A DNA stretch of 36,506 nucleotides, from the IMG/VR virus record IMGVR_UViG_2534681651_000007, positions 1-36,506 of that record. The stretch is one strand, 5' to 3'. The notes beneath the pieces were generated by a model. That model was not told the DNA's origin. It did not search any database and saw nothing but the letters and a program-made list of their open reading frames with translations. The DNA comes from a virus. Lineage: Duplodnaviria; Heunggongvirae; Uroviricota; Caudoviricetes. A program made the position numbers and the translations under genes. Positions 1 through 36,506 of this stretch are shown here, piece after piece. Positions within the stretch are counted from its first letter, which is position 1. Each line of letters begins with the position of its first letter.

Positions 1-1284
1 TTACTTCTTCGCCTCTGCAACCACTTTGCTACCCACGCCGCGGTTATTGTATTCCCACATGCGGTTGTAGTTAGTGTCATTCAGATTACGCTGTACTTCG
101 TCGTTATCATCAACGCTGCCGGTGTTACCCGCAAACGGACGATTGGAAATCACCGCATCGGCCCACGGTTTCGCCGTGTTAAAACCTTCGTTGATGGCAC
201 TATCACGGATCACCACCTGACCGTTGGTATTAGCATCAACATCCAGCGAGCGGCCCAGTTGCGCCACGCCATCACCGGAAGCATTGAAACGGCTGTTTAC
301 GGCGAGGAAACCGTAATAGATGTTAGACAGCGTAGCCGGTGCAAACACATACGCTTCTTGCTGAGTACGTGAGTTCACCACGCGGAATTCGGTATTATCG
401 AACACCACTGCGCCGCGACCAGAAACGATATCCACATCCCCTTCAATGTAACTGTTGGTCACCAGAGTACGCGGCTGACGGTTGGTTTCCAGACGGTTTT
501 GCACACCACTGTTGGTGACAAAGAAGGTATTCTGACGACCGAGAATGTTGACGTTATTGATCTGCACTTTGTCGCCATCAGTACGCAGTGCCACCGCCGG
601 ATGGTTACCCGCATCTACGCTATCGCCCAGCGTGTTTTCGATGGTCAGGTTTTGCAGTTGCAGGCCATTGTTTTGTGACCAGAAGACCGCAGAGCAGAGA
701 ACGCCGATACTGTCGCTGCGTTTGCTCTGGCAGCTATCGTACATATACCACGCTGGTTTACCTGGCATATATTTGCCGCGCGGGTTGACGTCGTGACGCC
801 AGTCGGCAGGGCTCATGCCCCCATCAAGGGAAAGCCCAATCTTCACATCAATCGGTTTTTCACCTGTACCGTACAGAGTAATTCCACCCGGAGCGGCAGG
901 GACATACACCGTTCCCTGATACTCACCAGGCATCACGGCAATATACTGGCGCTTGTTGGTGCGCTTGATAATTGCCGCATCTACCGCCGCCTGAATCGTG
1001 GTATGCGTTACACCTTGAGTACCCGCCGGGCCGACAACAAAGTCAGGTTGCGCAGGCAGGGTAATCGGGGAAGGATTCCACGCTGCCGCACCTGGTGTCA
1101 GGGATGCAAAATAGTGTTGAGCATCGAAATTCTGCGCTTCTTTTGCCGACAGAATCGGGCGAGAAGAGGTACCAGGCGCGGTTTGATCAGAAGGACGTTG
1201 ATCGGGCGGTGTTGAGCTACAGGCGGTCAGCGTCACGCCAAAAGCCAATGCCAGCGCCAGACGGGAAACTGAAAATGTGTTCAC
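1..1284 (-). CDS. ybhC: Host outer-membrane lipoprotein YbhC (pectinesterase-like), the gene flanking the lambda attachment site
   Basis: Complete 427-aa ORF with lipoprotein signal (…GVTLTACSS); N-terminus matches recalled E. coli YbhC; lambda att core lies 47 bp beyond its start codon. Confidence 0.85.
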   Translation of the reverse strand: MNTFSVSRLALALAFGVTLTACSSTPPDQRPSDQTAPGTSSRPILSAKEAQNFDAQHYFASLTPGAAAWNPSPITLPAQPDFVVGPAGTQGVTHTTIQAAVDAAIIKRTNKRQYIAVMPGEYQGTVYVPAAPGGITLYGTGEKPIDVKIGLSLDGGMSPADWRHDVNPRGKYMPGKPAWYMYDSCQSKRSDSIGVLCSAVFWSQNNGLQLQNLTIENTLGDSVDAGNHPAVALRTDGDKVQINNVNILGRQNTFFVTNSGVQNRLETNRQPRTLVTNSYIEGDVDIVSGRGAVVFDNTEFRVVNSRTQQEAYVFAPATLSNIYYGFLAVNSRFNASGDGVAQLGRSLDVDANTNGQVVIRDSAINEGFNTAKPWADAVISNRPFAGNTGSVDDNDEVQRNLNDTNYNRMWEYNNRGVGSKVVAEAKK

Positions 1285-1330
1285 AGGTTGCTCCGGGCTA
1301 TGAAATAGAAAAATGAATCCGTTGAAGCCT

Positions 1331-1418
1331 GCTTTTTTATACTAAGTTGGCCTTATAAAAAAGCATTGCTTATCAATTTGTTGCAACGAACAGGTCACTA
1401 TCAGTCAAAATAAAATCA
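1331..1418. other. attL: attL: 15-bp lambda core GCTTTTTTATACTAA (1331-1345) followed by the lambda P' arm with arm-type Int sites (e.g. AGGTCACTAT at 1392-1401)
   Basis: Exact core sequence read directly; flanking sequence ...AGTTGGCCTTATAAAAAAGCATTGCTTATCAATTTGTTGCAACGAACAGGTCACTATCAGTCAAAATAAAATCATTATTTG matches the recalled lambda P' arm; host ybhC on the other side. Confidence 0.9.
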
Positions 1419-2489
1419 TTATTTGATTTCAATTTTGTCCCACTCCCTGCCTCTGTCATCACGATACTGTGATGCCATGGTGTCCGACTTATGCCCGAGA
1501 AGATGTTGAGCAAACTTATCGCTTATCTGCTTCTCATAGAGTCTTGCAGACAAACTGCGCAACTCGTGAAAGGTAGGCGGATCCCCTTCGAAGGAAAGAC
1601 CTGATGCTTTTCGTGCGCGCATAAAATACCTTGATACTGTGCCGGATGAAAGCGGTTCACGACGAGTAGATGCAATTATGGTTTCTCCGCCAAGAATCTC
1701 TTTGCATTTATCAAGTGTTTCCTTCATTGATATCCCGAGAGCATCAACATGCAATGTTGTAGGGATGGCAATTTTTACGCCTGTTTTGCTTTGCTCGACA
1801 TAAAGATATCCATCTACGATATCAGACCACTTCATTTCGCATAAATCACCAACTCGCTGCCCGGTAACAACAGCCAGTTCCATTGCAAGTCTGAGCCAAC
1901 ATGGTGATGATTCTGCTGCTTGATAAATTTTCAGGTATTCGTCAGCCGTAAGTCTTGATCTCCTTACCTCTGATTTTGCAGCGCGAGTGGCAGCGACCGG
2001 GTTTATTGTTATATGGCCTTCAGCTATTGCCTCTCGGAATGCATCGCTCAGTGTTGATCTGATTAACTTGGCTGACGCCGCCTTGCCCTCGTCTATGTAT
2101 CCATTGAGCATTGCCGCAATTTCTTTTGTGGTGATGTCTTCAAGTGGAGCATCAGGCAGCCCCCTCCTTATTGCTTTAATTTTGCTCATGTAATTTATGA
2201 GTGTCTTCTGCTTGATTCCTCTGCTGGCGAGGATTTTTTCGTAGCGATCAAGCCATGAATGTAACGTAACAGAATTATCACTGTTGATTCTCGCTGTCAG
2301 AGGCTTGTGTTTGTGTCCTGAAAATAACTCAATGTTGGCCTGTATTGCTTCAGTGATTGCTATCCTCCTGTCTCGGCCTAATCCAAACTCTTTACCCGTC
2401 CTTGGGTCCCTGTAGCAGTAATATCCATTGTTTCTTATATAAAGATTAGGGGGTAAATCCCGGCGCTCATGACTTCGCCTTCTTCCCAT
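1419..2489 (-). CDS. int: Tyrosine integrase, lambda Int type
   Basis: 356-aa ORF beginning MGRRRSHERRDLPPNLYIRNNGYYCYRDPRTGKEFGLGRDRR, ending ...RDDRGREWDKIEIK, as recalled for lambda Int; adjacent to att P' arm. Confidence 0.97.
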   Translation of the reverse strand: MGRRRSHERRDLPPNLYIRNNGYYCYRDPRTGKEFGLGRDRRIAITEAIQANIELFSGHKHKPLTARINSDNSVTLHSWLDRYEKILASRGIKQKTLINYMSKIKAIRRGLPDAPLEDITTKEIAAMLNGYIDEGKAASAKLIRSTLSDAFREAIAEGHITINPVAATRAAKSEVRRSRLTADEYLKIYQAAESSPCWLRLAMELAVVTGQRVGDLCEMKWSDIVDGYLYVEQSKTGVKIAIPTTLHVDALGISMKETLDKCKEILGGETIIASTRREPLSSGTVSRYFMRARKASGLSFEGDPPTFHELRSLSARLYEKQISDKFAQHLLGHKSDTMASQYRDDRGREWDKIEIK

Positions 2490-2685
2490 TTTTGATCCTC
2501 TTCAAAAGGCTACCTGTTACTGGTCGATTTAAGTCAACCTTTACCGCTGATTCGTGGAACAAATACTCTCTTCCGTCCTTAACCGGTGGTGGGAATATCC
2601 TGCACTCGCGTACCCATCGACGAACTGTTTCAAGGCTTCTTGGGCGTCGCTGGCGTGCGTTCCACTCCTGAAGTGTCAAGTACAT
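2467..2685 (-). CDS. xis: Excisionase, lambda Xis type
   Basis: 72-aa ORF MYLTLQEWNARQRRPRSLETVRRWVRECRIFPPPVKDGREYLFHESAVKVDLNRP...; overlaps int start by 23 nt as in lambda. Confidence 0.95.
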   Translation of the reverse strand: MYLTLQEWNARQRRPRSLETVRRWVRECRIFPPPVKDGREYLFHESAVKVDLNRPVTGSLLKRIKNGKKAKS

Positions 2686-2711
2686 CGCAAAGTCTCCGCA
2701 ATTACACGCAA

Positions 2712-2732
2712 GAAAAAACCGCCATCAGGCGG
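2712..2732 (-). terminator. Hairpin (CCGCC-ATCA-GGCGG) followed by T6 on the minus strand, overlapping the stop of the 55-aa ORF
   Basis: Inverted repeat plus T-run read directly; minus-strand RNA would be CCGCCUGAUGGCGG UUUUUU. Confidence 0.5.
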
Positions 2733-2892
2733 CTTGGTGTTCTTTCAGTTCTTCAATTCGAATATTGGTTACGTCTGCATGTGCTATCTGCGCCCATATC
2801 ATCCAGTGGTCATAGCAGTCATTGATGTTCTCTGCTTCGATAACTCTGTTGAATGGTTCTCCATTCCATTCACCTGTGACTCGGAAGTGCAT
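2725..2892 (-). CDS. Small hypothetical protein (55 aa) just upstream of xis: MHFRVTGEWNGEPFNRVIEAENINDCYDHWMIWAQIAHADVTNIRIEELKEHQAA
   Basis: ATG-initiated ORF I translated manually (below the 60-aa track cutoff); co-oriented with xis/int; sequence feels familiar from lambdoid prophages but function unknown. Confidence 0.6.
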   Translation of the reverse strand: MHFRVTGEWNGEPFNRVIEAENINDCYDHWMIWAQIAHADVTNIRIEELKEHQAA

Positions 2893-2902
2893 TTATCATC
2901 TC

Positions 2903-2930
2903 CATAAAACAAAACTCGCCGTAGCGAGTT
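2903..2930 (-). terminator. Hairpin AACTCGC-CGTA-GCGAGTT followed by a T-rich run on the minus strand
   Basis: Inverted repeat read directly; minus strand reads ...AACTCGCTACGGCGAGTT TTGTTTTAT. Confidence 0.45.
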
Positions 2931-3090
2931 CAGATATAATTTCCACCAAAGGCAGTAGTTGCTTGATGCTAAGAATTATTCAATATCTATTCCTGTAATA
3001 TCTTTTATCTTTTTCCTTGCAATGAAGTGGTCAACAAAAACTGGCCACCGAGTTAGAGTTTTTCCAGTTGTCGCGTATATCAGATGCAAG

Positions 3091-3546
3091 CTACTGTTCG
3101 GATTTTGAGTTACATTTCTGTGCAAACATCTCCACCCCCTGCGCCCGTACTTCAGCCAGGCATTTGCGGAACTCGGAAACGTACTGCTCAACGCTCATTC
3201 CCCAGCTAAGTGGGCATTCGTTGAATGTTTCGCCTTCGTGTTCTTCATCAGGTAGCTCTTTGGCAAAGAACTCACGCTCAATGGCGTGGAGTGTGTCAGC
3301 AAAACGGCGTAAATTACTCAAACCTACCGCAATGGAGAATTCAGGAGCATCACATCCGACGCCCATCTGCTGATATACGGTGGTTTTGAAGGCCTTAAGC
3401 CCAGCATTTTCAGCCGCCAGAGCCTCGCATTTAGCTTCAAGTTCACCGAATTTACGGACAAGATATTCAGCGTTTGTTTCGTTAACCTTTAAATCACGTG
3501 GTATGCATTTACCTTTCAGAAAACCATCCATCTCAATTAGTGTCAT
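3091..3546 (-). CDS. Hypothetical early-left protein (about 151 aa from the ATG at 3546; the track ORF extends to a GTG at 3573)
   Basis: Long ORF in early-left orientation; the ATG at 3546 overlaps the TGA of the upstream 57-aa ORF (ATGA coupling). No recognised motif. Confidence 0.7.
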
Positions 3547-3716
3547 TTGCTTAATTTCTTCCCACTCCGCCACATCGCATTCAGGTATTTGTTTTGATTC
3601 ACTGATGGAAAAGAATTTCTCTTAAGCAATTCCTCTCTCGATGGTATTGGCTTTACGCGTTGGCGAATAATCATTTCTGCCGGAAGAATGCCGGGATTGT
3701 ATGCAAGCCCTCTCAT
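3543..3716 (-). CDS. Small hypothetical protein (57 aa, [36 protein letters not shown]...)
   Basis: Manually translated; start ATG overlaps stop of the upstream gene (ATGA) and its stop overlaps the ATG of the downstream gene, forming a coupled chain. Basic protein. Confidence 0.45.
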
Positions 3717-4003
3717 GATTTACTCTCCACGAACTGGTCAATAGCCATGCTAAGTGACACACCCAAAGTCTCGATATTCTGCTGAATATCCTGTAGCGTC
3801 TGCGCCTGAGATAACAGAATTTCACGGTTGCATAACTCTTTAACCAGATGCTCAAACTTGCTGTAATAACCGATACGGCTTAGTGTTTCTTTCCCTGCAT
3901 TCTCGCCTTCTTTGATAATTCCTCTTTCACTAAGAATCAGGTCGTGTTTGGTTCCGGTAATAACGTATTTGCCTAGGTCGATGTTTAGCTTCATTGTTTT
4001 CAT
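3713..4003 (-). CDS. Hypothetical protein (96 aa, [38 protein letters not shown]...)
   Basis: ORF with GAGGAA Shine-Dalgarno 6 nt upstream of the ATG at 4003; the track's longer 146-aa version starts at an upstream codon inside the preceding gene. Confidence 0.75.
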
Positions 4004-4013
4004 TGTTAATTCC

Positions 4014-4307
4014 TCAGTCATTACTGATAGCGCCATAGCGTGAGCGGTAATTACGCAGGCGCGGGTCAATTTCAGGGAAGTGGGTATATGTGGCTTTGCG
4101 GAATGGTCGGATTGATGTCTGGTAAATTCGCTCGCGCTCTTCTTTCTCTGCAAGCCATATGCAGTGGCGAAATTCCTTTTCCTCTTTTGTTTCCTGCGGT
4201 AGCGACATTATCCGGTCGTAGTTTTTTCTGAATTTATCCAGCACCTCCGATACGGAATTGCCGGAACAGCGGCGCACGTCGTCCGCACCATACAGAGGCG
4301 CTGGCAT
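4014..4307 (-). CDS. Hypothetical protein (97 aa)
   Basis: ORF with AGGAG Shine-Dalgarno 6 nt upstream of the ATG; packed between ssb and the next gene. Confidence 0.75.
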   Translation of the reverse strand: MPAPLYGADDVRRCSGNSVSEVLDKFRKNYDRIMSLPQETKEEKEFRHCIWLAEKEERERIYQTSIRPFRKATYTHFPEIDPRLRNYRSRYGAISND

Positions 4308-4320
4308 GATTTTCTCCTGA

Positions 4321-4836
4321 TTAAATTGCGTGAATAGCGTGACGAGGGAAGGGGAGAGTTACTGGCGCAAATGGTATATCGTCGTCAAACTCCATAGGTG
4401 GTTCGCTGTGATTTCCCTGCTGCTGAGGTTGCTGTCTTTGTTGCTGACCGTTATTTCGCTGAGGTGAAGACTGTTCATTGCCTCCTTGCTTGCCACCAAG
4501 CATTTGCATGGTTCCACCAACGCCCACGATGATTTCGGTTGTGAACCGCTCCTGTCCGCTTTGATCCTGCCATTTTCTTGTCCGCAATTTGCCTTCAAGA
4601 TAAACCTCTGAGCCTTTTCGCAGATACTCGCTGGCAATTTCTGCCAGTTTCCCGCTCATTACCACACGGTGCCACTCCGTCTGCTCCTTTTGCTCTCCAG
4701 TTTGCTTATCACGCCATTGTTCTGACGTAGCAACTGTAAGGTTTGCAAATGCCGTTCCTGATGGTGAATATCTGATTTCTGGATCGTGACCAAGGCGACC
4801 AATAATGATCACCTTATTTACGCCTCTGCTTGCCAT
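4321..4836 (-). CDS. ssb: Single-stranded DNA-binding protein (phage SSB) with atypical C-terminal extension
   Basis: N-terminus [27 protein letters not shown]...EQTEWHRVV...[24 protein letters not shown] matches the SSB OB-fold consensus; Gly/Gln-rich linker; acidic tip [11 protein letters not shown] present but followed by 15 more residues. Confidence 0.93.
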
Positions 4837-5544
4837 TTATGCCGCCTGTTTTAGTTCGTTAACTCTGATGTTCATTACCTGAACGCATTTAGCCTGCGCA
4901 TCCTCATTGCCAGCCATTAATTGCCAGTCATGCTGATAACGCTCGATGAGTTTTTTCTTGTCAGTTTCTGTTGATGCATAATCGCTGAAGTCTTTCAGGA
5001 TTTGTTCGCAGTCAACCGATGGAGATTTCTGGTTGGTATTTTCTGGTGATGGTTTGTTATCTGATGCTGGGATTGCCCATACCGGCAGCGATGGAGGGAG
5101 CCAGTAAAATCCTGTTCCATCCTTCAGTTTTGCCCTGTGCCACCCCTGCTTTTTATCGAGAGATGTTTGTGCGAAACCTTCCTCAAGGTTATACAGATAC
5201 CGACCGATTCCCCACTGAACGGCAGCGCGCTTCATTGCGCCAGAACGACCGCCTTTGACGGCTTCTACTTGCGTGTTTTCAGCAGCATCCCATTTGGTTA
5301 CCCATTCGGAATCAATCTTGATTGATATGCCGCATTCAACTCCGCCGTTGTTGGGAATATCGCGGTATTCATTGCGCCATCCTGCTTTGCCGCAAACATC
5401 GTCCAGGCGTTTCATGATTGCCCTGTTCGTGACATAAGCCAGCACCATAGCCCACACTTTTCCATCGCGTGTTTTACCGCTTTGCTGTATTCGCCATTCG
5501 ATATCTTCAGGGCTGAACGGTTCATCGAATTTATTCAAATCCAT
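4837..5544 (-). CDS. Rad52/Sak-like single-strand annealing recombination protein
   Basis: 235-aa ORF abutting ssb (stop/start adjacent); N-terminal region (...WAMVLAYVTNRAIMKRLDDVCGKAGWRNEY...) resembles the Rad52/Rad22 annealing-protein family as I recall it; occupies the slot of lambda bet/exo. Confidence 0.6.
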   Translation of the reverse strand: MDLNKFDEPFSPEDIEWRIQQSGKTRDGKVWAMVLAYVTNRAIMKRLDDVCGKAGWRNEYRDIPNNGGVECGISIKIDSEWVTKWDAAENTQVEAVKGGRSGAMKRAAVQWGIGRYLYNLEEGFAQTSLDKKQGWHRAKLKDGTGFYWLPPSLPVWAIPASDNKPSPENTNQKSPSVDCEQILKDFSDYASTETDKKKLIERYQHDWQLMAGNEDAQAKCVQVMNIRVNELKQAA

Positions 5545-5643
5545 AATTCACCTCAGAATGGACACGGCCCAAGGAAATAACGTTGATTTAATACTTCTAC
5601 TCGGGACAAATTAAGGCATACCCGCATTCCTTCGCGGTCACCA

Positions 5644-5802
5644 TTATGGCGATACCAGAGAGCTTTCTGCGTGTACATGCGTCTCTGTAACTTGCTCTCC
5701 TTCACTGTGGTTGCAAGTGACATGAATATCTCCTTCGTTACCGATTAAATCTTTCATCTGACGAATGAATTCTTCGTCTGACCAGTTATCTGTAAAACTC
5801 AT
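5644..5802 (-). CDS. Small hypothetical protein (52 aa, MSFTDNWSDEEFIRQMKDLIGNEGDIHV...)
   Basis: Manually translated ORF whose ATG overlaps the kil stop (ATGA). Confidence 0.4.
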   Translation of the reverse strand: MSFTDNWSDEEFIRQMKDLIGNEGDIHVTCNHSEGEQVTETHVHAESSLVSP

Positions 5803-5951
5803 TTCCTGCGATACCACGGAAGGTTGATAGCTGATTTCATCGCTTTATTTGCTTCAAGCCACATTTTTGAATCACCAATAAATCTGGCTATTACTGCTTT
5901 GTTCTGTGTAGCACGAAGCATCTGGTGATTAATGGCTATTTCATTGCGCAT
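5799..5951 (-). CDS. kil: Kil-like host cell-division inhibitor (50 aa)
   Basis: Manually translated: MRNEIAINHQMLRATQNKAVIARFIGDSKMWLEANKAMK...; the segment QNKAVIARFIGDSKMWLEA resembles recalled lambda Kil (QTKFTIATFIGDEKMFREA); overlaps cIII 3' end as in lambda. Start could instead be the internal Met at 5921. Confidence 0.6.
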   Translation of the reverse strand: MRNEIAINHQMLRATQNKAVIARFIGDSKMWLEANKAMKSAINLPWYRRK

Positions 5952-6070
5952 AACGCCTCCAGTTGTTTCTTTGCTGCTCTGATTAATTGTTTAACTCGGC
6001 GTGATAATTCAGATTCGTGCGGGTAGAAAGCGGACATGACGCCGCTACCCGCGAGCTGAAAGTGCATCAT
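5936..6070 (-). CDS. cIII: CIII-like FtsH (HflB) protease inhibitor (44 aa)
   Basis: MMHFQLAGSGVMSAFYPHESELSRRVKQLIRAAKKQLEAL... parallels recalled lambda CIII (MQYAIAGWPVAGCPSESLLERITRKLRDGWKRLIDIL...); AAGGAG Shine-Dalgarno 6 nt upstream of the ATG at 6070. Confidence 0.7.
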   Translation of the reverse strand: MMHFQLAGSGVMSAFYPHESELSRRVKQLIRAAKKQLEALCAMK

Positions 6071-6153
6071 GGGTAACTCCTTATATTTGATTGCATAACG
6101 AAAATGCCTCTCGTGAAGCATTATTGGTATGCGGTAAAGCCGCGCTCAGGCGG

Positions 6154-6402
6154 CTACTCTATTTCTTCTTCGAATGATTTTATTAGTCGGTCAATAACAT
6201 CATCCGTTTCAATATCATTTCCGTCTGATTGCTTTAATACATCTATTGATTCTGCAGCGGTAAATTCCATCGCTGTGAGAAACTCGACAATTGCACACTC
6301 AACGACATATCGTTCTTCATCTGTACGACATGAGATAAAAGAGCATTTAATTGCTGTTATTACTTTTTGTTTAAGTTCTGCAGGATAATCAGTTTTTATC
6401 AT
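6154..6402 (-). CDS. Acidic 82-aa hypothetical protein (C-terminus ...DGNDIETDDVIDRLIKSFEEEIE)
   Basis: ORF with GGAG Shine-Dalgarno; strongly net-negative composition; sits between cIII and the terminator, a slot that holds ral/ea genes in lambda. Confidence 0.75.
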   Translation of the reverse strand: MIKTDYPAELKQKVITAIKCSFISCRTDEERYVVECAIVEFLTAMEFTAAESIDVLKQSDGNDIETDDVIDRLIKSFEEEIE

Positions 6403-6413
6403 CGTTTACTCCG

Positions 6414-6443
6414 TTAAAAAAACTGCCCTCACATTGGAGGGCA
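6414..6443 (-). terminator. Rho-independent terminator (stem TGCCCTC/GAGGGCA, 6-nt loop, T7 run on the minus strand)
   Basis: Minus strand reads TGCCCTCCAATGTGAGGGCAGTTTTTTT; positionally analogous to lambda tL1. Confidence 0.7.
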
Positions 6444-6586
6444 AAGAAGATTTCCAATAATCAGAACAAGTCGGCTCCTGTTTAGTTACGAGCGACATTG
6501 CTCCGTGTATTCACTCGTTGGAATGAATACACAGTGCTGTATTTATTCTGTTATTTATGCCAAAAGTAAAGGCCGAATATTCGGCT

Positions 6587-6775
6587 TCATTCCTCAAACT
6601 TAATCTCTGCTATTTCCCGGTCACCATCGCAAAACAGGTAAGATTCATGGAACTGGTTTATAAATGAAATTATTCTTTCAATTTTAATTAGCGAATATTT
6701 CTGCTCTAATGGGTTATGCGGCTTAAACGAAGCACAGTCCAGAATCGCAGAATTGTATAAGATCCATTTGTGCAT
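6587..6775 (-). CDS. Possible small protein (62 aa from the ATG at 6775)
   Basis: AT-rich ORF; overlaps the 3' end of the upstream gene by about 50 nt; weak ribosome-binding site. Low confidence. Confidence 0.35.
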   Translation of the reverse strand: MHKWILYNSAILDCASFKPHNPLEQKYSLIKIERIISFINQFHESYLFCDGDREIAEIKFEE

Positions 6776-7580
6776 TTTTACCACCACTAGGTGTTAGTGG
6801 TGCCTCAGATAGTGGAACGCCATATTTAGTAAGCCACAAATGAGGCCACTTCATTTGTATCTCTTTTTCATGCTGACATGCTCTTTCAAAATCAGATGGG
6901 ACGTTATTTTTCATATAAAGCCACAGATCATCATCTCTGTTAGGGCACATCCAGCAAAGCGAGGCAGGTGGTGTAGGAAGACCATAATCCTCGACACATT
7001 GAATTGCCATCTGTTTAGTCATTAGCATTTCAATAAGTGGATAGCGCCTCTGCCACTTGCCAGTTGGGTATTTCGCTCTTCGTTTAGCCTCTTCAATGCT
7101 TATCCCCATCCAACTATCCACTCCTCTTGCTGTAAGATACTTCTCTCCATATCTTTCATTTAAAAATCTCTGAATAACTTCAGTTTTCCACTTTATAGAA
7201 CAAAATGCTGGTTGCTTTCCAGCGCACATTCCTTTTGAATCCCTTCCCTCGTATTCTGTGAAATATCCAGGTAGAGGAACGTCTGGATCAGGCCCATCAA
7301 TGTCGTAGGTAGCAAATCTACTTTTAGGAACAATCAGGTAATCAACACCCATATCTTCACAAATAGGAGCTATATATTTTTTCTGATATTCAAATACATT
7401 ACTTGCCTCACGTTCTGTATCTGACATAACGATAATGTCAGGCTTTGGAAGAACGCCAGCATGTACTAAGCAGATTATTGCGTTACTTTGAGTCCCACCA
7501 CCGGAAGAAATAACATTTAGTCTTTCTGGATTATGCTTGAATTCTCTTCTTGGTATGAATTTACTTGTAAATCCTGGCAT
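6723..7580 (-). CDS. PP-loop / PAPS-reductase-like family protein (285 aa), accessory gene downstream of N
   Basis: N-terminal glycine-rich motif NVISSGGGTQSNAIICL resembles (not canonically) the SGGxDS PP-loop of PAPS reductase/ATP-pyrophosphatase enzymes; several Cys pairs near the C-terminus; AAGGAG Shine-Dalgarno; lower GC than flanks. Family assignment is inference. Confidence 0.5.
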   Translation of the reverse strand: MPGFTSKFIPRREFKHNPERLNVISSGGGTQSNAIICLVHAGVLPKPDIIVMSDTEREASNVFEYQKKYIAPICEDMGVDYLIVPKSRFATYDIDGPDPDVPLPGYFTEYEGRDSKGMCAGKQPAFCSIKWKTEVIQRFLNERYGEKYLTARGVDSWMGISIEEAKRRAKYPTGKWQRRYPLIEMLMTKQMAIQCVEDYGLPTPPASLCWMCPNRDDDLWLYMKNNVPSDFERACQHEKEIQMKWPHLWLTKYGVPLSEAPLTPSGGKNAQMDLIQFCDSGLCFV

Positions 7581-7581
7581 G

Positions 7582-7713
7582 TTATCTCCTTGTCTTTACA
7601 ATTTGATAATCCTGACCTGTTTGTTTTGCGTATTGCTCAGCCTGTTCTTTTGTTTTGAAAGAGTTTCCGCAAACCCATCTACCGCAACTTCTGTATTGAA
7701 TTTGGTAGCTCAT
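7582..7713 (-). CDS. Small Cys-containing protein (43 aa, MSYQIQYRSCGRWVCGNSFKTKEQAEQYAKQTGQDYQIVKTRR)
   Basis: Manually translated; ATG 4 nt after the N stop with GAGGGG Shine-Dalgarno; its stop lies 1 nt before the downstream gene's ATG. Confidence 0.5.
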   Translation of the reverse strand: MSYQIQYRSCGRWVCGNSFKTKEQAEQYAKQTGQDYQIVKTRR

Positions 7714-7716
7714 ATC

Positions 7717-8022
7717 TCACCCCTCATACAGTGGTTTGCTGCCTAATTTAATTTTCTGGCGACCAACACAAGTCACACCCATTTCACTCCGTGGCTTGCG
7801 GTAGTAAATACGGTTCTGTTTACGCTCGACTTCTTCTACCTTCTTGCAGCGAAGGCTTCCGAGTGATGCTGCTTTATCTGCCCTGACGCAACCAGAGAAC
7901 TTTAGCGCAATCTTTCGTGCCAATCGCTGTTCTTGCATTGCCTGTTCACGTTGAGCCTGTCTGCGTTCTCTGCGGCGATTTCTGGCGTTATCGTCAGCCA
8001 GATATGTAATGACTACTGTCAT
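7717..8022 (-). CDS. N: N-type transcription antiterminator
   Basis: Arg-rich N-terminus (DDNARNRRRERRQAQREQ); C-terminus YYRKPRSEMGVTCVGRQKIKLGSKPL resembles recalled lambda N (WYSKPGERGITCSGRQKIKGKSIPLI); GGAGG Shine-Dalgarno; downstream of pL/nutL. Confidence 0.88.
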   Translation of the reverse strand: MTVVITYLADDNARNRRRERRQAQREQAMQEQRLARKIALKFSGCVRADKAASLGSLRCKKVEEVERKQNRIYYRKPRSEMGVTCVGRQKIKLGSKPLYEG

Positions 8023-8134
8023 GTTGACCTCCGATGATTGACTTTAGCGGTGACGTGACGGGGGGGGAGGTTAACTCCCTGATGCTGTCGCGCGGCTGCA
8101 CTTCACATCACCCCAAAGCCAACTACTCTTTGGT

Positions 8135-8175
8135 TCCCGCATTTCGGCGGGACAATCCCATCAATGTTAAAGAGC
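8135..8175 (-). promoter_or_regulatory. nutL: nutL: boxA (GGCTCTTTAACA on the minus strand) followed by boxB hairpin (UCCCGC-CGAAAU-GCGGGA)
   Basis: Read directly; the same boxA and boxB core recur downstream of cro. Confidence 0.75.
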
Positions 8176-8221
8176 CTGCCAATCTGTTCCGTTTGGCTAC
8201 CAGCGTCCTGCTGATGACTTA

Positions 8222-8279
8222 AATTTAAGATTTCTTTAATTGATGGTCAAGAGTGTTTTTGAAGAAAACTTAAATTTTA
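8222..8279 (-). promoter_or_regulatory. pL (-35 TTGACC at 8245-8250, -10 TAAATT at 8222-8227, 17-bp spacer) with P22-type OL operators (e.g. ATTTAAGATTTCTTTAAT at 8223-8240)
   Basis: Promoter hexamers with canonical spacing; 18-bp dyad sites of the ATTTAAG-N4-CTTAAAT pattern recalled for P22 c2 operators. Confidence 0.7.
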
Positions 8280-8309
8280 TTGCGAAGTTTAAGTTTTGCT
8301 TTGATTTTT

Positions 8310-8341
8310 AAAGGAAAGAAAAAAGGGGCGAATGCCCCTTA
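8310..8341 (-). terminator. Terminator after the repressor gene (stem GGGGC/GCCCC, loop GAAT/ATTC, T6 on the minus strand)
   Basis: Minus strand reads AAGGGGCATTCGCCCCTTTTTT; hairpin includes the repressor stop codon. Confidence 0.6.
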
Positions 8342-8989
8342 TGGAAGGTTTGCTATTTTTGCATCGACAACTACACCGATGATTTTGCAGTTCCCGTTGA
8401 TCTCAATCATCGGATATTGTGGGTTAAGTGGTTTTAGAAACCTTCTGCCAGCATCAATAACTAACTTCTTGAAAGTTGCCTCGTTTTCTCCTTCGAGCTT
8501 TGCCACTACCAGCTTCCCATTACGAGGTTCTACTTCAGGATCGACTAGTATTATCATCCCTTCCGGGATGCTAAGACCGGCTGGAGCCGTCATCGAATCA
8601 CCCTTTACGTCCAGCCAAAACGAATCTTCTGAACAATCTACGGTTGTATCGTACCAGTTATCTATTGCACGCTTATGATATGGCTCTACAGCTTCCATCC
8701 AACATCCTGCGCTTACCCAACTAATTAGAGGATACGAACCTCTTGGATCATGCCTGCTGTGATAGGCAATGTTTGAAAGACTATCTTCTCCTTTCAACAA
8801 GTAATCAGGGGAGCACTGCAAAGCCTTGGCTAAGGCCAATAGGTTTTCGCCATTGGGCTCAGTTTCAGAACGCTCCCATTGGGAAATAGCAACATTAGAC
8901 ACGCCAACCATCTTGCCAAGGGCAGCCTGCCTAATTTTGAGTTCTTTTCTGCGAGCGCGAATACGCTCACCCATCAGTTGTGTATTCAT
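8339..8989 (-). CDS. c2: Prophage repressor, P22 C2 type (LexA-like autocleaving CI family)
   Basis: 216-aa ORF MNTQLMGERIRARRKELKIRQAALGKMVGVSNVAISQWERSETEPNGENLLALAKALQCSPDYLL... matching recalled P22 c2; HTH N-domain and S24-like C-domain; divergent from cro. Confidence 0.95.
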   Translation of the reverse strand: MNTQLMGERIRARRKELKIRQAALGKMVGVSNVAISQWERSETEPNGENLLALAKALQCSPDYLLKGEDSLSNIAYHSRHDPRGSYPLISWVSAGCWMEAVEPYHKRAIDNWYDTTVDCSEDSFWLDVKGDSMTAPAGLSIPEGMIILVDPEVEPRNGKLVVAKLEGENEATFKKLVIDAGRRFLKPLNPQYPMIEINGNCKIIGVVVDAKIANLP

Positions 8990-9055
8990 AGTTAAGACAT
9001 CTTAAATAAACTTGACTTAAGATTCCTTTGATAGATAATTTAAGTGTTCTTTAAT
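8990..9055 (+). promoter_or_regulatory. OR/pR region: operators AGTTAAGACATCTTAAAT (8990-9007) and ATTTAAGTGTTCTTTAAT (9038-9055); pR -35 TTGACT (9012-9017), -10 ATAATT (9035-9040)
   Basis: 18-bp dyad operators of the same pattern as at OL; canonical sigma-70 hexamers with 17-bp spacing between the divergent repressor and cro. Confidence 0.8.
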
Positions 9056-9069
9056 TTCGGAGCGAGTCT

Positions 9070-9255
9070 ATGTACAAGAAAGATGTTATCGACCACTTCG
9101 GAACCCAGCGTGCGGTAGCTAAAGCGTTAGGCATTAGCGATGCAGCAGTCTCTCAGTGGAAGGAAGTCATCCCAGAGAAAGACGCCTATCGACTGGAAGT
9201 CGTTACAGCTGGCGCCCTGAAGTATCAAGAAAGTGCTTATCGCAAAGCGGCATAA
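9070..9255 (+). CDS. cro: Cro repressor (P22 type, 61 aa)
   Basis: 61-aa ORF immediately right of OR/pR with HTH motif (QRAVAKALGISDAAVSQW). Confidence 0.9.
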   Translation: MYKKDVIDHFGTQRAVAKALGISDAAVSQWKEVIPEKDAYRLEVVTAGALKYQESAYRKAA

Positions 9256-9262
9256 GCAAATT

Positions 9263-9303
9263 GCTCTTTAACAGTTATGGTCCTCATCCCCGCCGAAATG
9301 CGG
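9263..9303 (+). promoter_or_regulatory. nutR: nutR: boxA GCTCTTTAACA (9263-9273) and boxB CCCGCCGAAATGCGGG (9288-9303)
   Basis: Same boxA and boxB core as nutL (on the opposite strand there). Confidence 0.75.
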
Positions 9304-9363
9304 GAATACAACGCGCATCAGTTGGTGCGTATAACTTCTTATTTGTTAAGGAAATACTTACAT

Positions 9364-9642
9364 ATGCAACTTACAAGTACTCGCAAGAAAGCGAATGCAA
9401 TCACAAGCAACATCCTGAATCGAATTGCTGTACGCGGTCAGCGAAAGGTTGCTGATGCATTAGGGATTAATGAATCGCAAATTTCGCGATGGAAAGACAG
9501 CTTTATCCCAAAGATGGCCATGCTTCTGGCTGTGCTGGAGTGGGGTGTTGAAGACGAGGAATTAGCAGAGCTAGCAAAGAAAGTAGCCATGGTGCTGACA
9601 AAAGAAAAGCCTCAAGACTGCTGCAACAGTTTTGAGGCCTGA
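9364..9642 (+). CDS. cII: CII-type transcriptional activator (P22 c1 analogue, 92 aa)
   Basis: From the ATG at 9364: MQLTSTRKKANAITSNILNRIAVRGQRKVADALGINESQISRWKDSFIPKMAMLLAVLEWGV... parallels recalled lambda CII (...AEAVGVDKSQISRWKRDWIPKFSMLLAVLEWGV...). Confidence 0.9.
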   Translation: MQLTSTRKKANAITSNILNRIAVRGQRKVADALGINESQISRWKDSFIPKMAMLLAVLEWGVEDEELAELAKKVAMVLTKEKPQDCCNSFEA

Positions 9643-9676
9643 TGTAGAAAGACTGGATCAATCCACAGGAGTAATT

Positions 9677-9838
9677 ATGACAAAACGTCGTAAGAAATAC
9701 CAGGAAAAAGAAGAGATTCGACACCCTGATTCACCTGAGGGATTAGTGGTAGCCGCAGCAAATAACAGGGCGTTCGCAGAGCGCCTTGTTGGTGTTTACA
9801 GACTAGCCAAAGCAGGAGTGAAACATGGGCGTCGTTAA
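9677..9838 (+). CDS. Small basic hypothetical protein (53 aa)
   Basis: CAGGAG Shine-Dalgarno 7 nt upstream of the ATG at 9677; between cII and the replication genes. Confidence 0.55.
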   Translation: MTKRRKKYQEKEEIRHPDSPEGLVVAAANNRAFAERLVGVYRLAKAGVKHGRR

Positions 9839-10645
9839 GTTAGCTGATTACAGGCCTCAACTGGAGGTCGTGGAGCATCGCGTGGCAGATACCGAAGATG
9901 GTTTCATGCGCGTTGCTAACGAGATTACCGACAGTCTGCTGATGGCTGATTTAACCGTCCGGCAGTTGAAGGTGATGATCGCTATCATGCGCAAGACATA
10001 CGGATTCAATAAGCCGATGGATCGACTCACAAACACGCAGATAGCAGCCATGACAGGTATTCATCACACTCATGTTTGCGCTGCCAAGCGCCAGCTTATT
10101 GAGCGTAAATTCCTCATTGCTGATGGCGTGAAAATCGGAGTGAACAAGGTGGTTTCGCAGTGGATTAGCCAGGACAGCTTAACATTAGCTAAAACAGCTA
10201 ATAAAACATTAGCCAAGTCGGCTAATGGGTATAAGCCAAGTCAGCTAAACACAAAAGACAATATACAAAAGACAATAAATACAAATACCCCCTTACCCCT
10301 AACGGGGGTGGCGATGGGCAGGTTAAACCTGAACGTCGCAAGGCAGAACGCATCGACTACGAATCCTTCCTGAACGCCTACAACACCGAAGTCGGTGACA
10401 GACTGCCACACGCTGTTGCGGTCAACGAGAAACGCAAACGCCGCCTGAAGAAAATCATCCCGCAACTGAAAACGCCAAACGTGGACGGTTTCAGAGCGTA
10501 TGTCAGGGCGTTTGTACATCAGGCCAAGCCGTTTTACTTCGGAGACAACGACACGGGCTGGACGGCTGATTTTGATTACCTGCTGAGAGAAGATTCGTTA
10601 ACGGGAGTTCGGGAAGGGAAGTTTGCAGACAGGGGGATTGCATGA
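9825..10645 (+). pseudogene. O: Replication initiator, lambda O-like, apparently interrupted: N-terminal part in one frame (9825-10373, 182 aa) and a start-less C-terminal continuation in another frame (open from 10235 to stop 10643-10645)
   Basis: N-terminal segment TVRQLKVMIAIMRKTYGFNKPMDRLTNTQ resembles the lambda O DNA-binding domain; ori iterons lie inside the ORF; the second frame has no ATG/GTG start yet ends in an ATGA overlap with the helicase gene. Frame switch must fall between 10250 and 10330, near C5 (10288-10292) and G5 (10304-10308). Confidence 0.65.
10165..10287. repeat. ori: Origin of replication: four ~17-bp dyad iterons (TTAGCC-N5-GCTTAA, TTAGCT-AAAAC-AGCTAA, TTAGCC-AAGTC-GGCTAA, TAAGCC-AAGTC-AGCTAA at 10165, 10186, 10209, 10232) followed by an A+T-rich stretch
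   Basis: Direct repeats at 21-23 bp spacing read directly; architecture matches lambda ori embedded in the O gene. Confidence 0.8.
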
Positions 10646-12018
10646 GACAGGATATCGAAGCGAGCGTTATCGGTGGCCTGCTGATTGGTGGATTAACACC
10701 AACCGCCAGTGACGTTCTGGCAACGCTGGAGCCGGAAGCGTTTTCAATTCCGCTCTACCGGAAAGCCTTCGAGGTTATCCGCAAGCAGGCGCGAAACAGA
10801 AACCTAATCGACGCGCTGATGGTTGCCGAGGCGTGCGGAGAGGAGCATTTCACGTCAATCCTGATGACCAGCAAAAACTGCCCGAGTGCCGCAAACCTGA
10901 AGGGATATGCCGGAATGGTCGCGGATAACTATCACCGCCGCCTGGTGCTGGAAATCATGGATGAAATGCGTGAACCAATTCAGAGCGGAACCATCGACGC
11001 ATCGAGTCAGGCGATGGATGAACTTGTAAAGCGTCTTTCAGCCATCAGAAAGCCCCGTGACGAGGTTAAACCGGTACGGTTAGGGGAAATCATCACTGAC
11101 TACACTGACACGCTTGACAGGCGTCTGAGGAGCGGAGAAGAGTCAGATACCCTGAAGACCGGAATCGAAGAACTTGACGCCATCACCGGAGGGATGAACG
11201 CAGAAGACCTGGTGATTATCGCCGCTCGTCCTGGTATGGGTAAAACCGAACTGGCGCTGAAGATTGCCGAAGGCGTTGCAAGCCGCGTTATTCCTGGTTC
11301 TGACGTCCGGCGCGGAGTATTGATTTTCTCGATGGAAATGAGCGCATTGCAGATTGCAGAGCGAAGCATTGCCAACGCCGGGAGGATGTCGGTTAGCGTG
11401 CTACGAAATCCTGCATCGATGGATGACGAAGGCTGGACGCGTGTTGCTAACGGCATGAGTCAGCTTGCAGATTTGGATGTATGGGTAGTCGATGCCTCGC
11501 GGTTATCGGTCGAAGAAATTCGCTCAATCGCAGAACGGCACAAACAGGAAAATCCAAACCTGTCACTCATCATGGTGGATTATCTTGGCCTGATTGAGAA
11601 GCCGAAAGCAGACCGCAACGACCTCGCAATTGCTCACATCTCAGGAAGCCTTAAGGCGATGGCGAAAGACCTGAAAACGCCTGTTATCTCCCTAAGTCAG
11701 CTTTCACGCGATGTTGAGAAGCGACCAAACAAACGCCCGACAAACGCAGATTTGCGTGATTCAGGAAGCATTGAACAGGACGCAGACTCAATCATCATGC
11801 TCTATCGGGAAGCGGTATATGACGAGAACAGTAGCGCCGCACCATTTGCTGAAATCATTGTGACGAAAAACCGTTTTGGCTCACTTGGTACGGTTTACCA
11901 GCGGTTCTGCAACGGACACTTTGTTGCATGTGACCAGGATGAAGCCAGACAGATTTGCACAGCATCAAATGCGCCTGCTGCGCGTGGCAGACGATATGCA
12001 CAAGGGGCGGACGTATGA
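10642..12018 (+). CDS. Replicative DNA helicase, DnaB family (P22 gene 12-like)
   Basis: 458-aa ORF with Walker A ([12 protein letters not shown]) and DnaB-like motifs; start overlaps the O C-terminal stop. Confidence 0.92.
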
Positions 12019-12045
12019 CCATCTACATCACTGAGCTAATAACAG

Positions 12046-12072
12046 GGGCTATTTACACAGTAGCCCTTTTTT
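12046..12072 (+). terminator. Rho-independent terminator (GGGCTA stem, 9-nt loop, T6)
   Basis: GGGGCTATTTACACAGTAGCCCTTTTTT read directly downstream of the helicase gene. Confidence 0.65.
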
Positions 12073-12101
12073 ATTGGATTAAGAGCGAGGGGTAAGTACC
12101 G

Positions 12102-12284
12102 ATGGTAAATGCATTTATTTGTAGTTTATTTCTTGTCGCGATTTTTCATGGATTCCTTCTGATGATGAGTTTTGTTCTCTGGAATAATGGATATCGCATA
12201 TTGGGAGTAGGTTTTGTTTTACGGTTTTCAGTTGTCTGCGCGTTGCTACCGATAATTATGGCGACTATCAAATATTATTGGTGA
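12102..12284 (+). CDS. Small hydrophobic protein (60 aa, two predicted transmembrane helices)
   Basis: ATG-initiated ORF in an AT-rich pocket after a terminator; composition almost entirely hydrophobic (MVNAFICSLFLVAIFHGFLLMMSFVLW...). Confidence 0.45.
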   Translation: MVNAFICSLFLVAIFHGFLLMMSFVLWNNGYRILGVGFVLRFSVVCALLPIIMATIKYYW

Positions 12285-12311
12285 CACAAAAAATCATCGA
12301 TGGAGAGTGAT

Positions 12312-12650
12312 ATGGACGAATCAAGAAAGCAGTTTGAAGAAAGTTGGTTGCGACGTGGAGGCGAATCTTCAGACCTTATCCGTTACCCTGAAAATCACCA
12401 TGAAATTGGCAGCGGTAATATTGGTGGTCAATACGTGATGGACGATGTTCAAGGCCACTGGCAAACGTGGCAGGCATCGCGAGCAGCTATTGAACTGGAT
12501 ATCGACTGGCCCGAATCGAATGACGACTTTTGGAAAGATGGTGAAGAAGGTGCTTATGCGATGGGTTATGAGGATGGGCGTGACAAAACGGTAATAGCAG
12601 TAATGAAAGCTATCAGAGCCGCTGGAATTAAAGAGAAGAATTTTCGATGA
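12312..12650 (+). CDS. Hypothetical acidic protein (start uncertain: 12300 or 12312)
   Basis: ORF whose stop overlaps the ninB start (ATGA); GGAGAG Shine-Dalgarno upstream of the ATG at 12312. Confidence 0.7.
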   Translation: MDESRKQFEESWLRRGGESSDLIRYPENHHEIGSGNIGGQYVMDDVQGHWQTWQASRAAIELDIDWPESNDDFWKDGEEGAYAMGYEDGRDKTVIAVMKAIRAAGIKEKNFR

Positions 12651-13057
12651 AGCAAACAATCTTCCTCCGAACTAAGCAACAACAGCAAGCTGCAATAAAT
12701 GCCATCCTCGCAACACCACTCGATAAAGACAAGCCAGTCACCATCCGCATTACTGACTACAAGCGCAACCTTGACCAGAACGCAAAATTTCACGCGATGG
12801 TCGCAGATATCGCTAGGCAAGTTCAGTGGCGCGATAAATGGTTAAAACCAGAACAATGGAAGGTTTTGTTGATAAGCGGTCATGCAGTGGCAACGAAACA
12901 GGAAGCTGATGTTTTACCCGGGCTTGAAGGCGAATACGTCAACATTCGCGAAAGCAGCGCGCAGATGAGTGTGAAGCGTATGGCAAGTCTGATTGAGTAC
13001 ACGACAGCATGGGCTATTGGTCAGGGTGTCAGATTTACCGACAGGAGGTATGAATGA
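12647..13057 (+). CDS. ninB: NinB-family recombination protein
   Basis: 136-aa ORF; central motif [22 protein letters not shown] resembles recalled lambda NinB (RSLDQNRKLWACLGDVSRQVEW). Confidence 0.8.
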
Positions 13058-13236
13058 GGCGACAGCGACGAAGTTTCACCGATATCATCTGCGAAAACTG
13101 CAAATACCTTCCAACGAAACGCTCCAGAAATAAACGCAAGCCAATCCCCAAAGAATCTGACGTAAAAACCTTCAATTACACGGCTCACCTGTGGGATATC
13201 CGGTGGCTAAGACATCGTGCGAGGAAAACAAGGTGA
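13054..13236 (+). CDS. ninE: NinE protein
   Basis: 60-aa [54 protein letters not shown]... essentially as recalled for lambda NinE. Confidence 0.9.
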
Positions 13237-13406
13237 TTGACCCAAATCGAAGTTACGAACAAGAAAGCGTCGAGCAGGCTTTAACGTGCGCTAACTGCGG
13301 TCAGAAGCTGCATGTGCTGGAAGTTCACGTGTGTGAGCACTGCTGCGCAGAACTGATGAGCGAACCGAATAGCTCAATGTATGAGGAAGAAGACGATGGT
13401 GATTAG
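13233..13406 (+). CDS. ninF: NinF protein (GTG start overlapping the ninE stop)
   Basis: [57 protein letters not shown] matches recalled lambda NinF; GTGA start/stop overlap. Confidence 0.85.
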
Positions 13407-13788
13407 CCGATACGGACAAATAACGTTTAAACATTTTCAAGACAATCCAACATGGGCTGCTGCGGCTGGATATGACTTTAATTATTTTGATTGTCTGTCA
13501 GTCGCATGTATAGCAACTACCAATGTTGCTAACAATATAATCGATGAATTCTTAGATTTTCCAGACTATCAGGTCAGAGAGTTGCCTGCATTTTTTGTGA
13601 AAGTATCTGTTGCTACAGCTCTGTTATTTATTTTGTTATTCGCATATCCATTGCTTGCCGTATTTGTTTATGTGAGATGCAAACACTCACAAAAGGAATA
13701 CAGCGGAGAGCATACCGAAATTACCAGCCAAAATATGCGTGTGTGGTTGAGGAGATGCCAAGAGAAATGGGGAAGACGTCATGGCTAA
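13396..13788 (+). CDS. Hypothetical membrane protein (about 130 aa) in a low-GC insert within the nin region
   Basis: GAGGA Shine-Dalgarno 7 nt upstream of the ATG at 13396; hydrophobic segment FFVKVSVATALLFILLFAYPLLAVFVYV; AT-rich relative to flanking nin genes; 3' end overlaps the next gene. Confidence 0.55.
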   Translation: MVISRYGQITFKHFQDNPTWAAAAGYDFNYFDCLSVACIATTNVANNIIDEFLDFPDYQVRELPAFFVKVSVATALLFILLFAYPLLAVFVYVRCKHSQKEYSGEHTEITSQNMRVWLRRCQEKWGRRHG

Positions 13789-14071
13789 CCTACGCAAAGA
13801 AGCGCGTGGCAGAGAATGCCAGGTACGTATTTACGGTGTATGCAATGGCAATCCTGAAACTACAGTTCTGGCACATTACCGGATGGCTGGAATTTGCGGA
13901 ACGGGAATGAAGCCTGACGACCTGATCGGCGCATGGGCTTGTAGCGCGTGTCACGATGAAATCGACCGACGTACCCATAATATCGACAACAAAGACGCCA
14001 GACTTTACCACCTCGAAGGCGTGATCAGGACGCAGGCGATACTACTGAAGGAGGGGAAGATTAAGTCATGA
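13781..14071 (+). CDS. YbcO-like (DUF1364) Cys-rich nin-region protein
   Basis: MANLRKEARGRECQVRIYGVCNGNPETTVLAHYR...CSACHDEIDRRTH resembles recalled DLP12 YbcO. Confidence 0.75.
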   Translation: MANLRKEARGRECQVRIYGVCNGNPETTVLAHYRMAGICGTGMKPDDLIGAWACSACHDEIDRRTHNIDNKDARLYHLEGVIRTQAILLKEGKIKS

Positions 14072-14430
14072 ACGAATATCAGTTTGTGCTTCCATACCCG
14101 CCGTCGGTGAATACCTACTGGCGAAGACGGGGAAGACAATACTACATCAGCGATAAAGGCCAGAAATACCGAAAAGACGTTCAGCAAATCATCCGCCAAC
14201 TCAAGTTAGACATTTTCACCAAATCACGACTCCGTATCAAAGTCATCGCAGACGTTCCAGACTCCCGCCGCCGCGACCTCGACAACATCCTGAAAGGTTT
14301 ACTCGACTCCCTTATCCACGCCGGATTTGCGGAAGACGACGAGCAATTCGATGACATTCGCGTAATTCGTGGTGTGAAAGTACCAGGCGGAAGGCTTGGA
14401 ATAAAAATCACCGAACTGGAGAACGCATGA
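14068..14430 (+). CDS. rusA: RusA-type Holliday-junction resolvase
   Basis: 120-aa ORF with the RusA signature (...PDSRRRDLDNILKGLLDSLIHAGF...DDEQ...). Confidence 0.9.
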   Translation: MNEYQFVLPYPPSVNTYWRRRGRQYYISDKGQKYRKDVQQIIRQLKLDIFTKSRLRIKVIADVPDSRRRDLDNILKGLLDSLIHAGFAEDDEQFDDIRVIRGVKVPGGRLGIKITELENA

Positions 14431-14615
14431 ACGCCACAATTCAAACGATACCAGAGCTTCTTATCCAGACACGAGGTAATCAGACCGAAGTGGCGAGGAT
14501 GCTTTCCTGCGCAAGAGGAACAGTGCTCAAGTACAACCGAGACAGCAAAGGCGAGCGTCACGTAATAGTTAACGGCGTCCTAATGGTCAAACAGGGCAAG
14601 AGGGGAAGACGATGA
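14427..14615 (+). CDS. ninH: NinH protein
   Basis: 62-aa ORF ...TIPELLIQTRGNQTEVARMLSCARGTVLKY... resembles recalled lambda NinH. Confidence 0.8.
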   Translation: MNATIQTIPELLIQTRGNQTEVARMLSCARGTVLKYNRDSKGERHVIVNGVLMVKQGKRGRR

Positions 14616-15235
14616 GACTCGAAAGCGTAGCTAAATTTCATTCGCCAAAAAGCCCGATGATGAGCGACTCACCACGGGCCACGGCTTCTGACTCTCTTTC
14701 CGGTACTGATGTGATGGCTGCTATGGGGATGGCGCAATCACAAGCCGGATTCGGAATGGCTGCATTCTGTGGTAAGCATGAACTCAGCCAGAACGACAAA
14801 CAAAAGGCTATCAACTATCTGATGCAATTTGCACACAAGGTATCGGGGAAATACCGTGGCGTTGCAAAGCTTGAAGGAAATACTAAGGCAAAGGTACTGC
14901 AAGTGCTCGCAACATTCGCTTATGCGGATTATTGCCGTAGTGCCGCGACGCCGGGCGCAAGATGCAGAGATTGCCACGGTACAGGCCGTGCGGTTGATAT
15001 AGCAAAAACAGAGCAATGGGGGAGAGTTGTTGAGAAAGAGTGCGGAAGATGCAAAGGTGTCGGCTATTCAAGGATGCCAGCAAGCGCCGCATATCGCGCT
15101 GTAACGATGCTAATCCCAAACCTTACTCAACCCACCTGGTCACGCACTGTTAAGCCGCTGTATGACGCTCTGGTGGTGCAATGCCACAAAGAAGAGTCAA
15201 TCGCAGACAACATTTTGAATGCGGTCACACGTTAG
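14612..15235 (+). CDS. Q: Late-gene antiterminator Q (lambda type)
   Basis: 207-aa ORF MRLESVAKFHSPKSPMMSDSPRATASDSLSGTD... essentially identical to recalled lambda Q; followed by a lambda-type pR'. Confidence 0.95.
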   Translation: MRLESVAKFHSPKSPMMSDSPRATASDSLSGTDVMAAMGMAQSQAGFGMAAFCGKHELSQNDKQKAINYLMQFAHKVSGKYRGVAKLEGNTKAKVLQVLATFAYADYCRSAATPGARCRDCHGTGRAVDIAKTEQWGRVVEKECGRCKGVGYSRMPASAAYRAVTMLIPNLTQPTWSRTVKPLYDALVVQCHKEESIADNILNAVTR

Positions 15236-15277
15236 CAGCATGATTGCCACGGATGGCAACATATTAACGGCATGATA

Positions 15278-15306
15278 TTGACTTTTTGAATAAAGTTGGG
15301 TAAATT
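15278..15306 (+). promoter_or_regulatory. Late promoter pR' (-35 TTGACT 15278-15283, -10 TAAATT 15301-15306) with overlapping qut region
   Basis: Hexamers with 17-bp spacing; sequence TTGACTTTTTGAATAAAGTTGGGTAAATTTGACCCAACG closely resembles recalled lambda pR'. Confidence 0.85.
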
Positions 15307-15445
15307 TGACCCAACGATGGGTTAATTCGCTCGTTGTGGTAGTGAGATAAAAAGAGGCGGCGCTTACTACCGATTCCGCCTAGTTGGTCACTTCGACGTA
15401 TCGTCTGGAACTCCAACCATCGCAGGCTGAGAGGTCTGCAAATGC

Positions 15446-15506
15446 AATCCCGAAACAGTTCGCAGGTAATAGTTAGAGCCTGCATAACGGTTTCGGGATT
15501 TTTTAT
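15446..15506 (+). terminator. tR' terminator (3' end of the short 6S late transcript): long hairpin AATCCCGAAAC...GTTTCGGGATT followed by T6
   Basis: Inverted repeat and T-run read directly at the expected distance from pR'. Confidence 0.8.
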
Positions 15507-15778
15507 ATCTGTGTAACAGGTAAGAGCATTCTCCCTTATGGGGCTTGGCTTAAATGCATTGAGTGCTCTTTCCGTTGTGCTGAATTAAGCGAATACCGGA
15601 AGCAGAACCGGATCACCAAATGCGTACAGGCGTCATCGCCGCCCAGCAACAGCACAACCCAAACTGAGCCGTAGCCACTGGCTGTCCTGAATTCATCAGT
15701 GATAGTTACGCTGCGGCCTTCTTTTTTCCCCTTCCCAATATAAGAACTACGCAATCCGTTACTGGCGGAGGCGTTGCT

Positions 15779-15994
15779 ATGAAATCAATGGACAAAATCT
15801 CAACTGGCATTGCCTACGGAACATCTGCTGGTAGTGCGGGATACTGGTTTTTGCAGTGGTTGGATCAGGTCAGTCCGTCACAGTGGGCTGCGATTGGAGT
15901 GCTTGGAAGCCTTGTGTTGGGTTTTCTCACTTATCTGACAAATCTGTATTTCAAAATCAGAGAAGACAGACGTAAGGCTGCGAGAAGTGAATAA
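15779..15994 (+). CDS. S: Pinholin, phage 21 S21 type, with dual-start motif (MKSM...)
   Basis: 71-aa [72 protein letters not shown] matching recalled S21. Confidence 0.9.
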
Positions 15995-16491
15995 TGTCGC
16001 CATCATTACGCAAGGCTGTTGCAGCTGCTATTGGTAGTGGGGCTGTTGCTATAGCATCAGTGTTGATCACTGGCCCAAGTGGTAACGATGGTCTAGAGGG
16101 TGTCAGTTACATACCATACAAAGATATTGTTGGTGTATGGACTGTATGTCACGGACACACCGGAAAAGACATCATGCTCGGTAAAACGTATACCGAAGTA
16201 GAATGCAAAGCCCTCCTGAATAAAGACCTCGCTACCGTCGCCAGACAAATTAATCCGTACATCAAAGTCGATATACCGGAAACAACGCGCGGCGCTCTTT
16301 ACTCGTTCGTCTATAACGTGGGCGCAGGCAATTTCAGAACATCGACTCTTCTTCGCAAAATAAACCAGGGCGATATCAAAGGCGCATGTGACCAGCTACG
16401 TCGCTGGACATACGCTGGCGGTAAGCAATGGAAAGGGCTGATGACCCGTCGTGATATTGAGCGTGAAGTCTGTTTGTGGGGGCAGCAATGA
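15994..16491 (+). CDS. R: SAR (signal-anchor-release) endolysin, phage 21 R type
   Basis: N-terminal weakly hydrophobic Gly/Ala-rich segment ([20 protein letters not shown]), lysozyme E...D...T motif; start overlaps holin stop. Confidence 0.9.
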
Positions 16492-16925
16492 GCAGAATAA
16501 CCGCGATTATCTCCGCTCTGATTATCTGCATCATCGTCTGCCTGTCATGGGCTGTTAATCATTACCGTGATAACGCCATCGCCTACAAAGACCAGCGCGA
16601 TAAAGCCACGTACATCATCGCTGACATGCAGAAGCGTCAACGTGATGTAGCAGAACTTGACGCCAGATACACAAAGGAGCTTGCTGATGCTAACGCGACT
16701 ATCGAAAGTCTCCGTGCTGATGTTTCTGCTGGTCGTAAGCGCCTGCAAGTCGCCGCAACCTGTGCAAAGTCAACGACCGGAGCCAGCAGCATGGGCGATG
16801 GAGAAAGCCCAAGACTTACAGCAGATGCTGAACTCAATTATTACCGTCTCCGAAGTGGAATCGACAGGATAACCGCGCAGGTTAACTACCTGCAGGAGTA
16901 CATCAGGACGCAATGCCTGAAATAA
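16488..16925 (+). CDS. Rz: Rz inner-membrane spanin
   Basis: N-terminal transmembrane helix plus coiled-coil body; ATGA overlap with R stop. Confidence 0.85.
16687..16872 (+). CDS. Rz1: Rz1 outer-membrane lipoprotein spanin, embedded in the +1 frame of Rz
   Basis: [25 protein letters not shown]... with lipobox VSAC and Pro-rich mature region; wholly inside Rz. Confidence 0.8.
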
Positions 16926-16957
16926 TTTTTTTTGCAAATCACAAAGTCAATTTAATG

Positions 16958-16981
16958 AGCCTCGCGATGCGGGGCTTTTTT
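16958..16981 (+). terminator. Rho-independent terminator after the lysis cassette
   Basis: AGCCTCGCGATGCGGGGCTTTTTT read directly. Confidence 0.6.
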
Positions 16982-17128
16982 ATGTCCGCAGTAAACGCGC
17001 TTCACACGCGCGACTTATGAACACAGAACCTTTCAGGATGACCCTTGAGGATGCCGGTTTGGTGATCGGTGCCTTTCTGTGGGCCGGAATCCTGTGTGAC
17101 AAGGTTCATCACTAAAAGGTAATCACTG

Positions 17129-17659
17129 ATGAAGTACCCAACAGTTATTGTCAATGGTGTGTCCGTTCGTGTTGATGAGGATGGACGCTACAACTTAAAC
17201 GATCTCCATGCAGCAGCAGTTGCAAATGGAGAGGCTACAGAGCAACAGCGCCCAAGCCAGTTTTTGCGTAGCGCGCAGATAAAACGCTTCATAAAAGCAC
17301 TGGAGGCCAAAGTGCAAAAAAGCACTTTGGAACAAATTCAATCACTTAAAATAATCAAAGGTGGTGCGGAACCAGGTGTGTGGGGTGTTGAACTTCTGGC
17401 AATCAGATATGCAGCATGGATTAAGCCGGAATTTGAAATCGAAGTTTATGAAGTTTTCAAAACGGTTGTCCGCCTCGGCGTTGGCGCAATGTCCCGTCTG
17501 AATAGAATCGATCACATCATCAATACTGAAACCAAAGCGATAAGCCAGTGCGCAAGCCAAATGGCGAAGTGGGGCGTTGGTGGGCGAAAAAGATTGCTTC
17601 ATGTTGCACGTGAGAGAGCGGCAAATGAAGTGCAAATGTATTTGCCCGGAATGGTGTGA
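17129..17659 (+). CDS. KilA-N domain protein (176 aa)
   Basis: N-terminal region (VIVNGVSVRVDEDGRYNLNDLHAAA...QRPSQFLRSAQIKRFIKALE...) resembles the KilA-N DNA-binding domain as I recall it; family assignment is from memory. Confidence 0.6.
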   Translation: MKYPTVIVNGVSVRVDEDGRYNLNDLHAAAVANGEATEQQRPSQFLRSAQIKRFIKALEAKVQKSTLEQIQSLKIIKGGAEPGVWGVELLAIRYAAWIKPEFEIEVYEVFKTVVRLGVGAMSRLNRIDHIINTETKAISQCASQMAKWGVGGRKRLLHVARERAANEVQMYLPGMV

Positions 17660-17768
17660 TTCTGCTGGTTAATCCGGGCAGCCCTTCAGTGAGGGCTGCA
17701 ATAATGCTTTATTCGTATGAAGACGAAGGGTAATCTGTAGGCTCTGATTATCTAATGGAGGGTTTATG

Positions 17769-17972
17769 ATGGACAATTATTTTAAATCTGGCGATAACCG
17801 AGTATCTGATTCTGAGCACCAGCGTTTAGTGGCTACCAAAGCAGCTCTTGAAATTATCAAGGCCGCCGTATCTGCCCCTACCGATGCGAAAAACGTGTCT
17901 TATGATTTGGAGGAGGCAATAAAATACCTTCCGCGGTTGACTGATGCTATTCAGGAAACGATTGGTAAATAG
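17769..17972 (+). CDS. Small hypothetical protein (67 aa)
   Basis: GGAGGG Shine-Dalgarno upstream of tandem ATGs; followed by a terminator. Confidence 0.6.
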   Translation: MDNYFKSGDNRVSDSEHQRLVATKAALEIIKAAVSAPTDAKNVSYDLEEAIKYLPRLTDAIQETIGK

Positions 17973-18025
17973 CATTTCGTTTTAGTTTTATTATTTCACC
18001 TTAAATATGAGTAAGATTAAGACAA

Positions 18026-18048
18026 AGCTACCTACGAGTAGCTTTTTT
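18026..18048 (+). terminator. Rho-independent terminator (AGCTAC-CTACGA-GTAGCT followed by T6)
   Basis: Read directly. Confidence 0.6.
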
Positions 18049-18183
18049 AATGGCTATAGCATTAGGAACATAATCATGTAAAAACCGGACAAAGAAGCCA
18101 TCGGACGGCGTCTTGTAAAACAGTAATCAAGATATGCAATACTGAAACGCCGCCTGGTATTCTCTGAGATAAAGAAGAATTAA

Positions 18184-18762
18184 TTAAGTATTAGTCATTG
18201 AATGTTTTATGTGCTCGAATAATGTGAGAGCATCATCAGATAATTCACGCCGAGAGATCCAGTCATGCTCATTCAATTGCCATGCAAGGCCTAAAGCTTG
18301 ATTCAATCCTGGATATGCAATTGGTGAGTCATCAGAGTTACTACTTGCGGCTTCCATTTTGGCTAATGGAATTCTTAAACGATTGATCTTACGTTTATAG
18401 ATCTGTATCTCATTTCGCACATGATTCAATGGAGATCCATCATTTTTTGCAAATTGATCTAATGTTCTTACTAGTTCATACATTCCTAAAACCCAGAGAT
18501 AGGAAGAAGTGATATGATCACTTAAGTCGTGCATTGGGTTTTTTAGATATCCAGTCTTGATGAGTTCAGCATCATCATTAACTAGGCGAGAATCTAGTAC
18601 ACCTAGATGTTGAAGTGTTATTGTCGACCATTGATTGTGGGCCGTAATTGCATGGGAACAGTCAACCCACCTCTTGTTTCTGTCTGCATCAAATAATCCA
18701 GCAATGTAAGCTCTAAGCCTACCATTGTGGGGCTTCTTTAATTCCTCAGACAAATTATCCAT
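18184..18762 (-). CDS. Reverse-strand hypothetical protein (192 aa from the ATG at 18762; the track shows 201 aa from a GTG at 18789) in a low-GC island between lysis and packaging genes
   Basis: AGGAG Shine-Dalgarno 5 nt upstream of the ATG at 18762; AT-rich; opposite orientation to all neighbours. P22 carries an unnamed ORF of about this size in the same slot, if I recall correctly. Confidence 0.75.
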   Translation of the reverse strand: MDNLSEELKKPHNGRLRAYIAGLFDADRNKRWVDCSHAITAHNQWSTITLQHLGVLDSRLVNDDAELIKTGYLKNPMHDLSDHITSSYLWVLGMYELVRTLDQFAKNDGSPLNHVRNEIQIYKRKINRLRIPLAKMEAASSNSDDSPIAYPGLNQALGLAWQLNEHDWISRRELSDDALTLFEHIKHSMTNT

Positions 18763-18782
18763 TTGATCTCCTAGGGTACTAT

Positions 18783-19310
18783 ATGGCACTCACCGACAAA
18801 CAAGAGATGTTCTGTCGCGAGTACCTCATCGATTTAAACGCCACACAGGCGGCTATTCGTGCGGGGTACAGCGCAAAGACAGCTAACCGTACCGCATCCG
18901 AAAACCTGTCAAAACCTGACATCAAGTTAAGAATCGCCGAACTGAAAGCGCAACGCAATGATCTTGTTGGTATTAATGCAGAATATGTACTTAATCGCCT
19001 TCTTGAAATCGACCAGATGGATGTGCTCGACATTCTCCTGCAAAACGGTGAGTTAAAGCCCATTAAAGACTGGCCTAAGGTATGGCGCACAACGCTATCA
19101 GGAATGGATGTTGTGGAGATGGTATCCGCAGATAGTGCCGCACTTCTGAAGAAAATCAAATGGCCTGATAAGGTTAAAAACCTCGAACTTCTTGGTAAGC
19201 ATGTTTCTGTTCAGGCATTTAAAGAACAATCTTCTCACGAGCTAACCGGCAAAGACGGCGGCGCAATCCAGATTGAAACATCACCGATGAGCACTCTATT
19301 CGGAAAATGA
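18783..19310 (+). CDS. Terminase small subunit
   Basis: N-terminus MALTDKQEMFCREYLIDLNATQAAIRAGYSAKTA is the characteristic small-terminase HTH signature; immediately precedes the large subunit. Confidence 0.88.
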   Translation: MALTDKQEMFCREYLIDLNATQAAIRAGYSAKTANRTASENLSKPDIKLRIAELKAQRNDLVGINAEYVLNRLLEIDQMDVLDILLQNGELKPIKDWPKVWRTTLSGMDVVEMVSADSAALLKKIKWPDKVKNLELLGKHVSVQAFKEQSSHELTGKDGGAIQIETSPMSTLFGK

Positions 19311-20722
19311 CCTCGATTAATTCTATCTTTGAACCGTTCATTGAGGCGCATCGCTACAAAGTCGCCAAAGGCGGTCGAGGTAGCGGTAAGTCATGGGCAA
19401 TTGCGAGGCTGCTTGTTGAAGCGGCGCGTCGGCAGCCTGTGCGCATACTCTGCGCTCGTGAACTGCAAAACAGTATCAGCGATTCGGTAATCCGGCTGCT
19501 TGAAGATACCATTGAGCGTGAAGGGTATTCGGCTGAGTTTGAAATTCAGCGTTCAATGATCCGTCATCTCGGAACGAATGCTGAATTCATGTTCTACGGC
19601 ATCAAAAACAACCCGACGAAGATTAAATCGCTCGAAGGTATTGATATCTGCTGGGTGGAGGAAGCGGAAGCGGTAACGAAGGAATCATGGGATATTCTGA
19701 TACCAACCATCCGCAAGCCGTTTTCCGAAATATGGGTGAGCTTCAACCCTAAGAACATCCTCGACGATACCTATCAGCGATTCGTTGTAAATCCTCCCGA
19801 TGATATTTGTCTGCTGACGGTGAACTACACCGACAACCCGCACTTTCCTGAAGTTCTCCGTCTGGAGATGGAAGAGTGCAAACGCAGAAATCCGACACTG
19901 TATCGCCACATCTGGCTAGGTGAGCCGGTAAGCGCAAGTGATATGGCAATCATCAAACGTGAATGGCTTGAAGCCGCAACCGATGCGCACAAGAAACTTG
20001 GATGGAAAGCGAAAGGCGCTGTTGTCTCTGCGCATGACCCATCAGATACAGGGCCAGATGCTAAAGGTTATGCATCGCGTCACGGTTCGGTAGTTAAGCG
20101 CATTGCCGAAGGTCTGCTGATGGACATCAACGAGGGTGCTGACTGGGCTACTTCGCTGGCGATTGAAGACGGCGCTGACCATTACCTGTGGGATGGTGAT
20201 GGTGTTGGTGCCGGGCTACGCAGACAGACAACGGAAGCGTTCTCCGGCAAGAAAATCACCGCCACGATGTTCAAAGGCAGCGAATCGCCATTCGATGAAG
20301 ATGCACCGTATCAAGCCGGAGCATGGGCTGATGAAGTCGTACAGGGTGACAACGTTCGCACTATTGGCGATGTGTTCCGCAATAAGCGAGCGCAATTCTA
20401 TTACGCGCTGGCTGACAGGCTGTATCTGACATATCGGGCGGTTGTCTACGGTGAGTATGCAGACCCCGACGACATGCTGAGTTTCGACAAAGAAGCGATA
20501 GGCGAGAAGATGCTGGAGAAGCTGTTTGCAGAACTGACGCAGATTCAGCGCAAATTCAATAACAACGGGAAGCTGGAGCTTATGACTAAGGTCGAAATGA
20601 AGCAGAAGCTCGGGATCCCATCTCCTAACCTGGCTGATGCGTTGATGATGTGTATGCATTGCCCGGAGTCGGCTGCGCAACCCGACTATTCCAGTTACTC
20701 AATTCCTTGTGGTGTAGGTTGA
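19307..20722 (+). CDS. Terminase large subunit
   Basis: 471 aa with Walker A (GGRGSGKS) near the N-terminus and a C-terminal nuclease-like region; overlapping start with the small subunit. Confidence 0.92.
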   Translation: MTSINSIFEPFIEAHRYKVAKGGRGSGKSWAIARLLVEAARRQPVRILCARELQNSISDSVIRLLEDTIEREGYSAEFEIQRSMIRHLGTNAEFMFYGIKNNPTKIKSLEGIDICWVEEAEAVTKESWDILIPTIRKPFSEIWVSFNPKNILDDTYQRFVVNPPDDICLLTVNYTDNPHFPEVLRLEMEECKRRNPTLYRHIWLGEPVSASDMAIIKREWLEAATDAHKKLGWKAKGAVVSAHDPSDTGPDAKGYASRHGSVVKRIAEGLLMDINEGADWATSLAIEDGADHYLWDGDGVGAGLRRQTTEAFSGKKITATMFKGSESPFDEDAPYQAGAWADEVVQGDNVRTIGDVFRNKRAQFYYALADRLYLTYRAVVYGEYADPDDMLSFDKEAIGEKMLEKLFAELTQIQRKFNNNGKLELMTKVEMKQKLGIPSPNLADALMMCMHCPESAAQPDYSSYSIPCGVG

Positions 20723-20723
20723 T

Positions 20724-22922
20724 ATGGCAGAAAAAAAGATGACTGACTGGCATCGCAAGGTGCTGTGCAACTTTGATAATGCCTGGTCAGCAACGCAGGA
20801 TATGCGTGAGCAGATTATTGAGGCTCAACGTTTCATCAGGGTGTCCGGCGCACAGTGGGAAGGCAGCACAAACGCTGGTTACTCATTTGATGAAGGCAGG
20901 TTTGAGCATTATCCGCGTTTTGAACTGAATAAGATTGCCCGTGAATGTGATCGCATCATTGGCGAGTATCGACAGAATCGCATCAGCGTTAAATTCAGAC
21001 CGAAGGACGATAAGGCATCGGAAGCGTTAGCCGAAAAGATGAACGGAAAATTCCGCGCTGACTATCAGGAAACATCCGGTGGCGAAGCGTGTGATAACGC
21101 ATTTGATGATGCCGTAACGGGCGGATTCGGTTGTTTCCGCATGTGTGCCGATTACGAAGATGAAATGGATCCGAGTAATGAGCAGCGCCGTATAAGCCTT
21201 CTCCCGGTTTACGACCCAGCGACATGCGTTTTCTTCGATCAGGACAGCAAGCAATATGACCGCTCTGATGCTATGTGGGCTATGGAAATGTTCTCCATGA
21301 CGCCTAAAGCGTTCGAGGCTGAATACCCTGATTCCATCGCTGCAAGTCTTTCTCGTGATGACACTGGCACTCAGTATGACTGGTCAACGCCTGATGCCAT
21401 CTATGTTGGACGCTACTACGAAGTTCGCATAGAGAAGGTGAAGCTCACAGCATTGCGTAACCCTATTAGCGGAGAAACGGCAATCTATGATGAAGAGCAA
21501 ATCAAAGATGTTGTCGACGAGCTAACCGATGGCGCATTCGAACTGATTGGTGAGCGAACGGTGAAGAAACGCCGCGTTTATTGCGGCCTTCTGTCTGGCG
21601 CTGAATGGCTGGAAGAACCGAAGCGTATTCCGGGCGAACATATTCCTCTCATCCCGGTATATGGGCGTCGTTCATTTGTTGATAATCAGGAGCGAATCGA
21701 AGGCCACGCAGCAAAAGCGATGGATGCACAGCGTCTTGAGAACCTGATGGTTTCCATGATTGCAGATAACGCCACTCAGGCTGGCGGTGATGGTATTCCT
21801 GTAGTTGATGTTGACATGATTCCTGGTCCTCTCGCCACTCATTGGGCGGAGCGCAACAAAAAGCGCCCGGCGTTCCTGCCGATGGTCAGTCTGAAAAACA
21901 AAAACGGAGATATTACTGCGCAGGCTCAGGTCAGCAGTTATACACCTCCAACACAAATGCCTCCTGCTCTTGCCGGGCTATTACAGTACACCGGAACGGC
22001 TATTCAGCAAATTACAGGTGCGTCGCAGCTTGAGAACATGCCGAGCAACGTCGCTACCGATACCGTTGATAGCATCTTTAACAGGATGGACACGCAGTCA
22101 TATATCTACATGGACAACATGGCTAAATCCATGCGTCGCGCTGGCGTTGTGTGGCTTTCTATGGCGCGTGAGGTCTATGGCAGCGATACGCCAATGCGCA
22201 TCGTTAATGAGGACGGCAGCGATGACGTGGCGCTGATGACTGGTGAAGTGGTTGACCGTCAGACAGGGCAGGTTATCGCGCTTAACGACCTTTCGCAGGG
22301 TAACTATGAAGTGACTGTCGATGTTGGTCAGTCGTTCGCTACTCGCCGTGATGCAACGGTTAAGTCGTTACTTTCCATGCTGGCACTTATCCCGCCCGGA
22401 ACGCCGAAACACGACCTTGTGTCGTCTCTTATTCTCGACAATATGGACGGCGAAGGGATGGAAGACCTGAAAGAATACAACCGCAATCAGTTGCTTCTGT
22501 CTGGCGTTATCAAGCCGAGAACGCCTGAAGAACAGCAGATGGTTGAACAGGCGAAACAACAACAGGCCAGTCATCCGGATCCGGCTATGGTTGCAGCGCA
22601 AGGTCAGCTTCTTGCTGGTCAGGCTGAATTGCAGAAAGCGCAGAACGAACAGGCAGCCATTCAGGTTAAAGCATTCCAGGCACAGACTGATGCTCAGGTT
22701 GCTGCGGCAAATGTTGTGAAAATCCTCGCATCTGCCGATAGCCAGCAGAAATCTGATATCCGCGAGGCTCTGAAACTGCTCGGACAGTTCCAGCAACAGC
22801 AAGGAGACAATGCCCGTGCTGATGCAGAGCTTGTCCTGAAAAGTCAGGCACAGGGCCATGCGCAGCGCATGGACATAAGCAGCATCCTGCAAAAATCAAC
22901 CCAGCAACAACCACAGCAGTAA
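20724..22922 (+). CDS. Portal protein (P22 gp1-like)
   Basis: 732 aa; conserved core and long Gln-rich C-terminal helical tail resemble recalled P22 portal (about 725 aa). Confidence 0.9.
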   Translation: MAEKKMTDWHRKVLCNFDNAWSATQDMREQIIEAQRFIRVSGAQWEGSTNAGYSFDEGRFEHYPRFELNKIARECDRIIGEYRQNRISVKFRPKDDKASEALAEKMNGKFRADYQETSGGEACDNAFDDAVTGGFGCFRMCADYEDEMDPSNEQRRISLLPVYDPATCVFFDQDSKQYDRSDAMWAMEMFSMTPKAFEAEYPDSIAASLSRDDTGTQYDWSTPDAIYVGRYYEVRIEKVKLTALRNPISGETAIYDEEQIKDVVDELTDGAFELIGERTVKKRRVYCGLLSGAEWLEEPKRIPGEHIPLIPVYGRRSFVDNQERIEGHAAKAMDAQRLENLMVSMIADNATQAGGDGIPVVDVDMIPGPLATHWAERNKKRPAFLPMVSLKNKNGDITAQAQVSSYTPPTQMPPALAGLLQYTGTAIQQITGASQLENMPSNVATDTVDSIFNRMDTQSYIYMDNMAKSMRRAGVVWLSMAREVYGSDTPMRIVNEDGSDDVALMTGEVVDRQTGQVIALNDLSQGNYEVTVDVGQSFATRRDATVKSLLSMLALIPPGTPKHDLVSSLILDNMDGEGMEDLKEYNRNQLLLSGVIKPRTPEEQQMVEQAKQQQASHPDPAMVAAQGQLLAGQAELQKAQNEQAAIQVKAFQAQTDAQVAAANVVKILASADSQQKSDIREALKLLGQFQQQQGDNARADAELVLKSQAQGHAQRMDISSILQKSTQQQPQQ

Positions 22923-23012
22923 TTAACCCATAACGTGCAATGGCTGTCTTTATGAGGCCTGGCACCCTATTGCCTTCCGATGGGCTGAACATCGAGTAAA
23001 CAGGGGTAACAA

Positions 23013-23906
23013 ATGGACCAGATGGCAGAAAACACACCAGAAGTTGAAATCGAAACCGACGCGTCAGAGCAGATTCCTGATGATGTCGAACTGGCTGAAG
23101 AAGTCAAAACAGAAGATGGCAGTGAGTCCTCCGGCAATGATGCAGAGGAAGCTACTGAAACTGATGACGACGAATCAGAACAGGAATTCTACTTTGGTGA
23201 CGAAAAGCTGGATTCGCCAACCAGCGAAGATAGCGCAGAGCATGGACTGGTAAAACACCTGCGCAAGACGATTAAAGAGAAAGACCGCGAGCTGAAAGAG
23301 CTGATGCGTCAGTCTCAGAAACCCGTCGAGCAGCAGCCGGTAATCACTCAACCACCGCGAATGCCAAAACTGGATGATGAGGACATCGGGTTCGATGAAG
23401 AAATCTACCAGCAACGCATGGCTAAGTGGGCAGAGGATAACGGCAAGTACCAGCAACAGGAGATGGCTCGCAAGCAGAAGGAGCAGGAGCTTCAGGCTGC
23501 CTATCAAGAGCGATTATCCAAATATCAGCAACGTGTTAAGGCTCTCAAAGTTCCTGGCTATCAGGAAGCTGAGCAGGCCGTACTCGAGGAAATCCCCATC
23601 GAGACACAAAACGCGATCCTGTTTGAGTCAGAGAAGCCGGAAATCGTTGTTCTGGCACTCGGTCGCAACGCTGAACTGCGCAAGCAACTGGCAGAAGCTA
23701 CCAACCCCGTAGCAATTGGTCGTCTGCTGGAACGTATCGAATCGAAGGCCAGAATCATGCCAAAAGCAAAAACCACGGCAGCCACAACCCCGACAGTTAA
23801 GGGAAGCAACGGCGCAGTAATCAACAACCTCGACAAATTGAAAGCCAAGGCGCTGGAAACTGGTGACTGGACGCCGTATTTCGCCGCTAAAAAGGCAAAA
23901 AAATAA
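23013..23906 (+). CDS. Scaffolding protein (P22 gp8-like)
   Basis: 297 aa, highly acidic N-terminus, coiled-coil-rich, basic C-terminus; located between portal and coat. Confidence 0.85.
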   Translation: MDQMAENTPEVEIETDASEQIPDDVELAEEVKTEDGSESSGNDAEEATETDDDESEQEFYFGDEKLDSPTSEDSAEHGLVKHLRKTIKEKDRELKELMRQSQKPVEQQPVITQPPRMPKLDDEDIGFDEEIYQQRMAKWAEDNGKYQQQEMARKQKEQELQAAYQERLSKYQQRVKALKVPGYQEAEQAVLEEIPIETQNAILFESEKPEIVVLALGRNAELRKQLAEATNPVAIGRLLERIESKARIMPKAKTTAATTPTVKGSNGAVINNLDKLKAKALETGDWTPYFAAKKAKK

Positions 23907-23924
23907 CCTATCGGAGCATTAAGC

Positions 23925-25178
23925 ATGGCTAACCAATTAGCAAAAGACCTTGAAATCATGTTCGAAAACTACGTTGAAGGCTTTGAGGCCGCCTGCGTAG
24001 TTTCCCGTAACGCTAAAAAATTCCGTCCCGGTGATACCGCAATGCAGCGAGCAGGTGATGTTCTGTATCGTCCGCAGCATTACCACATGAACATTGAAGA
24101 AGGCCTCGATCTCAGCGGCAAAACGCCTACAGCACTGGTTCAGCGCCTTGTTCCTTCTGTGTTCAAGGAGCCGAAAAACATTCTGTACACTCTGGATGCG
24201 CATGAAATGCGTGACCCGGAACATAAAACTGAAGCTGGTCGAGCCGCAGGTATGCGCCTTGCTGCACAGATTGACTCTGACCTGATTTCCATGGTCACGC
24301 AGCGTGCTACTAACGTGATCACGATGGCTGACTCAACCACAGGTTCACAGGGCCGTGATTTGTGGAACTGTGCGGCAGGTATTGATGCCACCATGACGGC
24401 GATTGGTGTACCTCAGGGTATCAACCGTCGCTCTTTCTGGAACCCCTTCAACTACAAAGACCTTGCTGGCGAGCTTGGTCACCGTGCCTATGCTCAGGGC
24501 GCAACCCTGACAGCATACGAAAAAGCGCAGATCCCTCCGGTTGCGTCCTTCGATAGCTACAAGACCGATATTTCTGGTCGTGTTCCGAAGGGTACAGCAA
24601 CTTCCATTACGCTGGCAGCAGCACCTGCGCACAAAGTTGAAGCGAAAGATGCTAACGATATGCCAGTTGATAACCGACAGGGGACCATTACGGTATCTGC
24701 TGAAGGTTTGCAGGTTGGCGATGCGTTTACCATTGCAGGGGTGAATTCTGTACACCAGATCACCAAAGATACCACCGGGCAGCCGCAGGTATTCCGCGTT
24801 CTGGCAGTAAGCGGAACGACAGTAACTATCTCCCCGAAAATTCTGCCGCCTGACAACGCGGATGTCGCCAGCCGACCATATGCAAACGTTGATGCTAACG
24901 CGGCAAATAGCGCAGCAATCACCATTCTCAACAAGAATGCTGCACCGGCTAACCTGTTCTGGGCTGATGGTTCTGTTGAGCTGATGTACGGCAAACTGGC
25001 GTTCCCGACTGGTCAGGGTCCACAGGTAATGACAGCAACCACAGAGCAGGGCGCTACGCTGATCATGTCTTACGCCTTCGACCACATCAAAGGCGTAACC
25101 ACTGCGCGTTTCACCACTCTGTACGGTTGCTCTGTACTGGTTCCTGAATATACGGGCATCGTTATTGCCGGGCAGTAA
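23925..25178 (+). CDS. Major capsid (coat) protein, P22 gp5-like
   Basis: 417 aa following the scaffold gene; size and order match the P22/Sf6 coat. Confidence 0.85.
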   Translation: MANQLAKDLEIMFENYVEGFEAACVVSRNAKKFRPGDTAMQRAGDVLYRPQHYHMNIEEGLDLSGKTPTALVQRLVPSVFKEPKNILYTLDAHEMRDPEHKTEAGRAAGMRLAAQIDSDLISMVTQRATNVITMADSTTGSQGRDLWNCAAGIDATMTAIGVPQGINRRSFWNPFNYKDLAGELGHRAYAQGATLTAYEKAQIPPVASFDSYKTDISGRVPKGTATSITLAAAPAHKVEAKDANDMPVDNRQGTITVSAEGLQVGDAFTIAGVNSVHQITKDTTGQPQVFRVLAVSGTTVTISPKILPPDNADVASRPYANVDANAANSAAITILNKNAAPANLFWADGSVELMYGKLAFPTGQGPQVMTATTEQGATLIMSYAFDHIKGVTTARFTTLYGCSVLVPEYTGIVIAGQ

Positions 25179-25219
25179 TTTTGGTGGGGCTTCGGCCCCA
25201 TTTTTATTGGGAGAAGACA

Positions 25220-25408
25220 ATGGCACGAACAATGCTCTATAAGCCTGGCAACATGATCACCTGTGGTCAGTTTGCTGTCGATTACATCATTGTTGATGAC
25301 GAAGAAGTTAAATCTCACCTGAAAAAAGGTTGGGTAAAAACTCCTGAAGAAACCGCAACGAAGCAAAAAGTGGCTAAGGCGGAAGAAGATGGCGAAAACG
25401 AAGGGTGA
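25220..25408 (+). CDS. Small hypothetical protein (62 aa)
   Basis: GGGAGA Shine-Dalgarno upstream of the ATG at 25220; between coat and gp4. Confidence 0.5.
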   Translation: MARTMLYKPGNMITCGQFAVDYIIVDDEEVKSHLKKGWVKTPEETATKQKVAKAEEDGENEG

Positions 25409-25850
25409 TCTCGTTCTAAAGGCTTTACGAAAAGCCGGGCTGTATTCCAATGCCACGTTGACAGATGCTGACCCTCAGGCAATTGAAGATGCCATTAATG
25501 ACCTCGAAGACATGATGGCAGCATGGCAGGCTAAAGGTATCGAGCTTGGATATCAGTTTGCTGATACAGAAAACGGCATCATGCCGTTACCTGACGATGA
25601 TTCAGGTATCCCTGCATGGGCAAATGATGGCGTCGCTTTGAAACTCGCTGTGCAAGTGTGCATGGATAACGTCATTCAGCCGTCAGACGCTCTCCTTACC
25701 GCTGCTGACAGTGCATATCAGACAATCTGCATCGCTTTAACCAAAATACCACCACTTGAGCGGCGAAATGACATGCCTCGCGGTAGTGGTAACAAAAGCG
25801 CGTTTACGTGGAATCGGTTTTACATCGAGAAAGATGATCCGAGTACGTGA
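25389..25850 (+). CDS. Head-to-tail adaptor (P22 gp4-like)
   Basis: N-terminus [44 protein letters not shown] resembles recalled P22 gp4 ([44 protein letters not shown]). Confidence 0.88.
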   Translation: [153 protein letters not shown]

Positions 25851-25859
25851 GGTGAATAA

Positions 25860-27278
25860 ATGCCGATTCAGCAACTTCCGTTCATGAAAGGTGTCGGCAA
25901 AGACTTTCGAAACGCCGACTATATCGACTATCTGCCAGTGAATATGCTGGCTACACCCAAAGAAATCCTGAACAGCAGCGGATATCTTCGCTCATTCCCG
26001 GGCATTGCCAAACGTTCTGATGTGAACGGTGTATCTCGCGGCGTCGAGTACAACATGGCGCAGAATGCTGTTTATCGCGTTTGCGGTGGCAAGTTGTATA
26101 AGGGCGAAAGCGAGGTCGGTGATGTTGCCGGAAGTGGTCGCGTATCAATGGCGCACGGTAGGACATCACAGGCAGTAGGCGTTAATGGTCAACTGGTCGA
26201 GTATCGTTATGATGGCACGGTTAAAACCGTCTCAAACTGGCCTACAGACAGCGGATTCATGCAGTATGAGTTAGGTTCGGTCCGTGACATTACGCGTTTA
26301 CGTGGGCGTTATGCGTGGTCAAAAGACGGTACTGATTCATGGTTTATCACTGACCTTGAAGACGAATCGCACCCTGACCGCTACAGCGCACAATATCGTG
26401 CAGAGTCTCAGCCTGACGGCATCATCGGCATCGGAACATGGCGAGACTTCATCGTCTGCTTTGGTTCATCGACGATTGAATATTTCTCCCTGACTGGCGC
26501 AACAACTGTTGGTGCTGCTTTGTATGTCGCACAGCCATCACTGATGGTGCAGAAAGGCATTGCCGGGACTTACTGCAAAACGCCATTCGCTGATTCTTAT
26601 GCGTTCATCAGCAATCCGGCAACAGGTGCGCCGTCTGTATACATCATCGGCTCCGGTCAGGTGTCACCAATCGCCAGTGCGAGCATTGAGAAAATCCTCC
26701 GCTCCTACACTGCTGATGAACTGGCTGATGGCGTGATGGAATCGCTGCGATTTGATGCGCATGAGTTGCTGATTATCCACCTTCCGCACCATGTTCTTGT
26801 TTACGACGCATCTTCAAGCGCCAATGGTCCGCAATGGTGTGTACTGAAAACAGGCCTGTATGACGATGTGTACCGCGCTATCGACTTCATTTACGAAGGC
26901 AATCAGATAACGTGCGGCGATAAGCTGGAATCCGTGACCGGGAAATTGCAGTTCGATATCAGCAGCCAGTACGACAAGCAGCAGAGACACCTGCTGTTTA
27001 CTCCGTTGTTCAAAGCGGATAACGCCAGAGTTTTCGACCTTGAAGTTGAATCGTCAACTGGAGTTGCGCAGTATGCTGACCGCCTTTTTCTCTCTGCAAC
27101 CACTGACGGCATCAATTACGGGCGTGAGCAGATGATTGAGCAGAATGAACCGTTCGTTTACGACAAACGCGTTTTGTGGAAGCGTGTCGGGCGAATAAGG
27201 AAAAATGTCGGCTTCAAATTGCGCGTTATCACTAAGTCACCTGTCACTCTCTCAGGCTGCCAGATAAGGATTGAGTAA
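25860..27278 (+). CDS. Tail hub protein (P22 gp10-like)
   Basis: 472 aa, same length and position as P22 gp10. Confidence 0.85.
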
Positions 27279-27979
27279 TGGTTGATTCATCACTGAATGA
27301 TCCTGTCGTGGTTCAGGCTACGCGCCTTGATGCTTCAATTTTGCCACGCAATATATTCAGCCAGTCTTACCTGCTGTATGTCATAAATCAGGGAGCTGAT
27401 GTCGGCGCAATTGCCGGGAAGGCAAATCAGGCTGGTCAGGGCGCTTACGATGCCCAGGTAAAAAACGATGAACAGGATGTCGAACTGGCTGATCACGACG
27501 CAAGAATCACCGCAAACACAAAAGCGATAAATCTCCTTGAAGTCAGGTTAACAACCGCCGAAGGGAAGATAGTCGTACTGCGTAGCGATGTTGATTACTT
27601 GCTGGATGAGGTTATCGATATTCAGGGGCATCTGGTCACTGTTGACCAAAGACTGGATGACGTAGAAAACGATGTCTCTGGCATTAAGAGTGATTACGTA
27701 TCGAAAACCGTAACAGAATCGCAGTCTCTTGCGTCACCGCTGGATGTAAAAACATCATATTCAGTTGATGGAATTCAGGTTGTTGGAGCAAGAAATACCG
27801 GATGGACTGCAGCCACAGGTACACCTCTTCTTAGCTCATTCAACGCTAACCAGTCATACACAGTCGGCACTACGTACACACAATCCGAAGTCGCAGCCCT
27901 CGCTACAGGTTTGCAGCAGGCGCGGCAGCGTATTCTGGCGCTTGAAACGGCACTTAGATTACATGGGCTGATTGACTGA
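27278..27979 (+). CDS. Tail needle (P22 gp26-like)
   Basis: 233 aa; N-terminus ...[66 protein letters not shown] and C-terminus ...[13 protein letters not shown] match recalled P22 gp26. Confidence 0.92.
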
Positions 27980-28434
27980 TGATTACATTCAAACCAACGC
28001 GAAACATCGACCTGATAGAAGCCGTAGGAAATCACCCTGACATTATCGCCGGGAGCAACAACGGTGATGGATACGACTACAAACCTGAATGCCGTTACTT
28101 TGAGGTGAACGTGCACGGGCAGTTCGGCGGAATTGTTTACTATCAGGAGATTCAGCCGCTGACCTTTGATTGCCACGCCATGTACCTGCCAGAGATTCGC
28201 GGATTCAGCAAGGAAATCGGGCTGGCGTTCTGGCGATACATTCTGACAAACACCACCGTTCAGTGTGTCACATCGTTCGCTGCACGCAAATTCCGCCACG
28301 GGCAGATGTACTGCGCAATGATTGGCCTTAATCGTGTAGGAACCATCAAGAAATACTTCAAAGGCGTGGATGACGTGACGTTTTACAGCGCCACACGCGA
28401 AGAACTAATCGACTTCCTGAATCACGGGAGATAG
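27979..28434 (+). CDS. Head assembly/ejection-associated protein (P22 gp14 position)
   Basis: 151 aa; assignment by gene order (P22 has 26-14-7-20-16). Confidence 0.6.
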   Translation: MITFKPTRNIDLIEAVGNHPDIIAGSNNGDGYDYKPECRYFEVNVHGQFGGIVYYQEIQPLTFDCHAMYLPEIRGFSKEIGLAFWRYILTNTTVQCVTSFAARKFRHGQMYCAMIGLNRVGTIKKYFKGVDDVTFYSATREELIDFLNHGR

Positions 28435-28436
28435 CC

Positions 28437-29132
28437 ATGTTATATGCATTTAAGCTGGGCAGAAAACTGCGCGGCGAGGAACCTTATTACCCTGAAAAAG
28501 GCGGGAAAGGTGGCAGTTCTGATAAAAGCGCAAAGTATGCAGCAGAAGCTCAGAAGTATGCCGCAGACCTGCAAAATCAGCAGTGGCAGACGATCATGCA
28601 AAACCTTGCTCCGTTCACGCCGCTTGCGGAGCAGTATGTTAACCAGCTTCAGAATCTTTCCAGTTTAGAAGGGCAGGGGCAGGCACTTAATCAGTATTAC
28701 AACTCTCAGCAGTATAAAGACCTTGCAGGTCAGGCGCGTTACCAGAGTCTTGCTGCTGCGGAGGCGACGGGGGGGCTTGGCTCGACAGCCACAAGCAATC
28801 AACTGGCCACGATTGCCCCGACTCTCGGTCAGTCGTGGTTGTCAAACCAGATGAGCAACTACAACAATCTGGCAAACATTGGCCTTGGTGCGCTGCAAGG
28901 TCAAGCGAACGCCGGGCAGACATACGCCAACAACATGAGCAGCATTGCGCAGCAAAGCGCAGCACTTGCCGCTGCTAACGCCAATAAACCATCAGGCCTT
29001 CAGACAGCAATTAGCGGCGGAGCTTCAGGAGCTATGACTGGCGCTGCTCTTGGCTCTATTGTCCCCGGACTTGGTACTGGATTAGGAGCGGCAATTGGTG
29101 GCGGGCTTGGCCTGCTTGGCTCGTTGTTTTAA
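28437..29132 (+). CDS. Ejection protein (P22 gp7-like)
   Basis: 231 aa, Gln/Ala/Gly-rich with Gly-rich hydrophobic C-terminus; order and size match P22 gp7. Confidence 0.8.
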   Translation: MLYAFKLGRKLRGEEPYYPEKGGKGGSSDKSAKYAAEAQKYAADLQNQQWQTIMQNLAPFTPLAEQYVNQLQNLSSLEGQGQALNQYYNSQQYKDLAGQARYQSLAAAEATGGLGSTATSNQLATIAPTLGQSWLSNQMSNYNNLANIGLGALQGQANAGQTYANNMSSIAQQSAALAAANANKPSGLQTAISGGASGAMTGAALGSIVPGLGTGLGAAIGGGLGLLGSLF

Positions 29133-29141
29133 GGGGTAATC

Positions 29142-30548
29142 ATGGCTACTTGGCAAGGATCAAATGGCGGATTGTTGGCTGGTATCGGTGGTGTCAACTC
29201 AAACGCTCCGAGCGTAAATGACATCGGCAATACGCTTCAGCTTATCAGGCAGAACAATGATATTGAGCGTTCAGGCGCCAATAATCTTGGGTTGACTGCT
29301 TTGCAAGGTCTTTCAGGTATTGCGGGTGTTTTTCAGCAGGAAAAGCAGGCTCAGCGGCAGAAAGAATTTCAGCAGGCATACGCTAATGCTTATGCGTCTG
29401 GTGATCGCGGTGCTTTGCGTCAGTTGGCTACTCAATATCCAGACCAGATTGAATCTGTTCGTAAAGGCATGGGATTCATTGATGAAGACCAGCGCAATTC
29501 TATCGGCACCTTAGCGGCTGGCGCACGCCTTGCATCATCGTCTCCAGAAGCAATGCAATCATGGCTGCAAAACAACGCCAAGGAACTGGCGCGCGTCGGT
29601 GTTGATCCTAACAACGTTGCTCAGATGTATCAGCAGAATCCCTCAGGATTTGGTGAGTTTGTTGATCACCTTGGAATGGCCGCGCTTGGTCCGATTGATT
29701 ACTTCAATGTTCAGGACAAGATGGCTGGTCGTGAGATTGATCGCGGAAAACTTGCAGAGACAATCCGCAGCAATCAGGCTGGTGAAGCACTTCAGGCGAG
29801 AGGGCAAAACCTTTCCTATCAGTCAGCAATGACTGGGCACAATATCGCAGCACAACGCTTGGCTCTGGATCAGCAAGAGTTCGGGTTTAAGATGCAGCAA
29901 GCGCAGGAAAAGGCTCAGCAGTTGATTAGCGAAGCACCTAAGCTGTCAGTAAACATGGAAAAAGGCATCGAGACGGCTGTAAACAATGCCACAGCATCAT
30001 CAAACTCAGCCAATTCTATGAGTGCGCTTGCTCAACAGTTCAGAGCAGAAAAACCAACGACAGGTTTGTTCGGTAACGCACAGAACATGTTCGCAAAACT
30101 TACCGGAAGCGATACGACATTGCGTGATTTGCGCATCCGACAAAATGCCCTTGTTAACAGTCAGGTTCTTAAATTCCTACCTCCCGGCCCCGCAACGGAT
30201 AAAGACGTTGAGATCGTTCGGCAGGGTGCGCCAACTGACATGGATAATCCTGAGACGGTCGCAAGATGGCTTGATGCGATGGCAAACCTTGAGCGACGAA
30301 ACGCGCAGTTTAATGAGTTTAAAGCCGAGTGGATGAGCGCGAATGGCAACCCTGGACAATCGCGTAATGGCGGTCAGATATTGGGGTTGGATGTTAAAAA
30401 AGGTGAATCATTGGGGAGTGCTGTTAAGAGGTATATGTCAATGAATACTGACGCAGCGCCAGCACAAGATTCGACTCCTTCAGGAGAATCACGGAATCAG
30501 GTTGGAGCATATACCTCAAAATCAGGCATTCAATTTACGGTGGAATGA
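29142..30548 (+). CDS. Ejection protein (P22 gp20-like)
   Basis: 468 aa; order and size match P22 gp20. Confidence 0.8.
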
Positions 30549-32392
30549 TGAAAGTAACTGCAAACGGTAAGACATTTACCTTCCCTGATGGTACGAGCAC
30601 GGAAGATATTGGCACCGCCATTGATGAGTATTTTGCTGGTCAGGCTGTTCAGCAAAAAACTGTCCGCCAGGATAGCAATGAACCAGTACGTGAAGAACCA
30701 TCATTGATGCAACAAGCTGGCGATTGGCTCACTGGTGGTCAAAGTGCAGGGCAAATTGCAGAACAGGCTGGTCGCGGTCTGGTAAACATACCATTCGACG
30801 TATTACAGGGCGGCGCAAGTCTGATTAATGCAATCAGCCAGGGGCTTGGTGGCCCCAAGGTTTTGGATGATGTTTATCGTCCAGTAGACAGACCGACAGA
30901 CCACTACGCTCAAGCTGGAGAAACAATTGGCGGGTATTTAGTTCCAGGAGTTGGAACGGCAGGAAGCATGGCTATTGGATCACTGGCAGAGGCCGCAAAT
31001 CAGAAAGGCGATTTCGCACAAAATGCAGCTAAAAATGCCGGAGTTAACCTCGCCGCTCAGGGTGTTCTTTCCGCAGCAGCAAAGGGAATAGGACGTGGAA
31101 TAACGGCTATAAAAGGCGATATTGCGCCAGAAGTAGCGAAAAAAATTGCCACATCAGAATCGATGGGCGTGACACCTATGACATCTGATGTAATCCCGCC
31201 GAAAAATGCTTTCACTCGTGGCCTTACTCAGGATGCCGAGGGGGCTTTGCTCGGGACAGGATCAAAGCGAGCGGAGCAATATGCAACGCGTAGTAAGCTG
31301 GTAAGTAATTACTTTGACCGTTTTGGTGAGTACAACCCTGATGATGTGGTGAAATCTCTGACCTCCACGTTAAGGGGGCGGAAGGATGCCGCTGGCGCTG
31401 TTATCAATGACGTCACCAATAAAATGGGTAATGCCGCAGTTGATACCACAAATACCATGAATGCTCTGAATACAGCGATCGCAAGACAGGAACGGCTTGG
31501 GACGTCTGCCAATCAAAGCCTGCTTACATCCTTGCGTAACCTACGTGAAGAATTAGCAAACCCTGCAACTGATTTGGATGTTACGTTTGATCTCTTGCGT
31601 CAGCACAGAACGGCATTTAGATCTAATGTTCAGGGAGATGCTATGGTCTTCCCCAACCAGGCAAAAGCAGCTACCAATATGGTAGAGAATGCAATGTCAA
31701 AAGACCTTCGTAACGCAGTTGCTAAAAAACTCGGTGCATCAGACGCAGCAAAATACCTTAAAGCAAATTCCGATTATGCAAACGTTTATAATAAGGTACT
31801 TAATAAAAACATTGCTAACAAGCTCAACAAGGCAAGCAGTGAAGCCAGTCCTGAACTTATAAATACCGTTGTATTAAGCAGAAAACCATCTGACGTGAAA
31901 CGAATCTGGAGCGCATTGGATAATAAAGGGAAAGATGCTATGCGTGCAGCTTACGTCAGCAAAATAGCGGAAAAGGCCGGTGACTCTCCAGCCAAGTTCA
32001 TCACTGAAGTTAATAAGCTGAAATCTCAGTCAGGCGGTGAAATTTACAACACTATTTTTTCTAGAAAGCACATGAAAGAGCTTGATGCTCTTCATGAAGT
32101 TCTACAGCAAACAGCAAGGTCAGACACCGCAAATGTAGTAACTCAGACTGGGCAATCGCAAGCCAACAGGATAAGGACGATTGGCGCAACTGCGACTCTT
32201 GGCGTATCAATGGGGATTGAGGCTGGTTTCGGTGCAATGATGCGCTTGTATGAGTCCAAAGCAGCAAGAAATGCTCTCTTACGTCTGGCAAACACCAAAG
32301 CAGGAACACCAGCCTATGAAAGAGCGCTAAATAATGCTGCAAATGCGATACGCCCTATACTTTCAAGCCAAATTACAGCAGAACAGCAATAA
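30545..32392 (+). CDS. Ejection protein (P22 gp16-like)
   Basis: 615 aa; order and size match P22 gp16; overlapping start with the preceding gene. Confidence 0.8.
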
Positions 32393-32406
32393 AAGATAAG
32401 ATATAA

Positions 32407-32892
32407 CTATCTGATATTACTGCTACTGTTGCATGTTACCGTGTTTCCAAATCCTGAATTGCAGTTTGTATATGTGTCAACGCGTGTTGGGTAAGGTTGA
32501 GTTATAACAGGCTGGCGCGCTTTTTGCTCGATCGCTTGCATTGTGTTTACAGCCTGATAATTCAATAAAGCCTGCTGGAATGCTTGGCTTTGTGCTATTT
32601 GTTGTGCTTGTTCTTGGCTTTGTAATTGAACATAAAGATTCTGAAGCTCAAGTCTTGCCTGTGCGTCACTTATCTTGCCTTCATCGACACCTTGCCCGAG
32701 CATCTTCGCAGCAAGGACATACAGCTTAGGGGTTGGTGCTGATGCCATGCGTGAGTCGTTCTTCACACTGGCATCAAGGCAATTCGCCATGTCGCTAAGT
32801 CTTGGATAACGTTGCTCGCAACTTGCCTGATAGTCGCTAACCTTTGCACACCCTGCCAGCAGAAGCGGGATAATTAACAGTGATTTTTTCAT
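32407..32892 (-). CDS. Lipoprotein (161 aa from the ATG at 32892; signal MKKSLLIIPLLLAGC), Gln-rich mature domain
   Basis: Lipobox LAGC after a hydrophobic signal; AAGGAGAG Shine-Dalgarno; reverse-oriented in the slot where P22 has sieA. Confidence 0.8.
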   Translation of the reverse strand: MKKSLLIIPLLLAGCAKVSDYQASCEQRYPRLSDMANCLDASVKNDSRMASAPTPKLYVLAAKMLGQGVDEGKISDAQARLELQNLYVQLQSQEQAQQIAQSQAFQQALLNYQAVNTMQAIEQKARQPVITQPYPTRVDTYTNCNSGFGNTVTCNSSSNIR

Positions 32893-33026
32893 ATGATTAA
32901 CTCTCCTTATCTTTGCCATCATGGCACTGTTGGGTGTAAATGAGTTATTAACTCAACTGACAATATCTTCACGGAAATACTTTTTATTATTAAGATCTTT
33001 CTGATTCTAACAAAACGGAAAGTAAT

Positions 33027-33446
33027 ATGAAGAGGATTATCGGCGTCGTTGCTGGCGCTATATTGTTATCTGGGTGTGCAACTATTGTTGGTGACGAAAC
33101 GCAGCTTGTGCAAGTGAACAGCAATCCTTCCGGTGCGAGCTTTAAAGTAAAAGACGAATCAGGCGTGATTGTTGCGCAAGGCAAGACCCCGCAAGGAGTA
33201 ACTCTTGCCAAGTCAGATGGTAGTTATTTTGGCAAAAAGAGCTATCAGATCACTATGGAAAAGGATGGGTACGAGCCAGTAACCTTGCCAATCAAAGCCA
33301 ATGCTAATGGTTGGTATATTGGTGGAAACCTTGTGTTTGGTGGGTTAATTGGTTGGCTTGCTGTAGATCCATTTAATGGTGGGATGTATACCTTGAAGCC
33401 AAAAGAGGCAAATGCATCCCTTATACCGTCCACAAAGCAAGACTAA
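33027..33446 (+). CDS. Lipoprotein with PEGA-like domain (139 aa; signal MKRIIGVVAGAILLSGC)
   Basis: Lipobox LSGC; motif NSNPSGASFKVKDESG...GKTP resembles the PEGA domain; Gly-rich hydrophobic C-terminal segment; followed by a strong terminator. Confidence 0.8.
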   Translation: MKRIIGVVAGAILLSGCATIVGDETQLVQVNSNPSGASFKVKDESGVIVAQGKTPQGVTLAKSDGSYFGKKSYQITMEKDGYEPVTLPIKANANGWYIGGNLVFGGLIGWLAVDPFNGGMYTLKPKEANASLIPSTKQD

Positions 33447-33454
33447 TAAATAGG

Positions 33455-33477
33455 ACCCACCTTCAGGTGGGTTTTTT
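33455..33477 (+). terminator. Rho-independent terminator (ACCCACC-TTCA-GGTGGGT followed by T6); the mnt stop codon lies in its loop
   Basis: Read directly. Confidence 0.8.
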
Positions 33478-33714
33478 GTACAAATCCTTCAGCGTATCAA
33501 ACACCATCTTCTTAACAAGTTCGGACTGCTCATCAGCGATGCGTTCTGCATCGTCTCGATAGCCTGAAATTTTGGATGGCTTTGATACAGCATCAGTAAC
33601 TATCTGAACTAATTCTGAATTAAGAGAGCGGCCATTGGATTTGGCTCGCTGTTTTAGTTTTTCCTTTAATTCGTAAGGTAGCCGCAGATTAAATTGCGGG
33701 TCATCTCTTCCCAT
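33463..33714 (-). CDS. mnt: Mnt repressor (ribbon-helix-helix, P22 immI type)
   Basis: 83-aa ORF MGRDDPQFNLRLPYELKEKLKQRAKSNGRSLNSELVQIVTDAVSKPSKISGYRDDAERIADEQSELVKKMVFDTLKDLYKKPT, close to recalled P22 Mnt. Confidence 0.9.
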   Translation of the reverse strand: MGRDDPQFNLRLPYELKEKLKQRAKSNGRSLNSELVQIVTDAVSKPSKISGYRDDAERIADEQSELVKKMVFDTLKDLYKKPT

Positions 33715-33777
33715 TCTTGATGCCTCGCTTTTGTGAGTGGATCGGCATCTTATTATCTGCTGGTTGCATCCTCAATA

Positions 33778-33792
33778 AGACCACTGTGGTCT
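33778..33792. promoter_or_regulatory. Candidate Mnt operator: perfect 15-bp palindrome AGACCACTGTGGTCT between mnt and the tailspike gene
   Basis: Palindrome read directly; half-site resembles the P22 Omnt dyad (GGTCCAC-G-GTGGACC as recalled). Confidence 0.55.
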
Positions 33793-33860
33793 CTTTATTT
33801 GATTAATAATGCATCACTGCGGCAATGCTGCGGCGATTCCTTGTATCTGGAGCAAATTAA

Positions 33861-36506
33861 ATGACAGACATTACAGCCAATGTTGTAGTGAGTATGCCTT
33901 CGCAACTCTTCACTATGGCGCGTTCTTTTAAAGCGGTTGCCAATGGCAAAATTTATATCGGTAAAATTGACACTGACCCTGTAAATCCTGAAAACCAGAT
34001 TCAGGTTTATGTAGAGAACGAAGATGGCTCTCATGCTCCTGTTTCGCAACCAATCATCATTAACGCTGCTGGATATCCGGTATATAACGGACAGATTGCC
34101 AAGTTCGTAACTGTGCAAGGCCATTCTATGGCTGTTTATGATGCGTATGGTGCACAGCAGTTCTATTTTCCTAATGTGCTGAAGTATGACCCGGATCAGT
34201 TTAAACAAAAAGTATTATCAAATGATATGCTAAATATGTCTCCTCTTTATTTTGGAGCTAAGGGGGATGGGATTAGCGATGATACTGAAGCATTTGTCGC
34301 GTTGGAAATGGATATAAAAAATAGGGTTATTGATTTAAGTGGAAGAGCATTTTTTGTTACTAAAAGTTTTATTAAAAATAGCTATATAAATGGTTCTTTT
34401 ATTCGTGATAGCAGTAAACGAATTGCGATTGGTGATCTTAAAGTAAGAGATAAAAGAGAGCCATTGATATTTTCCGGAATGCCAAAAGTATATAACACCA
34501 GACACACGTTGCGCAGAACTGAAGGTGCGGGTGGTTTATATGCGGTCATTCAGGGGTGTTGTTATGATGAAATTAACGACAAGATTTTTACTTTATCATC
34601 TACCACAGCATACGGTTATTGCATTAATGCCTTTGACGTGACGAATTCTGGTGAACTAGGAAGATACGACAGAACTCGTTCTACTGAACTTGGGCATCAG
34701 GGGCTTGGATTGCATCATAATCCTGATGGTACTGTCGTGCTGTGGACATCGAAGCCTTATGGAACTGATGCCGCCAATCAATGTATTTCGATGGAAAATA
34801 TATTGAGTTACACAGGGACAACTAACGGAGTATCTGAAGGTTTTATCACCTGGAAGTTGTTCCCCTATGATGGAATGAGCGCAAGCTCTACTCCAACTGT
34901 ATCAAGTTGTGAAAACTATCTCCTTGCCAAGAAAATTTCATCGGATGGAATTACCTGCACGGTTCGTGTTTTCGACATAGTCAGCATGTGGAATAACAGA
35001 GCTCATAAAACTGATTATAGTGATGATTATTTAGTTGAGTTTAGCTATCAAAAACCATCACAAGAAGCATTTACCCAATCAATTGCTTGCGATGGGGCAT
35101 ACATTTACATACTTGAGTCACATATGTATGTTGGCATGACTAATTATATTTACGTATTTGACTTAACAGGCAGGTTTATTGAGCGAGTAGATATTTCAAC
35201 TGTTGGTGATGATGAAGCAAAATCTGATAGTACAGGAACTCCTGTTTATAAAGAGCCTGAGTCCCTAACAGTAATTAGAACGGAGAGTGGGTATGTTTTA
35301 ACGCTGGGGATATGCACATATAAAGGAGTTGCTGAGAACGGGAAAAATGTATATCTGTTTGATATAGGCAGGTCTGGTTCGGTAGTGCAAAGCAAAGCAA
35401 GCCGTTCTGTATCCAGTAATACTGGTCTTCATAGTTCTGGCTCCCCGGAGTTCAAATATGGAGTAAGGGAGTACAATGATACTTTTCACTGGACAGTTTG
35501 GCCAACAAGAAAGGGTATTCAAACTAACCGGGATAACCCTATATTGTTCCTTGATGGCGGAATTACTGGTGGAATGCAGTTAGCTTCAAATGGTACGGAA
35601 GGGATGAGCAACTCATGGGTTTCTCGGCATCAGTCAGATACCGCAGAAGGACCAAGAGCAATAATGTATAAATCTCGTTCTGGTGTTGTATCAACTGATA
35701 ATTTTGGAGCCCTGCAGACAGGGGATGTATTGGGTACTCATGTATGGGCCGGTGATACGGGTAGTAAGGCTGTGCAATGCGCAAGCATTAAATGCGTCAC
35801 AAGAGGCAATCCTTCCGGAGAAAATATCCCAGTTGCTTTTTACTTTGGAACTATGGGAGAGAGTGACGGCTTGCGTGACAGATGGGTATTAACAGAATTA
35901 GGTCATTTTCGACCATCAGGTTCAAATCTCTATGATATTGGTACACAGTCGAATACTGTCAGAAATCTGTACATCAATAATAGTCCAATTGTAACCAGCG
36001 ACAGAAATTACAAGCAGGATGAAACTTCATTATCTGATGCAGAACTGCGGGTTGGAATGGCTATTTACCCGCTGATAAAAAAATTCAGAATGAAGGATGC
36101 TGTAAAAGAAAAAGGCTTATTAGCGCGTGAGCATATCGGTGTAATTGCGCAAGATATACAATCCATCTTTGCATCGGCAGGGCTTGATGCATTTTCTTAT
36201 GGGGTTCTTTGTTATGAAGAGTGGAATGACGAGTTCGAGAAAGTCTATGCAACAAGAAATGTGACCAGGAAAATTTTGGTTGATGAAGAGTCTGGTCAAT
36301 ATGATGAAATCATAGAGGAAGAAGAGTATGAAACGGGTGAGGTAAGGCTACTTGTAGAATCAGGAAGGAAATTATCAGTGCGCTATGACGAGTTAATGTT
36401 TCTGGCAATGAGCGCACTATATCATCGCCATGAACAGGATATTGCCAATATCACATCAAAGATTAATGATCTGGAAAGATTATTAAAATTAACACTAAAT
36501 GGTTGA
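33861..36506 (+). CDS. Tailspike: P22 gp9-like N-terminal head-binding domain, beta-helix (pectin-lyase-like) receptor domain, C-terminal intramolecular-chaperone (self-cleaving) domain
   Basis: N-terminal about 120 aa ([43 protein letters not shown]...) nearly identical to recalled P22 gp9; motif [16 protein letters not shown] typical of beta-helix glycosidases; near the C-terminus TSDRNYK (Ser and Lys five residues apart) then LSDAELR...IYPLIK, resembling the S74-type chaperone domain. Confidence 0.88.

Follow-up and report, generated by a model that had tools for sequence, protein, structure and literature searches.

The free C-terminal DDDIPF of SSB, the protein that binds single-stranded DNA, is the textbook hub that recruits more than a dozen genome-maintenance proteins to ssDNA. 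What is to be made, then, of an SSB gene that encodes this tip and continues beyond it? The gene lies in a stretch of viral DNA of 36,506 nt (IMG/VR record IMGVR_UViG_2534681651_000007), here called the window, which belongs to a P22-like E. coli (pro)phage similar to Kapi1 and CUS-3. The original prediction, made from the letters of the window, placed at 4321-4370 the end of an SSB with an internal DDDIPF and 15 further residues, and the open reading frame at 4321-4836 confirms this exactly. The gene and the parts of its product are as follows.

4321..4836, minus strand: ssb, a 171-aa SSB of the classical bacterial type with an extension after the tip; 'SSB-1' of lambdoid Rec modules; phrog_44
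4522..4821, minus strand: OB-fold domain for ssDNA binding and tetramerisation (residues 6-105, the Pfam SSB match)
4402..4500, minus strand: disordered linker rich in Gln, Gly and Pro (residues 113-145), delimited by composition and AlphaFold2 pLDDT
4369..4401, minus strand: host-like acidic tip of 11 residues, internal and not terminal (residues 146-156)
4324..4368, minus strand: the extension, 15 residues (residues 157-171)
4321..4323, minus strand: TAA stop codon of ssb

The family to which the protein belongs is clear. Residues 6-105 match PF00436 of Pfam (E = 1.3e-38), the score against TIGR00621 is 184 bits where the cutoff is 54, and structures of E. coli SSB are matched with E-values of 1.2e-64 (PDB 1EQQ) and about 1e-64 (1EQQ and 7F2N). 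The linker differs in length and sequence among the homologues. The tip agrees with residues 168-178 of E. coli SSB (PPMDFDDDIPF) at 10 of 11 positions, the exception being a Glu for an Asp. All NCBIfam SSB models that align as far as the tip stop at its Phe, residue 156, which leaves residues 157-171 outside every curated SSB profile. In the classical family the tip (SSB-Ct) stands at the extreme C-terminus with the carboxylate of its Phe free; here 15 residues follow the Phe. As far as its sequence goes, the protein thus has every mark of a classical SSB save the terminal position of the tip. It shares with E. coli SSB, and with other PF00436 proteins that end DDDIPF-COOH, the OB fold, the linker rich in Gln, Gly and Pro, and a near-identical tip, but the tip is internal, 15 conserved residues lie past the Phe, and the alpha-carboxylate used by ExoI, RecO and chi is absent.

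The extension itself starts at an IPF-APV junction, has L at +5 and F at +7, and closes with Ile171, the last residue of the protein; the final five residues, AIHAI, are not acidic. AlphaFold2 gives pLDDT values below 50 throughout residues 112-171. Its model of the SSB monomer, built on a 58-sequence alignment, was poor (mean pLDDT 55), with a tail that was unstructured and scored below 45. When sequences in PDB were searched with the tail, the tip alone was matched (in SSB of E. coli or Klebsiella), and the extension found no match.

The genes on either side place ssb in the early-left recombination module of the window, where the order is Rad52-like annealing protein, ssb, a 13-nt spacer and abc2, and where the stop codon of the annealing gene abuts the ATG of ssb.

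4837..5544, minus strand: Rad52-like single-strand annealing protein (annotated 'Erf-like'), upstream of ssb; PF04098, E = 5.1e-26
4314..4318, minus strand: AGGAG ribosome-binding site of abc2, inside the 13-nt spacer between ssb and abc2 (TAATCAGGAGAAAATCATG)
4014..4307, minus strand: abc2, encoding an anti-RecBCD protein of the P22 type, downstream of ssb; PF11043, E = 8.7e-63

With the annealing protein and Abc2 as neighbours in a P22-like phage region, the gene counts as one belonging to a mobile element.

Is the extension real? A sequencing issue had been offered as one explanation of it, and this can be set aside, for hundreds of genomes, independent of one another, show an identical junction. 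Of 5426 complete E. coli genomes, 407 contain the 121-bp junction, 251 of them at full length; it is 100% identical in several independent assemblies and unrelated E. coli isolates, where PGAP names the gene that bears it ssb. Phages ECP1, HK75 and epsilon34 carry the identical extension. The window ssb is a common allele. Among the best 120 homologues of the SSB drawn from a collection of 5.8 billion proteins (74-96% identity; Klebsiella, Citrobacter, Salmonella and Enterobacter), 116 keep the extension, with conservative substitutions (A/S, V/I, A/T, H/Y, A/V and I/L). The original prediction held that an extension found uniformly in related phage SSBs of demonstrated normal function would speak against an altered SSB; in sequence the sharing is there, in 116 of these 120. 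The DNA that encodes the extension may be 100% identical between ssb genes that are about 80% identical elsewhere, as in the window and HK75, which indicates recent recombination at the joint between tip and extension.

In nine diverged ssb genes the residues PVTLPFPRH are invariant amid abundant synonymous changes (CCA/CCG/CCC, ACT/ACC/ACG/ACA, CTC/CTT, CGT/CGC and others). Rough Nei-Gojobori estimates of dN/dS, pooled over pairs of few sequences and with synonymous sites approaching saturation in the wider set, come to 0.06 in the OB fold (first 112 codons), 0.03 in the tip, 0.08 in the extension and 0.02 in its core PVTLPFPRH. Ten species-level genomes, assembled independently and picked only for having the tip followed by [AS]P, give pS 0.52, pN 0.07 and pN/pS 0.14. 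By these estimates the extension is under purifying selection (dN/dS about 0.08-0.14), similar to that on the OB fold. The comparisons indicate that the 15 residues are a conserved and selected tail, part of the protein and not an error. The suggestion of a recent loss of the stop codon does not survive either, the extension being old, widespread and under purifying selection.

The tail might nonetheless be conserved on behalf of a neighbour. The gene that follows the extended SSB is abc2 in about 65 collected loci, a Rv2179c-like 3'-5' exonuclease in about 50 (those of epsilon34 and a prophage of Enterobacter among them), in Klebsiella a distant Abc2-like gene, or else an unrelated 97-aa gene, while the annealing protein upstream may be Rad52-like, ERF or Sak4. 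Since the extension is retained across these differing genes on both sides, it belongs to ssb and not to a neighbour. Conservation at the level of DNA, as the region upstream of abc2, was considered and rejected: the extension stays with ssb before the exonuclease or the unrelated gene, and its synonymous sites vary freely. Nor is the conservation explained by an RNA element, a promoter or a terminator within the same DNA, as the segment has no Rfam match at E<=1 and no promoter or terminator was found on it. The annealing proteins offer little further guidance. Rad52-like, ERF and Sak4 proteins have one common C-terminal domain and are paired with an extended phage SSB, a canonical one or none; because that domain is the same whatever the type of SSB, covariation with the annealing protein is uninformative.

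I searched the last 30 residues against 1.84 billion cluster representatives and followed this with further searches, and tip with extension proved to be widespread. A total of 60 distinct variants of the extension were found, all of them 14-16 aa, with the family consensus [AS]P[VI][GT]L[PQ][YF]P-x-x-[ALT][IL][HYNW][ACV][ILM]-COOH. (A profile search with a 44-column alignment of the tail returned mainly gene fragments and was used for the diversity of the motif, not for scaffolds.) All 60 have A or S at +1, P at +2 and a non-polar residue at the C-terminus. AIHAI, AIYVI, LLNCM and HHLAGA are examples of such non-polar ends. The N-terminal half of the extension (AP[VI][GT]L[PQ][YF]P) is better conserved across the 60 than the final residues, and the middle is specific to lineages. 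At the junction, 51 of 51 genome loci fit [AS]-P-hydrophobic directly after [ILV]PF. The variant of Pseudomonas is short, at 9 residues (PLHHLAGA), and that of Pasteurellaceae is PIHHGF; both end non-polar.

The proteins that carry the tail are diverse. They include classical OB SSBs, of which one, from Vibrio phage Val-yong3, ends ...APIGLQYPALLNCM and another is encoded among antirestriction genes on the IncN plasmid pNDM-ECS01; short PF00436 SSBs; K73/type-C SSBs (P0131); proteins like the SSB-2 of HK620 (P0126 and L243); the phrog_4477 proteins of rV5-like phages (311-406 aa); one protein of an Aeromonas phage; and the primase-helicase of Klebsiella phage KpS8, which ends ...DDDTPFAPIGLQYAKHAIYVI just before its stop codon. 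Of 541 phage records with a match to the tip, 144 contain the module, which is also present in 122 plasmid records and in 51 species genomes of Enterobacterales, Vibrionales, Aeromonadales, Alteromonadales, Pasteurellales and Pseudomonas; the locus in Pasteurellales adjoins topB, an ICE-like context. Temperate phages, plasmids and ICE-like elements are thus among the carriers, as are virulent rV5-like phages, and no gene common to all of them was found among the carrier loci compared. Tip and 14-16-residue extension together constitute a contiguous, portable C-terminal module that mobile elements of gamma-proteobacteria attach to unrelated ssDNA-binding scaffolds, of at least five kinds, and to a primase-helicase. 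A signal for translocation by the type IV secretion system (T4SS), as might be imagined for plasmid SSBs, is implausible, the carriers being mostly phages.

Exceptions to the rule are instructive. It had been proposed to compare the position of the stop codon with that in the ssb genes of related prophages; the comparison finds the extension shared, and relatives that end at the tip only with an HNH insertion. Within the clade of the window's SSB, the protein ends at IPF only where a gene for an HNH endonuclease follows the IPF codon. Three such arrangements were found. The first is that of Sf6, whose SSB, gp27 (an ES18-type 'SSB-1'), has the same gene and operon position as the window ssb and is >90% identical to it over the shared residues; it differs in that an endonuclease gene, gp26 (159 aa), is inserted after the IPF codon, so that the SSB ends DDSDIPF-stop and the extension is fused to the endonuclease. 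In the second, a variant endonuclease of 155 aa follows an SSB that ends NFDDEIPF-stop. In both of these the reading frame of the endonuclease continues in frame into the extension. In the third (Salmonella 103203_sal5) the HNH protein is an unrelated one of 130 aa, while the extension has disappeared and abc2 is cut short.

Two of the three inserted types, that of Sf6 included, are I-KsaII-like homing endonucleases (phrog_2340), gp26 being about 35% identical to I-KsaII, which is intron-encoded in polA of Staphylococcus phage K-like phages. The C-terminus of gp26 consists of the same 14 residues as the extension. The GenBank entry of Sf6 carries a note that gp26 has 14 residues in common with an E. 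coli SSB. Since the native end of the phrog_2340 family (...WHxxNGEGxNAx-stop) is replaced in Sf6, the tail on gp26 was borrowed from ssb, as a by-product of the fusion.

The association of this endonuclease family with ssb extends well beyond the clade. A member directly follows ssb on its 3' side in Phapecoctavirus Mt1B1_P17 (53% identity) and also in Vibrio phages D80 and K73, Klebsiella VLCpiS13b and E. coli Sortsne. In the genus Mydovirus, KB57 has no endonuclease and encodes an SSB-like protein with tip and extension, while the protein of Iguana_ER37 ends ...DWDEEIPF-stop and an endonuclease gene starts two bases on. In both lineages, Sf6-type and Mydovirus, the alleles that bear an endonuclease have a heavily recoded tip. 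This is the pattern to be expected if the DNA encoding the tip is the cleavage site, and I infer that the point of insertion would be the boundary between tip and extension. The family is thus found at or in the 3' end of ssb in many phages; the window has no such gene, and tblastn detected in it no homologue of the Sf6 endonuclease beyond the 14-residue tail itself. The window carries the uninterrupted allele, the presumed target of the endonuclease. Insertion of an HNH gene at the junction would convert such an allele to an ssb with a canonical end. Growth does not depend on an extension attached to SSB, for Sf6-type phages are viable although their SSB stops at the tip and the extension resides on the endonuclease. 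The original prediction did not foresee the insertion behind the tip-ended relatives, nor did it foresee the portability of the module or its presence on a primase-helicase.

The same alleles bear on the idea that the tail is a neutral scar or artefact, the result of read-through into intergenic DNA or the 3' end of an endonuclease gene after the loss of a stop codon or deletion of the endonuclease, or else of an assembly error. One might point to Sf6, where the 14 residues are the C-terminus of an HNH endonuclease, or to the identical extension DNA on the otherwise diverged genes of the window and HK75, with its sign of recent recombination. The idea is nevertheless refuted, and I allow it only a negligible probability: lineages with no endonuclease gene show purifying selection on the tail amid numerous synonymous changes, its length and motif are conserved across orders, and hundreds of independent assemblies agree. 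The replacement of the native end of the Sf6 endonuclease, moreover, means that the tail passed from ssb to the endonuclease, not the other way round.

What, then, might the extension do? Canonical partners of SSB receive Phe177 in a hydrophobic pocket and secure the terminal carboxylate with a basic residue; that of RecO is Arg132, to which the carboxyl end of SSB-Ct is anchored (PMC3152348). SSB with GFP added at its C-terminus no longer binds ExoI, and a fusion of this kind is viable only beside a wild-type copy of ssb (PMC7293020). In the light of these two cases, the original expectation that a tip no longer terminal should alter docking is a reasonable one. With the Phe no longer C-terminal, the alpha-carboxylate would be unavailable to the anchoring basic residue of ExoI, RecO, chi, PriA, RecQ and others, and the SSB of the mobile element would not be expected to engage the host SSB interactome normally. 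The extension most likely changes the choice of partner, in that it would both remove the free Phe carboxylate and add a second conserved peptide.

One form of this would be a pure cap directed against the host, with no new partner, that prevents the recruitment of host SSB-interacting proteins (ExoI, RecJ, RecQ, RecO-RecA loading, Ung) to the ssDNA of the mobile element; the ssDNA would be channelled to the element's own annealing protein and SOS induction avoided. Residues added at the C-terminus do block ExoI binding, as in the GFP fusions, the neighbours of the window gene are an annealing protein and an anti-RecBCD protein, and the gene on the IncN plasmid sits among antirestriction genes. 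The analogy goes only so far, however. The SSB-C-term-GFP fusions (Dubiel et al. 2020, PMC7293020) likewise have residues added after Phe177, but theirs is an artificial and large addition that loses ExoI binding, whereas the extension is natural, short, conserved and under selection. Plain loss of the tip would give the same result as a cap, and the strong purifying selection on tip and extension, like the presence of the module on a primase-helicase, argues for sequence-specific recognition. I regard a cap and nothing more as unlikely.

Selection might act instead on the very end of the protein. According to this explanation, the non-polar C-terminus is a built-in degradation tag that marks the SSB for ClpXP, ClpAP, FtsH or Lon, making it short-lived and so sparing host replication, the acidic DDDIPF end of the host SSB being stabilising by comparison. 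The AIHAI end of the window SSB, judged from its letters alone, fits the composition rule of a non-polar C-terminal degron, all 60 variants and the forms of Pseudomonas and Pasteurellaceae end non-polar, and the carriers include temperate phages, plasmids and ICEs, which must coexist with the host. In favour of the tag there is also the work of Parsell, Silber and Sauer, who reportedly found in 1990 that a non-polar pentapeptide at the C-terminus makes cytoplasmic proteins unstable in E. coli. The part of the extension best conserved is its N-terminal half, though, and not its last residues, the module occurs as well in virulent rV5-like phages and on a primase-helicase, and a tag gives no reason for an intact tip or for a fixed length of 14-16 residues. 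On this balance a degradation tag seems improbable.

The extension might also be a pro-peptide, clipped between Phe and Ala after synthesis or upon binding of ssDNA so that DDDIPF-COOH is unmasked, the SSB being inert to host partners until then. The tip is conserved as strictly as that of the host SSB (dN/dS 0.03), F-[AS]-P is invariant at the junction, and phages of the Sf6 type function with an exposed tip. To my knowledge, no cytoplasmic C-terminal processing protease with specificity for a Phe-Ala bond has been described, which weighs against the proposal, and no protease gene is linked to the module among the carrier loci compared. The conserved non-polar end and the fixed length would in any case still need a role in recognition. 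Processing of this kind I consider very unlikely.

There remains the reading in which tip and extension are recognised together, as a sequence-specific docking or regulatory peptide whose partner differs from the usual ones, and this I would put at slightly better than an even chance. It is suggested by a tip and extension that are strongly conserved, fixed in length, portable, and common to an SSB-like protein and a primase-helicase within one phage group. The composite DDDIPF-AP-x-x-L-x-[FY]... would then be a docking peptide in its own right, bound by a different partner. Since the carriers share no single phage or plasmid gene, this partner would probably be encoded by the host or be the SSB-ssDNA complex itself. 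One point against a docking peptide is that the perfect conservation of the tip is unexplained if its canonical use is blocked. The lineage-specific middle and the 9-residue form in Pseudomonas fit a simple cap or a degron equally well. It is possible, though I hold it only tentatively, that the whole should be seen as a distinct interaction module by which mobile elements retarget replication and recombination proteins to a hub partner, probably encoded by the host, or shield their ssDNA from the host SSB interactome, its junction serving as a homing site for I-KsaII-like endonucleases and co-conversion perhaps spreading the tail.

The beta clamp would be one candidate for a partner. The beta-clamp-binding motif of Hda is Q-L-S-L-P-L, and P-V-T-L-P-F of the extension was considered as such a motif; it was rejected as a general explanation, since PIHHGF of Pasteurellaceae and PLHHLAGA of Pseudomonas lack the pattern.

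A docking tail common to different replication proteins has a precedent in T7, where the tails of gp2.5 and gp4, each with a final Phe, dock at one and the same site of T7 DNA polymerase. There, too, an SSB and a primase-helicase share the tail, as the SSB-like proteins of KB57 and Mt1B1_P17 do with the primase-helicase of KpS8. In T7, however, the aromatic residue is last and the partner is known, whereas in the module it is internal and followed by 14-16 residues; the window SSB accordingly lacks the feature of gp2.5-type tails, an aromatic as the very last residue of an acidic tail. A second parallel is the SSB of HK620 (HkaK, 'SSB-2'), which is encoded at the corresponding place in a phage operon, upstream of abc2, and whose tip is a docking element for its cognate annealing protein: the terminal NDYPPF, its last six residues, is needed for the cognate Sak4 (PMC5928155). 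It differs from the window SSB in having another fold and a tip that is truly C-terminal, and some of its SSB-2 relatives (P0126, L243) nevertheless carry tip and extension.

The last of the original suggestions was that of a specialised SSB, one that avoids or competes with host partners. The specialised SSB is supported, and broadened to a conserved class; the avoidance or competition is still something I infer. The extension is apparently undescribed until now. A search of the literature for strings of its motif found no paper (the search omits most subscription journals, which leaves novelty unproven), and nothing relevant was found on C-terminal extensions of plasmid or phage SSBs as a concept. 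According to a 2025 survey of lambdoid Rec modules, SSB-1 proteins are without experimental study, and the extension is absent from the SSB passages retrieved from it (PMC12315714).

A large class of SSBs in phages, plasmids and ICE-like elements, then, keeps DDDIPF and yet buries the motif under a second conserved peptide. Proteins of the class are at present annotated plainly as 'single-stranded DNA-binding protein'. The endonuclease alleles provide a concrete case of a homing endonuclease that apparently targets the sequence encoding the tip of SSB. The finding bears on recombineering, where pairs of annealing protein and SSB are chosen by the tails of the SSB, and on plasmid establishment and the conflict between phage and host, for the buried tip implies that mobile elements systematically rewire, block or regulate the SSB hub.

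In two groups of phages, ssb, the gene for single-stranded DNA-binding protein, is interrupted at the codon where its acidic DDDIPF-type tip ends. An I-KsaII-like HNH homing endonuclease (family phrog_2340) lies exactly after the IPF codon in the ssb of P22-like phages and, by an independent insertion, at exactly the same place in the ssb of Mydovirus. The loci concerned, each in its own coordinates, are these:

L002 (Sf6), 2047-2526: endonuclease-bearing P22-like locus
L281 (Iguana_ER37), 1234-1659: endonuclease-bearing Mydovirus locus, compared with L282 (KB57), 1235-1384
Window, 4369-4401, minus strand: tip-coding DNA, presumed target of the endonuclease

Where the endonuclease is present, the tip is heavily recoded: MEFDDDIPF becomes MNFDDSDIPF in the P22-like allele, and DFDDDIPF becomes DWDEEIPF in that of Mydovirus. 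This recoding suggests that the tip-coding DNA of ssb is the homing site. Mt1B1_P17, Vibrio D80 and K73, Klebsiella VLCpiS13b and E. coli Sortsne also have a phrog_2340 endonuclease gene directly 3' of ssb. The SSB of Vibrio phage D80 (L224, 872-1405), with the HNH gene immediately downstream, ends in a shortened tip, ...DFDDDRS, that lacks IPF.

Two other HNH genes are found around ssb. One, an insertion of a distinct type (155 aa, motif HKCDNPCCVNPEHL), separates the annealing-protein gene from ssb at about 16 loci, including L013, L014, L015 and L196 from IMG/VR. The other, unrelated and of 130 aa, follows ssb in Salmonella phage 103203_sal5 (L214, 899-2256), where the extension (the residues beyond the tip) is deleted, SSB terminates in NFDDEIPF, and abc2 is without its 5' part, its ORF beginning MSLPQETKEEK.

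Elsewhere ssb is broken or replaced. In Proteus-type and other prophages it is frameshifted into two ORFs, the tip and extension still being encoded (L218, 4695-5231; L219, 4669-5192). Many P22-like loci (L004 and about 40 more from IMG/VR) carry in its slot a 163-aa non-Pfam protein, related to the 'SSB' of Vibrio phage K73, whose ORF ends 23 nt upstream of abc2. It differs from the window SSB in scaffold and in its tip, ...YDDSIPF, which is of canonical type and terminal.

Tip plus extension is found as well on a replication protein that is not an SSB, the DNA primase/helicase of Klebsiella phage KpS8 (L228, 1-381; C-terminus ...GPDDDTPFAPIGLQYAKHAIYVI), with a DNA polymerase gene directly downstream. 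It occurs in 122 plasmid records overall, among them the IncN conjugative plasmid pNDM-ECS01 (L229, 2006-2539), whose SSB ends in it and whose ssb adjoins antirestriction genes. The extension has lineage-specific variants: ...SPIHHGFSKHSIYVI in Pasteurellaceae (L265, Glaesserella), where ssb adjoins topB in an ICE-like context; a short ...APLHHLAGA in Pseudomonas (L269-L279); and ...APIGLQYPALL[NL][AC]M in marine gamma-proteobacteria (Oceanisphaera, Pseudoalteromonas, Colwellia and Glaciecola, within L261-L268), where ssb often adjoins rdgC.

The annealing proteins have a common C-terminal domain of their own:

Window, 4837-5010: C-terminal third of the Rad52-like annealing protein; also in L004, L204, L208 and L212

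This domain, about 55 aa ending ...NIRxxELxxAA, is common to three folds (Rad52-like, ERF and Sak4/AAA_24) and occurs with an extended SSB, a canonical SSB or no phage SSB. It seems to be an exchangeable domain for partner binding.

Follow-up and report, generated by a model that had tools for sequence, protein, structure and literature searches.

What does a protein that resembles PAPS reductases contribute to a lambdoid phage, when its gene stands in the first block after the antiterminator gene N? Phage "PAPS reductases" are among the commonest viral "metabolic" genes reported; the literature consulted assigns no agreed role to them, and PAPS-reductase-like genes of phages have already been flagged there as anti-defence candidates. 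At the locus described here such a protein belongs to the earliest lytic operon, in a genetically tractable lambdoid prophage of E. coli. It was analysed in the context of a stretch of 36,506 nucleotides of viral DNA, in the following called the window. Its features are collected in Table 1.

Table 1. Features of the locus downstream of N (window coordinates).
Feature	Position	Strand	Remark
Antiterminator N	7717..8022	minus	PHROG 271, 1.4e-37; weak Pfam N_peptide match
orf43	7582..7713	minus	43 aa; PHROG 15891
285-aa SspD/DndC-like enzyme, predicted PAPS-reductase/PP-loop fold	6723..7580	minus	PHROG 424
orf66	6587..6787	minus	GTG start; 62 aa if the start is ATG 6775; probable small gene
Terminator-like hairpin GCCGAATATTCGGC with T-rich tail	6572..6585	minus	directly 3' of the orf66 stop
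Lambdoid "boundary sequence" with second terminator-like hairpin 6444-6423	6409..6588	minus	
Acidic 82-aa protein	6154..6402	minus	PHROG 14587, 2.2e-48, label "anti-restriction"

The ORFs proposed in an initial annotation of this DNA were all recovered on the minus strand at the same coordinates. The operon runs from N through orf43, the enzyme gene and orf66 to cIII, kil and the recombination genes. Together orf43, the 285-aa gene and orf66 form a cassette of about 6589-7716, and the GC content of 6572-7716 is indeed low, as had been claimed: 39.4% compared to a median of 47.9% for equal-sized segments across the whole stretch (rank 21 of 708). The right edge of the cargo slot is the N stop codon, since the alignment to prophages bearing different cargo resumes from 7711 onwards. 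In other E. coli prophages the same slot is occupied by an Nmad5 "nucleotide modification" gene. The slot is thus variable, and the view of the locus as accessory cargo directly downstream of N is well founded; the cassette is a rare, mobile three-gene early insert in the slot straight after N. Owing to this position its transcription from pL would set in once N is produced, and the gene order together with known lambdoid biology suggests that its genes would act in lytic growth rather than in the lysogen. An Rfam search of the region returned no RNA family.

The PP-loop or PAPS-reductase assignment of the 285-aa protein had been derived from its SSGGGTQS loop (residues 25-32). A match to PHROG 424 and a confident predicted structure support this fold. 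The model consists of a single PP-loop/PAPS-reductase domain of Rossmann-like alpha/beta architecture, in which the glycine-rich loop comes after strand 1, where helix 1 begins. The key features of the sequence are the S25-S32 loop, D54-T55-x-x-E58, C127-x4-K132, G159/E164/R168, C209-x-x-C212-P213 and a C-terminal cysteine pair, C278/C283. Invariant down to approximately 26% identity are G27, G29, Q31, E58, C127, K132, G159, E164, R168, C209, C212, C278 and C283, and the conserved core is also present in plasmid homologues and in PptA, a phage protein discussed below. The tail that carries C278/C283 has a pLDDT below 50 in the predicted model and is taken to be flexible. With 1778 clusters at 50% identity (E<=1e-30) the family is large.

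The protein had also been called ATP-utilising. ATP use is uncertain, as the aspartate of the PP-loop is replaced by glutamine. All sequences of both alignments (39 and 63) share this glutamine, which aligns with the glutamine of CysH, so that the loop is of the CysH-like Gly-x-Gly-x-Gln kind. CysH binds PAPS and does not hydrolyse ATP, and an ATP pyrophosphatase activity of the 285-aa protein is therefore not assured.

One may ask at this point whether the protein is a true APS/PAPS reductase that raises the supply of sulfite or cysteine, which is the usual "auxiliary metabolic gene" reading. We consider this very improbable. The protein has no match in Pfam (E<=0.1), PF01507 included, or in NCBIfam; among its relatives PF01507 is matched by just five of 39, weakly (best E 0.002), and the NCBIfam PAPS reductase model PRK02090 gives a weak match in two of 63 members (E 0.0014). 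The catalytic C-terminal motif of CysH is ECG(L/I)H. This motif is absent from the C-terminus of the 285-aa protein, which reads FCDSGLCFV and conforms to a family consensus C-x-S-G-x-C-F. In contrast to CysH and assimilatory APS reductases, the family resides in early or establishment regions of mobile elements, and E. coli already encodes CysH. The position as first cargo after N, the position after ArdC on plasmids and an anti-Dnd precedent (see below for both) likewise argue against metabolism, and the authors who advance the metabolic reading find it puzzling themselves. A single-sequence PDB search with the 285-aa protein returned noise only, and a comparison with E. coli CysD by hhalign did not yield a usable alignment (probability 3%).

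A clearer placement arises from the comparison with phosphorothioation systems, whose iron-sulfur enzymes introduce sulfur into DNA. SspD is the PAPS-reductase-like ATP pyrophosphatase of one of them, SspABCD. The SspD model of PADLOC (PDLC02782) was the only defence model matched, namely in 62 of the 63 aligned members, with a best E of 2.7e-24. In several members the match extends from profile position 2 or 3 to about 220 of 277, and the window protein itself matches in part (residues 120-252, E 3.1e-7). The family proteins are also similar in size to SspD. They differ from it in their surroundings: genes for SspA, SspB and SspC are absent nearby, and the carriers are phages and plasmids, not defence islands. 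The PADLOC DndC models were matched by none of the 63 members at E<=0.01. DndC employs three cysteines for a 4Fe-4S cluster and a separate cysteine dyad proposed as sulfur carrier, and depends on DndA/IscS (PMC10853773). Besides belonging to the same PAPS-reductase/PP-loop superfamily, the window protein shows in its sequence three core cysteines and a separate pair, which are candidate counterparts of these sites; the pattern is invariant in the family, with C278/C283 located on the low-confidence tail of the model. Unlike the DndC-type proteins the window protein has no DndD/DndE neighbours, and it is much shorter than BrxP-type fusions. Judged by its sequence, the protein represents an orphan within the SspD/DndC branch of this superfamily.

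This placement also bears on the idea of an RNA (tRNA) thiolase like TtuA, TtcA or Ncs6, which would tune translation or shield tRNAs from anticodon nucleases. We regard such a function as improbable. The motifs DT-x-x-E, C-x4-K and S-x-C-x-x-C-P are those of the PAPS-reductase/SspD branch and not of TtuA/TtcA, and the only profile matches are to PAPS reductase and SspD. The SGGKDS form of the PP-loop and matches to the TtuA, TtcA and Ncs6 family profiles were not found in the 285-aa protein. TtuA carries flanking zinc fingers, to which the predicted single-domain model appears to offer no counterpart, and the genomic neighbours described below are DNA-centred.

A further hint towards a mechanism comes from the closest solved relative by sequence profile, which is PptA from the Vibrio phage vB_VhaP_VH-5 (PDB 21fy; the origin was traced by a tblastn search that used the sequence fragment shown in the PDB alignment). 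The same PDB entry also contains a chain identical to E. coli IscS. The homology is distant (profile E 1e-4; hhalign probability 95.5% and E 1.5e-8 over 147 columns), with approximately 16-20% identity and a loop that reads FSCGAPS compared to SSGGGTQS. With its approximately 250 aa PptA nevertheless is likewise a stand-alone protein of phage origin, in which the S-x-G loop, C-x4-K, CxxC and the C-terminal cysteine pair follow in the same order, and the SspD profile is matched by PptA as well as by the window family. It differs in its setting, a lytic T7-like phage in which the gene follows the RNA polymerase gene. Literature searches for phage PptA returned no paper. The presence of IscS and PptA in one entry is paralleled by SspD, which pulls down and binds the cysteine desulfurase SspA (PMC7188994).

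The genomic company of the family was examined for partners. The enzyme genes are mostly stand-alone and are found in phage early operons and on conjugative plasmids. There was no conserved partner gene in 80 viral loci, all-against-all clustering of the ORFs from 86 loci gave no universal neighbour, and nothing was enriched among 150 neighbouring genes in a Pfam census. Being stand-alone in the 80 viral loci and without a conserved partner, the enzyme must rely on host factors. The ParB-HTH, ParE-like and 251-aa genes upstream in Serratia prophages were considered as partners and turned out to be lineage-specific. Neither DndD/DndE nor SspB/SspC partners lie near any member examined. Known phosphorothioation requires ATPase and nickase partners (PMC12914056), and their absence argues against the model proposed below, as do the glutamine in the PP-loop, the distant relation to PptA and, for the anti-Dnd precedent described below, the fusion with Dam and the co-transferred second gene.

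Among 160 plasmid matches, eight contexts were read: an ArdC-type gene directly precedes the homologue in five, in four the stop of this gene overlaps the start of the homologue, and a ParB-family gene adjoins it in four. Over the family the company of ArdC, ParB-like, SSB, Dam and recombination genes is DNA-centred. Lytic phages also carry homologues, as do plasmid regions in which establishment-type genes are present. Since genes of this kind are maintained next to anti-restriction genes in phages and plasmids, the cassette probably helps incoming DNA to evade host defences.

The opposite role, in which the cassette guards the lysogen against other phages by superinfection exclusion or modification-based immunity, is in our opinion hardly to be expected. 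It is true that the lambdoid stretch between N and cIII hosts exclusion genes such as sieB, and that both SspD and DndC belong to defence systems. However, the pL operon downstream of N is silenced by repressor in the lysogen, and the cassette lies in this operon with no internal promoter that stands out (four promoter-like sites compared to 5.8 expected). No restriction or sensor partner was found near the enzyme homologues examined, and their occurrence in lytic phages and plasmid establishment-type regions does not favor a function tied to lysogeny.

A precedent for evasion exists in the Vibrio phage 44E38.1, where a pair of phage-specific genes gave escape from host Dnd, since their transfer enabled a phage to grow on a host that carries Dnd; one of them, p0018, encodes a 479-aa PAPS-reductase-Dam fusion and was moved together with the second gene (Piel et al., 10.1101/2021.05.05.442762). 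Like the gene in the window, p0018 is a phage-borne gene with a PAPS-reductase domain in a variable region. It differs by the Dam fusion and the co-transferred second gene, and it was absent among the tblastn matches of the window protein. Some anti-defence operons under Aca regulation also contain PAPS reductases (PMC13551039). As suggested in the initial annotation, a role in anti-defence or modification is hence the best-supported reading; it is based on the anti-Dnd precedent of a PAPS-reductase domain, on the plasmid genes coupled to ArdC and on a solved complex of IscS with a distant homologue.

The authors therefore propose, with a confidence that falls somewhat short of even, that the protein is an orphan SspD/DndC-like sulfurtransferase in a mobile cassette, which draws sulfur from host IscS for nucleic-acid modification as a counter-defence. 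The enzyme would hold a [4Fe-4S] cluster on C127, C209 and C212, dock on the host cysteine desulfurase IscS and accept a persulfide on the flexible C278/C283 pair. With this sulfur the enzyme could then thiolate nucleic acid in a nucleotide-dependent reaction. The likeliest target would be the phage's own DNA, in the form of phosphorothioation or a related sulfur mark, and such a mark might let replicating or packaged genomes escape modification-dependent restriction of the Dnd/Ssp/BREX-4 type or similar. A bolder version, which we put forward as a speculation and consider rather unlikely, is that of a minimal self-contained enzyme: a protein of approximately 280 aa would hijack IscS and write a phosphorothioate or another sulfur mark on incoming or replicating DNA of phages and plasmids, without the ATPase and nickase required by all known phosphorothioation systems, and would serve as a general establishment function. 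Under this equally doubtful extension phages, with the gene in the first block behind N, and conjugative plasmids, with the gene coupled to ArdC, would make parallel use of the function, and in the present lineage orf43 and orf66 might contribute targeting or regulation.

The association with IscS can also be read in another way. A dominant-negative look-alike of SspD/DndC could act as a blocker or decoy that ties up IscS or the host Dnd/Ssp partners. This would stop host phosphorothioation, tRNA thiolation or Fe-S supply, without catalysis on phage DNA. The joint presence of a phage homologue and E. coli IscS in PDB 21fy fits such a binder, as do the lost PP-loop aspartate and the stand-alone gene without the partners required by known phosphorothioation. 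But in homologues of approximately 26% identity there is no variation in the Gly-x-Gly-x-Gln of the loop, E58, K132, E164, R168, the three core cysteines or the C-terminal pair, and such conservation would hardly be expected of a pure binder. In addition, an incoming genome without modification would in the short term still be exposed to DndFGH or SspE, even if new host modification were halted. We thus judge both the decoy and its proposed effect on the host to be unlikely, and retain the sulfurtransferase as the working model.

The family is notable in that it escapes Pfam, is very large and recurs beside ArdC on conjugative plasmids. Together with the IscS-PptA structure these traits point to a widespread host-IscS-dependent counter-defence or DNA marking by mobile elements. 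If this is confirmed, many "auxiliary metabolic gene" annotations will need correction, and a sulfur-based arm will join the known anti-restriction strategies of phages and plasmids.

Regarding the two small genes of the cassette, the tight coupling ascribed to the 43-aa ORF was found on both sides: the orf43 ATG lies 4 nt past the N stop, and the enzyme ATG, with AAGGAGA just upstream, lies 1 nt past the orf43 TAA. orf43 is a real basic protein (pI 9.6), and its translation is coupled to that of both N and the enzyme. Compared with the related locus L011 it shows 19 nucleotide differences, distributed 2/0/17 over the codon positions, with 16 synonymous and two non-synonymous codons. The copy in a second related locus, L016, has 56% identity. 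The CGRWVCG motif highlighted earlier is present in the window, but its cysteines are not conserved, since both are lost in the L016 homologue (SNGAWQNG). The orf43 family has no assigned function. Homologues with 44-60% identity occur in lytic podophages of Pectobacterium, Erwinia, Pantoea, Klebsiella and Edwardsiella, which are absent from the phage matches of the enzyme; in CB5, the one context read, the homologue lies inside the first 2 kb of the genome. A small upstream ORF of the Vibrio phage 434O48-1 was tested and is not homologous to orf43, and the 505-aa "members" of the orf43 cluster, considered as fusions, are unrelated proteins.

The possible 62-aa ORF is a real frame, which has 66 aa if counted from the GTG. 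It overlaps the 3' end of the enzyme gene, and only its last 45 residues or so are conserved. In the non-overlapping part the differences by codon position are 5/5/17 (L011) and 12/7/24 (L016), and the stop position is kept. L016 has a 49-aa ORF here, the in-frame ATG of which overlaps the enzyme stop codon (GTATGA). For orf66 neither a homologue in the phage collection nor a matching family was found, and its exact sequence was never called as a gene in a collection of 15 billion proteins. At the enzyme loci orf43 and orf66 were seen only alongside the closest enzyme relatives. The substitution patterns suggest that both are real genes under purifying selection, yet facultative and dispensable companions.

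The notion that all four ORFs form one conserved module does not hold, for this reason and because the acidic gene is separate. The acidic 82-aa gene is an independent cargo of the neighboring mosaic module, outside the enzyme cassette. It is absent beside the enzyme in six of seven close relatives (L001, L007-L010, L012), and Kapi1, ECP1 and HK446 carry the protein but lack the enzyme, with identical copies in HK446 and ECP1. The strong acidity is real (20 acidic and nine basic residues, pI 4.27). Net negative charge by itself is not diagnostic of a DNA mimic, and the idea of a DNA mimic found no support in a profile or fold match to mimics of the Ocr/ArdA type. The label "anti-restriction" stems from PHROG 14587 and the ECP1 record. 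For a Ral-type identity there is no basis in the sequence, as the protein shows no similarity to lambda Ral (BLASTP E=16), and no match was found in Pfam, NCBIfam or PADLOC. As a word-index search gave near-identical sequences only, the AF2 model (four helices, pLDDT 73.5) comes from a shallow alignment, and a PDB fold search with it gave no match below E=1.

Two terminator-like hairpins (6585-6572 and 6444-6423) and the boundary sequence separate the enzyme cassette from the acidic ORF. The first hairpin closes the enzyme cassette; at its position L011 and L016 possess hairpins with different stems. The boundary sequence is a mosaic joint between modules. It is common to 325 phage records at 93-98% identity, is annotated in Sf6 as "bsq4; boundary sequence | terminator", and was found in 2237 of 5426 E. 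coli genomes.

The window carries a prophage of the P22/lambda type, and the genes of interest lie in its N-to-recombination region. The open reading frames, the SSGGGTQS and CGRWVCG motifs and the low GC content described in the initial annotation are all present, as seen from coordinates, a motif check and a GC profile. Only 4 nt separate the N stop from the orf43 ATG, and a single nucleotide lies between the orf43 stop and the ATG of the 285-aa enzyme, which is preceded by AAGGAGA. At 39.4%, the GC content of the cassette of orf43, enzyme and orf66 is below the 47.9% median of window stretches of equal size (rank 21 of 708).

Genes around the enzyme ORF, in window coordinates
Feature	Position	Strand	Remarks
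C2/CI-type repressor gene	8989..8339	-	right of the leftward-running N-to-recombination genes
N	8022..7717	-	PHROG 271, E 1.4e-37
orf43, 43 aa	7713..7582	-	
Enzyme ORF, 285 aa	7580..6723	-	
orf66, 66 aa	6787..6587	-	
Acidic ORF, 82 aa	6402..6154	-	
cIII	6121..5936	-	Pfam cIII, E 4.6e-30
kil	5951..5799	-	Pfam Lambda_Kil, E 6.8e-20
Recombination and SSB genes	leftward beyond kil	-	

The 285-aa protein has no match in Pfam or NCBIfam, and PF01507 is matched weakly by 5 of 39 relatives. The protein does match PHROG 424 “PAPS reductase” (4.7e-35) and the PADLOC SspD model (3.1e-7). The latter (277 positions) was found in 62 of the 63 aligned family members, several spanning most positions (best 2.7e-24), and none of the 63 matched a DndC model. 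The AF2 model is confident except for the last approximately 15 residues (pLDDT 90.3, pTM 0.86). The PP-loop/PAPS-reductase fold guessed from the sequence holds up.

Invariant in 63 homologues, down to approximately 26% identity, are G27, G29, Q31, E58, P104, C127, K132, G159, E164, R168, P181, S207, C209, C212, P213, C278 and C283. In the alignment with E. coli CysH (hhalign, probability 65%) SSGGGTQS corresponds to SSSFGIQA and DTEREA to DTGYLFPE. The consensus of PP-loop ATP pyrophosphatases is SGGxDS, and the alignment therefore places the invariant Gln of the enzyme at the position of the Asp. With this replacement the use of ATP assumed in the initial annotation becomes uncertain. The order of one core Cys, a CxxC and further cysteines on the flexible C-terminal tail resembles APS reductases, and it also parallels the three cluster cysteines and the sulfur-carrying dyad of DndC (PMC10853773). 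A genuine APS/PAPS reductase would make this an “auxiliary metabolic gene”, a reading taken by one preprint which itself calls it puzzling; we regard it as very improbable.

The family profile matched one chain in the PDB, 21fy_C “PptA” (E 1e-4), and hhalign of PptA against the family gave a probability of 95.5% (E 1.5e-8). By tblastn with the fragment from the PDB alignment, PptA was traced to the lytic Vibrio phage vB_VhaP_VH-5 (L088). There it is a stand-alone protein of 250 aa, encoded at 4734-5486 directly after the phage RNA polymerase gene. It shares the order of features with the enzyme family including the C-terminal Cys pair (ECSLVC in PptA), and the SspD profile is matched too. A PDB search with the E. 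coli cysteine desulfurase IscS returned the identical sequence in two entries only, 1p3w and 21fy, so that 21fy contains both IscS and phage PptA. This is in agreement with the reported SspA-SspD pull-down (PMC7188994) and with the dependence of DndC on DndA/IscS (PMC10853773). A decoy which sequesters IscS is one alternative, and we judge it unlikely. Our literature search found no publication on PDB 21fy or phage PptA. After the PptA gene follows an unannotated 100-aa ORF (5497-5799) that is hydrophobic-looking from sequence.

When 1.84 billion representatives were searched with the profile, 7112 proteins scored at E<=1e-3, of which 1778 reached E<=1e-30; the best 150 are nearly all 240-300 aa long and matched along their full length. 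In 80 IMG/VR loci and in a number of annotated phages, mostly temperate ones, the homologues lie among early, replication or nin-type genes, and no conserved neighbour was found. A defence gene protecting the lysogen is hardly plausible in our estimation. The homologues on 160 plasmids, of which 103 are from Agrobacterium and 69 are typed as conjugative, are distant (24-30% identity) but full-length, and keep S25, G27, E58, C127, K132, G159, E164, C209, C212, C278 and C283.

Eight plasmid contexts were read (L094-L101). An ArdC-family or ArdC-type zincin gene directly precedes the homologue in five of them, with stop-start overlap in four (pTi-SAKURA, Mesorhizobium, Roseibium, Ancylobacter); the pTi-SAKURA example lies at 59445-61309. 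A ParB/RepB/Spo0J-family gene adjoins the homologue in four contexts, three encoding large proteins (617-704 aa) and one a 114-aa protein (Streptomyces), and DUF736, SSB, thermonuclease and TraG genes are found nearby. ArdC has been shown by experiment to be an anti-restriction protein active in the recipient cell (PMC7213743). No paper mentioning ArdC together with PAPS reductase was found in the literature search. In a Serratia marcescens prophage (L005/L006, 4202-6858) there is a 77%-identical enzyme gene. Upstream of it, prophages of this type encode a ParB-HTH protein of 271 aa, a ParE-like one of 72 aa and, in tight coupling, a protein of 251 aa, an arrangement which recalls the plasmid ParB-like/PAPS-reductase pairings.

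In the best-supported reading, which we hold tentatively and with somewhat less than even confidence, the enzyme is a putative orphan SspD/DndC-like Fe-S sulfurtransferase. It would be made early by the mobile element, could draw its sulfur from host IscS and might use it to thiolate nucleic acid; the DNA of the element itself would be the most plausible target, and this thiolation would act as counter-defence. That tRNA is thiolated instead seems quite unlikely to us. The idea of anti-defence or modification cargo, put forward from the sequence alone, survives in the sulfurtransferase reading. As published precedent, a PAPS-domain-Dam fusion with a neighbouring gene let a vibriophage escape host Dnd (10.1101/2021.05.05.442762), and Aca-controlled anti-defence operons include PAPS reductases (PMC13551039). 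The main weaknesses of this reading are the missing ATPase and nickase partners, which every known phosphorothioation system requires (PMC12914056), and the Gln-for-Asp change in the loop. Genes of this kind are already known and flagged in the literature as anti-defence candidates; what is added here is that this one sits in an E. coli prophage amenable to genetics, that plasmid homologues are repeatedly coupled to ArdC, and that a structure contains both IscS and PptA.

N and a conserved lambdoid “boundary sequence” (6409-6588) flank a slot which is a hotspot for cargo. This boundary is present in 325 phage records and 2237 of 5426 complete E. coli genomes, its Sf6 counterpart is annotated bsq4/terminator, and two terminator-like hairpins lie within the region on the coding strand (6585-6572 and 6444-6423). 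Other E. coli prophages (including L091 and L092) hold in this slot an Nmad5-family “putative nucleotide modification protein”, an 83-aa hypothetical or a DUF7446 gene. As their alignment to the window stops at 6574-6588 and restarts at 7711, the insert spans approximately 6589-7716. At the DNA level it was found in 2 of the 5426 genomes and in none of 50,697 phage records; the exact 285-aa protein occurs on 319 contigs of a large protein collection.

A single module of four genes, as first suggested, gives way to independent modules: the 82-aa gene and the enzyme occur apart and the small ORFs are facultative. Three enzyme-bearing loci (L001, L010, L012) align with the window only rightwards of 6405-6409, and a different gene takes the place of the 82-aa ORF (in L001 for a TolA-like protein). 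In six of seven close relatives, tblastn gave no match to the 82-aa gene next to the enzyme. HK446 and ECP1 carry an identical copy of this gene, Kapi1 DNA matches at 97.5%, and the cassette was not found in these three phages. Relatives of the 82-aa protein with 35-42% identity come from lytic phages (36-49 kb) of Salmonella and Klebsiella. L011, with a 93%-identical enzyme, is the only relative with both families; further downstream (6470-6715) it encodes an 81-aa acidic protein 34% identical to that of the window.

The 82-aa protein (pI 4.27) contains 20 acidic residues against 9 basic ones. It matches nothing in Pfam, NCBIfam or PADLOC, and a fold search of the PDB with its four-helix model (pLDDT 73.5, moderate) gave no match with E below 1, which leaves the proposed DNA mimicry unsupported. 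The source of the label “anti-restriction/ral” is PHROG 14587 together with one GenBank record (ECP1); it also stands in several RefSeq phage records. Lambda Ral shows no similarity (BLASTP E=16); no sequence basis was found for the label, which may be a propagated positional guess.

Both small ORFs accompany the enzyme only in its closest relatives and are facultative companions. Codon positions identify orf43 as a real gene: 17 of 19 nucleotide differences from L011 are at third positions (16 synonymous, 2 non-synonymous codons). The L016 copy, located before the enzyme, is 56% identical and has both CGRWVCG cysteines replaced, so this motif, noted initially, is not conserved. Lytic podophages of Pectobacterium, Erwinia, Pantoea, Klebsiella and Edwardsiella encode homologues at 44-60% identity, and none of these podophages is among the phage hits of the enzyme; in CB5, the one context read, the gene lies inside the first 2 kb of the genome. 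Proteins of 505 aa share the 90%-identity cluster of orf43 (P0270, P0272) and were rejected as fusions: P0270, the one read, is unrelated in sequence, and their presence is a clustering artefact. A 69-aa antisense ORF (7537-7746, +) extends across orf43 and is found again in every close relative. Conservation of the coding sequence on the opposite strand accounts for this, and the ORF gives no sign of being a gene.

Similarly, orf66 is probably a real gene. No further relatives were detectable in family, phage-collection and large protein-collection searches. In its non-overlapping part the differences by codon position are 5/5/17 (L011) and 12/7/24 (L016). The L016 version is a 49-aa ORF whose in-frame ATG overlaps the enzyme stop codon. 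The stop position of orf66 is kept in L011 and L016, and in all three loci a hairpin with a different stem lies downstream.

What the first reader, a model, noticed from the sequence alone, without database searches (positions are those of the whole stretch)
6154..6402. Strongly acidic 82-aa protein in the ral/ea slot
Net charge is heavily negative, with a terminal stretch DGNDIETDDVIDRLIKSFEEEIE. Small acidic early proteins are classic DNA mimics that inhibit restriction or other DNA-binding defence proteins. Its own Shine-Dalgarno sits just after the tL1-like terminator, so expression depends on N antitermination.
Basis: inference. Interest (0 to 1): 0.5.

Follow-up and report, generated by a model that had tools for sequence, protein, structure and literature searches.

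The report
Acidic early phage protein, function unknown
This is a real, conserved, very acidic 82-residue early gene of a lambda-like E. coli phage whose database label "anti-restriction protein" has no homology, fold or experimental support, so its target is still unknown.

Summary
Window 6154-6402 (minus strand) encodes an 82-aa protein with pI 4.27 and net charge -11. GGAG-N6-ATG follows three bases after an intrinsic terminator.

Two corrections apply. The terminator is lambda tL2a, not tL1, and it forms the 3' end of the Hfq-dependent sRNA PreS. The gene sits in the ea10 slot, not the ral slot, as a 259-bp cassette (SD plus ORF) that exactly replaces ea10.

The protein is identical to HK446 gp36. 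It belongs to a small family (32 clusters among 1.84 billion proteins, all acidic) found in Gammaproteobacteria and their phages. AlphaFold2 gives a confident four-helix bundle (pLDDT 88). There is no homology or specific fold match to Ral, Ocr, Arn, colicin immunity proteins or any Pfam family.

The labels "anti-restriction protein" and "ral" are unsupported. This exact protein was orf194 in a published 200-gene screen; ardA, ral and ocr were the EcoKI hits noted in all three replicates, and orf194 is never mentioned. An HK446 library screen for P2 OLD inhibitors recovered gp27, not gp36.

Best guess (about 0.4): an N-dependent delayed-early protein that binds and blocks a basic host or rival-element protein. 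Modest interest.

The parts
6154..6402 (-). ORF82 (identical to HK446 gp36 and to orf194 of Silas et al.): 82-aa acidic protein, predicted four-helix bundle (H8-23, H28-44, H49-58, H64-81)
6409..6412 (-). Shine-Dalgarno GGAG, 6 nt upstream of the ATG
   Evidence: sequence read
6416..6444 (-). Intrinsic terminator: stem-loop 6444..6423 plus T7 6422..6416. Homologue of lambda tL2a.
   Evidence: (Sf6 record: 'homology to phage lambda; tL2A')
6416..6503 (-). Probable PreS (LPR1) Hfq-dependent sRNA homologue. The 5' end is approximate and assumes the ~88-nt lambda species. Its terminator is the one directly upstream of ORF82.
   Evidence: Window 6415-6574 is 96% identical to lambda 33,924-34,082. 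Paper 10.1101/2024.10.31.621285. Fold z = -4.0. Not in Rfam.
6415..6589 (.). Conserved boundary block (bsq4 of Sf6) shared by more than 300 lambdoid phage records; right-hand junction of the cassette
6156..6414 (-). Cassette-specific DNA: only the SD and ORF82. Replaced by ea10 in lambda and mEpX2, by a 322-aa gene in Sf6, and absent in mEpX1.
6103..6122 (-). Weak terminator-like hairpin between ORF82 and cIII, lying in the conserved left flank
5936..6121 (-). cIII, the next gene on the same transcript (then kil, the gp33-like gene, Erf/Rad52, SSB-like and Abc2)
7717..8022 (-). N-like antiterminator with an arginine-rich N-terminus
   Evidence: PF25694, below threshold
8130..8250 (-). pL-like promoter (TTGACC-17-TAAATT, 8250..8222) and nutL-like boxA (GCTCTTTAAC) plus boxB-like hairpin (CCCGC-CGAAAT-GCGGG)
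   Evidence: boxA/boxB assignment by eye

Best explanation
ORF82 is a stand-alone accessory cassette in the delayed-early leftward (pL) operon of a lambdoid E. coli phage. Transcripts from pL either stop at the tL2a-like terminator, giving the PreS sRNA 3' end, or are carried through it by N. Only the read-through RNA contains the ORF82 ribosome-binding site, which begins three bases after the terminator's T-run. The protein is therefore made early in lytic growth or induction and not from the repressed prophage.

The product is a small, soluble, strongly acidic four-helix bundle with no catalytic motifs. The most likely mode of action is stoichiometric binding to, and blocking of, a basic surface on a host or rival-element protein. 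That surface is probably nucleic-acid-binding, and the protein would be a host-takeover or counter-defence inhibitor.

The target is not identified. On published evidence it is not EcoKI, and the protein is not the inhibitor of P2 OLD.

Shown: gene reality, expression signals, cassette structure, family, fold, acidity. Inferred: inhibitor-by-binding function and N dependence.
For: - Gene and signals.
- N/nutL/pL context.
- Terminator is tL2a and the PreS 3' end.
- Exact cassette limits, with alternation against ea10, a 322-aa gene or nothing.
- Narrow family of stand-alone proteins of 42-100 aa, 32 clusters at 50% identity among 1.84 billion.
- Acidity is conserved in every intact member (pI 4.05-4.4, net -7 to -20).
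- Confident four-helix model, pLDDT 88.3, pTM 0.76.
- Same fold in the Skatevirus-type homologue and in a paralogue.
- Always in early or accessory positions. Examples: after N in another lambdoid prophage; first gene of an early-left operon next to RecT; before cIII-RecT-YqaJ; first gene of a ParB-like/RusA operon; small islands between tail genes; after DNA polymerase in a contig with a primase-helicase and a family-A DNA polymerase.
- No constant neighbour, so it acts alone.
- Silas et al. chose it as an accessory-region gene.
- The allelic alternative, lambda Ea10, is unrelated in sequence but equally acidic (pI 4.28, net -14).
- Only synonymous differences among phage copies.
Against: - No target is known.
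- The exact protein gave no reported phenotype (neither host-sensitising nor conditionally lethal) in about 20 E. coli hosts crossed with T2-T7, P1 and lambda.
- It was not recovered in an HK446 genomic-library screen for OLD inhibitors.
- The invariant residues (A17, G61, D67, near-invariant E40) could be purely structural, for example a helix N-cap and a turn, rather than an interaction site.
- Acidity alone does not establish an inhibitor.
Confidence: 0.4

Rival explanations
1. One reading: an Ocr/ArdA-like DNA mimic that inhibits type I restriction-modification enzymes.
For: - Charge density (-0.134 per residue) lies between Arn (-0.098) and Ocr (-0.239).
- Early expression in a region that holds ral in lambda.
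- Public labels read 'anti-restriction protein' (PHROG 14587) and 'antirestriction protein ral' (ECP1).
- In two Skatevirus-type phages a paralogue occupies the slot that holds a cytosine methyltransferase in relatives.
Against: - No homology to Ocr or Ral and no Ral Pfam hit even at E = 10.
- The exact protein was in the pooled MG1655 plus unmodified lambda screen. The notes for all three replicates name ardA, ral and ocr as the hits, and the protein is named nowhere in the paper.
- The labels appear to be positional or propagated, because every other source calls it hypothetical.
- The paralogue/methyltransferase swap is seen in only two phages.
Confidence: 0.07
2. A modulator of host DNA-end metabolism, functionally like lambda Gam or T7 gp5.9. 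It would be an acidic protein that blocks RecBCD, another host nuclease or SSB to protect the phage recombination and replication intermediates made by the genes downstream.
For: - It recurs immediately upstream of recombination modules: Erf/Rad52 plus Abc2 here, RecT, cIII-RecT-YqaJ, Rad52, and ParB-like plus RusA.
- One member sits directly after a family-A DNA polymerase. From my own knowledge, T7 keeps gp5.5-5.9 in that position.
- The July 2026 OLD preprint describes this region as a hotspot for RecBCD manipulators and the defences that sense them.
Against: - The window and HK446 already carry Abc2, and gp33 is proposed to be a RecBCD manipulator.
- Several family members sit far from any recombination gene, in islands between tail genes.
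- No homology to Gam or any known nuclease inhibitor was detected in the Pfam or PDB profile searches.
- gp36 was not part of the HK446 'Rec locus' shown to trigger OLD.
Confidence: 0.17
3. A phage-internal or host-physiology regulator, like its neighbours cIII and kil. It would tune the lysis-lysogeny decision, proteolysis, cell division or transcription, not defence.
For: It is co-transcribed with cIII and kil. The slot is dispensable and variable, as for other lambda 'ea' genes. No counter-defence phenotype appeared in the published screen.
Against: Family members also occur in apparently virulent 45-kb siphoviruses and next to replication genes, where lysogeny control is irrelevant. There is no DNA-binding motif.
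Confidence: 0.15
4. A colicin-immunity-like nuclease inhibitor: a homologue of Im7/Im9 that neutralises an HNH DNase.
For: Single-sequence phmmer gave Im7 as the top PDB hit (E 0.23). There is a local match, TDDV(I/L)D.L(I/L)..F, in which the family-invariant D67 and D71 align with Im7 helix II. Size, acidity and helix count are similar.
Against: - The match covers helices 3-4 of ORF82 but helices I-II of Im7, so it is not colinear with the fold.
- hhalign probability is 2.5%.
- With the family profile Im7 no longer appears even at E = 10.
Confidence: 0.03

Closest known systems
HK446 gp36 (AFH20664.1), which is orf194/UDP0194 of Silas et al. 2023; also in Kapi1 and ECP1; PHROG 14587
   Same: 100% identical protein in the same position between the tL2a block and cIII
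   Different: Nothing differs in the protein. In HK446 the upstream neighbour is a reverse-oriented HK620p16-like gene, whereas here it is a PAPS-reductase-like gene. No function has been reported.
Lambda Ea10 (PHROG 646)
   Same: Occupies exactly the same cassette site, bounded by the tL2a T-run and the cIII leader. Also strongly acidic (pI 4.28, net -14), early and N-dependent, with unknown function.
   Different: 122 aa and unrelated in sequence (hhalign probability 0.16%); a different PHROG.
Ocr (T7 gp0.3), ArdA and Arn: acidic DNA-mimic anti-restriction proteins
   Same: Small, early, very acidic, non-enzymatic.
   Different: No sequence or fold relationship. Lower charge density than Ocr. 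Not a hit where Ocr and ArdA were hits in the EcoKI screen.
Lambda Ral / Rac Lar (PF11058)
   Same: Same operon and general region. One GenBank record (ECP1) calls ORF82 'ral'.
   Different: Ral is basic (pI 8.78), cysteine-rich and 66 aa. There is no homology. Ral lies upstream of tL2a, ORF82 downstream.
Colicin E7/E9 immunity proteins (Im7/Im9)
   Same: About 85 aa, acidic, four helices; a local motif similarity.
   Different: Not colinear, not supported by the profile or fold search.
Four-helix cap of B12-binding domains (AerR 7te2, CarH 5c8d)
   Different: 6% identity; part of larger cofactor-binding proteins; no Pfam B12-binding_2 hit. Treated as generic topology.

Membership tests
Ral/Lar restriction alleviation (PF11058) | Sequence match to the Ral family profile | tested here: not met
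   No PF11058 hit at E up to 10. hhalign of the family profile against lambda Ral gives probability 0.10%.
Ral/Lar restriction alleviation (PF11058) | Small basic cysteine-rich protein located between N and tL2a | tested here: not met
   Ral has pI 8.78 against 4.27 for ORF82. ORF82 lies downstream of tL2a.
Ocr/ArdA-type DNA mimics | Sequence or fold similarity to a known DNA mimic | tested here: not met
Ocr/ArdA-type DNA mimics | High density of surface carboxylates | tested here: inconclusive
   Net charge per residue is -0.134, between Arn (-0.098) and Ocr (-0.239).
Ocr/ArdA-type DNA mimics | Inhibition of type I R-M in vivo | not testable with these tools
   Published pooled screen containing this exact protein: in MG1655 plus unmodified lambda, the notes for all three replicates name ardA, ral and ocr as the hits, and UDP194 is never noted. 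This is evidence against.
PHROG 14587 ('anti-restriction protein') | Full-length match to the PHROG profile | tested here: met
   E 2.2e-48 over 1-82 of 82. The SeSz-2 paralogue also matches, E 8e-8. The functional label itself has no traceable experimental basis.
Colicin DNase immunity proteins (Im7/Im9) | Colinear sequence and fold match | tested here: not met
Oad2 (P2 OLD inhibitor, HK446 gp27) | Identity with the gene recovered in the OLD-inhibitor screen | tested here: not met
   ORF82 is HK446_036. Oad2 is HK446_027, 175 aa and EaE-related.
Lambda Ea10 (PHROG 646) | Sequence homology | tested here: not met
   hhalign probability 0.16%. The two are the same locus only.
PreS/LPR1 sRNA with tL2a terminator (the upstream element) | Near-identity to the lambda ral-ea10 intergenic sequence ending in a GC hairpin plus U-run | tested here: met
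   96% identity over 160 nt to lambda 33,924-34,082. Terminator. Stable fold, z -4.0. Identity of the lambda element and the Sf6 annotation. Expression in this phage was not tested.

The most novel reading that the evidence does not exclude
ORF82 and the unrelated but equally acidic Ea10 are interchangeable decoys. Both would neutralise the same still-unidentified host or prophage sensor or defence that is provoked by the delayed-early recombination and RecBCD-manipulating genes just downstream. This would define a new counter-defence family with a new fold and give lambda ea10 a function at last.
Probability: 0.15. Interest if true: 0.6.

Novelty: new member of a known kind. Interest (0 to 1): 0.3.

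Why it matters
- The protein occurs on at least 1000 E. coli contigs and in 58 of 5426 complete E. coli genomes. In RefSeq and Pharokka-style annotations it carries the label "anti-restriction protein", which this analysis could not trace to any homology, fold or experiment. Correcting that label avoids false counts of anti-defence genes.
- The exact allelic exchange with ea10 puts two unrelated acidic proteins at one site directly behind the PreS sRNA terminator. That gives a simple, testable handle on an old unknown of lambda biology, the function of ea10.
- If a target is found, it would add a new small-inhibitor family.

Tried and rejected
- Pfam, NCBIfam and PADLOC scans of ORF82 gave nothing. 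Pfam on all 26 family members also gave nothing.
- The word-indexed homologue search found only near-identical copies. Distant members needed a second seed and the exhaustive profile search.
- The afdb50 fold library was not available.
- The search for related loci with the family alignment failed because no stretch was conserved enough.
- The Oad2/OLD lead from the HK446 literature was rejected: Oad2 is gp27, while ORF82 is gp36.
- The paralogue/methyltransferase swap, a possible hint of anti-restriction function, occurs in only two phages.
- No constant neighbouring partner gene was found.
- Rfam has no family for the upstream sRNA.
- An exact or 1-mismatch search for lambda boxA was at chance level. 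nutL was instead recognised by eye as a P22/phi21-type boxA plus a hairpin.
- The plus-strand shadow ORF 6104-6388 (94 aa) was disregarded. Only the minus-strand frame was searched, and it alone accounts for the conservation (homologues, and all nucleotide differences synonymous).

Full report
**1. What is there**

Window 6154-6402 holds an ATG-initiated ORF of 82 codons on the minus strand. The product is MIKTDYPAELKQKVITAIKCSFISCRTDEERYVVECAIVEFLTAMEFTAAESIDVLKQSDGNDIETDDVIDRLIKSFEEEIE. It has 20 D+E against 9 K+R, net charge -11 and pI 4.27. That makes it the second most acidic of the 87 ORFs of at least 60 aa in all six frames.

On the minus strand an 8-bp hairpin (6444..6423, five G-C pairs) is followed by seven T (6422..6416). 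Three bases later comes GGAG (6412..6409), then six bases, then the ATG.

**2. It is a real gene**

- The protein is 100% identical in phages HK446, Kapi1 and ECP1.
- The same sequence occurs on at least 1000 E. coli contigs.
- The DNA is present in 58 of 5426 complete E. coli genomes, always chromosomal.
- The three nucleotide differences from HK446 and the two from ECP1 are all synonymous.

An exhaustive profile search of 1.84 billion representative proteins found only 32 clusters, all 42-100 aa. Named members come from Escherichia, Klebsiella, Salmonella, Pantoea and Aeromonas/Shewanella or their phages.

Every intact member is acidic, with pI 4.05-4.4 and net charge -7 to -20. A17, G61 and D67 are invariant, E40 is nearly so, and C25, F41, I70 and D71 are common.

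AlphaFold2 with a 17-sequence alignment gives a confident four-helix bundle: mean pLDDT 88.3, pTM 0.76, helices 8-23, 28-44, 49-58 and 64-81.

**3. Genomic setting and expression**

The window is a lambdoid phage. On the minus strand the order is:
- cI-like repressor (8339-8989)
- pL-like promoter (8250..8222)
- a P22/phi21-type boxA (GCTCTTTAAC) with a boxB-like hairpin (about 8170-8130)
- an N-like protein with an arginine-rich N-terminus (7717-8022)
- a 43-aa ORF
- a 285-aa PAPS-reductase-like protein (6723-7580)
- a 320-nt non-coding stretch
- ORF82
- cIII (5936-6121) and kil (5799-5951)
- a gp33-like gene, Erf/Rad52 (4837-5544), an SSB-like gene, and Abc2 (4014-4307)

The non-coding stretch 6415-6574 is 96% identical to lambda 33,924-34,082, the ral-ea10 intergenic region. 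It is conserved in more than 300 lambdoid phage records. The Sf6 record annotates it as boundary sequence bsq4, with the terminator labelled "homology to phage lambda; tL2A".

A 2024 preprint (10.1101/2024.10.31.621285) shows that in lambda this segment encodes LPR1/PreS. PreS is an Hfq-dependent sRNA of about 88 nt that raises dnaN translation, and its 3' end is tL2a. The corresponding window segment folds stably, with z = -4.0. Rfam has no model for it.

The conclusion still stands: the ORF82 ribosome-binding site is present only on RNA that reads through this terminator. No promoter-like site lies on the minus strand between it and the preceding gene. N dependence is inferred, not shown.

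**4. It is a cassette in the ea10 slot**

Against mEpX2, which has Ea10 here, homology runs through 5900-6155 (99.6%) and resumes at 6415-6589 (93.7%). Only 6156-6414 is specific, and that is the SD plus ORF82.

Lambda shares the same right junction. mEpX1 has the two flanks almost abutting, so its slot is empty. Sf6 carries a 322-aa gene there.

Lambda Ea10 is unrelated in sequence (hhalign probability 0.16%) but is likewise strongly acidic (pI 4.28, net -14).

**5. Contexts of distant relatives**

- P0025 (46% identity) lies two genes after N in another lambdoid prophage, upstream of a Rad52-type recombinase.
- P0024 is the first gene of an early-left operon opposite an HTH gene, followed by RecT and an HNH-like protein.
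- P0033 precedes cIII, RecT and YqaJ.
- In Skatevirus-type 45-kb phages the homologue (about 41% identity) opens an operon with a ParB-like protein and RusA.
- P0045 follows a primase-helicase and a family-A DNA polymerase.
- P0036 and P0043 sit in small forward-strand islands among structural or tail genes.

Two phages carry two paralogues each: SeSz-2 has gp63 and gp60, and one 47.8-kb contig has P0024 and P0036.

No neighbouring gene is constant. The common theme is an early or accessory position, often but not always beside recombination genes.

**6. Comparison with known families**

Pfam, NCBIfam and PADLOC give nothing. The only family hit is PHROG 14587, annotated "anti-restriction protein". 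ECP1's GenBank record calls the gene "antirestriction protein ral". All other sources call it hypothetical.

- Ral is excluded: no PF11058 hit, hhalign probability 0.1%, opposite charge, and a different side of tL2a.
- Ocr is excluded by sequence.
- Foldseek against the PDB has no hit below E 0.7.
- BFVD returns only the family's own members.
- A weak phmmer hit to Im7 reflects a local motif. It is not colinear and disappears with the family profile.

I infer that the "anti-restriction" label is positional or propagated rather than evidence-based.

**7. Published experiments on this exact protein**

(a) Silas et al. 2023 (bioRxiv 10.1101/2023.04.06.535777) list AFH20664.1 of HK446 as UDP0194, one of 200 accessory genes screened in pools. 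In the MG1655 plus C990-grown lambda arm, which is an EcoKI restriction test, the notes for all three replicates name ardA, ral and ocr as the hits. UDP194/orf194 appears neither in those notes nor in the main text. It is also absent from the set of genes given AlphaFold models and from the 2025 follow-up paper or its supplements. The screen covered about 20 ECOR hosts with T2-T7 and P1.

(b) A July 2026 preprint on P2 OLD (10.64898/2026.07.10.737580) screened a random HK446 genomic library for OLD inhibitors and recovered gp27 (Oad2). It identified gp33 as the OLD trigger. ORF82 is HK446_036.

These are negative results with limits. The assays were pooled, the defence repertoires were restricted and the phages were heterologous. 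Even so, they count directly against EcoKI inhibition.

**8. Most likely mechanism**

I commit to the following, at about 0.4. ORF82 is a delayed-early, N-dependent accessory protein. It acts by stoichiometric binding to a basic surface on a host or rival-element protein, probably a nucleic-acid-binding one. That would make it a host-takeover or counter-defence inhibitor with an unknown target.

Rivals:
- a modulator of DNA-end metabolism like Gam or gp5.9, suggested by the frequent recombination neighbours but made partly redundant by Abc2 and gp33 (0.17);
- a regulator of phage or host physiology, like cIII and kil (0.15);
- a type I R-M DNA mimic (0.07);
- an Im7-like nuclease inhibitor (0.03).

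**9. Novelty and interest**

The gene is catalogued but uncharacterised. If it is an inhibitor, it is a new family within a familiar kind of small acidic early phage protein.

The useful new points are:
- the correction of an unsupported database label;
- the exact allelism with the equally acidic ea10;
- the placement immediately behind the PreS/tL2a terminator.

Interest is modest at 0.3. The most novel reading, a shared target with Ea10 that defines a new counter-defence family, has a probability of about 0.15.

Noticed in passing
window 6416-6503 (-), within conserved block 6415-6589: Homologue of the lambda Hfq-dependent sRNA PreS/LPR1, ending at the tL2a terminator. It is 96% identical to lambda and appears identical through the sRNA body apart from the terminator base and loop. 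It is not represented in Rfam 15.
   Followed up: partly
window 6723-7580 (-): A 285-aa PAPS-reductase-like protein (PHROG 424, E 5e-35; no Pfam hit) with an SGGxxS PP-loop-like motif and a C-terminal CWMCP motif. It occupies the position where lambda has ral/orf28. It may be a DNA-modification or other accessory function.
   Followed up: no
window 5647-5802 (-): Homologue (86.5% identity over 52 aa) of HK446/HK75 gp33, which a 2026 preprint reports as the trigger of the P2 OLD abortive-infection tRNase. PHROG labels it 'recombinase'.
   Followed up: partly
window 3391-3555 (-), inside ORF 3091-3573: The N-terminal 76 aa are 64% identical to HK446 gp27 (Oad2, the OLD inhibitor), and the rest diverges. 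The preprint notes that a 54%-identical HK75 homologue does not inhibit OLD, so this copy may or may not be active.
   Followed up: no
window 4014-4307 (-): Full-length P22-type Abc2 anti-RecBCD protein (PF11043, E 9e-63), downstream of Erf/Rad52 and an SSB-like gene.
   Followed up: partly
L004 (lambda) 837-1205 (-), which is lambda 33,536-33,904: Lambda Ea10, the allelic alternative to ORF82, is itself strongly acidic (pI 4.28, net -14) and still has no known function.
   Followed up: partly
L002 (SeSz-2) 5001-5261 and 6266-6490; L007 and L018 (same 47.8-kb contig): Two phages each carry two diverged paralogues of the family at separate positions. In Bas77 and relatives the second position holds a cytosine-specific DNA methyltransferase instead.
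   Followed up: partly
window 8130-8250 (-): pL-like promoter plus a P22/phi21-type boxA (GCTCTTTAAC) and a boxB-like hairpin. The lambda boxA consensus search itself was at chance level.
   Followed up: partly
L018 12001-12225 (-): The 47.8-kb phage contig that carries two family members also encodes a Lar/Ral-type restriction alleviation protein (PF14354) elsewhere. The acidic family and Ral-type genes therefore co-exist and do not substitute for each other.
   Followed up: no

Follow-up and report, generated by a model that had tools for sequence, protein, structure and literature searches.

The initiator protein O of bacteriophage lambda binds the iterons of its origin through an N-terminal domain and recruits a replication partner through a C-terminal domain. 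In ori-lambda, four iterons, an AT-rich region and a palindrome lie within the linker-coding part of the initiator gene, and the locus that we analyze here, part of a 36,506-nucleotide stretch of caudoviricete DNA (IMG/VR record IMGVR_UViG_2534681651_000007; hereafter the window), has a similar layout. It differs from lambda in the sequence of its iterons and in the nature of the partner, a phage-encoded DnaB-type helicase (Pfam DnaB, DnaB_C) where lambda P is a loader of the host DnaB, and the roles of the two initiator domains in its family are assigned by analogy with lambda.

Closer likenesses are found in the replication modules of the HK97/P22 type, in which cII, a small ORF, O and a helicase gene (HK97 gp55, P22 gene 12) follow one another in the same order as in the window, with an ATGA overlap between the last two. 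The initiators of these modules (HK97 gp54 and gene 18 of P22 and ST104) have in common with the window an N-terminal Phage_rep_O domain, iterons inside the gene and an AT-rich tract, and the window DNA is 98.3-99% identical to theirs over the whole gene. Against these relatives, however, the window is one nucleotide shorter, carrying a run of four cytosines (C4) at 10296-10299 where they carry five (C5), and its reading frame is broken after codon 158.

Pairs of overlapping frames that a -1 shift connects, followed by a GC-rich stem, are also found in the programmed frameshifts of E. coli dnaX and of the lambdoid tail-chaperone genes G/GT. The window resembles these systems in both respects, but it lacks a slippery heptamer, its shift is not conserved, and its stem is present whether a shift is needed or not. 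The locus likewise resembles the homopolymer artefacts and pseudogenes of draft genomes, which share with it a one-base change in a 5-nt run, privacy to a single record and a perfectly kept downstream frame; nothing material separates the window from that class, the one oddity being that two unrelated records have a short run here as well.

Results

The 5' part of an O-like initiator gene occupies 9825-10373 (this and the other features of the replication module described here lie on the + strand), reading from the ATG at 9825 to the TGA at 10371-10373 over 182 codons of the ORF list. A second frame, offset by -1 from the first (positions congruent to 2 modulo 3), is closed by a stop at 10232-10234 and open from 10235 to the TGA at 10643-10645, which shares the ATGA at 10642-10645 with the helicase start; by translation, it encodes the C-terminal domain, O residues 159-273, from about 10298. 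The coordinates that a sequence-only reading had given for the two frames and for the ATGA overlap all check out on the sequence, and its statement that the second frame has no possible start codon was slightly too strong: one start-like codon is present, the GTG at 10481, which would give 54 residues, though it is preceded by no Shine-Dalgarno sequence.

Protein comparisons assign the two frames to one initiator. BLASTP aligned the first frame colinearly with residues 1-158 of HK97 gp54 and the second with residues 159-273, with 114 of 114 residues identical over 160-273, and the O-like replication initiation profile PHROG 345 is divided over the two pieces (profile positions 1-182 and 184-295 of 297). 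The N-terminal DNA-binding domain that marks the initiator family is present, with Pfam PF04492 (Phage_rep_O) matching residues 19-113 at E = 5.9e-33 with a score of 113.7 bits (cut-off 28.7). The C-terminal domain, which in the family belongs to the same polypeptide of about 273 residues from a single ORF, is cut off in the gene as recorded by the stop after 182 codons and is kept, 100% conserved, in the -1 frame; the recorded 182-residue product begins with native residues 1-158 and ends in 24 residues read out of frame (LTGVAMGRLNLNVARQNASTTNPS). Both frames are the N- and C-terminal parts of a single O-like origin-binding initiator of the HK97 gp54/P22 gp18 type.

Searches with the protein also returned some side observations. 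PHROG 2365 gives the truncated protein a better score (residues 2-181, 230 bits) than PHROG 345, the family of the full-length protein, does, and PHROG 27581, of unknown function, matches residues 136-182, including the out-of-frame tail, at the extreme end of its profile, which suggests that similarly truncated O proteins form families of their own among the PHROG source genomes. With the out-of-frame tail as the query, a set of 5.8 billion proteins returned just an unrelated partial wild-type fragment; truncated forms were not returned because such forms are hidden in the cluster of the full-length protein. Neither a search of PDB sequences with the restored protein nor an Rfam search of the whole window gave a match.

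Alignment of both frames to O proteins, a check suggested at the outset, located the switch at the second C run, 10296-10299. In a four-way alignment of the window, HK97, BIS08P22 and phi330, the relatives read ACCCCCTTACCCCCTAACGGGGG where the window reads ACCCCCTTA-CCCCTAACGGGGG, and 102 of 104 aligned relatives carry the extra base at this run. Adding one C to the window gene, which is 821 nt long as recorded against 822 nt in 83 of 99 full-length relatives, yields an 822-nt ORF of 273 codons' worth of protein (273 aa), and relative to its intact orthologues the ORF is thus disrupted in the manner of a frameshift pseudogene. The sequence-only reading had proposed a single gene broken by a 1-nt deletion, which is exactly what the alignment to more than 100 relatives and the restored 273-aa protein bear out. 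It had placed the lesion in or near the C5 run at 10288-10292 or the G5 run at 10304-10308; the lesion is indeed near them, lying between the two, but it is in neither, both runs being of normal length in the window.

Compared with its relatives, the 36.5-kb window has no other coding frameshift. An apparent 1-nt insertion at 7729, seen against nine of nine relatives, sits at a mosaic junction and is not a clean indel. Separately, a second private 1-nt shortfall, a run deletion like that in O, lies in the non-coding DNA that separates the Q antiterminator gene from the holin gene (15437-15442), where the window reads CTGC-AAATGC (A3) and all seven aligned relatives carry an extra base, assigned to the A run in six of them.

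The break falls within the origin. A repeat search found four 18-nt iterons of the ATTAGCC-N5-GCTAA type, presumed initiator-binding sites, at 10164-10181, 10184-10201, 10208-10225 and 10231-10248 (spacing 20, 24 and 23 nt), all inside the first ORF. They are followed by an AT-rich tract (10249-10287) that contains a 14-nt tandem duplication (10251-10278) and is presumed, by analogy with the lambda origin, to be the DNA-unwinding region; by the segment C5-TTA-C4-TAAC-G5 (10288-10308); and, to the right of it, by a second inverted repeat (10311-10339) with 14-nt arms, 79% complementary, that forms a stable stem in both RNA folds. In the relatives, the second C5 run and the G5 run form the 5-bp stem, free of mismatches, of a GC hairpin whose loop is TAAC, the wild-type RNA fold pairing CCCCC with GGGGG, and the deletion shortens the left arm of this CCCCC-TAAC-GGGGG hairpin. 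We take the layout from 10164 to 10339 to be the lambda-type origin arrangement within the linker-coding part of the initiator gene, and because the origin is embedded there, the lesion hits the coding linker and the origin palindrome at once.

As in the rest of the family, the gene that carries the iterons and the AT-rich tract is followed by a helicase gene. The ORF list, Pfam matches (DnaB, DnaB_C) and the HK97 annotation identify a DnaB-type replicative helicase of 458 aa, of the P22 gp12/HK97 gp55 type, at 10642-12018, with AGGGGGA just upstream of its ATG. On the other side, a small 53-codon ORF of the HK97 gp53 type (9677-9838) overlaps the start of O; it is annotated at the equivalent place in HK97, phi330 and BIS08P22, is also called here, and belongs to the same conserved module as O.

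The window is part of E. coli TA124 (GCA_000242055.1, scaffold JH590760.1, with the lesion at about 91,615-91,618), and the truncated protein is EHN88848.1/WP_001389515.1, which NCBI lists, in truncated form, as 'phage replication protein O domain'. It belongs to a P22/Kapi1/CUS-3-like prophage adjoining ybhC, in the region of the lambda attachment site. The element is a mosaic (1-2700, 17000-36506) in which a lambda-type integrase and excisionase by ybhC are joined to P22-type head, injection and tailspike genes; its replication module is of the HK97/P22 type, and its tailspike ORF, from 33861, runs past the window end.

A Logan assembly of SRR024331 contains a contig of 13,472 bp that matches the window at 100% identity, C4 included. 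Because this second assembly gives the same call, C4 did not arise in the assembler; any error would sit in the reads themselves, which the NCBI and Logan assemblies probably share. Pyrosequencing, which early Broad E. coli drafts probably used, is a candidate for their chemistry. Five substitutions that are absent in more than 100 relatives are private to TA124, one in O (9978, Leu52 to Ile) and four in the helicase (10941, 11132, 11403 and 11437), of which 11132 and 11437, at codon positions 2 and 1, are probably non-synonymous.

C4 is very rare among relatives. A megablast search of a phage collection with 9825-10645 matched 183 records, many of them 98-99% identical, including HK97 (O, gp54), ST104 (gene 18), mEp213, HK446 and many Stx-converting phages; among the matches listed, the matched stretch is 822 nt long, against 821 nt in the window. 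HK97, BIS08P22 and others carry a single CDS of 822 nt (273 aa) whose stop overlaps the helicase start. The sole record of that collection with C4, all others having C5, is phi330, which is also the only one in which a single frame covers both the N-terminal part and the out-of-frame tail. An exact-pattern scan of IMG/VR viral contigs found C4 once and C5 at least 120 times, and metagenome contigs gave no C4 and 33 C5. Among 5,426 complete E. coli genomes there was no exact match to the C4 allele of either the window or phi330, while the C5 allele was present in 197 exact copies and about 430-440 at 95% identity or better; the 18 of 18 complete-genome records one event away from the window's 76-mer are C5, because their match spans 77 nt. 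GTDB species representatives held neither C4 nor C5, making that collection uninformative. Over the phage, IMG/VR, metagenome and complete-genome sets, C4 totals three records against more than 600 for C5.

Other run lengths (first run C4, first run C6, second run C6) were found zero times each in IMG/VR, which argues against a general length instability at the C runs. We also considered a phase-variable (contingency) homopolymer switch and rejected it: such a switch would have both run lengths common in nature, and they are not.

At least two different haplotypes carry C4. The O genes of phi330 and of the third record, a 12,055-bp draft contig (IMGVR_UViG_2529293213_000015, probably O157:H7 strain FRIK920, EKH01101.1), show no difference from each other or from many C5 sequences, whereas the window O gene differs from them by 10 substitutions and has its own nearest neighbours, at 6 substitutions, among C5 sequences. 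With two haplotypes, each having C5 nearest neighbours, C4 must have arisen at least twice independently, and the site is therefore either recurrently miscalled or recurrently mutated.

Phage phi330 (PV189401.1) is an Stx2a siphophage that was plaque-purified, propagated on K514 and plated on BW25113, where it forms plaques, and Sanger sequencing of its genome was done 'manually' on pUC8 subclones made with EcoRI, MunI and EcoRV (PMC12502783). Since phi330 forms plaques, its initiator must work. The simplest account of its C4 call is that bands were compressed at the GC hairpin or that one subclone had acquired a mutation; otherwise the allele would have to be tolerated. The record probably needs correction or a re-check. 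The same C4 call has led to an initiator annotated as two CDSs of 549 and 165 nt (38110-38930 of the record); the paper is silent on replication (PMC12502783). A truncated protein of the phi330 type (WP_001477322.1) is recorded from seven contigs.

The draft contig looks like low-accuracy sequence, unfit as evidence of gene decay: it has about eight further 1-nt indels relative to otherwise 99.8% identical Stx-phage relatives. These indels add another frameshift to O and put one into the helicase. In the sample as a whole, O genes are broken in 5 of 99 cases, at three different sites, so that real or apparent disruptions of O are not rare; the other breaks fall at codon 253 in one IMG/VR locus and, in a member of the 831-nt length class, at codon 64 in another.

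Discussion

Our analysis indicates, with a probability of about 0.93, that the two frames are one gene, that this gene is one base short, and that the shift is not programmed. What lies behind the missing C is a separate matter, on which our opinion is divided between an artefact and a true deletion, much as the sequence-only reading had left it; on either view the shift is sporadic and specific to the record, and the gene is not built to undergo it.

We put a base-calling artefact at a shade better than even odds. The C would have been missed at a homopolymer that forms part of a hairpin, and the TA124 prophage would carry an intact 273-aa O gene. The other two C4 records come from error-prone data, the manual Sanger sequence of phi330 and the draft contig, and C4 is missing from the high-quality sets, the complete genomes and the metagenome contigs. 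The recurrence of the call on different haplotypes and the IMG/VR tally of one C4 to at least 120 C5 lean the same way. Nor is there a sign of decay, since the 114 codons after the shift are intact and protein-identical to HK97. Against an artefact stands the full agreement of the NCBI scaffold and the Logan assembly across the 13,472 bp that include C4, from which it follows that the reads give a consistent call; and the window assembly is not visibly error-rich, as no other coding frameshift was found against relatives.

The same observations make a genuine and recent inactivating deletion, in which replication slippage lost one C from the C5 run of the TA124 prophage, a serious contender that falls somewhat short of an even chance. 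Both assemblies call C4 over 13.5 kb of identical sequence, the 36.5 kb are otherwise free of coding frameshifts against relatives, and the private substitutions in O and the helicase imply that the lineage has had time for a private deletion as well. That O genes of this type are broken in 5 of 99 cases at three sites also favours a real loss, as do the structure of the remnant, which keeps the whole Pfam domain, and the lack of a usable start codon for the C-terminal piece. A deletion fits less well with the 114 of 114 downstream residues shared with HK97, which betray no decay past the shift, with the absence of C4 from about 430 complete genomes and 33 metagenome contigs, and with the identical call in phi330, a plaque-forming phage in which a null allele is impossible.

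Much less probable, and in our judgment quite unlikely, is a shift that is real but tolerated, with full-length O made from the C4 gene whenever one P-site tRNA slips into the -1 frame. Three codons in the overlap zone, AAA at 10254, CCC at 10290 and GGG at 10305, would allow perfect -1 re-pairing. The best candidate is tRNA-Pro moving from CCC at 10290-10292 to 10289-10291, just ahead of the GC hairpin, whose GC-rich stem begins 3 nt past the site; its product would have one Pro-to-Thr change relative to wild type and the junction peptide ...TNTPLTPNGGGDGQVK, and slips at AAA 10254 or GGG 10305 would be the other possibilities. The RNA of this region folds at -29.7 kcal/mol, more stable than shuffled sequences (z = -3.1), phi330 is recorded with C4 and yet forms plaques, and its type of truncated protein is on record from the seven contigs noted above. 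Yet the canonical X XXY YYZ heptamer is missing, 102 of 104 relatives need no shift, and the hairpin and fold are equally present in unshifted relatives (HK97, -28.9 kcal/mol, z = -2.75), so that nothing points to their selection for recoding. When nothing stimulates it, a single-tRNA slip usually gives well under 1% product, a small amount for an initiator that the origin requires in stoichiometric quantity, and the phi330 call is more simply explained by Sanger band compression in the GC hairpin or by a mutation in a single subclone. A bolder form of this idea is that C4 is a real allele circulating in lambdoid phages, phi330 among them, and functional through a -1 slip on the C-rich run, so that the hairpin would be both origin element and recoding signal and low-level frameshifting would throttle replication; we consider it a long shot.

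A conserved programmed -1 frameshift, which the sequence-only reading had already rated the less likely explanation, is largely dismissed by these comparisons: 102 of 104 relatives have one continuous ORF, and a search of 10232-10373 found no X XXY YYZ slippery heptamer. The idea that the frames are separate genes, one for a DNA-binding protein and one for a helicase recruiter translated on its own, matches the two CDSs (549 nt and 165 nt) of the phi330 record and is already effectively refuted, because the GTG at 10481 would supply just the last 54 of 115 residues of the C-terminal domain, with no Shine-Dalgarno sequence, and every other relative encodes one 273-aa protein.

Returning to our main conclusion, one gene that is one base short, the consequences depend on whether the missing C was lost by the phage or by its sequencing. 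If the deletion is real, the 182-aa stump would keep the iteron-binding domain and lose the C-terminal domain, which by analogy with lambda-type initiators serves helicase or partner recruitment. We would then expect an origin that is bound but not fired, a prophage that excises but cannot amplify, and a headful packaging machinery with no concatemers to work on. The stump might also occupy and block the iterons, and it could hinder an incoming phage whose origin is of this type. With translation ending 269 nt short of the helicase start, translational coupling would be lost, although the helicase should still initiate independently because of the AGGGGGA Shine-Dalgarno sequence just upstream of its ATG. 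The origin might also be affected in cis, through the shorter arm of its hairpin. Such an event would be a textbook first step in the grounding of a prophage, one slip removing origin firing while the other genes stay intact.

If the missing C is instead an artefact, the TA124 prophage should be regarded as intact and as probably inducible, and its two CDS fragments belong in a single annotation; this would hold equally for the phi330 and FRIK920 records. The case is not novel: it concerns a frameshifted copy of a well-known gene that already stands in GenBank as a fragment, and it matters little beyond annotation. For the family, the C5/G5 hairpin of the HK97/P22-type origin is a recurrent trouble spot, one that should be checked before such prophages are called replication-defective.

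Follow-up and report, generated by a model that had tools for sequence, protein, structure and literature searches.

T4 Imm and Sp are small, early-expressed inner-membrane proteins of superinfection exclusion, and P22 SieA, HK97 gp15, and RexB are membrane-located effectors of superinfection exclusion (Sie) or abortive infection (Abi). The phi29 protein p16.7 is an early membrane protein of ~130 aa. In phages HK97 and HK022 and their relatives, the slot that follows ninF is held by roi, while mEp235 carries an 89-aa ORF (gp051) there. The window analyzed here, a stretch of 36,506 nucleotides, is a P22-like (Lederbergvirus-type) Escherichia coli prophage with phages Kapi1 and CUS-3 as nearest relatives, and in the same slot it carries a 130-codon gene, referred to here as ORF130. 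No homology of its product to any characterized protein was found by Pfam, PHROG, PDB profile, or fold comparison.

The gene order around ORF130 is given in Table 1. Downstream of the DUF1364/YbcO gene follow RusA, NinH, Q, and then the lysis genes, with the lysis cassette at 15779 to 16925. Upstream, the hydrophobic 60-residue mini-ORF gave no match in Pfam, PHROG, NCBIfam, or PADLOC; in a set of 50,697 phage records, it is shared only by Escherichia phage Gally, in which it is unannotated. The acidic 116-aa ORF next to it has PHROG 343 (function unknown, E 3.7e-34) as its sole match and belongs to no Pfam family.

Table 1. Features of the nin region and of ORF130, with positions in the window
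Feature	Position	Strand	Remarks
DnaB-like helicase	10642-12018		
Terminator-like hairpin	12044-12068		After the helicase gene
Hydrophobic mini-ORF, 60 residues	12102-12284		AT-rich, 35.5% GC
Acidic ORF, 116 aa	within 12300-12650		Between the hydrophobic mini-ORF and ninB
NinB	12647-13057		
NinE	13054-13236		
ninF	13233-13406	+	Pfam NinF, E 1.7e-12; upstream neighbor of ORF130, same operon
Shine-Dalgarno GAGGA	13383-13387	+	8 nt 5' of the ORF130 ATG, within the ninF 3' end; part of left junction GAGGAAGAAGACGATG
ORF130	13396-13788	+	Gene for a 130-aa single-pass membrane protein, member of PHROG 2638
ORF130 start/ninF stop overlap, 11 nt, ATGGTGATTAG	13396-13406	+	Left mosaic breakpoint
Codons 9-35	13420-13500	+	Most conserved segment; acidic N-terminal domain, predicted periplasmic
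Single TM helix, codons 64-93, PAFFVKVSVATALLFILLFAYPLLAVFVYV	13585-13674	+	Proline inside; Kyte-Doolittle 19-mer score 2.6
Basic C-terminal tail, codons 94-130 (R-C-K ... Y102 ... N113 ... W117)	13675-13785	+	Terminal helix, predicted cytoplasmic
77-codon alternative-frame ORF	13677-13910	+	Chance ORF, not a gene
DUF1364/YbcO start/ORF130 stop overlap, 8 nt, ATGGCTAA	13781-13788	+	Right mosaic breakpoint
DUF1364/YbcO-like putative nuclease	13781-14071	+	Pfam YbcO, E 2.3e-44; downstream neighbor of ORF130, same operon

Start, coding frame, and composition of ORF130

The ORF listing and translation place the ATG of ORF130 at 13396, followed by 130 codons in all. A 135-aa version starting at 13381 was rejected in favor of this start on the basis of Shine-Dalgarno spacing, the N termini of homologues, and PGAP calls; the identical 393-nt gene was called by PGAP in E. 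coli genomes. The original prediction of a protein of roughly 130 aa with one long hydrophobic helix, encoded between ninF and the YbcO-like gene, was thereby confirmed.

To compare the reading frames, 23 full-length copies were used, at least 96% identical and comprising 14 distinct sequences; their sources were E. coli genomes, contigs of IMG/VR, and the Klebsiella phage phiKp_30. Of the 25 variable sites, 18 were third codon positions in the 130-aa frame, and pN/pS was 0.32 in the ORF130 frame, compared with 1.9 and 4.4 in the other two frames. This pattern of variation shows ORF130 to be a genuine protein-coding gene under purifying selection. A 77-aa ORF in another frame, overlapping both ORF130 and the next gene, had also been noted; it exists in the sequence but failed the conservation tests, so that the conserved frame at the overlap is that of the 130-aa protein. 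Stop codons truncate it in 10 of 25 near-identical copies (nine retain 51 aa and one retains 23), none of the divergent homologues has a counterpart, and it sits in the frame with a pN/pS of 4.4; it is therefore regarded as a chance ORF. Several other nongenic ORFs, of 78 to 126 aa, are held by the same 4.5 kb. The C-terminal 55 residues of the 77-aa ORF do match a small PHROG, phrog_14831 (E 6e-38), but most of this ORF is read in another frame from YbcO, a gene with good support (Pfam E 2e-44), and the match is therefore best explained by repeated mis-calls over that conserved gene. Dual coding at the locus, with the 77-aa ORF as a real overlapping gene, is thus extremely improbable. Across 13743 to 14071, where the YbcO/DUF1364 gene lies, phrog_14831, phrog_19530, and phrog_7109 match only partial translations or translations in another frame, and the three look like families built on mis-called ORFs.

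The low-GC character ascribed to the insert was upheld by comparison with its nin flanks. ORF130 has 39.2% GC and a GC3 of 0.344, against 47 to 51% GC and a GC3 of 0.48 to 0.55 for ninE, ninF, DUF1364, rusA, ninH, and Q. Its GC content lies 1.7 SD under the window mean, a value equaled or undercut by 6.9% of 393-nt windows, and it is one among ~6 low-GC islands; the compositional break is real, not unique. Family members average 5.6 GC points lower than their own flanks. Relatives with 48 to 57% identity have a GC3 of 0.42 to 0.60, compared with 0.34 to 0.37 for the E. coli allele, and AT-richness therefore belongs to this allele rather than to the family. These values are consistent with a fairly recent arrival of the E. 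coli allele from a lower-GC background.

Gene cassettes between ninF and the next nuclease gene

The borders of the insert coincide with two short conserved junctions. The left one, GAGGAAGAAGACGATG (within 13365 to 13406), consists of the acidic NinF C terminus together with the start codon of the next gene, whichever occupies the slot, and is common to the window, lambda, HK97, mEp235, and the L004 locus. The right one, ATGGCTAA, is the start of DUF1364 or NinG and also forms the ninG start in lambda and L004. Homology to HK97 and mEp235 stops at 13398 to 13404 and restarts exactly at 13781. In lambda, ninF overlaps ninG directly, likewise by 11 nt, in agreement with the earlier statement that lambda has no equivalent. 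ORF130 is not a standard lambda nin gene (ninA to ninI): the lambda nin region has no such gene, and lambda is missing from the 16 tblastn matches.

Among 316 phage records with the same flanks, ORF130 was found in phiKp_30 only, whereas it is present, at 97 to 99% DNA identity, in 37 of 5426 complete E. coli genomes, always 3' of ninF and followed by DUF1364 or NinG. The order in L004 is ninF-ORF-ninG, and in HK97-type phages the slot is always occupied by some gene. In phiKp_30, ORF130 is followed by a 29-nt remnant of the DUF1364 5' end, which is joined to a second copy of the ninF-end motif (locus L001, 4582 to 4620); roi and DUF1364 come next, so that two cassettes stand in tandem. Since phiKp_30 has both, ORF130 and roi are not functional substitutes. 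The compared gene orders and junctions show that lambdoid and P22-like phages fill the slot between ninF and the nuclease gene that follows (DUF1364/YbcO or NinG) with any of several alternative cassettes, ORF130 among them, and that these cassettes are exchanged at GAGGAAGAAGACGATG and ATGGCTAA. The locus is a case of classical lambdoid mosaicism at gene boundaries, with ordinary accessory content.

The insert that had been suspected of being acquired is thus a discrete, horizontally exchanged cassette of foreign composition that encodes a membrane protein. The opposing view, that it is a standard conserved nin gene of uniform composition, holds in part. Elsewhere among the lambdoid prophages of enterobacteria, homologues with 48 to 57% identity are found at the same ninF/ninG position, and the composition of some is host-like (GC3 up to 0.60); PHROG 2638, the family to which ORF130 belongs, is therefore a recurrent though sporadic nin-region gene, and only the E. 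coli allele is a compositional outlier.

Two further arrangements were observed at ninF. A prophage of E. coli E2348/69 (L100, 815 to 1527) has ninF, a truncated HNH endonuclease gene, a second ninF fragment, and then ORF130, while in a Dryocola prophage (L006, 359 to 1084) the ninF frame is fused to a 241-aa HNH/AP2-like ORF. Taken together, these gene arrangements suggest homing-endonuclease traffic inside ninF. Near-identical copies of ORF130 in three IMG/VR prophage contigs (L023, L028, and L034) are shortened to 111 or 120 aa, with part of the basic C-terminal tail lost, which indicates that the gene occasionally decays in prophages.

A crude consensus scan, which leaves expression from the prophage possible, detected no plus-strand promoter- or terminator-like site flanking ORF130, and counts of such sites were at or under shuffle expectation. 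Because no signals of its own were found and its start and stop overlap the neighboring genes, ORF130 is taken to be translated within the delayed-early nin transcript. Its location within the delayed-early nin operon agrees with what had been predicted. The protein would then be made only on read-through of that transcript, i.e., during lytic growth or induction.

PHROG 2638 and the predicted topology of its members

ORF130 matched phrog_2638 with an E value of 1.7e-54 (residues 9 to 127 on profile positions 2 to 120 of 120), and all 115 of 115 aligned homologues matched the same family. PHROG 2638 is phage specific and is catalogued without a function; word-indexed and exhaustive HMMER searches gave ~126 clusters at 90% identity and 45 representatives at 50%. 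Every source naming a member calls it hypothetical, including RefSeq for the near-identical proteins WP_000237093/94/96 ("hypothetical protein"). The phiKp_30 product (gene phiKp30_350) is 96.9% identical to ORF130. The closer relatives are all from Enterobacterales, among them Escherichia, Klebsiella, Enterobacter, Citrobacter, Buttiauxella, Yersinia, Serratia, Rahnella, Pantoea, Pectobacterium, Xenorhabdus, Proteus, and Morganella. Farther members occur in the P1-like phage-plasmids SJ46 and RCS47, in Yersinia phage P840, and in Proteus Gorganvirus. Wider members, from Kagunavirus (where the gene overlaps the helicase gene end), jumbo Dickeya phages, and N4-like Alteromonas phages, were confirmed with an HMM built in this analysis (E 2e-8 to 5e-50). 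The expected architecture was found, namely the N-terminal motif F..P..A...GY.[FP][NS]..DC.S, one TM helix, and a basic C-terminal tail within ~100 to 135 aa. The genes are always co-oriented and tightly packed in early or DNA-metabolism gene arrays, and a search of family neighborhoods for a conserved partner gene found none.

The ORF130 protein matched no Pfam, NCBIfam, or PADLOC family, with no PADLOC match at E values up to 1, and had no match to LapA_dom (PF06305); a PDB sequence profile search returned nothing meaningful. A 15-bit match to ATP-synthase-c was discarded as TM noise. Among the 115 relatives, matches to LapA_dom, KleE, HemY_N, Cpta_toxin, and a nematode GPCR family were all sub-threshold, covered only TM-plus-basic sequence, and were set aside as compositional; those to LapA_dom occurred in 34 of the 115 (best E 0.001) and were confined to the TM and basic segment. 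No literature was found on the motif, on PHROG 2638, or on a nin-region membrane protein at this position, and neither the text nor the supplements of the Silas et al. accessory-gene screen contain the ORF130 sequence.

The best-conserved part of the protein, codons 9 to 35, carries the motif T-x-K-H-F-x-D-N/R-P-x-W-A-A-A-A-G-Y-D-F-N-x-x-D-C-x-S with a mean column conservation of 0.81. Across 115 sequences, H13, F14, G25, Y26, F28, and D32 are invariant, and C33 is present in 114. This segment is followed by a variable linker, a conserved V-R-E-L-P motif, the TM helix, and the basic tail. The mean hydrophobic stretch in the family is 27.6 aa. The tail opens with R/K-C-K/R, and C95 is found in 113 of the 115 members, Y102 and N113 in 110 each, and W117 in 114. 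None of the 115 has a second TM-grade segment; helix 30 to 53 was considered as one and rejected, since the Kyte-Doolittle 19-mer score stays under 1.6 there in every member. An AF2 model based on the 115-sequence alignment (pLDDT 87.9, pTM 0.71) comprises a small β-hairpin, two short helices, helix 30 to 53, a 42-residue helix 60 to 101 that is continuous (block-mean pLDDT 87 to 93), and helix 108 to 129. Taken together, it is firmly supported that ORF130 encodes a real, selected single-pass membrane protein.

The charge distribution favors one orientation. The N-terminal domain has a mean net charge of −3.3 (n = 115) and the tail one of +6.6 (+5 in ORF130 itself), and a bitopic N-out/C-in topology is therefore predicted by the positive-inside rule; in the 15-residue flanks of the TM helix, the means over the 115 members are −1.4 on the N side and +4.0 on the C side. 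Export of an N-terminal tail of 60 to 70 residues without a signal peptide would be demanding, and 4 to 5 positive charges together with a single near-invariant cysteine (C33) would be unusual for a periplasmic domain. The helix separates the near-invariant C33 from the near-invariant C95, an arrangement that would be understandable with both ends in the cytoplasm and a re-entrant hairpin around the proline. A catalytic or zinc site formed by Cys and His residues (H13, C33, C95, and C121) with both termini in the cytoplasm was set aside and is kept as a caveat: the wider family does not conserve H13 or C95, C121 is found in 59 of the 115, and the flanking charges favor the bitopic N-out/C-in arrangement.

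Candidate functions and comparison with known systems

Our preferred, still tentative, reading is that ORF130 acts as an early lytic inner-membrane protein whose periplasmic N-terminal domain works on a conserved envelope component, resulting in exclusion of secondary infections or a block of an envelope process, and that it is probably not a lysogen moron. The protein would insert in the inner membrane with its basic C-terminal helix on the cytoplasmic side and its acidic conserved domain (~60 aa) in the periplasm, where that domain would bind a conserved gammaproteobacterial envelope component and alter the behavior of the envelope during infection. In the version that we prefer, secondary infections would be excluded within the lytic cycle in the manner of T4 Imm and Sp, or a host envelope process such as division would be blocked. 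The strongest conservation, at residues 9 to 35 of the N-terminal domain, fits the binding of a conserved target. A role in the lytic cycle is favored over protection of the lysogen because the family occurs in Kagunavirus, Salmondvirus, and N4-like Alteromonas phages, which we take to be virulent.

The original prediction had raised exclusion or abortive infection by acquired cargo, and in the form of a prophage-expressed moron that guards the lysogen by either route, this function appears unlikely. ORF130 does resemble a moron in the Juhala/Hendrix sense in being an extra gene between genes that are adjacent in related phages and in having a composition unlike that of its flanks, its distribution is sporadic, and Sie and Abi effectors, P22 SieA, HK97 gp15, and RexB for example, are typically located in the membrane. 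Internal promoters are also conceivable, as the mEp235 annotation marks a promoter-like site inside the alternative gene of the slot. However, the promoter and terminator of its own that a moron would have for expression from the repressed prophage were not seen in the consensus scan, the start and stop of the gene overlap its neighbors, and no PADLOC model was matched. ORF130 also lies downstream of the terminator-like hairpin that follows the helicase gene, in an antitermination-dependent operon, and in the genera regarded as virulent the protection of a lysogen is meaningless.

The genes that surround family members could point instead to a DNA-related role for the basic tail, given their frequent helicase, primase, and nuclease functions. 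By analogy with phi29 p16.7, an early membrane protein of similar size, ORF130 might tether phage replication or recombination to the inner membrane, with the tail binding DNA or a replisome or recombinase component. In unrelated phages, genes for a helicase, primase, exonuclease, NinB, NinG, or HNH protein adjoin the family gene, and the strongly basic tail conserves Y102, N113, and W117. Against this, conservation is highest in the N-terminal domain and not in the tail, early arrays consist mostly of DNA-metabolism genes in any case, which makes adjacency weak evidence, no partner gene is conserved, and neither p16.7 nor any DNA-binding domain is similar in sequence or fold; a tethering function is accordingly judged improbable. 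Still a little less probable is a membrane-active toxic or lysis-timing factor without a specific target (holin- or antiholin-like, Kil-like, or a depolarizing peptide), which would fit the single long hydrophobic helix with its basic juxtamembrane residues, the weak Pfam likenesses (LapA_dom in 34 of 115, KleE in 19, Cpta_toxin in 6), and truncated alleles in some prophages that could reflect counterselection, but the Pfam matches are all under curated cutoffs and span only the TM and basic stretch, a conserved soluble N-terminal domain with invariant residues is unexpected in a nonspecific disruptor, and ORF130 is distant from the lysis cassette.

Extended from ORF130 to the whole of PHROG 2638, the preferred envelope reading becomes more doubtful, although it may merit consideration: the family might be a widespread host-takeover factor, oriented N-out, in which the motif HF..P.WAAAAGYDFN..DC binds one conserved gammaproteobacterial envelope protein, with a DNA-entry component or the divisome as candidates. 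If this were true, N4-like podoviruses, jumbo myoviruses, kagunaviruses, P1-like plasmid-phages, and lambdoid phages would all use the protein early, either to close the cell to competitors or to halt division. The family offers a lead in that it is small, compact, and confidently modeled, with a strikingly conserved 27-residue motif in very different phage types, and its host target could reveal a general strategy of early infection at the cell envelope. For the locus itself, the overlapping 77-aa ORF is removed as a false lead and the exact junctions of cassette exchange after ninF are documented. Within the lambdoid nin region, ORF130 is a typical swappable accessory gene and belongs to a class of phage genes that is mostly uncharacterized.

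Compared with described systems, the closest in position are Roi of HK97 and HK022 and gp051 of mEp235, which occupy the same slot with the same junctions in the same operon and are positional alternatives to ORF130. They have no sequence similarity to it, and Roi is annotated as a soluble DNA-binding or anti-repressor-like protein, whereas ORF130 encodes a membrane protein. With the exclusion proteins Imm, Sp, SieA, gp15, Sim, and Cor, ORF130 shows no Pfam, PHROG, or fold link. The morons HK97 gp15 and P22 SieA resemble it in their atypical composition and in being inner-membrane proteins from temperate phages of enterobacteria; they are, however, expressed from the prophage by signals of their own, whereas ORF130 is embedded in the nin operon with none of its own in the scan and, unlike them, has relatives in genera regarded as virulent. 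Like ORF130, phi29 p16.7 is the product of a small early gene with replication genes close by and has one TM helix and a basic region, but its TM helix is N-terminal and its conserved DNA-binding domain C-terminal, whereas the conserved domain of ORF130 is N-terminal and predicted to be periplasmic. T4 Imm and Sp have no detectable sequence or fold similarity to ORF130, but they share with its predicted product a small size, a membrane anchor, and expression early in the lytic cycle rather than from a prophage.

Follow-up and report, generated by a model that had tools for sequence, protein, structure and literature searches.

The classical morons of lambdoid phages include gp15 of HK97 and bor and lom of lambda. 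HK97 gp15 is cited in the study of the Tai proteins, which block tail assembly (He et al. 2024, PMC11364771). The genes of these proteins are reported there to lie, for the most part, 'upstream of the packaging module'. The phi80 member, TaiEcA, is a validated defence protein that is made in the lysogen and reduced when Q is expressed, and taiEcA and atiEcA are described as a 'noncontiguous operon' (PMC11364771). Prophage hotspots, such as the one reported in 2022 (PMC9122126), are a productive source of new immune systems. Here we compare with these systems a locus between the lysis and packaging genes of a P22-like, CUS-3/HK620-like prophage of E. coli, found in a stretch of 36,506 nucleotides (the window).

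The locus and its reverse-strand gene

The gene order is lysis genes, KilA-N gene, a 68-aa ORF, a gene on the reverse strand (the reverse gene) and the small terminase subunit gene terS. The features are:

16957-16985, plus strand: intrinsic terminator 3' of the Rz lysis gene, with a 9-bp GC-rich stem and U6
17129-17659, plus strand: KilA-N domain protein of 176 aa in the direction of the late operon (Pfam PF04383, phrog_129)
17678-17699, plus strand: GC-rich hairpin right behind the KilA-N stop, without a clean U-tract (-20.9 kcal/mol, z -2.6)
17766-17972, plus strand: 68-aa ORF, 67 aa from its second Met (phrog_5901, E 3.6e-26)
18025-18049, plus strand: AU-rich hairpin with U6 behind the 68-aa ORF, weakly terminator-like (z only -1.2)
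18090-18166, minus strand: long hairpin 3' of the reverse gene, candidate terminator (z -2.5, interrupted U-tract)
18112-18782, no strand: variable cassette, exchanged for unrelated sequence in prophages in which both flanks are alike (comparison of prophages)
18184-18762, minus strand: reverse gene, an ORF from ATG encoding a 192-aa, 22-kDa soluble protein
18768-18772, minus strand: Shine-Dalgarno AGGAG, 5 nt 5' of the ATG at 18762 (read from the sequence)
18783-19310, plus strand: terS (Terminase_2, E 1e-39)

The ORFs lie where the original prediction had placed them, and the terminator it put after the lysis genes is the hairpin behind Rz. The second terminator it proposed, behind the 67-aa ORF, corresponds to a hairpin that does have a U6 tract and is otherwise weak. 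An Rfam scan of 16800-19400 returned sub-threshold noise only.

The reverse frame can be read as 201 aa from a GTG (18184-18789) or as 192 aa from the ATG. We take the 192-aa form as the real product because of the AGGAG before the ATG, the good Shine-Dalgarno that had been predicted, and because all enterobacterial homologues are 192 aa long. The gene is AT-rich, again as anticipated, with a GC content of 38.3% and a GC3 of 31%, compared to 47.1% GC for the window and a GC3 of 42-55% for its neighbours. Only 3.3% of the 579-nt stretches in the window are as low in GC as the reverse gene, the lowest of them starting at 17941. The reverse ORF is a real gene, as its homologue clusters, a dN/dS of 0.24 against the Klebsiella homologue and a confident AF2 model (both below) attest. 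The dN/dS ratio, computed from the sequences, indicates purifying selection.

The start of the reverse gene abuts that of terS, with 20 nt between the two ATGs. The proposal of divergent promoters sharing this short region is unsupported: the gap holds the Shine-Dalgarno of the reverse gene alone, and terS needs no promoter of its own because it lies in the Q-dependent late operon. Any promoter of the reverse gene must sit inside the terS coding sequence. Across seven loci, one tool scan and two relaxed scans found no sigma-70-like promoter in the 530 nt of minus strand that precede the reverse gene, although the scans are consensus-based and a weak or atypical promoter could escape them. By eye, a perfect TTGACA is seen about 130 nt upstream, without a usable -10. 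The first ~250 nt of terS have moved together with the reverse gene into Klebsiella prophages, where they remain as a truncated terS.

The three-gene moron island that had been proposed, uniting the other two genes with the reverse gene, is not supported. Both have GC contents near the background (0.465 for the KilA-N gene, 0.435 for the 68-aa ORF) and both run in the direction of the late operon. The KilA-N protein belongs to PF04383 (64.7 bits against a cutoff of 23.8, E 7.8e-18, residues 9-113) and matches phrog_129 with an E-value of 2e-60; its gene has 92% nucleotide identity with those of the Salmonella phages ST104, SE1 and MG40. KilA-N/Rha genes are found at the equivalent position in many relatives, such as HK620, phi80, ST104 and SE1, and we see no notable difference in position or orientation between the window gene and the accessory genes HK620 hkbK, phi80 rha and ST104 orf45. 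As for the 68-aa ORF, we reject it as a specific partner of the reverse gene: in E. coli T28R and EC931 it stands beside reverse genes of other kinds, which makes three different cargo genes in all, and it is missing in Klebsiella, Aeromonas and other contexts. Sequence comparison also rejects homology to AtiEcA, the protein paired with TaiEcA in phi80. The KilA-N gene and its 68-aa neighbour are separate from the reverse gene, and both are ordinary accessory genes of the late operon.

A hotspot of exchangeable reverse-strand cargo upstream of terS

At least 80% of the window terS is present in 215 E. coli genomes. From this larger set we examined 10 other E. coli prophages whose terS is at least 93% identical, and in all 10 a reverse-strand gene abuts terS. 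Together with the window, these 11 prophages contain seven kinds of occupant without pairwise similarity, all seven with a GC content of 0.36-0.44. Cassette junctions fall at the terS ATG, and every cassette brings its own Shine-Dalgarno and a leader of 19-27 nt. In the comparison with the T28R prophage, blastn delimits the replaced segment to 18112-18765, with homology effectively back at the terS ATG; the distal part of the minus-strand hairpin behind the reverse gene, up to 18111, is common to both. The blastn end at 18766 hinted at a Shine-Dalgarno and intergenic region common to the cassettes, which we reject since each leader differs. The prophages with slot occupants include T28R, EC931, A11, LR-72 and MFDS, and one occupant, WP_000762846, is also found in a derivative of E. 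coli B.

A variable prophage hotspot is recognised by constant flanks that enclose unrelated inserts in one genome after another, and the slot abutting this type of terS is such a hotspot, filled with exchangeable reverse-strand cargo. The original prediction had taken the reverse, compositionally distinct gene for cargo, and the seven unrelated low-GC reverse kinds support it as exchangeable cargo. The hotspot is defined by the slot abutting one terS type, in P22-like and lambdoid E. coli prophages. More distant relatives of terS have empty slots, and in HK620, Kapi1 and phiKp_30, whose terS is of other types, this gap contains forward genes only. In Cronobacter phage ES2, the equivalent slot holds a reverse gene annotated 'transcriptional regulator'.

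The contents of the slot include a validated defence family, a gene predicted by machine to act in defence, and five or more other occupants that are uncharacterised. The first is represented in E. coli EC931 by a homologue of TaiEcA (E 9e-23, 30% over 160 aa). The second is the ST3 occupant WP_001544378, listed by DefensePredictor as 'Predicted novel defense gene' with a mean log-odds of 6.76 (PMC13092281, Table S10); this occupant is accompanied by an 81-aa partner.

The 192-aa protein and its family

No recognisable motif had been predicted for the 192-aa protein, and we find no match to it in Pfam, PHROGs, PADLOC, NCBIfam or, using the single sequence, in the PDB sequences. In PADLOC-DB 2.0.0, a 2023 library that later systems lie outside, no family reaches an E-value of 1, and Pfam searches with all 38 aligned homologues give scattered noise only. 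The family itself is large: a single-sequence search finds 95 clusters, and a profile search finds 887 representatives of clusters at 50% identity, from Enterobacteria to archaea and with no annotation anywhere. One accession close to the window protein, WP_218072676, is 98% identical. A scan for the family motifs identifies 57 of about 185,000 species, including Cyanobacteria, Verrucomicrobia, Nitrospira, Chloroflexi, Bacteroidota, candidate-phyla-radiation bacteria and two archaea. The conserved motifs are SYLWVLGxYELVRT, RLRIPLAKxE, (T)DSPIAYP and RRELSD.

The structure prediction and remote-homology search that had been proposed for this protein give a confident fold and no informative neighbour or family. 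The AF2 model (pLDDT 88.5, pTM 0.83) is a helical bundle with a small sheet, with which fold searches return generic helical bundles only; no transmembrane segment or signal peptide is predicted. The family alignment has 21 invariant columns, none of them a His, and thus lacks the R-x4-6-H motif of HEPN toxins and abortive-infection proteins. A profile search against the PDB gives a weak match to a plant terpene synthase (E 0.01, motif RDRxxxxYFWxLG), which we judge a chance match since that fold would need a larger protein and the DDxxD region is unaligned. JGI labels four family members 'DUF2461 family', and two members match the C-terminal half of TIGR02453 collinearly and weakly (E 0.0023 and 0.02), their 17.7 and 14.6 bits falling far short of the 105.4-bit cutoff for membership. 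The window protein itself does not match TIGR02453 in NCBIfam, and neither it nor 43 other members match Pfam DUF2461. TIGR02453/DUF2461 is itself uncharacterised and so gives no functional lead.

The family is widespread, sporadic and single-gene, and its members in prophages repeatedly lie antisense to the phage genes around them. The antisense placement holds in six of the six distinct IMG/VR loci examined, and no conserved neighbour or partner gene, antitoxin-like genes included, appears in 64 loci. In Klebsiella prophages the family gene lies between the lysis genes and the terminase, and in Acinetobacter at a prophage end. An Aeromonas prophage island, a Vibrio filamentous prophage and a Zymomonas plasmid (below) provide further cargo positions. 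The gene is absent from lytic phage genomes.

Candidate function and comparison with known systems

We consider the reverse gene a good candidate for a new single-protein phage defence. Our tentative reading is that it is cargo of the hotspot, expressed in the lysogen, and that it probably serves to interfere with other phages. The gene would be transcribed independently, antisense to the Q-dependent late operon, and since it would be transcribed on its own, its protein would be made in the lysogen. After induction, convergent late transcription would lower the amount of product, as for phi80 taiEcA. Interference with other infecting phages would be the likeliest job of the protein, which is expected to act alone as a soluble, cytoplasmic protein. 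It may do so through the invariant Arg, Lys, Asp and Glu residues on the helical bundle and a conserved flexible loop at residues 128-151.

The distant members of the family point in another direction. About half of those examined are solo genes amid housekeeping genes (Mfd/IspDF, NAD synthase, biotin carboxylase) with no signs of mobile elements, and Udaeobacter-like genomes of the Verrucomicrobia show synteny around the gene, the pattern expected from vertical inheritance; from these copies, the ancestral role of the family may be unrelated to phages. Furthermore, an Aeromonas prophage island with a family gene carries TIR, HNH, KAP NTPase, catalase, superoxide dismutase and ankyrin genes, of which the last three suggest stress or virulence cargo rather than defence. 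Such observations, and the absence of any PADLOC defence match, favour a lysogenic-conversion cargo with a role in host physiology (stress tolerance, metabolism or virulence), the prophage being a mere carrier of a useful bacterial gene. We regard this as rather unlikely, in view of the Tai homologue and the predicted defence gene in the same slot of sister prophages. A distribution over species as patchy as this, and an antisense position that recurs within the late operons of phages, are also typical of conflict genes, and a protein that has neither signal peptide nor membrane segment is not a virulence factor of the surface or secreted type.

A toxin-like or addiction element, either an orphan toxin or a silent abortive-infection effector, would mainly stabilise the prophage or kill the cell. 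A single, small, highly conserved gene with enzyme-like invariant charged residues would suit that role, and the family gene adjoins an ADP-ribosyltransferase gene in a Vibrio filamentous prophage and RelE/ParE on a Zymomonas plasmid. The lack of a conserved antitoxin-like partner in the 64 loci, the lack of a match to toxin families by sequence or by fold, and the stable chromosomal copies in some lineages make it quite improbable. Very doubtful too is that the gene is a silent hitch-hiker, AT-rich foreign DNA held off (for example by H-NS) and currently functionless in this prophage: the very low GC content and the lack of a promoter-like site upstream agree with it, but the ORF is intact, its Shine-Dalgarno is strong, more than 200 E. 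coli and E. albertii contigs carry a near-identical copy, and the dN/dS between the E. coli and Klebsiella copies is low. Finally, that the gene is a lytic-cycle helper of the phage itself (an anti-defence, packaging or regulatory accessory) on the other strand by chance is highly improbable, because despite its place next to terS, an Acb2/Tad1-like anti-defence neighbour in one Klebsiella prophage and the 'transcriptional regulator' of ES2, the slot occupants are mutually unrelated, so that their function is independent of packaging, the gene runs antisense to the late transcript and is absent from virulent phages, and many homologues are in non-phage chromosomal contexts.

To the preferred reading of lysogen-expressed cargo interfering with other phages, a bolder claim can be added, which we hold to be unlikely. 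The 192-aa protein would be the founding member of a new anti-phage system that consists of one protein and is distinct in fold and chemistry, and the slot upstream of this terS type would be a dedicated immunity socket. An antisense promoter within the first ~250 nt of terS would drive any cassette in the socket, and late transcription would act as an automatic off-switch. Such a promoter, if real, would be the reason why a terS fragment is carried into Klebsiella lambdoid prophages.

Compared to the hotspot of PMC9122126, the terS slot likewise has unrelated and mostly small systems alternating at a fixed site between conserved phage genes. The former belongs to another phage group and another position, whereas the slot described here is bound to one terS type and has defence evidence for only two of its seven occupant kinds. 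With the classical morons, the reverse gene shares a deviant composition and an insertion between genes that adjoin each other in relatives; the 10 collinear prophages have other genes in its place, and distant ones have nothing there. The terminator-like hairpin behind it is a candidate for the terminator of a moron. A canonical moron has its own promoter; the reverse gene has no recognisable one in the seven loci scanned, and it lies antisense inside the late operon.

The 192-aa protein is not a Tai protein. BLASTP gives no significant alignment with TaiEcA, and the hhalign probability is 1% against TaiEcA and 0.16% for the family profile against an 11-sequence Tai profile; for reference, Tai members share 22-43% identity, and the EC931 occupant served as the positive control for detecting them. 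The Tai alignment has an invariant R-N-x3-H (R95, N96, H100), in contrast to the window family with its lack of an invariant His, and the phage of the window is a short-tailed P22-like virus, unlike phi80. The arrangement is nevertheless that of phi80 taiEcA, a single gene of about 200 aa between the lysis and Rha/KilA-N-type genes and the packaging genes, which is the Tai placement, and opposite in strand to the Q-dependent late operon; in EC931 exactly this slot is taken by a genuine homologue of Tai. With a cargo gene that runs antisense to the late operon and starts 20 nt away from terS, the locus provides, after phi80, a second case in which the 'noncontiguous operon' coupling of immunity to the phage life cycle can be tested.

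Gene layout around terS

The window is a P22-like E. coli prophage whose nearest relatives, Kapi1, CUS-3 and HK620, are 96-97% identical to it across roughly half of its first 25 kb. The region from Q to terS has the following layout.

14612-15235: Q, upstream of the lysis genes
to 16925: holin, lysozyme and Rz, downstream of Q
16957-16985: clean intrinsic terminator, after Rz
17129-17659, forward: KilA-N protein, 176 aa (PF04383, E 7.8e-18)
17766-17972, forward: 68-aa ORF of phrog_5901, a family without assigned function, followed by an AU-rich hairpin with U6
18184-18789, reverse: ORF on the opposite strand
18783-19310: terS (Terminase_2), followed by terL and then portal

The ATG at 18762 is the best start for the reverse ORF: it has AGGAG 5 nt upstream, and close homologues are all 192 aa. 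Its GC content is 38.3% (GC3 31%) versus 47.1% in the window, and among 579-nt stretches of the entire window, the GC minimum is the one from 17941. The original prediction described a KilA-N gene, a small ORF and an AT-rich reverse gene with a Shine-Dalgarno (SD) sequence abutting terS. Since the ORFs, the ATG with its SD and the low GC are all as found, that description is accurate; the observation is confirmed, and its interpretation is partly supported. A three-gene "moron island" is not supported: the reverse gene is low in GC and exchangeable, but the KilA-N gene and the 68-aa ORF are ordinary forward late accessory genes of near-background GC. KilA-N/Rha genes have the same place and orientation in HK620 (hkbK), phi80 (rha), ST104, SE1, MG40 and many E. 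coli prophages. The 68-aa ORF belongs with the KilA-N module. We reject it as a partner of the reverse gene because, at 95-100% identity, it precedes three reverse genes of different kinds (in the window and in the E. coli prophages T28R and EC931) and is absent at all other places where the 192-aa gene occurs. The proposed divergent promoters sharing a short region do not hold up either, since the 20-nt gap is too small for them and terS needs no promoter. Scanning the minus strand over the 530 nt that precede the reverse gene, which are terS coding sequence, reveals no sigma-70-like promoter in any of seven loci.

No deposited phage genome closely matches the window terS (top match Cronobacter phage ES2, 77.5%), and terL and portal share 96-97% identity with those of Kapi1 and CUS-3, which places a mosaic joint at the terS/terL boundary. 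Two other reverse ORFs lie elsewhere in the window. A 285-aa ORF (6723-7580, minus strand) is found at a second low-GC stretch (0.37-0.40, ~5800-7200); it is on the leftward strand, close to the cI repressor and downstream of an N-like gene. Pfam gives no match for it and PADLOC a weak one, to SspD (E 3e-7), and this is possibly another cargo or defence slot. A 171-aa ORF (32407-32922, minus strand), flanked by the ejection-protein genes and by the tailspike gene (from 33861), sits at the place of the P22 immI/sieA region and has no Pfam or PADLOC match.

A slot with exchangeable reverse genes

The reverse gene occupies a hotspot whose occupants are exchangeable, reverse and low in GC. When 5,426 complete E. 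coli genomes are searched with 17660-18800 by megablast, the matches cover the left part alone (to 18111 in T28R and ~18055 in EC931). Similarity comes back at terS; between the two, T28R and EC931 have another reverse-strand gene. At least 80% of the window terS is present in 215 E. coli genomes. We opened 10 prophages with terS at least 93% identical, and a reverse-strand gene abuts terS in every one (10/10). The seven kinds of occupant range in GC from 0.36 to 0.44 and have no mutual similarity by all-against-all BLASTP. The terS ATG is where every cassette stops, and each brings a leader of 19-27 nt and an SD of its own. Among relatives whose terS is 77-83% identical, there are empty sites and, in phage ES2, yet another reverse gene in the slot. 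P22-like phages with other terS types have solely forward genes in this gap. The commonest occupant is WP_000762846 (182 aa; L001:4491-5039, minus strand, also L026-L029), which the E. coli B derivative B-DidR carries as well. Neither Pfam nor PADLOC matches it; by eye, its YRG...WTT...ENEF pattern somewhat resembles the R-S-E motif of ADP-ribosyltransferases.

Distribution of the 192-aa family

Phages repeatedly carry the 192-aa gene antisense to their own late genes, and in 6/6 distinct IMG/VR loci it is antisense to its neighbours. The identical protein is found in E. coli drafts, and near-identical copies in >200 contigs, E. albertii included. In Klebsiella lambdoid prophages (L009-L013), a homologue again separates the lysis genes from the terminase and is antisense to both. 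These copies come with the first ~250 nt of the window's terS, as a truncated 67-codon remnant (L009:5727-5980) 87% identical to it; the functional terS is a different gene. The remnant may carry the promoter of the 192-aa gene, or it may be a transfer scar. In one Klebsiella prophage, an Acb2/Tad1-hairpin gene (anti-CBASS/Thoeris sponge; L011:5114-5407, minus strand) adjoins the homologue and points the same way as the late operon.

When each species is represented by one genome, a motif scan finds the family in just 57 species, spanning Cyanobacteria, Verrucomicrobia, Nitrospira, Chloroflexi, Acidobacteria, Bacteroidota, candidate-phyla-radiation bacteria and two archaea. Several distant copies are solitary among housekeeping genes, and Udaeobacter-like genomes keep the same neighbourhood around the family member. 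From these apparently vertical chromosomal copies in soil Verrucomicrobia, the family's original role may be cellular; one rival reading of the window gene is host-physiology cargo. Another is a toxin or addiction element: on a Zymomonas plasmid a family member adjoins RelE/ParE. Against it, clustering of neighbouring ORFs within 3 kb finds no recurrent partner gene across 64 loci. Other members are found in a prophage island of Aeromonas hydrophila (which has genes for TIR, HNH and KAP NTPase but also for catalase, SOD and ankyrin), at the integrase end of an Acinetobacter prophage, and at the end of an inovirus-like filamentous prophage of Vibrio sp. T9 (L014:7988-8545, plus strand), after the Zot and secretin genes and with an ADP-ribosyltransferase exotoxin-like gene (PF01129/PF03496) directly 3'. 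A third rival reading is a lytic-cycle helper; the family is absent from lytic phage genomes.

The 192-aa protein

The original prediction saw no recognisable motif in this protein, and we agree, as searches of Pfam, PHROGs, PADLOC, NCBIfam and PDB sequences match nothing. A single-sequence search puts 95 clusters (90% identity) in the family and a profile search 887 representatives (50% identity); the best 150 of the latter are 108-278 aa long with one continuous profile match each. Invariant residues are R28, W32, D57, D64, S87, W90, Y95, E96, R99, R128, R130, K135, D145, P151, W161, R171 and S175, held in the motifs SYLWVLGxYELVRT, RLRIPLAKxE, DSPIAYP and RRELSD. The protein (22 kDa, pI 6.4) is hydrophilic, and no membrane segment was found in it. 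A silent passenger is the remaining rival reading; dN/dS between the window gene and the Klebsiella copy is 0.24, and the protein is conserved, under selection, partnerless and cytoplasmic.

Structure prediction, a check proposed with the original prediction, gives a confident AlphaFold2 model (pLDDT 88.5, pTM 0.83) with a helical bundle, a loop, a three-stranded sheet and a C-terminal helix. The loop (~residues 128-150) is strongly conserved and of low confidence. The invariant Arg/Lys/Asp/Glu cluster, together with the flexible, conserved loop, resembles a putative enzyme or ligand-/partner-binding site more than a scaffold. Two family members show a collinear, weak similarity to TIGR02453/DUF2461 (E 0.002 and 0.02, far under cutoff), and JGI labels four members DUF2461, which at the sequence level hints at a very distant tie to that family, itself without assigned function.

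Defence-family and predicted defence genes in the slot, and comparison with Tai

At least one validated defence family, Tai, uses the slot. According to He et al. 2024 (PMC11364771), Tai proteins keep infecting phages from assembling their tails. The EC931 occupant (174-aa WP_001067622, L002:4708-5232, minus strand) is a homologue of TaiEcA, the phi80 orf63 product (30% over 160 aa, E 9e-23), and has its R-N-x3-H motif; its identity falls inside the 22-43% span shared by functional Tai proteins (He et al. 2024, PMC11364771). RefSeq calls it a "hypothetical protein", without defence annotation. In DefensePredictor Table S10 (PMC13092281), the 301-aa occupant of E. coli ST3 (WP_001544378, with an 81-aa partner; region L022:1332-2479, minus strand) bears the label "Predicted novel defense gene", at a mean log-odds of 6.76. 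These two occupants support the slot as an immunity slot; the remaining occupants have no Pfam or PADLOC matches. The window protein itself we reject as a Tai protein: BLASTP is negative, two profile comparisons by hhalign give probabilities of 1% and 0.16%, and it lacks the R-N-x3-H that is invariant in Tai.

Our preferred reading is that the reverse gene would be transcribed apart from, and against, the Q-dependent late operon, so that its protein would be made in the lysogen. After induction, by analogy with taiEcA, late transcription through the gene would lower its product. The benefit would probably be interference with other phages. We hold this overall proposal tentatively, at slightly less than even odds; lysogen-made cargo is more likely than the whole, and defence specifically is less likely.

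The phi80 map has a like order to the window: lysis genes, terminator, rha, reverse gene, small forward gene, packaging. There, taiEcA diverges from the late operon that depends on Q, an arrangement termed a "noncontiguous operon", and TaiEcA is made in the lysogen and lowered by supplied Q (PMC11364771). The tai genes of phages are mostly "upstream of the packaging module" (PMC11364771). Reverse-oriented prophage cargo upstream of packaging genes is known already, and He et al. noted Tai genes at this general position (PMC11364771). What is new here is that the slot of this terS type is delimited, together with its set of unrelated occupants, and that the reverse gene is placed in a large, unannotated and partnerless family.

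Follow-up and report, generated by a model that had tools for sequence, protein, structure and literature searches.

The sieA gene is carried by only about a third of P22-like phages, and its product is, to our knowledge, the sole genetic handle on the P22 ejection-protein conduit. Other phages encode small outer-membrane lipoproteins that protect the host cell, represented by Cor (phi80/N15) and Llp (T5), both of which act on FhuA. P22 SieA has been described as a polytopic protein of the inner membrane that carries an FxRYPxEAxxFNK motif on its cytoplasmic side, and the same paper cites HK97 gp15 as a prophage product that blocks the injection of DNA (PMC10883804). The hypervariable DNA that separates gene 16 from the tailspike gene, referred to in the literature as the "ant moron" or immI region, is a known hotspot for morons (PMC2629481).

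The window that we analysed, the whole stretch of 36,506 nucleotides of an IMG/VR virus record (IMGVR_UViG_2534681651_000007), is a P22-like (Lederbergvirus) prophage in which two genes, termed here LipoA and LipoB, are located between a gp16-like ejection gene and mnt. The gp16-like gene (30545..32392, plus strand, 615 amino acids) is the final late gene ahead of the moron region, and its product is 75% identical to P22 gp16 and 97% identical to the gp16 of an Escherichia coli O26:H11 prophage, but only 32% identical to the gp16 of Gally, a prophage of E. coli LF82. The gene upstream of it (29142-30548) matches the Pfam family Inj_translocase. LipoA is a minus-strand gene separated by 14 bp from the end of the gp16-like gene, and P22 sieA, likewise a minus-strand gene, follows gene 16 at a distance of 22 bp, in agreement with a previous sequence-only reading of this DNA that had assigned the locus to the sieA slot. 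LipoA thus occupies the site typical of the SieA family, with gene 16 and gene 9 of a P22-like prophage on either side, an equivalence of position and not of homology. In the manner of morons, LipoA and LipoB are inserted between genes that are adjacent in relatives, and their loci vary among those relatives. A bidirectional intrinsic terminator, consisting of a GC-rich hairpin with T-runs on either side (33455..33472), marks the junction between LipoB and mnt, and the homologous site in epsilon34 carries a Rho-independent terminator annotation. The mnt gene (33463..33714, minus strand) encodes an Arc/Mnt-family repressor (Pfam Arc E=3e-22, Repressor_Mnt E=2e-18) and is an orphan here, being followed by neither arc nor ant. 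An O_mnt-like palindromic operator (33772..33795; CTCAATAAGACCACTGTGGTCTCT, compared with CTCAATAGGTCCACGGTGGACCTGT in P22, which is annotated as the mnt operator) is located directly 5' of the tailspike gene (33861..36506, plus strand; Pfam Head_binding E=3e-66, and Peptidase_S74), which continues past the end of the window and forms the right edge of the "ant moron" region. Scanning 31.5-34.5 kb against Rfam returned nothing meaningful.

LipoA (32407..32892, minus strand) encodes a 161-residue precursor of an outer-membrane-type lipoprotein, which matches phrog_6067 over its full length (E=5e-110). The open reading frame as listed spans 32407-32922 on the minus strand, but translation almost certainly begins at the ATG at 32892 (MKKSLLIIPLLLAGC...), since this codon is preceded by AAGGAG, all homologues begin there and the RefSeq annotation of the LF82 orthologue agrees; the homologue starts and the position of the Shine-Dalgarno sequence rule out a longer protein of 171 residues initiated at 32922. 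The signal peptide and lipobox, as read from the sequence (32848..32892, minus strand; MKKSLLIIPLLLAG followed by Cys), terminate in L-A-G-C15, in which, among 45 homologues, C15 never varies and G14 is at least 90% conserved. LipoA had been described as Gln-rich with Cys residues in the mature part, and the mature protein indeed contains 13.6% Gln, 13 of these residues being concentrated in the 42 positions from 85 to 126, together with four Cys residues beyond the lipid-attachment Cys (C25, C38, C144 and C154) that are each at least 90% conserved in a 56-sequence alignment of the superfamily. The protein begins with a helical N-domain bearing a conserved pair of Cys residues, continues with a Gln-rich helix or linker and ends in a C-terminal Cys-Cys hairpin, and it has no hydrophobic segment past the signal peptide. 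PADLOC, NCBIfam and Pfam provided no family for LipoA. The designation GspK, which one source also applies as a label, was rejected as a low-complexity artefact of the Gln-rich sequence (NCBIfam, 18.9 bits vs a cut-off of 130 bits). An exhaustive profile search placed LipoA in a superfamily of 261 representative clusters, all of them unnamed and none with Pfam coverage.

LipoB (33027..33446, plus strand) encodes a 139-residue outer-membrane-type lipoprotein precursor beginning MKRIIGVVAGAILLSGC..., with a full-length match to phrog_6823 (E=6e-86) and the lipobox L-S-G-C17, of which the Cys is invariant in 53 homologues. Its similarity to Pfam PEGA (PF08308) is below threshold, at 17.6 bits vs a gathering cut-off of 20.8 (E=0.0037), and the predicted fold is a beta-sandwich of the PEGA/transthyretin/CnaB type accompanied by a conserved hydrophobic hairpin that resembles a Gly zipper. 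Conservation across the family is highest in residues 94-121 (NGWYIGGNLVFGGLIGWLAVDPFNGGMY; 33306..33389, plus strand), the Gly-rich hydrophobic tail already recognised in the sequence-only reading, which contains 8 Gly in 28 residues, is moderately hydrophobic and includes the invariant residues G95, W96, Y97, N101, G109, D114, P115, G118, M120 and Y121. AlphaFold models this region, with low confidence, as two short helices (96-104 and 107-112).

Each protein possesses a basic n-region, a hydrophobic h-region and a canonical lipobox whose Cys is invariant in its family, as expected if the locus encodes two divergent lipoproteins. The residue at +2 is Ala in both cases and not Asp, from which, according to the Lol +2 rule, both are predicted to be sorted to the outer membrane. 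Both are real genes, as indicated by full-length PHROG matches and by dN/dS values of 0.00-0.06, which signify strong purifying selection and rule out non-functional hitchhiker open reading frames. It had been suggested that the two proteins correspond to no named exclusion system, and our searches concur: PADLOC-DB 2.0 contained no defence family matching either protein at E<=1, the PHROG families are designated as "unknown function" and no Pfam family scored above threshold. Fold searches with LipoA and LipoB gave generic matches only, profile searches against PDB sequences gave only signal-peptide matches or noise, and searches of the literature by accession, locus tag or topic located no study of either protein.

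The genes diverge from a 134-bp spacer (32893..33026), which has 31% GC compared with 47% in the whole window. We identified a candidate sigma-70 promoter for LipoA (33004..33031, minus strand; TTCATA-16-TAGAAT with TG) by a consensus scan, and a further candidate for LipoB (32968..32996, plus strand; TTCACG-17-TAAGAT) by reading the sequence. The latter scores 8/12, under the threshold of the scanner; the elements upstream of LipoB in epsilon34 and in an O111:H8 prophage (TTCACA-17-TAGGAT) match the candidate -35 and -10 positions. Consensus-like promoters are not more numerous than expected by chance, and a search of the spacer by eye for a PhoP box that might account for induction in macrophages revealed only a poor half-match. 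Although the spacer is nearly identical to that of Gally, just ~60 bp on the LipoB side are conserved across the contexts in which LipoB occurs. The spacer is not a regulatory region conserved as part of a constant unit of two genes, because LipoA and LipoB assort independently and LipoB is found in other contexts.

The two genes had been regarded as a pair, a view that is not sustained by their distribution. LipoB is present in 16 of 80 viral contigs that contain LipoA, and LipoA in 16 of 80 that contain LipoB, while among 5,426 complete E. coli genomes we found LipoA in 186, LipoB in 124 and the contiguous pair in 23. LipoB occurs without LipoA in epsilon34 and in O111:H8 prophages, LipoA occurs without LipoB in VSe13, Brookers and O26 and O104 prophages, and the mosaic boundaries of both coincide with gene borders. 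As they travel separately, and lack the co-occurrence and adjacency of an obligate two-gene system, LipoA and LipoB are two independent add-on genes and not a two-part defence system.

LipoA is specific to P22-like phages, in which it directly adjoins gene 16 throughout and has the position and orientation of sieA. At every locus with flanking sequence, and down to 48% identity, it is located between a gp16-like gene and a tailspike head-binding domain and is convergent with gene 16; such loci span E. coli, Salmonella, Proteus, Serratia, Citrobacter, Morganella, Providencia, two Tatumella species and one MAG, and the same arrangement of gp16, LipoA and tailspike is seen in 78 of the 80 IMG/VR LipoA contigs. 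Copies of LipoA that are 98-99% identical are joined to gp16 types ranging from ~30% to 100% identity. Neither P22-type (type A) SieA nor HkcB was detected in any of the 80 LipoA loci. The LipoA genes of VSe13 and the O26 prophage have a leader of ~30 nt (TCATGGTATCCTGCACAAAACTAAGGAG) in common with P22 sieA. A survey of the slot following gene 16 in the 80 LipoB contigs revealed an interchangeable small envelope protein (secreted, transmembrane or lipoprotein) in 60; in 9 the longest open reading frame was uninterpretable and 11 were unassigned.

LipoB is a promiscuous moron that also occurs among the clustered tail genes of lambdoid siphovirus prophages and on Enterobacter chromosomes. For example, it is located between the tail chaperone and tape-measure genes in prophages of the E. 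coli ED1a type and in Proteus, between gpI and gpJ in Pseudescherichia, and at chromosomal, non-prophage sites in Enterobacter and one further genome. Chromosomal, non-phage relatives exist for both families, so a general envelope role fits as well as exclusion does.

We hold with about even confidence that LipoA and LipoB are separate morons with different roles, LipoA serving as an exclusion cassette of the sieA locus and LipoB as a mobile, general outer-membrane moron. LipoA is an alternative cassette that replaces sieA exactly, and in several phages it stands behind the leader and Shine-Dalgarno sequence of sieA. Its most likely function, though at somewhat less than even odds, is that of a prophage-expressed superinfection-exclusion factor, as its position argues; if so, LipoA might act in the periplasm on incoming P22-like phages by disturbing the trans-envelope conduit of gp7, gp20 and gp16, and would work from the outer-membrane side, where SieA works from the inner membrane. 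LipoB is an unrelated and more mobile moron belonging to a large family. Its most likely role is a general one at the outer membrane, for instance in making the membrane more stable, reshaping it or shielding the proteins embedded there, exerted through the conserved Gly-zipper-like segment, and any effect on phages would be a by-product of this action. The sequence-only reading envisaged that both lipoproteins block DNA entry or mask a receptor; this is plausible for LipoA, the argument being purely positional, reasonable for LipoA and weak for LipoB, which could equally be an envelope-fitness factor.

A bolder extension, which we judge rather unlikely, is that LipoA represents a new class of exclusion protein and that the slot after gene 16 is a dedicated "exclusion cassette" locus. 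Disulfide-stabilised LipoA, anchored in the outer membrane, would extend its long Gln-rich arm into the periplasm and block assembly of the gp7/gp20/gp16 conduit of P22-like phages, as an equivalent of SieA on the outer-membrane side, and the slot would exchange at least 6 unrelated small envelope proteins behind a partly shared leader, putatively SieA, an HkcB-like protein, two other membrane proteins, one secreted protein and LipoA.

Evidence on expression is available from published RNA-seq of the Gally prophage in E. coli LF82, in which the orthologues are 98-100% identical to LipoA and LipoB (PMC9928086, tables S1/S4; values are log2(fpkm+5), means of two replicates). LipoA stands at 6.1 in stationary LB, ~8.1 in DMEM, and 10.3 after 1 h and 8.6 after 6 h in macrophages, and LipoB at 5.5, ~10.2, 11.0 and 9.4 under the same conditions, corresponding to increases in macrophages over stationary LB of ~16-fold for LipoA and ~50-fold for LipoB (PMC9928086). 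The adjacent ejection genes are silent throughout, at 2.3-4.2 (PMC9928086). Absence of expression in lysogens would have counted against the exclusion proposal; these near-identical orthologues are transcribed in the LF82 lysogen and, as is characteristic of morons, while the flanking lytic genes are silent. The mnt and tailspike genes rise along with LipoA and LipoB in DMEM and macrophages (PMC9928086), and the increase may therefore be a regional effect. The authors of the LF82 study scored neither gene as a moron in stationary LB, where expression was 4.5-fold and 3.3-fold over background, respectively, against a cut-off of 5-fold, and the same study reported Gally to be free of morons (PMC9928086), though LipoA and LipoB are among its most strongly macrophage-induced genes.

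The principal alternative, a serious though minority possibility in our assessment, is that the genes contribute to host fitness or virulence by lysogenic conversion, one or both lipoproteins strengthening or remodelling the outer membrane with no direct anti-phage role, functional parallels being lambda Bor, TraT and the Gly-zipper lipoproteins SlyB and YfgH. The strong induction in DMEM and macrophages relative to stationary LB indicates a role in host adaptation at least as much as exclusion; LipoB reaches the level of slyB under both of these conditions in LF82, and the Bor lipoprotein of another LF82 prophage is also induced in DMEM (PMC9928086). The purifying selection and slight variation of both genes are not the usual signature of an arms-race protein, and the spread of LipoB over prophage morphotypes and chromosomes is difficult to reconcile with a phage-specific target. 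Its Gly-zipper-like hairpin also resembles, without homology, the outer-membrane-stabilising lipoproteins treated in two preprints (bioRxiv 10.64898/2025.12.22.696046 and 10.64898/2026.06.08.730324). However, there is no sequence relationship to SlyB or to the Pfam Gly-zipper families, and a fitness role does not explain why LipoA is strictly confined to the sieA slot in P22-like phages. Moreover, deletion of the whole of Gally left the survival of LF82 in macrophages unreduced, and the passages on Gally found in an in-vivo CRISPRi preprint name only Gallyph_21 among its genes.

A role in the lytic cycle, either as a helper of lysis or release or in protection of infected cells and progeny in the manner of T5 Llp, is improbable. 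Late transcripts must cross LipoB, which shares the orientation of the late operon, to reach the tailspike gene, and weak PHROG matches to an Rz-like spanin and to Cor were obtained; these matches are confined to the signal peptides, spanning residues 1-40 only, and lie below every threshold. On the other hand, LipoA is oriented antisense to the late operon, LF82 expresses the two lipoprotein genes at a time when the late genes are silent, and many P22-like phages lack both (PMC2629481; PMC10883804). The least probable explanation is cooperative exclusion by a two-gene system with a shared bidirectional promoter that blocks entry or masks a receptor, since, despite the divergence of the genes around a single AT-rich spacer, their induction by the same conditions and the preservation of the arrangement at ~97% identity in Gally, vB_EcoP-720R6 and the 23 complete E. 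coli genomes, it is largely refuted by the low co-occurrence, the single-gene prophages and the presence of LipoB in unrelated prophage slots.

The passage of DNA from short-tailed phages across the periplasm is still poorly understood. If LipoA excludes P22-like phages from the outer-membrane side, it would provide a second and mechanistically distinct probe of the ejection conduit, and would identify the slot after gene 16 as one that accommodates cassettes for exclusion factors. Should the proteins be envelope-fitness factors instead, LipoA and LipoB would represent overlooked lysogenic-conversion genes. The genes are carried by E. coli of clinical relevance, among them AIEC LF82, O26:H11, O104:H4, O111:H8 and ST131 isolates.

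Orthologues of the two proteins are present in several described phages, including Gally (GALLYPH_13/14, 98-100% identical), epsilon34 (gp15, the product of gene 15) and VSe13 (VSe13_014), at 96-98% identity, and Brookers (gp14, 55%), and are hypothetical in all annotations. LipoA and LipoB resemble Cor and Llp in being small phage-encoded lipoproteins of the outer-membrane type, but homology is absent and no receptor link is known for either: the NCBIfam Cor model (NF047972) scores 11.7 bits vs a cut-off of 31 bits, the match to the PHROG Cor family (phrog_1119) is limited to residues 1-20/30, that is, to the signal peptide, and the match to Llp in the PDB comparison likewise covers the signal peptide only. 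HK97 gp15 is set apart from LipoB by its description as an inner-membrane protein and not a lipoprotein, and the two are alike in that LipoB homologues include single-gene morons beside the tape-measure gene of lambdoid prophages, which we take to be the position of HK97 gene 15. Like SlyB and YfgH, LipoB combines a lipid anchor with a beta-sandwich and a helical hairpin that is hydrophobic and rich in Gly, although the order of the domains is different and this is a resemblance and not homology; comparison with LF82 SlyB by hhalign gave a probability of 1.3%, restricted to the lipobox, and Pfam Gly-zipper families, including Gly-zipper 2TM, gave no match at E<=1. SieA itself was not found in the window, either as the FxRYPxEAxxFNK motif or by tblastn, and profile comparison of LipoA with SieA (hhalign, probability 0.2%) does not place LipoA in that family; in contrast to the polytopic SieA, LipoA is a lipoprotein that has no transmembrane segment past its signal peptide. 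Nevertheless, SieA and LipoA alike are prophage-expressed proteins of the envelope, encoded at the same locus, on the same strand and by genes of near-equal size (495 bp for sieA vs 486 bp for LipoA), and some LipoA genes carry the 5' leader of sieA.

The final 7 kb of the window belong to a P22-like (Lederbergvirus) prophage, of which they form the right end; here a gp20-like gene (29142-30548; Pfam Inj_translocase) and a gp16-like ejection gene (30545-32392) precede two divergent lipoprotein genes, LipoA on the minus strand and LipoB on the plus strand (33027-33446). These are followed by mnt (33463-33714, minus strand; Pfam Arc and Repressor_Mnt) and, from 33861 to where the window stops, by a tailspike gene that matches Pfam Head_binding. 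The longest LipoA reading frame spans 32407-32922, and the ATG at 32892, opening MKKSLLIIPLLLAGC, is almost certainly the true start: every homologue begins there, AAGGAG lies ahead of it and the LF82 orthologue has this start in RefSeq. LipoB opens with MKRIIGVVAGAILLSGC. At 31% GC the 134 bp spacer falls below the window average of 47%, and LipoB is set apart from mnt by a GC-rich hairpin (33455-33472) that has T-runs to either side. The description in the sequence-only reading, which had placed divergent lipoproteins with an AT-rich spacer between ejection gene and mnt, is thus accurate. The genes arc, ant and sieA are absent from this gene order, and neither a motif search nor tblastn found SieA in the window. 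The tailspike gene (33861-36506), which runs off the window end, is markedly low in GC (minimum 33%) and encodes a C-terminal Peptidase_S74 intramolecular-chaperone domain. At the left end (1-2489) a ybhC-like pectinesterase-family ORF (1-1284, minus strand) adjoins a lambda-type integrase (1419-2489, minus strand), which suggests integration near att-lambda, unlike Gally, a near-identical prophage of E. coli LF82, whose site is torS/torT.

Both proteins possess a textbook lipobox, the cysteine of which is invariant in 45 aligned LipoA and 53 aligned LipoB homologues, and alanine at +2 in each predicts outer-membrane localisation by the standard sorting rule. They match PHROG families of unknown function over their full length (LipoA phrog_6067, E=5e-110; LipoB phrog_6823, E=6e-86). 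Compared with close relatives, LipoA has a dN/dS of 0.03-0.06 and LipoB one of 0.00-0.02; eight of the nine comparisons with distant relatives are saturated for dS, whereas dN at that distance remains 0.13-0.45. Both are genuine genes under constraint, and non-functional ORFs are excluded as an explanation. Residues 18-96 of LipoA (161 aa) are modelled by AlphaFold as a helical bundle (pLDDT 81-89), and its Gln-rich helix, Pro-rich linker and C-terminal hairpin are all of low confidence. An exhaustive profile search placed LipoA in a superfamily of 261 representative clusters, lipoproteins of ~125-190 aa that share the lipobox, the helical domain, a CE...C pair (C25/C38) and a C-terminal TxC..GN..C motif (C144/C154), each of the four cysteines being at least 90% conserved. 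In LipoB (139 aa) the best-conserved stretch of the family, NGWYIGGNLVFGGLIGWLAVDPFNGGMY (residues 94-121), is modelled as two short helices followed by two further strands. Database entries for the sequences already exist under the label 'hypothetical protein', and epsilon34 gene 15 had been remarked on in 2008; literature searches by accession, locus tag and topic found no published function for either.

Expression in lysogens, on which the earlier proposal depended, is borne out by the Gally orthologues (LipoA 98% and LipoB 100% identical to those of the window, spacer near-identical) in LF82 transcriptomes (PMC9928086, tables S1 and S4; mean log2(fpkm+5) of two replicates). GALLYPH_13, the LipoA orthologue, reaches 6.1 in stationary LB, ~8.1 in DMEM, and 10.3 and 8.6 after 1 h and 6 h in macrophages; the corresponding values for GALLYPH_14 (LipoB) are 5.5, ~10.2, 11.0 and 9.4. 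The adjacent ejection genes remain at 2.3-4.2 in every condition, which argues for autonomous transcription of both from the prophage. The LF82 authors called Gally moron-free (PMC9928086), that is, lacking autonomously expressed accessory genes; in stationary LB LipoA and LipoB stand 4.5-fold and 3.3-fold over background, both just under their 5-fold cut-off. Part of the induction may be regional, as mnt, the tailspike gene and the last prophage gene rise alongside in the same experiments. The macrophage rise is ~40-fold for mnt and ~21-fold for the tailspike gene; mnt in the window is an orphan, without arc or ant (33463-33860), and an O_mnt-like palindrome, CTCAATAAGACCACTGTGGTCTCT, lies directly upstream of the tailspike gene (33772-33795), so that Mnt may control tailspike transcription from the prophage.

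In every sufficiently flanked locus LipoA faces gene 16 in convergent orientation and lies between this gp16-like gene and the tailspike head-binding domain, a placement kept from 99% to 48% identity across ten genera or lineages and identical in position and strand to P22 sieA. Copies 98-99% identical are joined to gp16 proteins whose identity to the window's gp16 is ~30%, 40%, 50%, 70% or 100%, so LipoA does not just travel along with a single type of ejection protein. A ~30-nt leader, TCATGGTATCCTGCACAAAACTAAGGAG, precedes the start codon of P22 sieA, epsilon34 hkcB and LipoA of VSe13 and O26 prophages, as well as a gene for a secreted 129-aa protein in O111:H8 prophages; LipoA of the window and Gally has a diverged version (32893-32925 in the window, compared with 2821-2855 of locus L028 and with L002, L003, L029 and L030). 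One leader ahead of unrelated genes suggests that the slot following gene 16 exchanges its cassettes downstream of a shared expression signal. In 60 of 80 LipoB-carrying contigs this slot is taken by a small envelope protein (nine others had a longest ORF that was not interpretable and 11 lacked an assignment), and at least five mutually unrelated kinds alternate there: the 129-aa secreted protein, LipoA, an HkcB-like protein, a 62-aa membrane protein and a 109-aa protein with a transmembrane segment and a coiled coil. High flux in the gene 16-gene 9 interval, named the 'ant moron', has been noted previously (PMC2629481), and just 22 of 66 P22-like phages carry SieA (PMC10883804). P22-type SieA and HkcB are absent from all 80 LipoA loci. 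No PADLOC model was matched by either lipoprotein, consistent with the initial impression that the pair corresponds to no named exclusion system. Distant members of the LipoA superfamily occur on one chromosome, one P4-like integrative island and one phage-like contig. The island member, P0263, is cargo of an integrase-AlpA-primase/helicase element resembling a P4-like satellite on metagenomic contigs (L198/L199), where a T5orf172-domain gene adjoins it.

SieA acts at the inner membrane, where it stops DNA from entering, and mutations that escape it lie in gp16 and gp20 (PMC10883804). LipoA is associated exclusively with P22-like phages, takes the place of sieA exactly and in some phages shares its leader, and every other occupant of the slot is an envelope protein. 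Together these points make a SieA-like role our best single guess, held tentatively: LipoA would act in the periplasm on the ejection-protein conduit, excluding P22-like phages. LipoB relatives 67-81% identical are found in several distinct settings, namely between the tail assembly chaperone and tape-measure genes of lambdoid prophages (E. coli ED1a type, Proteus), between gpI and gpJ (Pseudescherichia and others), and in ordinary chromosomal neighbourhoods of Enterobacter and one further genome. The ED1a-type tail cluster (L006-L009) also holds a porin gene (Pfam Porin_1) between gpM-like and gpL-like genes, a second outer-membrane moron. Given these unrelated locations, very high expression in host-like conditions and the conserved Gly-zipper-like segment, we cautiously favour a general outer-membrane function for LipoB; receptor masking or exclusion is a possible, if rather unlikely, consequence of it. 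The main rival to these readings is a host-fitness role of the Bor/TraT/SlyB type for both proteins; LipoB is on a par with slyB in transcript level in DMEM and macrophages, and has no homology to SlyB or Gly-zipper families.

A cooperative two-gene system is largely excluded, since LipoB is present in only 16 of 80 LipoA-carrying IMG/VR contigs and LipoA in 16 of 80 LipoB-carrying ones, and among 5,426 complete E. coli genomes the module is contiguous in 23, against 186 with LipoA and 124 with LipoB. Megablast against phages recovered the complete module from two Escherichia phages only, Gally and vB_EcoP-720R6, at ~97% identity; similarity to epsilon34 begins 10 bp upstream of LipoB, with none before, and that to VSe13 covers only LipoA and 17 bp upstream of it, so that mosaic joints sit at gene borders. 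On the far side of LipoA some loci have no gene at all and others have LipoB, a Bro-N antirepressor, an HExxH-type protein or a secreted 105-aa protein, and in a Citrobacter freundii P22-like prophage an unrelated third lipoprotein, MKVKGLIITLLVSGSLLVSGGCSVY (L023 5497-5886; L024 2578-2982), takes LipoB's position, divergent from LipoA. The window's combination of LipoA and LipoB with a gp16 97% identical to the O26 prophage type occurs in none of 160 IMG/VR contigs examined, marking it as a distinct recombinant. The anatomy, independence and moron status of the two genes are well supported, and we consider them very probably correct.

Cor, Llp and Bor already exemplify prophage-encoded outer-membrane lipoproteins with a protective or modifying effect on the host; LipoA and LipoB are homologous to none of these. 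Should LipoA prove to exclude phages, its mechanism would be a new one.

Follow-up and report, generated by a model that had tools for sequence, protein, structure and literature searches.

In the window, by which we mean the whole stretch of 36,506 nucleotides of viral DNA that was analysed, an orphan mnt gene stands beside the tailspike gene without arc or ant, and a perfect palindrome in the spacer between the two genes is very probably the cognate operator of the encoded Mnt repressor. The orphan mnt-tailspike layout is common, has already been described and is not a new kind of system. What we add is the operator in its orphan context and the co-variation of two Mnt types with their sites (Gln6 with AAGACCAC, His6 with AGGTCCAC), together with the finding that some ant phages share this operator and that P_ant has decayed beside purifying selection on mnt.

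Layout and gene content of the locus

The window is a P22-like (Lederbergvirus-type) E. coli prophage, with a ybhC-like pectinesterase ORF and a lambda-type integrase at its left end. The 'ant moron' of Casjens and colleagues (PMC2629481) is the variable stretch that separates the gene-16-like injection gene from the tailspike gene. The features referred to below are as follows.

8339-8989: C2-type repressor
17129-17659: KilA-N protein (Pfam), the usual regulator at the Rha position
30545-32392: gene-16-like injection protein, last of the late genes
32407-32922, minus strand: lipoprotein-like ORF, part of the 'ant moron'
33027-33446, plus strand: lipoprotein-like ORF, part of the 'ant moron', divergent from the 32407-32922 ORF
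33453-33478: bidirectional intrinsic terminator overlapping the mnt stop codon (terminator scan, stem 33455-33472, and folding)
33463-33714, minus strand: mnt, encoding the 83-aa Mnt repressor (Pfam, PDB match and identity to P22)
33715-33860: mnt-tailspike spacer, 146 bp
33742-33770, plus strand: positional homologue of P22 P_ant, decayed (PWM score -0.7)
33747-33775, minus strand: positional homologue of P22 P_mnt, assigned by homology only
33777-33792: putative Mnt operator (palindrome 33778-33792, centre 33785), assigned by homology to P22 O_mnt
33793-33860, plus strand: junction and tailspike leader (comparison with relatives)
33861-36506, plus strand: tailspike gene, divergent from mnt (Head_binding, E 2.7e-66, and Peptidase_S74)

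The mnt gene encodes a complete repressor. The N-terminal ribbon-helix-helix DNA-binding domain matches Pfam Arc (PF03869, E 2.8e-22, residues 3-50) and the C-terminal coiled-coil tetramerisation domain matches Repressor_Mnt (PF11423, E 2.2e-18, residues 53-80). Among structures of known proteins, PDB entry 1MNT is matched over its residues 2-76 (E 2.8e-34) and the tetramerisation domain 1QEY is matched with E 3e-12, and the protein is 75.9% identical to P22 Mnt over 83 aa. These matches confirm the orphan mnt proposed in the sequence-only reading, which was also right that the next gene encodes the tailspike: this protein consists of a P22-type head-binding domain, a low-GC receptor-binding part and a Peptidase_S74 C-terminal chaperone. 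The terminator at 33453-33478 (fold of -14.5 kcal/mol, z -2.5) closes both mnt and the upstream plus-strand lipoprotein-like gene, and the homologous site in epsilon34 is annotated as a terminator. On the other side of mnt, 68 bp separate the end of the operator from the tailspike start. About 20 bp of this junction (33793-33812) are specific to the lineage of the window; after 33812 follow a conserved leader and RBS that are common to P22 gene 9, including the repeat CTGCGGCAAT/CTGCGGCGAT (33817-33837).

The immI region of P22 shares with the window the length and domains of Mnt, a location flanked by the injection genes and the tailspike gene, and the tailspike leader, but P22 has arc, sar and ant whereas the window lacks all three. 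The absence of arc and ant had been claimed from the sequence alone, and a tblastn search with P22 Arc and Ant indeed matched nothing in the whole window other than mnt. No antirepressor domain was detected by Pfam in the ten other early-region ORFs. An Rfam search of the window returned no matches at all, sar RNA included, and the arc-ant junction that encodes sar is missing. Each of the features of a P22-type immI (ant, arc, sar and a strong P_ant) was looked for in the window and none was found. On these results an ant elsewhere in the genome was rejected. The KilA-N protein has no operator near it.

The window has instead the divergent layout, the 146-bp spacer and the lack of arc and ant that mark an orphan-mnt 'ant moron'. 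Such regions have been reported in ST64T, ST104 and Para1, whose ant morons consist of mnt and one unknown gene only (Villafane et al. 2008, PMC2629481), and the same orphan mnt layout was described for phage L (Zaworski et al. 2020, PMC8022706). In our comparison ST64T, ST104, L, SE1 and ST160 all have mnt, a spacer of 136-149 bp and the tailspike gene, with a Gln6 N-terminus as in the window. The Salmonella orphan-mnt phages carry the same operator as the window, TAAGACCAC-C-GTGGTCTTA, and the same positions of the P_mnt-homologous hexamers. They differ from the window in overall sequence (82% nucleotide identity), in a junction that is 11-13 bp shorter after the operator, in the upstream moron gene and the receptor-binding part of the tailspike, and in the middle of Mnt (amino acid identity 90-92%, or 70% for L/ST64T).

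The closest relatives are the prophage Gally of E. coli LF82 (OV696608) and phage vB_EcoP-720R6, with 97% nucleotide identity over 1.2 kb, an identical Mnt and the same two upstream lipoprotein-like genes; over the module, identity to Gally is 97-99%, and in Gally the module is already on deposit with annotation. The operator centre is A in these two and T in the window, and the match in the tailspike stops about 340 bp into the gene, beyond which the receptor-binding part differs. The module is found, at a coverage of at least 80%, in 108 of 5426 complete E. coli genomes. If functional, the module would account for the persistence of a 'maintenance' repressor in about 2% of complete E. coli genomes, and would illustrate clearly how a phage regulatory cassette can outlive its original target and be put to new use.

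The palindrome as a putative Mnt operator

The sequence AGACCACTGTGGTCT at 33778-33792 is a perfect 7+1+7 palindrome which, with the flanking A, reads AAGACCAC-T-GTGGTCT. The 15-bp palindrome reported earlier from the mnt-tailspike gap is therefore real: it was confirmed by direct reading and by a pattern search, and was missed by the repeat finder because its arms are too short. A bare palindrome is weak evidence by itself. Five 7+1+7 palindromes occur in the window, against 2.2 +/- 1.6 in shuffles, and the probability of finding one within the shuffled 146-bp spacer is 0.008. The significance of the site comes not from palindromy but from its homology to P22 O_mnt, its uniqueness and its conservation. 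Allowing up to three mismatches, neither the window nor the complete Gally genome has a second copy of it. A scan of IMG/VR for the exact pattern ATAAGACCACNGTGGTC returned the site in 93 contigs, 78 of which have the orphan layout.

The annotated O_mnt of P22 is AGGTCCAC-G-GTGGACCT, which has the same CCAC-N-GTGG core as the site in the window. The half-sites differ from those of P22 by G>A at -7 and T>A at -5, and each change is mirrored in the other half. The two operators have the same size, and neither the distance to the mnt start nor that to the P_mnt -35 differs between them. A dyad-symmetric operator upstream of the repressor's own gene, about 17 bp for Mnt, is thus present in the window.

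It is highly improbable that the palindrome acts as an RNA hairpin, be it as a terminator or attenuator of rightward transcripts or as the 3' end of a leftward one, instead of as a protein site. The terminator scan does list it, with a 6-bp stem and a 3-nt loop followed by CTTTATTTGA, and in some E. coli relatives 7-8 T follow the palindrome; however, the fold is weak (-6.4 kcal/mol, z -0.96, with 33 of 200 shuffles folding equally well) and Salmonella-type spacers keep the palindrome without the T-tract. Its stem is invariant without compensatory changes and matches the O_mnt core, while the base in the loop, the centre of the operator, varies. With a weak fold and a T-tract that is not conserved, the terminator reading was rejected.

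The protein departs from P22 Mnt in parallel with the site. The N-terminus of the window Mnt, MGRDDPQFNLRLPY, is of the type we term the 'Gln6' allele: in the recognition strand the window has RDDPQFNLRL, with Gln6, Leu9, Leu11 and Tyr14, in place of RDDPHFNFRM, with His6, Phe9, Met11 and Met14, in P22. Classic genetic work on P22 Mnt by the Sauer, Susskind and Youderian laboratories reportedly gives residue 6 a part in setting operator specificity. The mnt gene of the window is a mosaic: its codons 61-83 share 94-100% nucleotide identity with the mnt of P22, of epsilon34 and of E. coli His6-type loci, and the C-terminal domain is 91-97% identical in amino acid sequence to the same set, whereas codons 1-48 are only 56-72% identical. 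A conserved 3' part joined to diverged codons 1-48 suggests that the DNA-binding domain and the operator were swapped together.

We followed this pairing through 80 IMG/VR loci gathered by Mnt similarity, together with GenBank phages and the window. All 68 loci with a Gln6 N-terminus have a AAGACCAC-type site and lack arc and ant, and the window, too, pairs the Gln6-type strand with a AAGACCAC-N-GTGGTC operator. The orphan layout with a spacer of about 136-149 bp is seen in 58 of the 68, the other 10 having an insert of about 280 bp. By contrast, every locus with a His6 N-terminus (18/18) keeps ant. Fourteen of the 18 have a P22-type mnt-arc spacer, always with a AGGTCCAC-type site, and in the other four the control region has been replaced. 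From this co-variation of N-terminus and half-site across lineages, we infer that Mnt binds at 33777-33792. The His6 and Gln6 types would represent natural specificity variants of a classic ribbon-helix-helix model protein.

The scan of IMG/VR further revealed that this pairing of half-site and recognition strand occurs in two contexts that are unrelated in other respects, one being a real P_ant. Seven contigs (L091, L121, L126, L152, L159, L167 and L168) share with the window the 22-nt sequence TCAATAAGACCACGGTGGTCTC and encode a Mnt-like protein with the Gln6 N-terminus ARDDPQFNLRM. In all of these except L159, a strong promoter, TTGACA-17-CATTAT, is followed by ATAAGACCACGGTGGTCT, arc and a P22-type antirepressor with P22_AR_N and P22_AR_C domains; L159 has the same control region and arc, but its locus stops after arc. 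The window lacks the strong P_ant, the arc and the antirepressor that surround the operator in these loci. Their Mnt-like proteins (N-terminus MARDDPQFNLRM) are longer than the window Mnt and have an unrelated C-terminal domain without a Repressor_Mnt match. It had been proposed that an ant homologue elsewhere under this operator would speak against a rewired circuit; the genome of the window contains none, and other phages do have one, in a P_ant-arc-ant arrangement.

A third Mnt lineage is represented by Sf101 and VSe13, in which the N-terminus is YDEAQFHLRL and a different inverted repeat, TACC-N5-GGTA, occupies the operator position; their mnt is likewise an orphan beside the tailspike gene. 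Orphan layouts recur in at least three Mnt lineages. We tentatively suggest, while thinking it somewhat less probable than the opposite, that Gln6-type Mnt and AAGACCAC-N-GTGGTCT form a separate immI class that was selected as a regulator after the loss of ant, either for control of tailspike expression in the prophage state when the bacterium is associated with a host (mnt being induced 40-fold in macrophages) or for immunity against the antirepressors of incoming phages with the same operator. Such a class would comprise hundreds of E. coli and Salmonella prophages that carry a free-standing two-part regulator.

Candidate promoters in the spacer and conservation of the module

In P22 the order of elements is the mnt start, the P_ant -35 TTGACA, 17 nt containing O_arc, the -10 TATATT, O_mnt and arc, and P_mnt (TTGAGA-17-TATCAT) lies on the opposite strand to P_ant. 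A position weight matrix (PWM) recovers both of these P22 promoters; the promoters of the window are assigned from positional homology only. On the minus strand, the P_mnt homologue has a -35 of TTGAGG (33775-33770), a 17-nt spacer and a -10 of TAAGAT (33752-33747), and its -35 is one base from the operator, as in P22. It scores 7.8, a value that 36% of random 146-mers reach. On the plus strand, the P_ant homologue reads TCGGCA (33742-33747), a 17-nt spacer and TGCATC (33765-33770). The score of P_ant falls from 15.6 in P22 and 12.3 in the ant phages with the same operator to 5.6 in L, 1.9 in ST160 and -0.7 in the window. The best rightward candidate, TTTTGT-16-TATTAT (-10 at 33751-33756), is statistically unremarkable, although Salmonella-type spacers conserve it. 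A consensus promoter scan found nothing in the spacer, and on neither strand of the spacer did a PWM score exceed random expectation, which leaves the target of any repression hypothetical. With P_ant decayed to this extent there is little evidence for a promoter gated by Mnt.

The suggestion of a 'rewired immI circuit' made in the sequence-only reading is accordingly upheld in part. Its anatomy is correct and the palindrome is in all probability an operator, but the term overstates the case: the layout had already been described, P_ant has decayed and no sign of tight repression is seen. The two roles it offered for Mnt, regulation of itself and gating of read-through, are plausible.

Comparison of the window mnt with the orphan mnt of ST160 gave a dN/dS of 0.126 (17 synonymous and nine non-synonymous changes; dS 0.38), which shows purifying selection on orphan mnt. 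Residues 1-19 of Mnt do not vary, and this holds also for phage L, whose protein as a whole is only 70% identical. Of the 68 Gln6 loci, 66 have an intact ORF, and the other two (L065 and L070) have a stop at codon 53; one of these also has an operator mutation. Among 26 distinct orphan spacers, the column that varies most within the left 80 nt is the operator centre, where all four bases occur, whereas the 14 half-site columns have only four singleton changes. Between the E. coli and Salmonella copies, conservation of the operator is not significant alone at their divergence. Indels and sequence replacements among the relatives begin directly to the right of the operator, which suggests that the mnt cassette extends up to and includes the operator.

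We consider it an evenly balanced proposition that orphan mnt and its operator are a maintained remnant of an immI control region, one that is not needed for lysogeny and would act locally. It is unlikely, in comparison, that they are inert: that arc and ant were deleted, that mnt and the operator are functionless leftovers, and that the module looks conserved because it is young and spreading by recombination. The spread is envisaged as occurring through recombination with the adjacent head-binding region of the tailspike gene. This possibility was raised by the phage L authors (PMC8022706), and it would fit the clearly mosaic module, the stepwise decay of the P_ant equivalent (from P22 through L and ST160 to the window), the nonsense alleles in two of 68 loci, one with an operator mutation, and, in Gally, the background level of mnt in LB and a delta-mnt derivative without a macrophage-survival phenotype. 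It is, however, hard to reconcile with a dN/dS of 0.13 at a dS of 0.38 between E. coli and Salmonella orphan alleles, with 66 of 68 intact ORFs, with a DNA-recognition N-terminus that stays invariant across alleles only 70% identical overall, with half-sites that are kept while the centre base is free, or with the recurrence of the orphan layout in several lineages. The 40-fold induction of mnt in macrophages in Gally, a physiological condition, also argues against it. If inert, the module would simply add one to the mosaic remnants found in the variable 'ant moron' of P22-like phages.

Possible targets of the retained repressor

In the reading that we favour, Mnt tetramers would bind the single predicted operator and act only locally, setting the level of Mnt itself and, in the lysogen, damping whatever rightward transcription, residual or by read-through, still enters the tailspike gene. 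The source of this transcription might be weak promoters in the spacer, or read-through of the terminator from the upstream lipoprotein-like gene, which is expressed in the prophage. The operator lies over the start point of the former P_ant, one base from the -35 of the mnt promoter, and its geometry relative to P_mnt matches P22, in which Mnt on the operator turns off rightward transcription initiated at, or crossing, that site. Damping of tailspike-directed transcription is favoured because only the tailspike leader and gene lie to the right of the operator. An effect of Mnt and Arc on late-promoter transcription into the tailspike gene has been considered before (Villafane et al. 2008, PMC2629481). 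In the P22 geometry Mnt does not occlude P_mnt, so that self-regulation has no established mechanism once P_ant is gone. As a whole, we give this explanation, local damping together with control of its own level, roughly even chances; that the tailspike gene is the regulated target is, taken separately, somewhat less likely than not.

Published RNA-seq data for Gally bear on this reading (Misson et al. 2023, PMC9928086). In LB, mnt (about 13 normalised counts) and the tailspike gene (about 15) are at background, the median being 15.6. Inside macrophages the level of mnt goes up 40-fold and that of the tailspike gene about 20-fold; the gene that follows the tailspike gene rises too, while the upstream injection-protein genes stay at background level (PMC9928086). 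The prophage also expresses the two lipoprotein-like genes, GALLYPH_13 and GALLYPH_14, and their levels increase in macrophages (PMC9928086). With the tailspike gene up and the upstream late genes silent, the tailspike gene can be transcribed in the prophage without the late operon, from a start within the region. Tight repression by Mnt would not predict that mnt and the tailspike gene rise together. All of the low-GC right end (GC 0.33-0.45) increases as well, so that a global de-silencing could account for both. A Gally delta-mnt::Kan lysogen has been built and survives in macrophages as the wild type does (PMC9928086). Its viability indicates that Mnt is not needed to maintain the Gally prophage: P22 needs Mnt to keep ant off, whereas this near-identical relative of the window can dispense with Mnt for lysogeny.

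A different role, absent from the sequence-only reading and suggested by the phages that carry the identical operator on P_ant-arc-ant, would lie in trans. Orphan Mnt might be kept in order to repress the P_ant of incoming phages with the same operator and so to block antirepressor-driven induction of the prophage; the cis operator would then serve autoregulation only. We regard this as improbable. Phages with the identical operator on a TTGACA-17-CATTAT P_ant, followed by arc and a P22-type antirepressor, do exist. At least one of them, unlike the window, has the operator within the tail region of a lambdoid siphophage: the tail genes of L121 share 83% identity with those of Salmonella lambdoid siphophages, which points to a related enterobacterial host. 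In P22, prophage Mnt keeps ant off (PMC8022706, PMC2629481), and a role in trans would explain purifying selection on mnt without a target in cis. Against this, megablast found no ant phage with the same operator in the 5426 complete E. coli genomes or among GenBank phages; the E. coli genomes match the same-operator ant modules in the Ant C-terminal domain only, and megablast of the same-operator ant contigs gave partial matches to Erwinia and Salmonella phages only. A host search with the Mnt-like protein of the ant phages against genome contigs gave three hits, irrelevant or weak. The ant-bearing relatives retrieved by Mnt similarity are all His6 (18/18), and their P22-type control regions have the other operator. 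Finally, mnt is at background in LB-grown Gally lysogens, and the conserved half-sites in cis would be left unexplained. The immI-like module of Salmonella phage SPN3UB was also considered as a candidate cognate ant phage and rejected, its N-terminus and control region being unrelated.

Whether through local damping, as we prefer, or through a role in trans, the Mnt-operator pair may tie tailspike expression, or resistance to antirepressor-mediated cross-induction, to conditions in the host. The existing delta-mnt derivative of the near-identical Gally makes the question cheap to answer.

Domain-level mosaicism of mnt

The mnt gene of the window (33463-33714) is mosaic, with the break falling at the domain boundary. 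Relative to P22-type mnt, the region encoding the C-terminal tetramerisation domain is 94-100% identical at the nucleotide level, whereas identity drops to 56-72% in the part that encodes the DNA-binding domain. We therefore infer that the DNA-binding domain and the operator were exchanged as one unit. In RefSeq records and PHROG 795, homologues of Mnt carry the label 'partition protein ATPase', which looks like a propagated mis-annotation for this 83-aa ribbon-helix-helix repressor.

Altered alleles and operators in IMG/VR relatives

Ten relatives (L025, L036, L052-L056, L061, L065 and L070) carry an AT-rich insert of ~280 bp after a vestigial tailspike start, ATGACAGATATTATAAATAGG, and in these loci ~425 bp lie between mnt and the start of the head-binding domain. 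A short ORF with the start MNRRLFFKTLASL is found within the insert. The mnt alleles of L065 and L070 have a stop at codon 53; the product would be a ribbon-helix-helix domain without the tetramerisation domain. An operator half-site is also altered in L065 (AAGATCAC).

Three closely spaced copies of (A/G)GACCAC-N-GTG(G/A)TCC are present in each of two further loci, L099 (7650-7745) and L131 (1390-1490, oriented), upstream of a longer ribbon-helix-helix protein with the start MSREDPQFKLRMP. These arrays are putative multi-operator kin, in an unrelated context, of the recognition code that pairs a Gln6-type Mnt N-terminus with its operator.

Lipoprotein-like genes beside mnt

In addition to the putative Mnt operator, a second perfect palindrome lies in the 104-bp spacer between two divergent lipoprotein-like ORFs:

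32407-32922, minus strand: lipoprotein-like ORF, function unknown
32941-32955: perfect 7+1+7 palindrome, TGAGTTATTAACTCA
33027-33446, plus strand: lipoprotein-like ORF, function unknown

The two ORFs belong to PHROG families 6067 and 6823, with a weak PEGA-domain match. Their homologues in Gally, the prophage of E. coli LF82 with a near-identical module, have the highest transcript levels of the region except for the C2 repressor, and both are strongly induced in macrophages (PMC9928086). Gally was rated by its authors as devoid of morons (PMC9928086), because the lipoprotein-like genes fell just below their 5-fold cut-off. These genes are expressed from the prophage, and the palindrome may serve in their regulation.

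Tailspike gene and left end

The tailspike (33861-36506) joins a P22-type head-binding domain to a C-terminal Peptidase_S74 intramolecular chaperone, with a low-GC receptor-binding part (GC 0.33-0.37 at 34200-35400). Likeness to Gally stops ~340 bp into the gene. It is preceded by a leader:

33811-33860: tailspike leader, which contains CTGCGGCAAT/CTGCGGCGAT as a direct repeat; immediately 5' of the RBS is a 7-bp hairpin

The leader is conserved in P22 gene 9, and the homologous stretch of phage CUS-3 is annotated 'boundary sequence'.

Two genes mark the left end:

1-1284, minus strand: ybhC-like pectinesterase ORF
1419-2489, minus strand: lambda-type integrase with arm-binding domain

Their presence at this end suggests a prophage junction adjoining ybhC.
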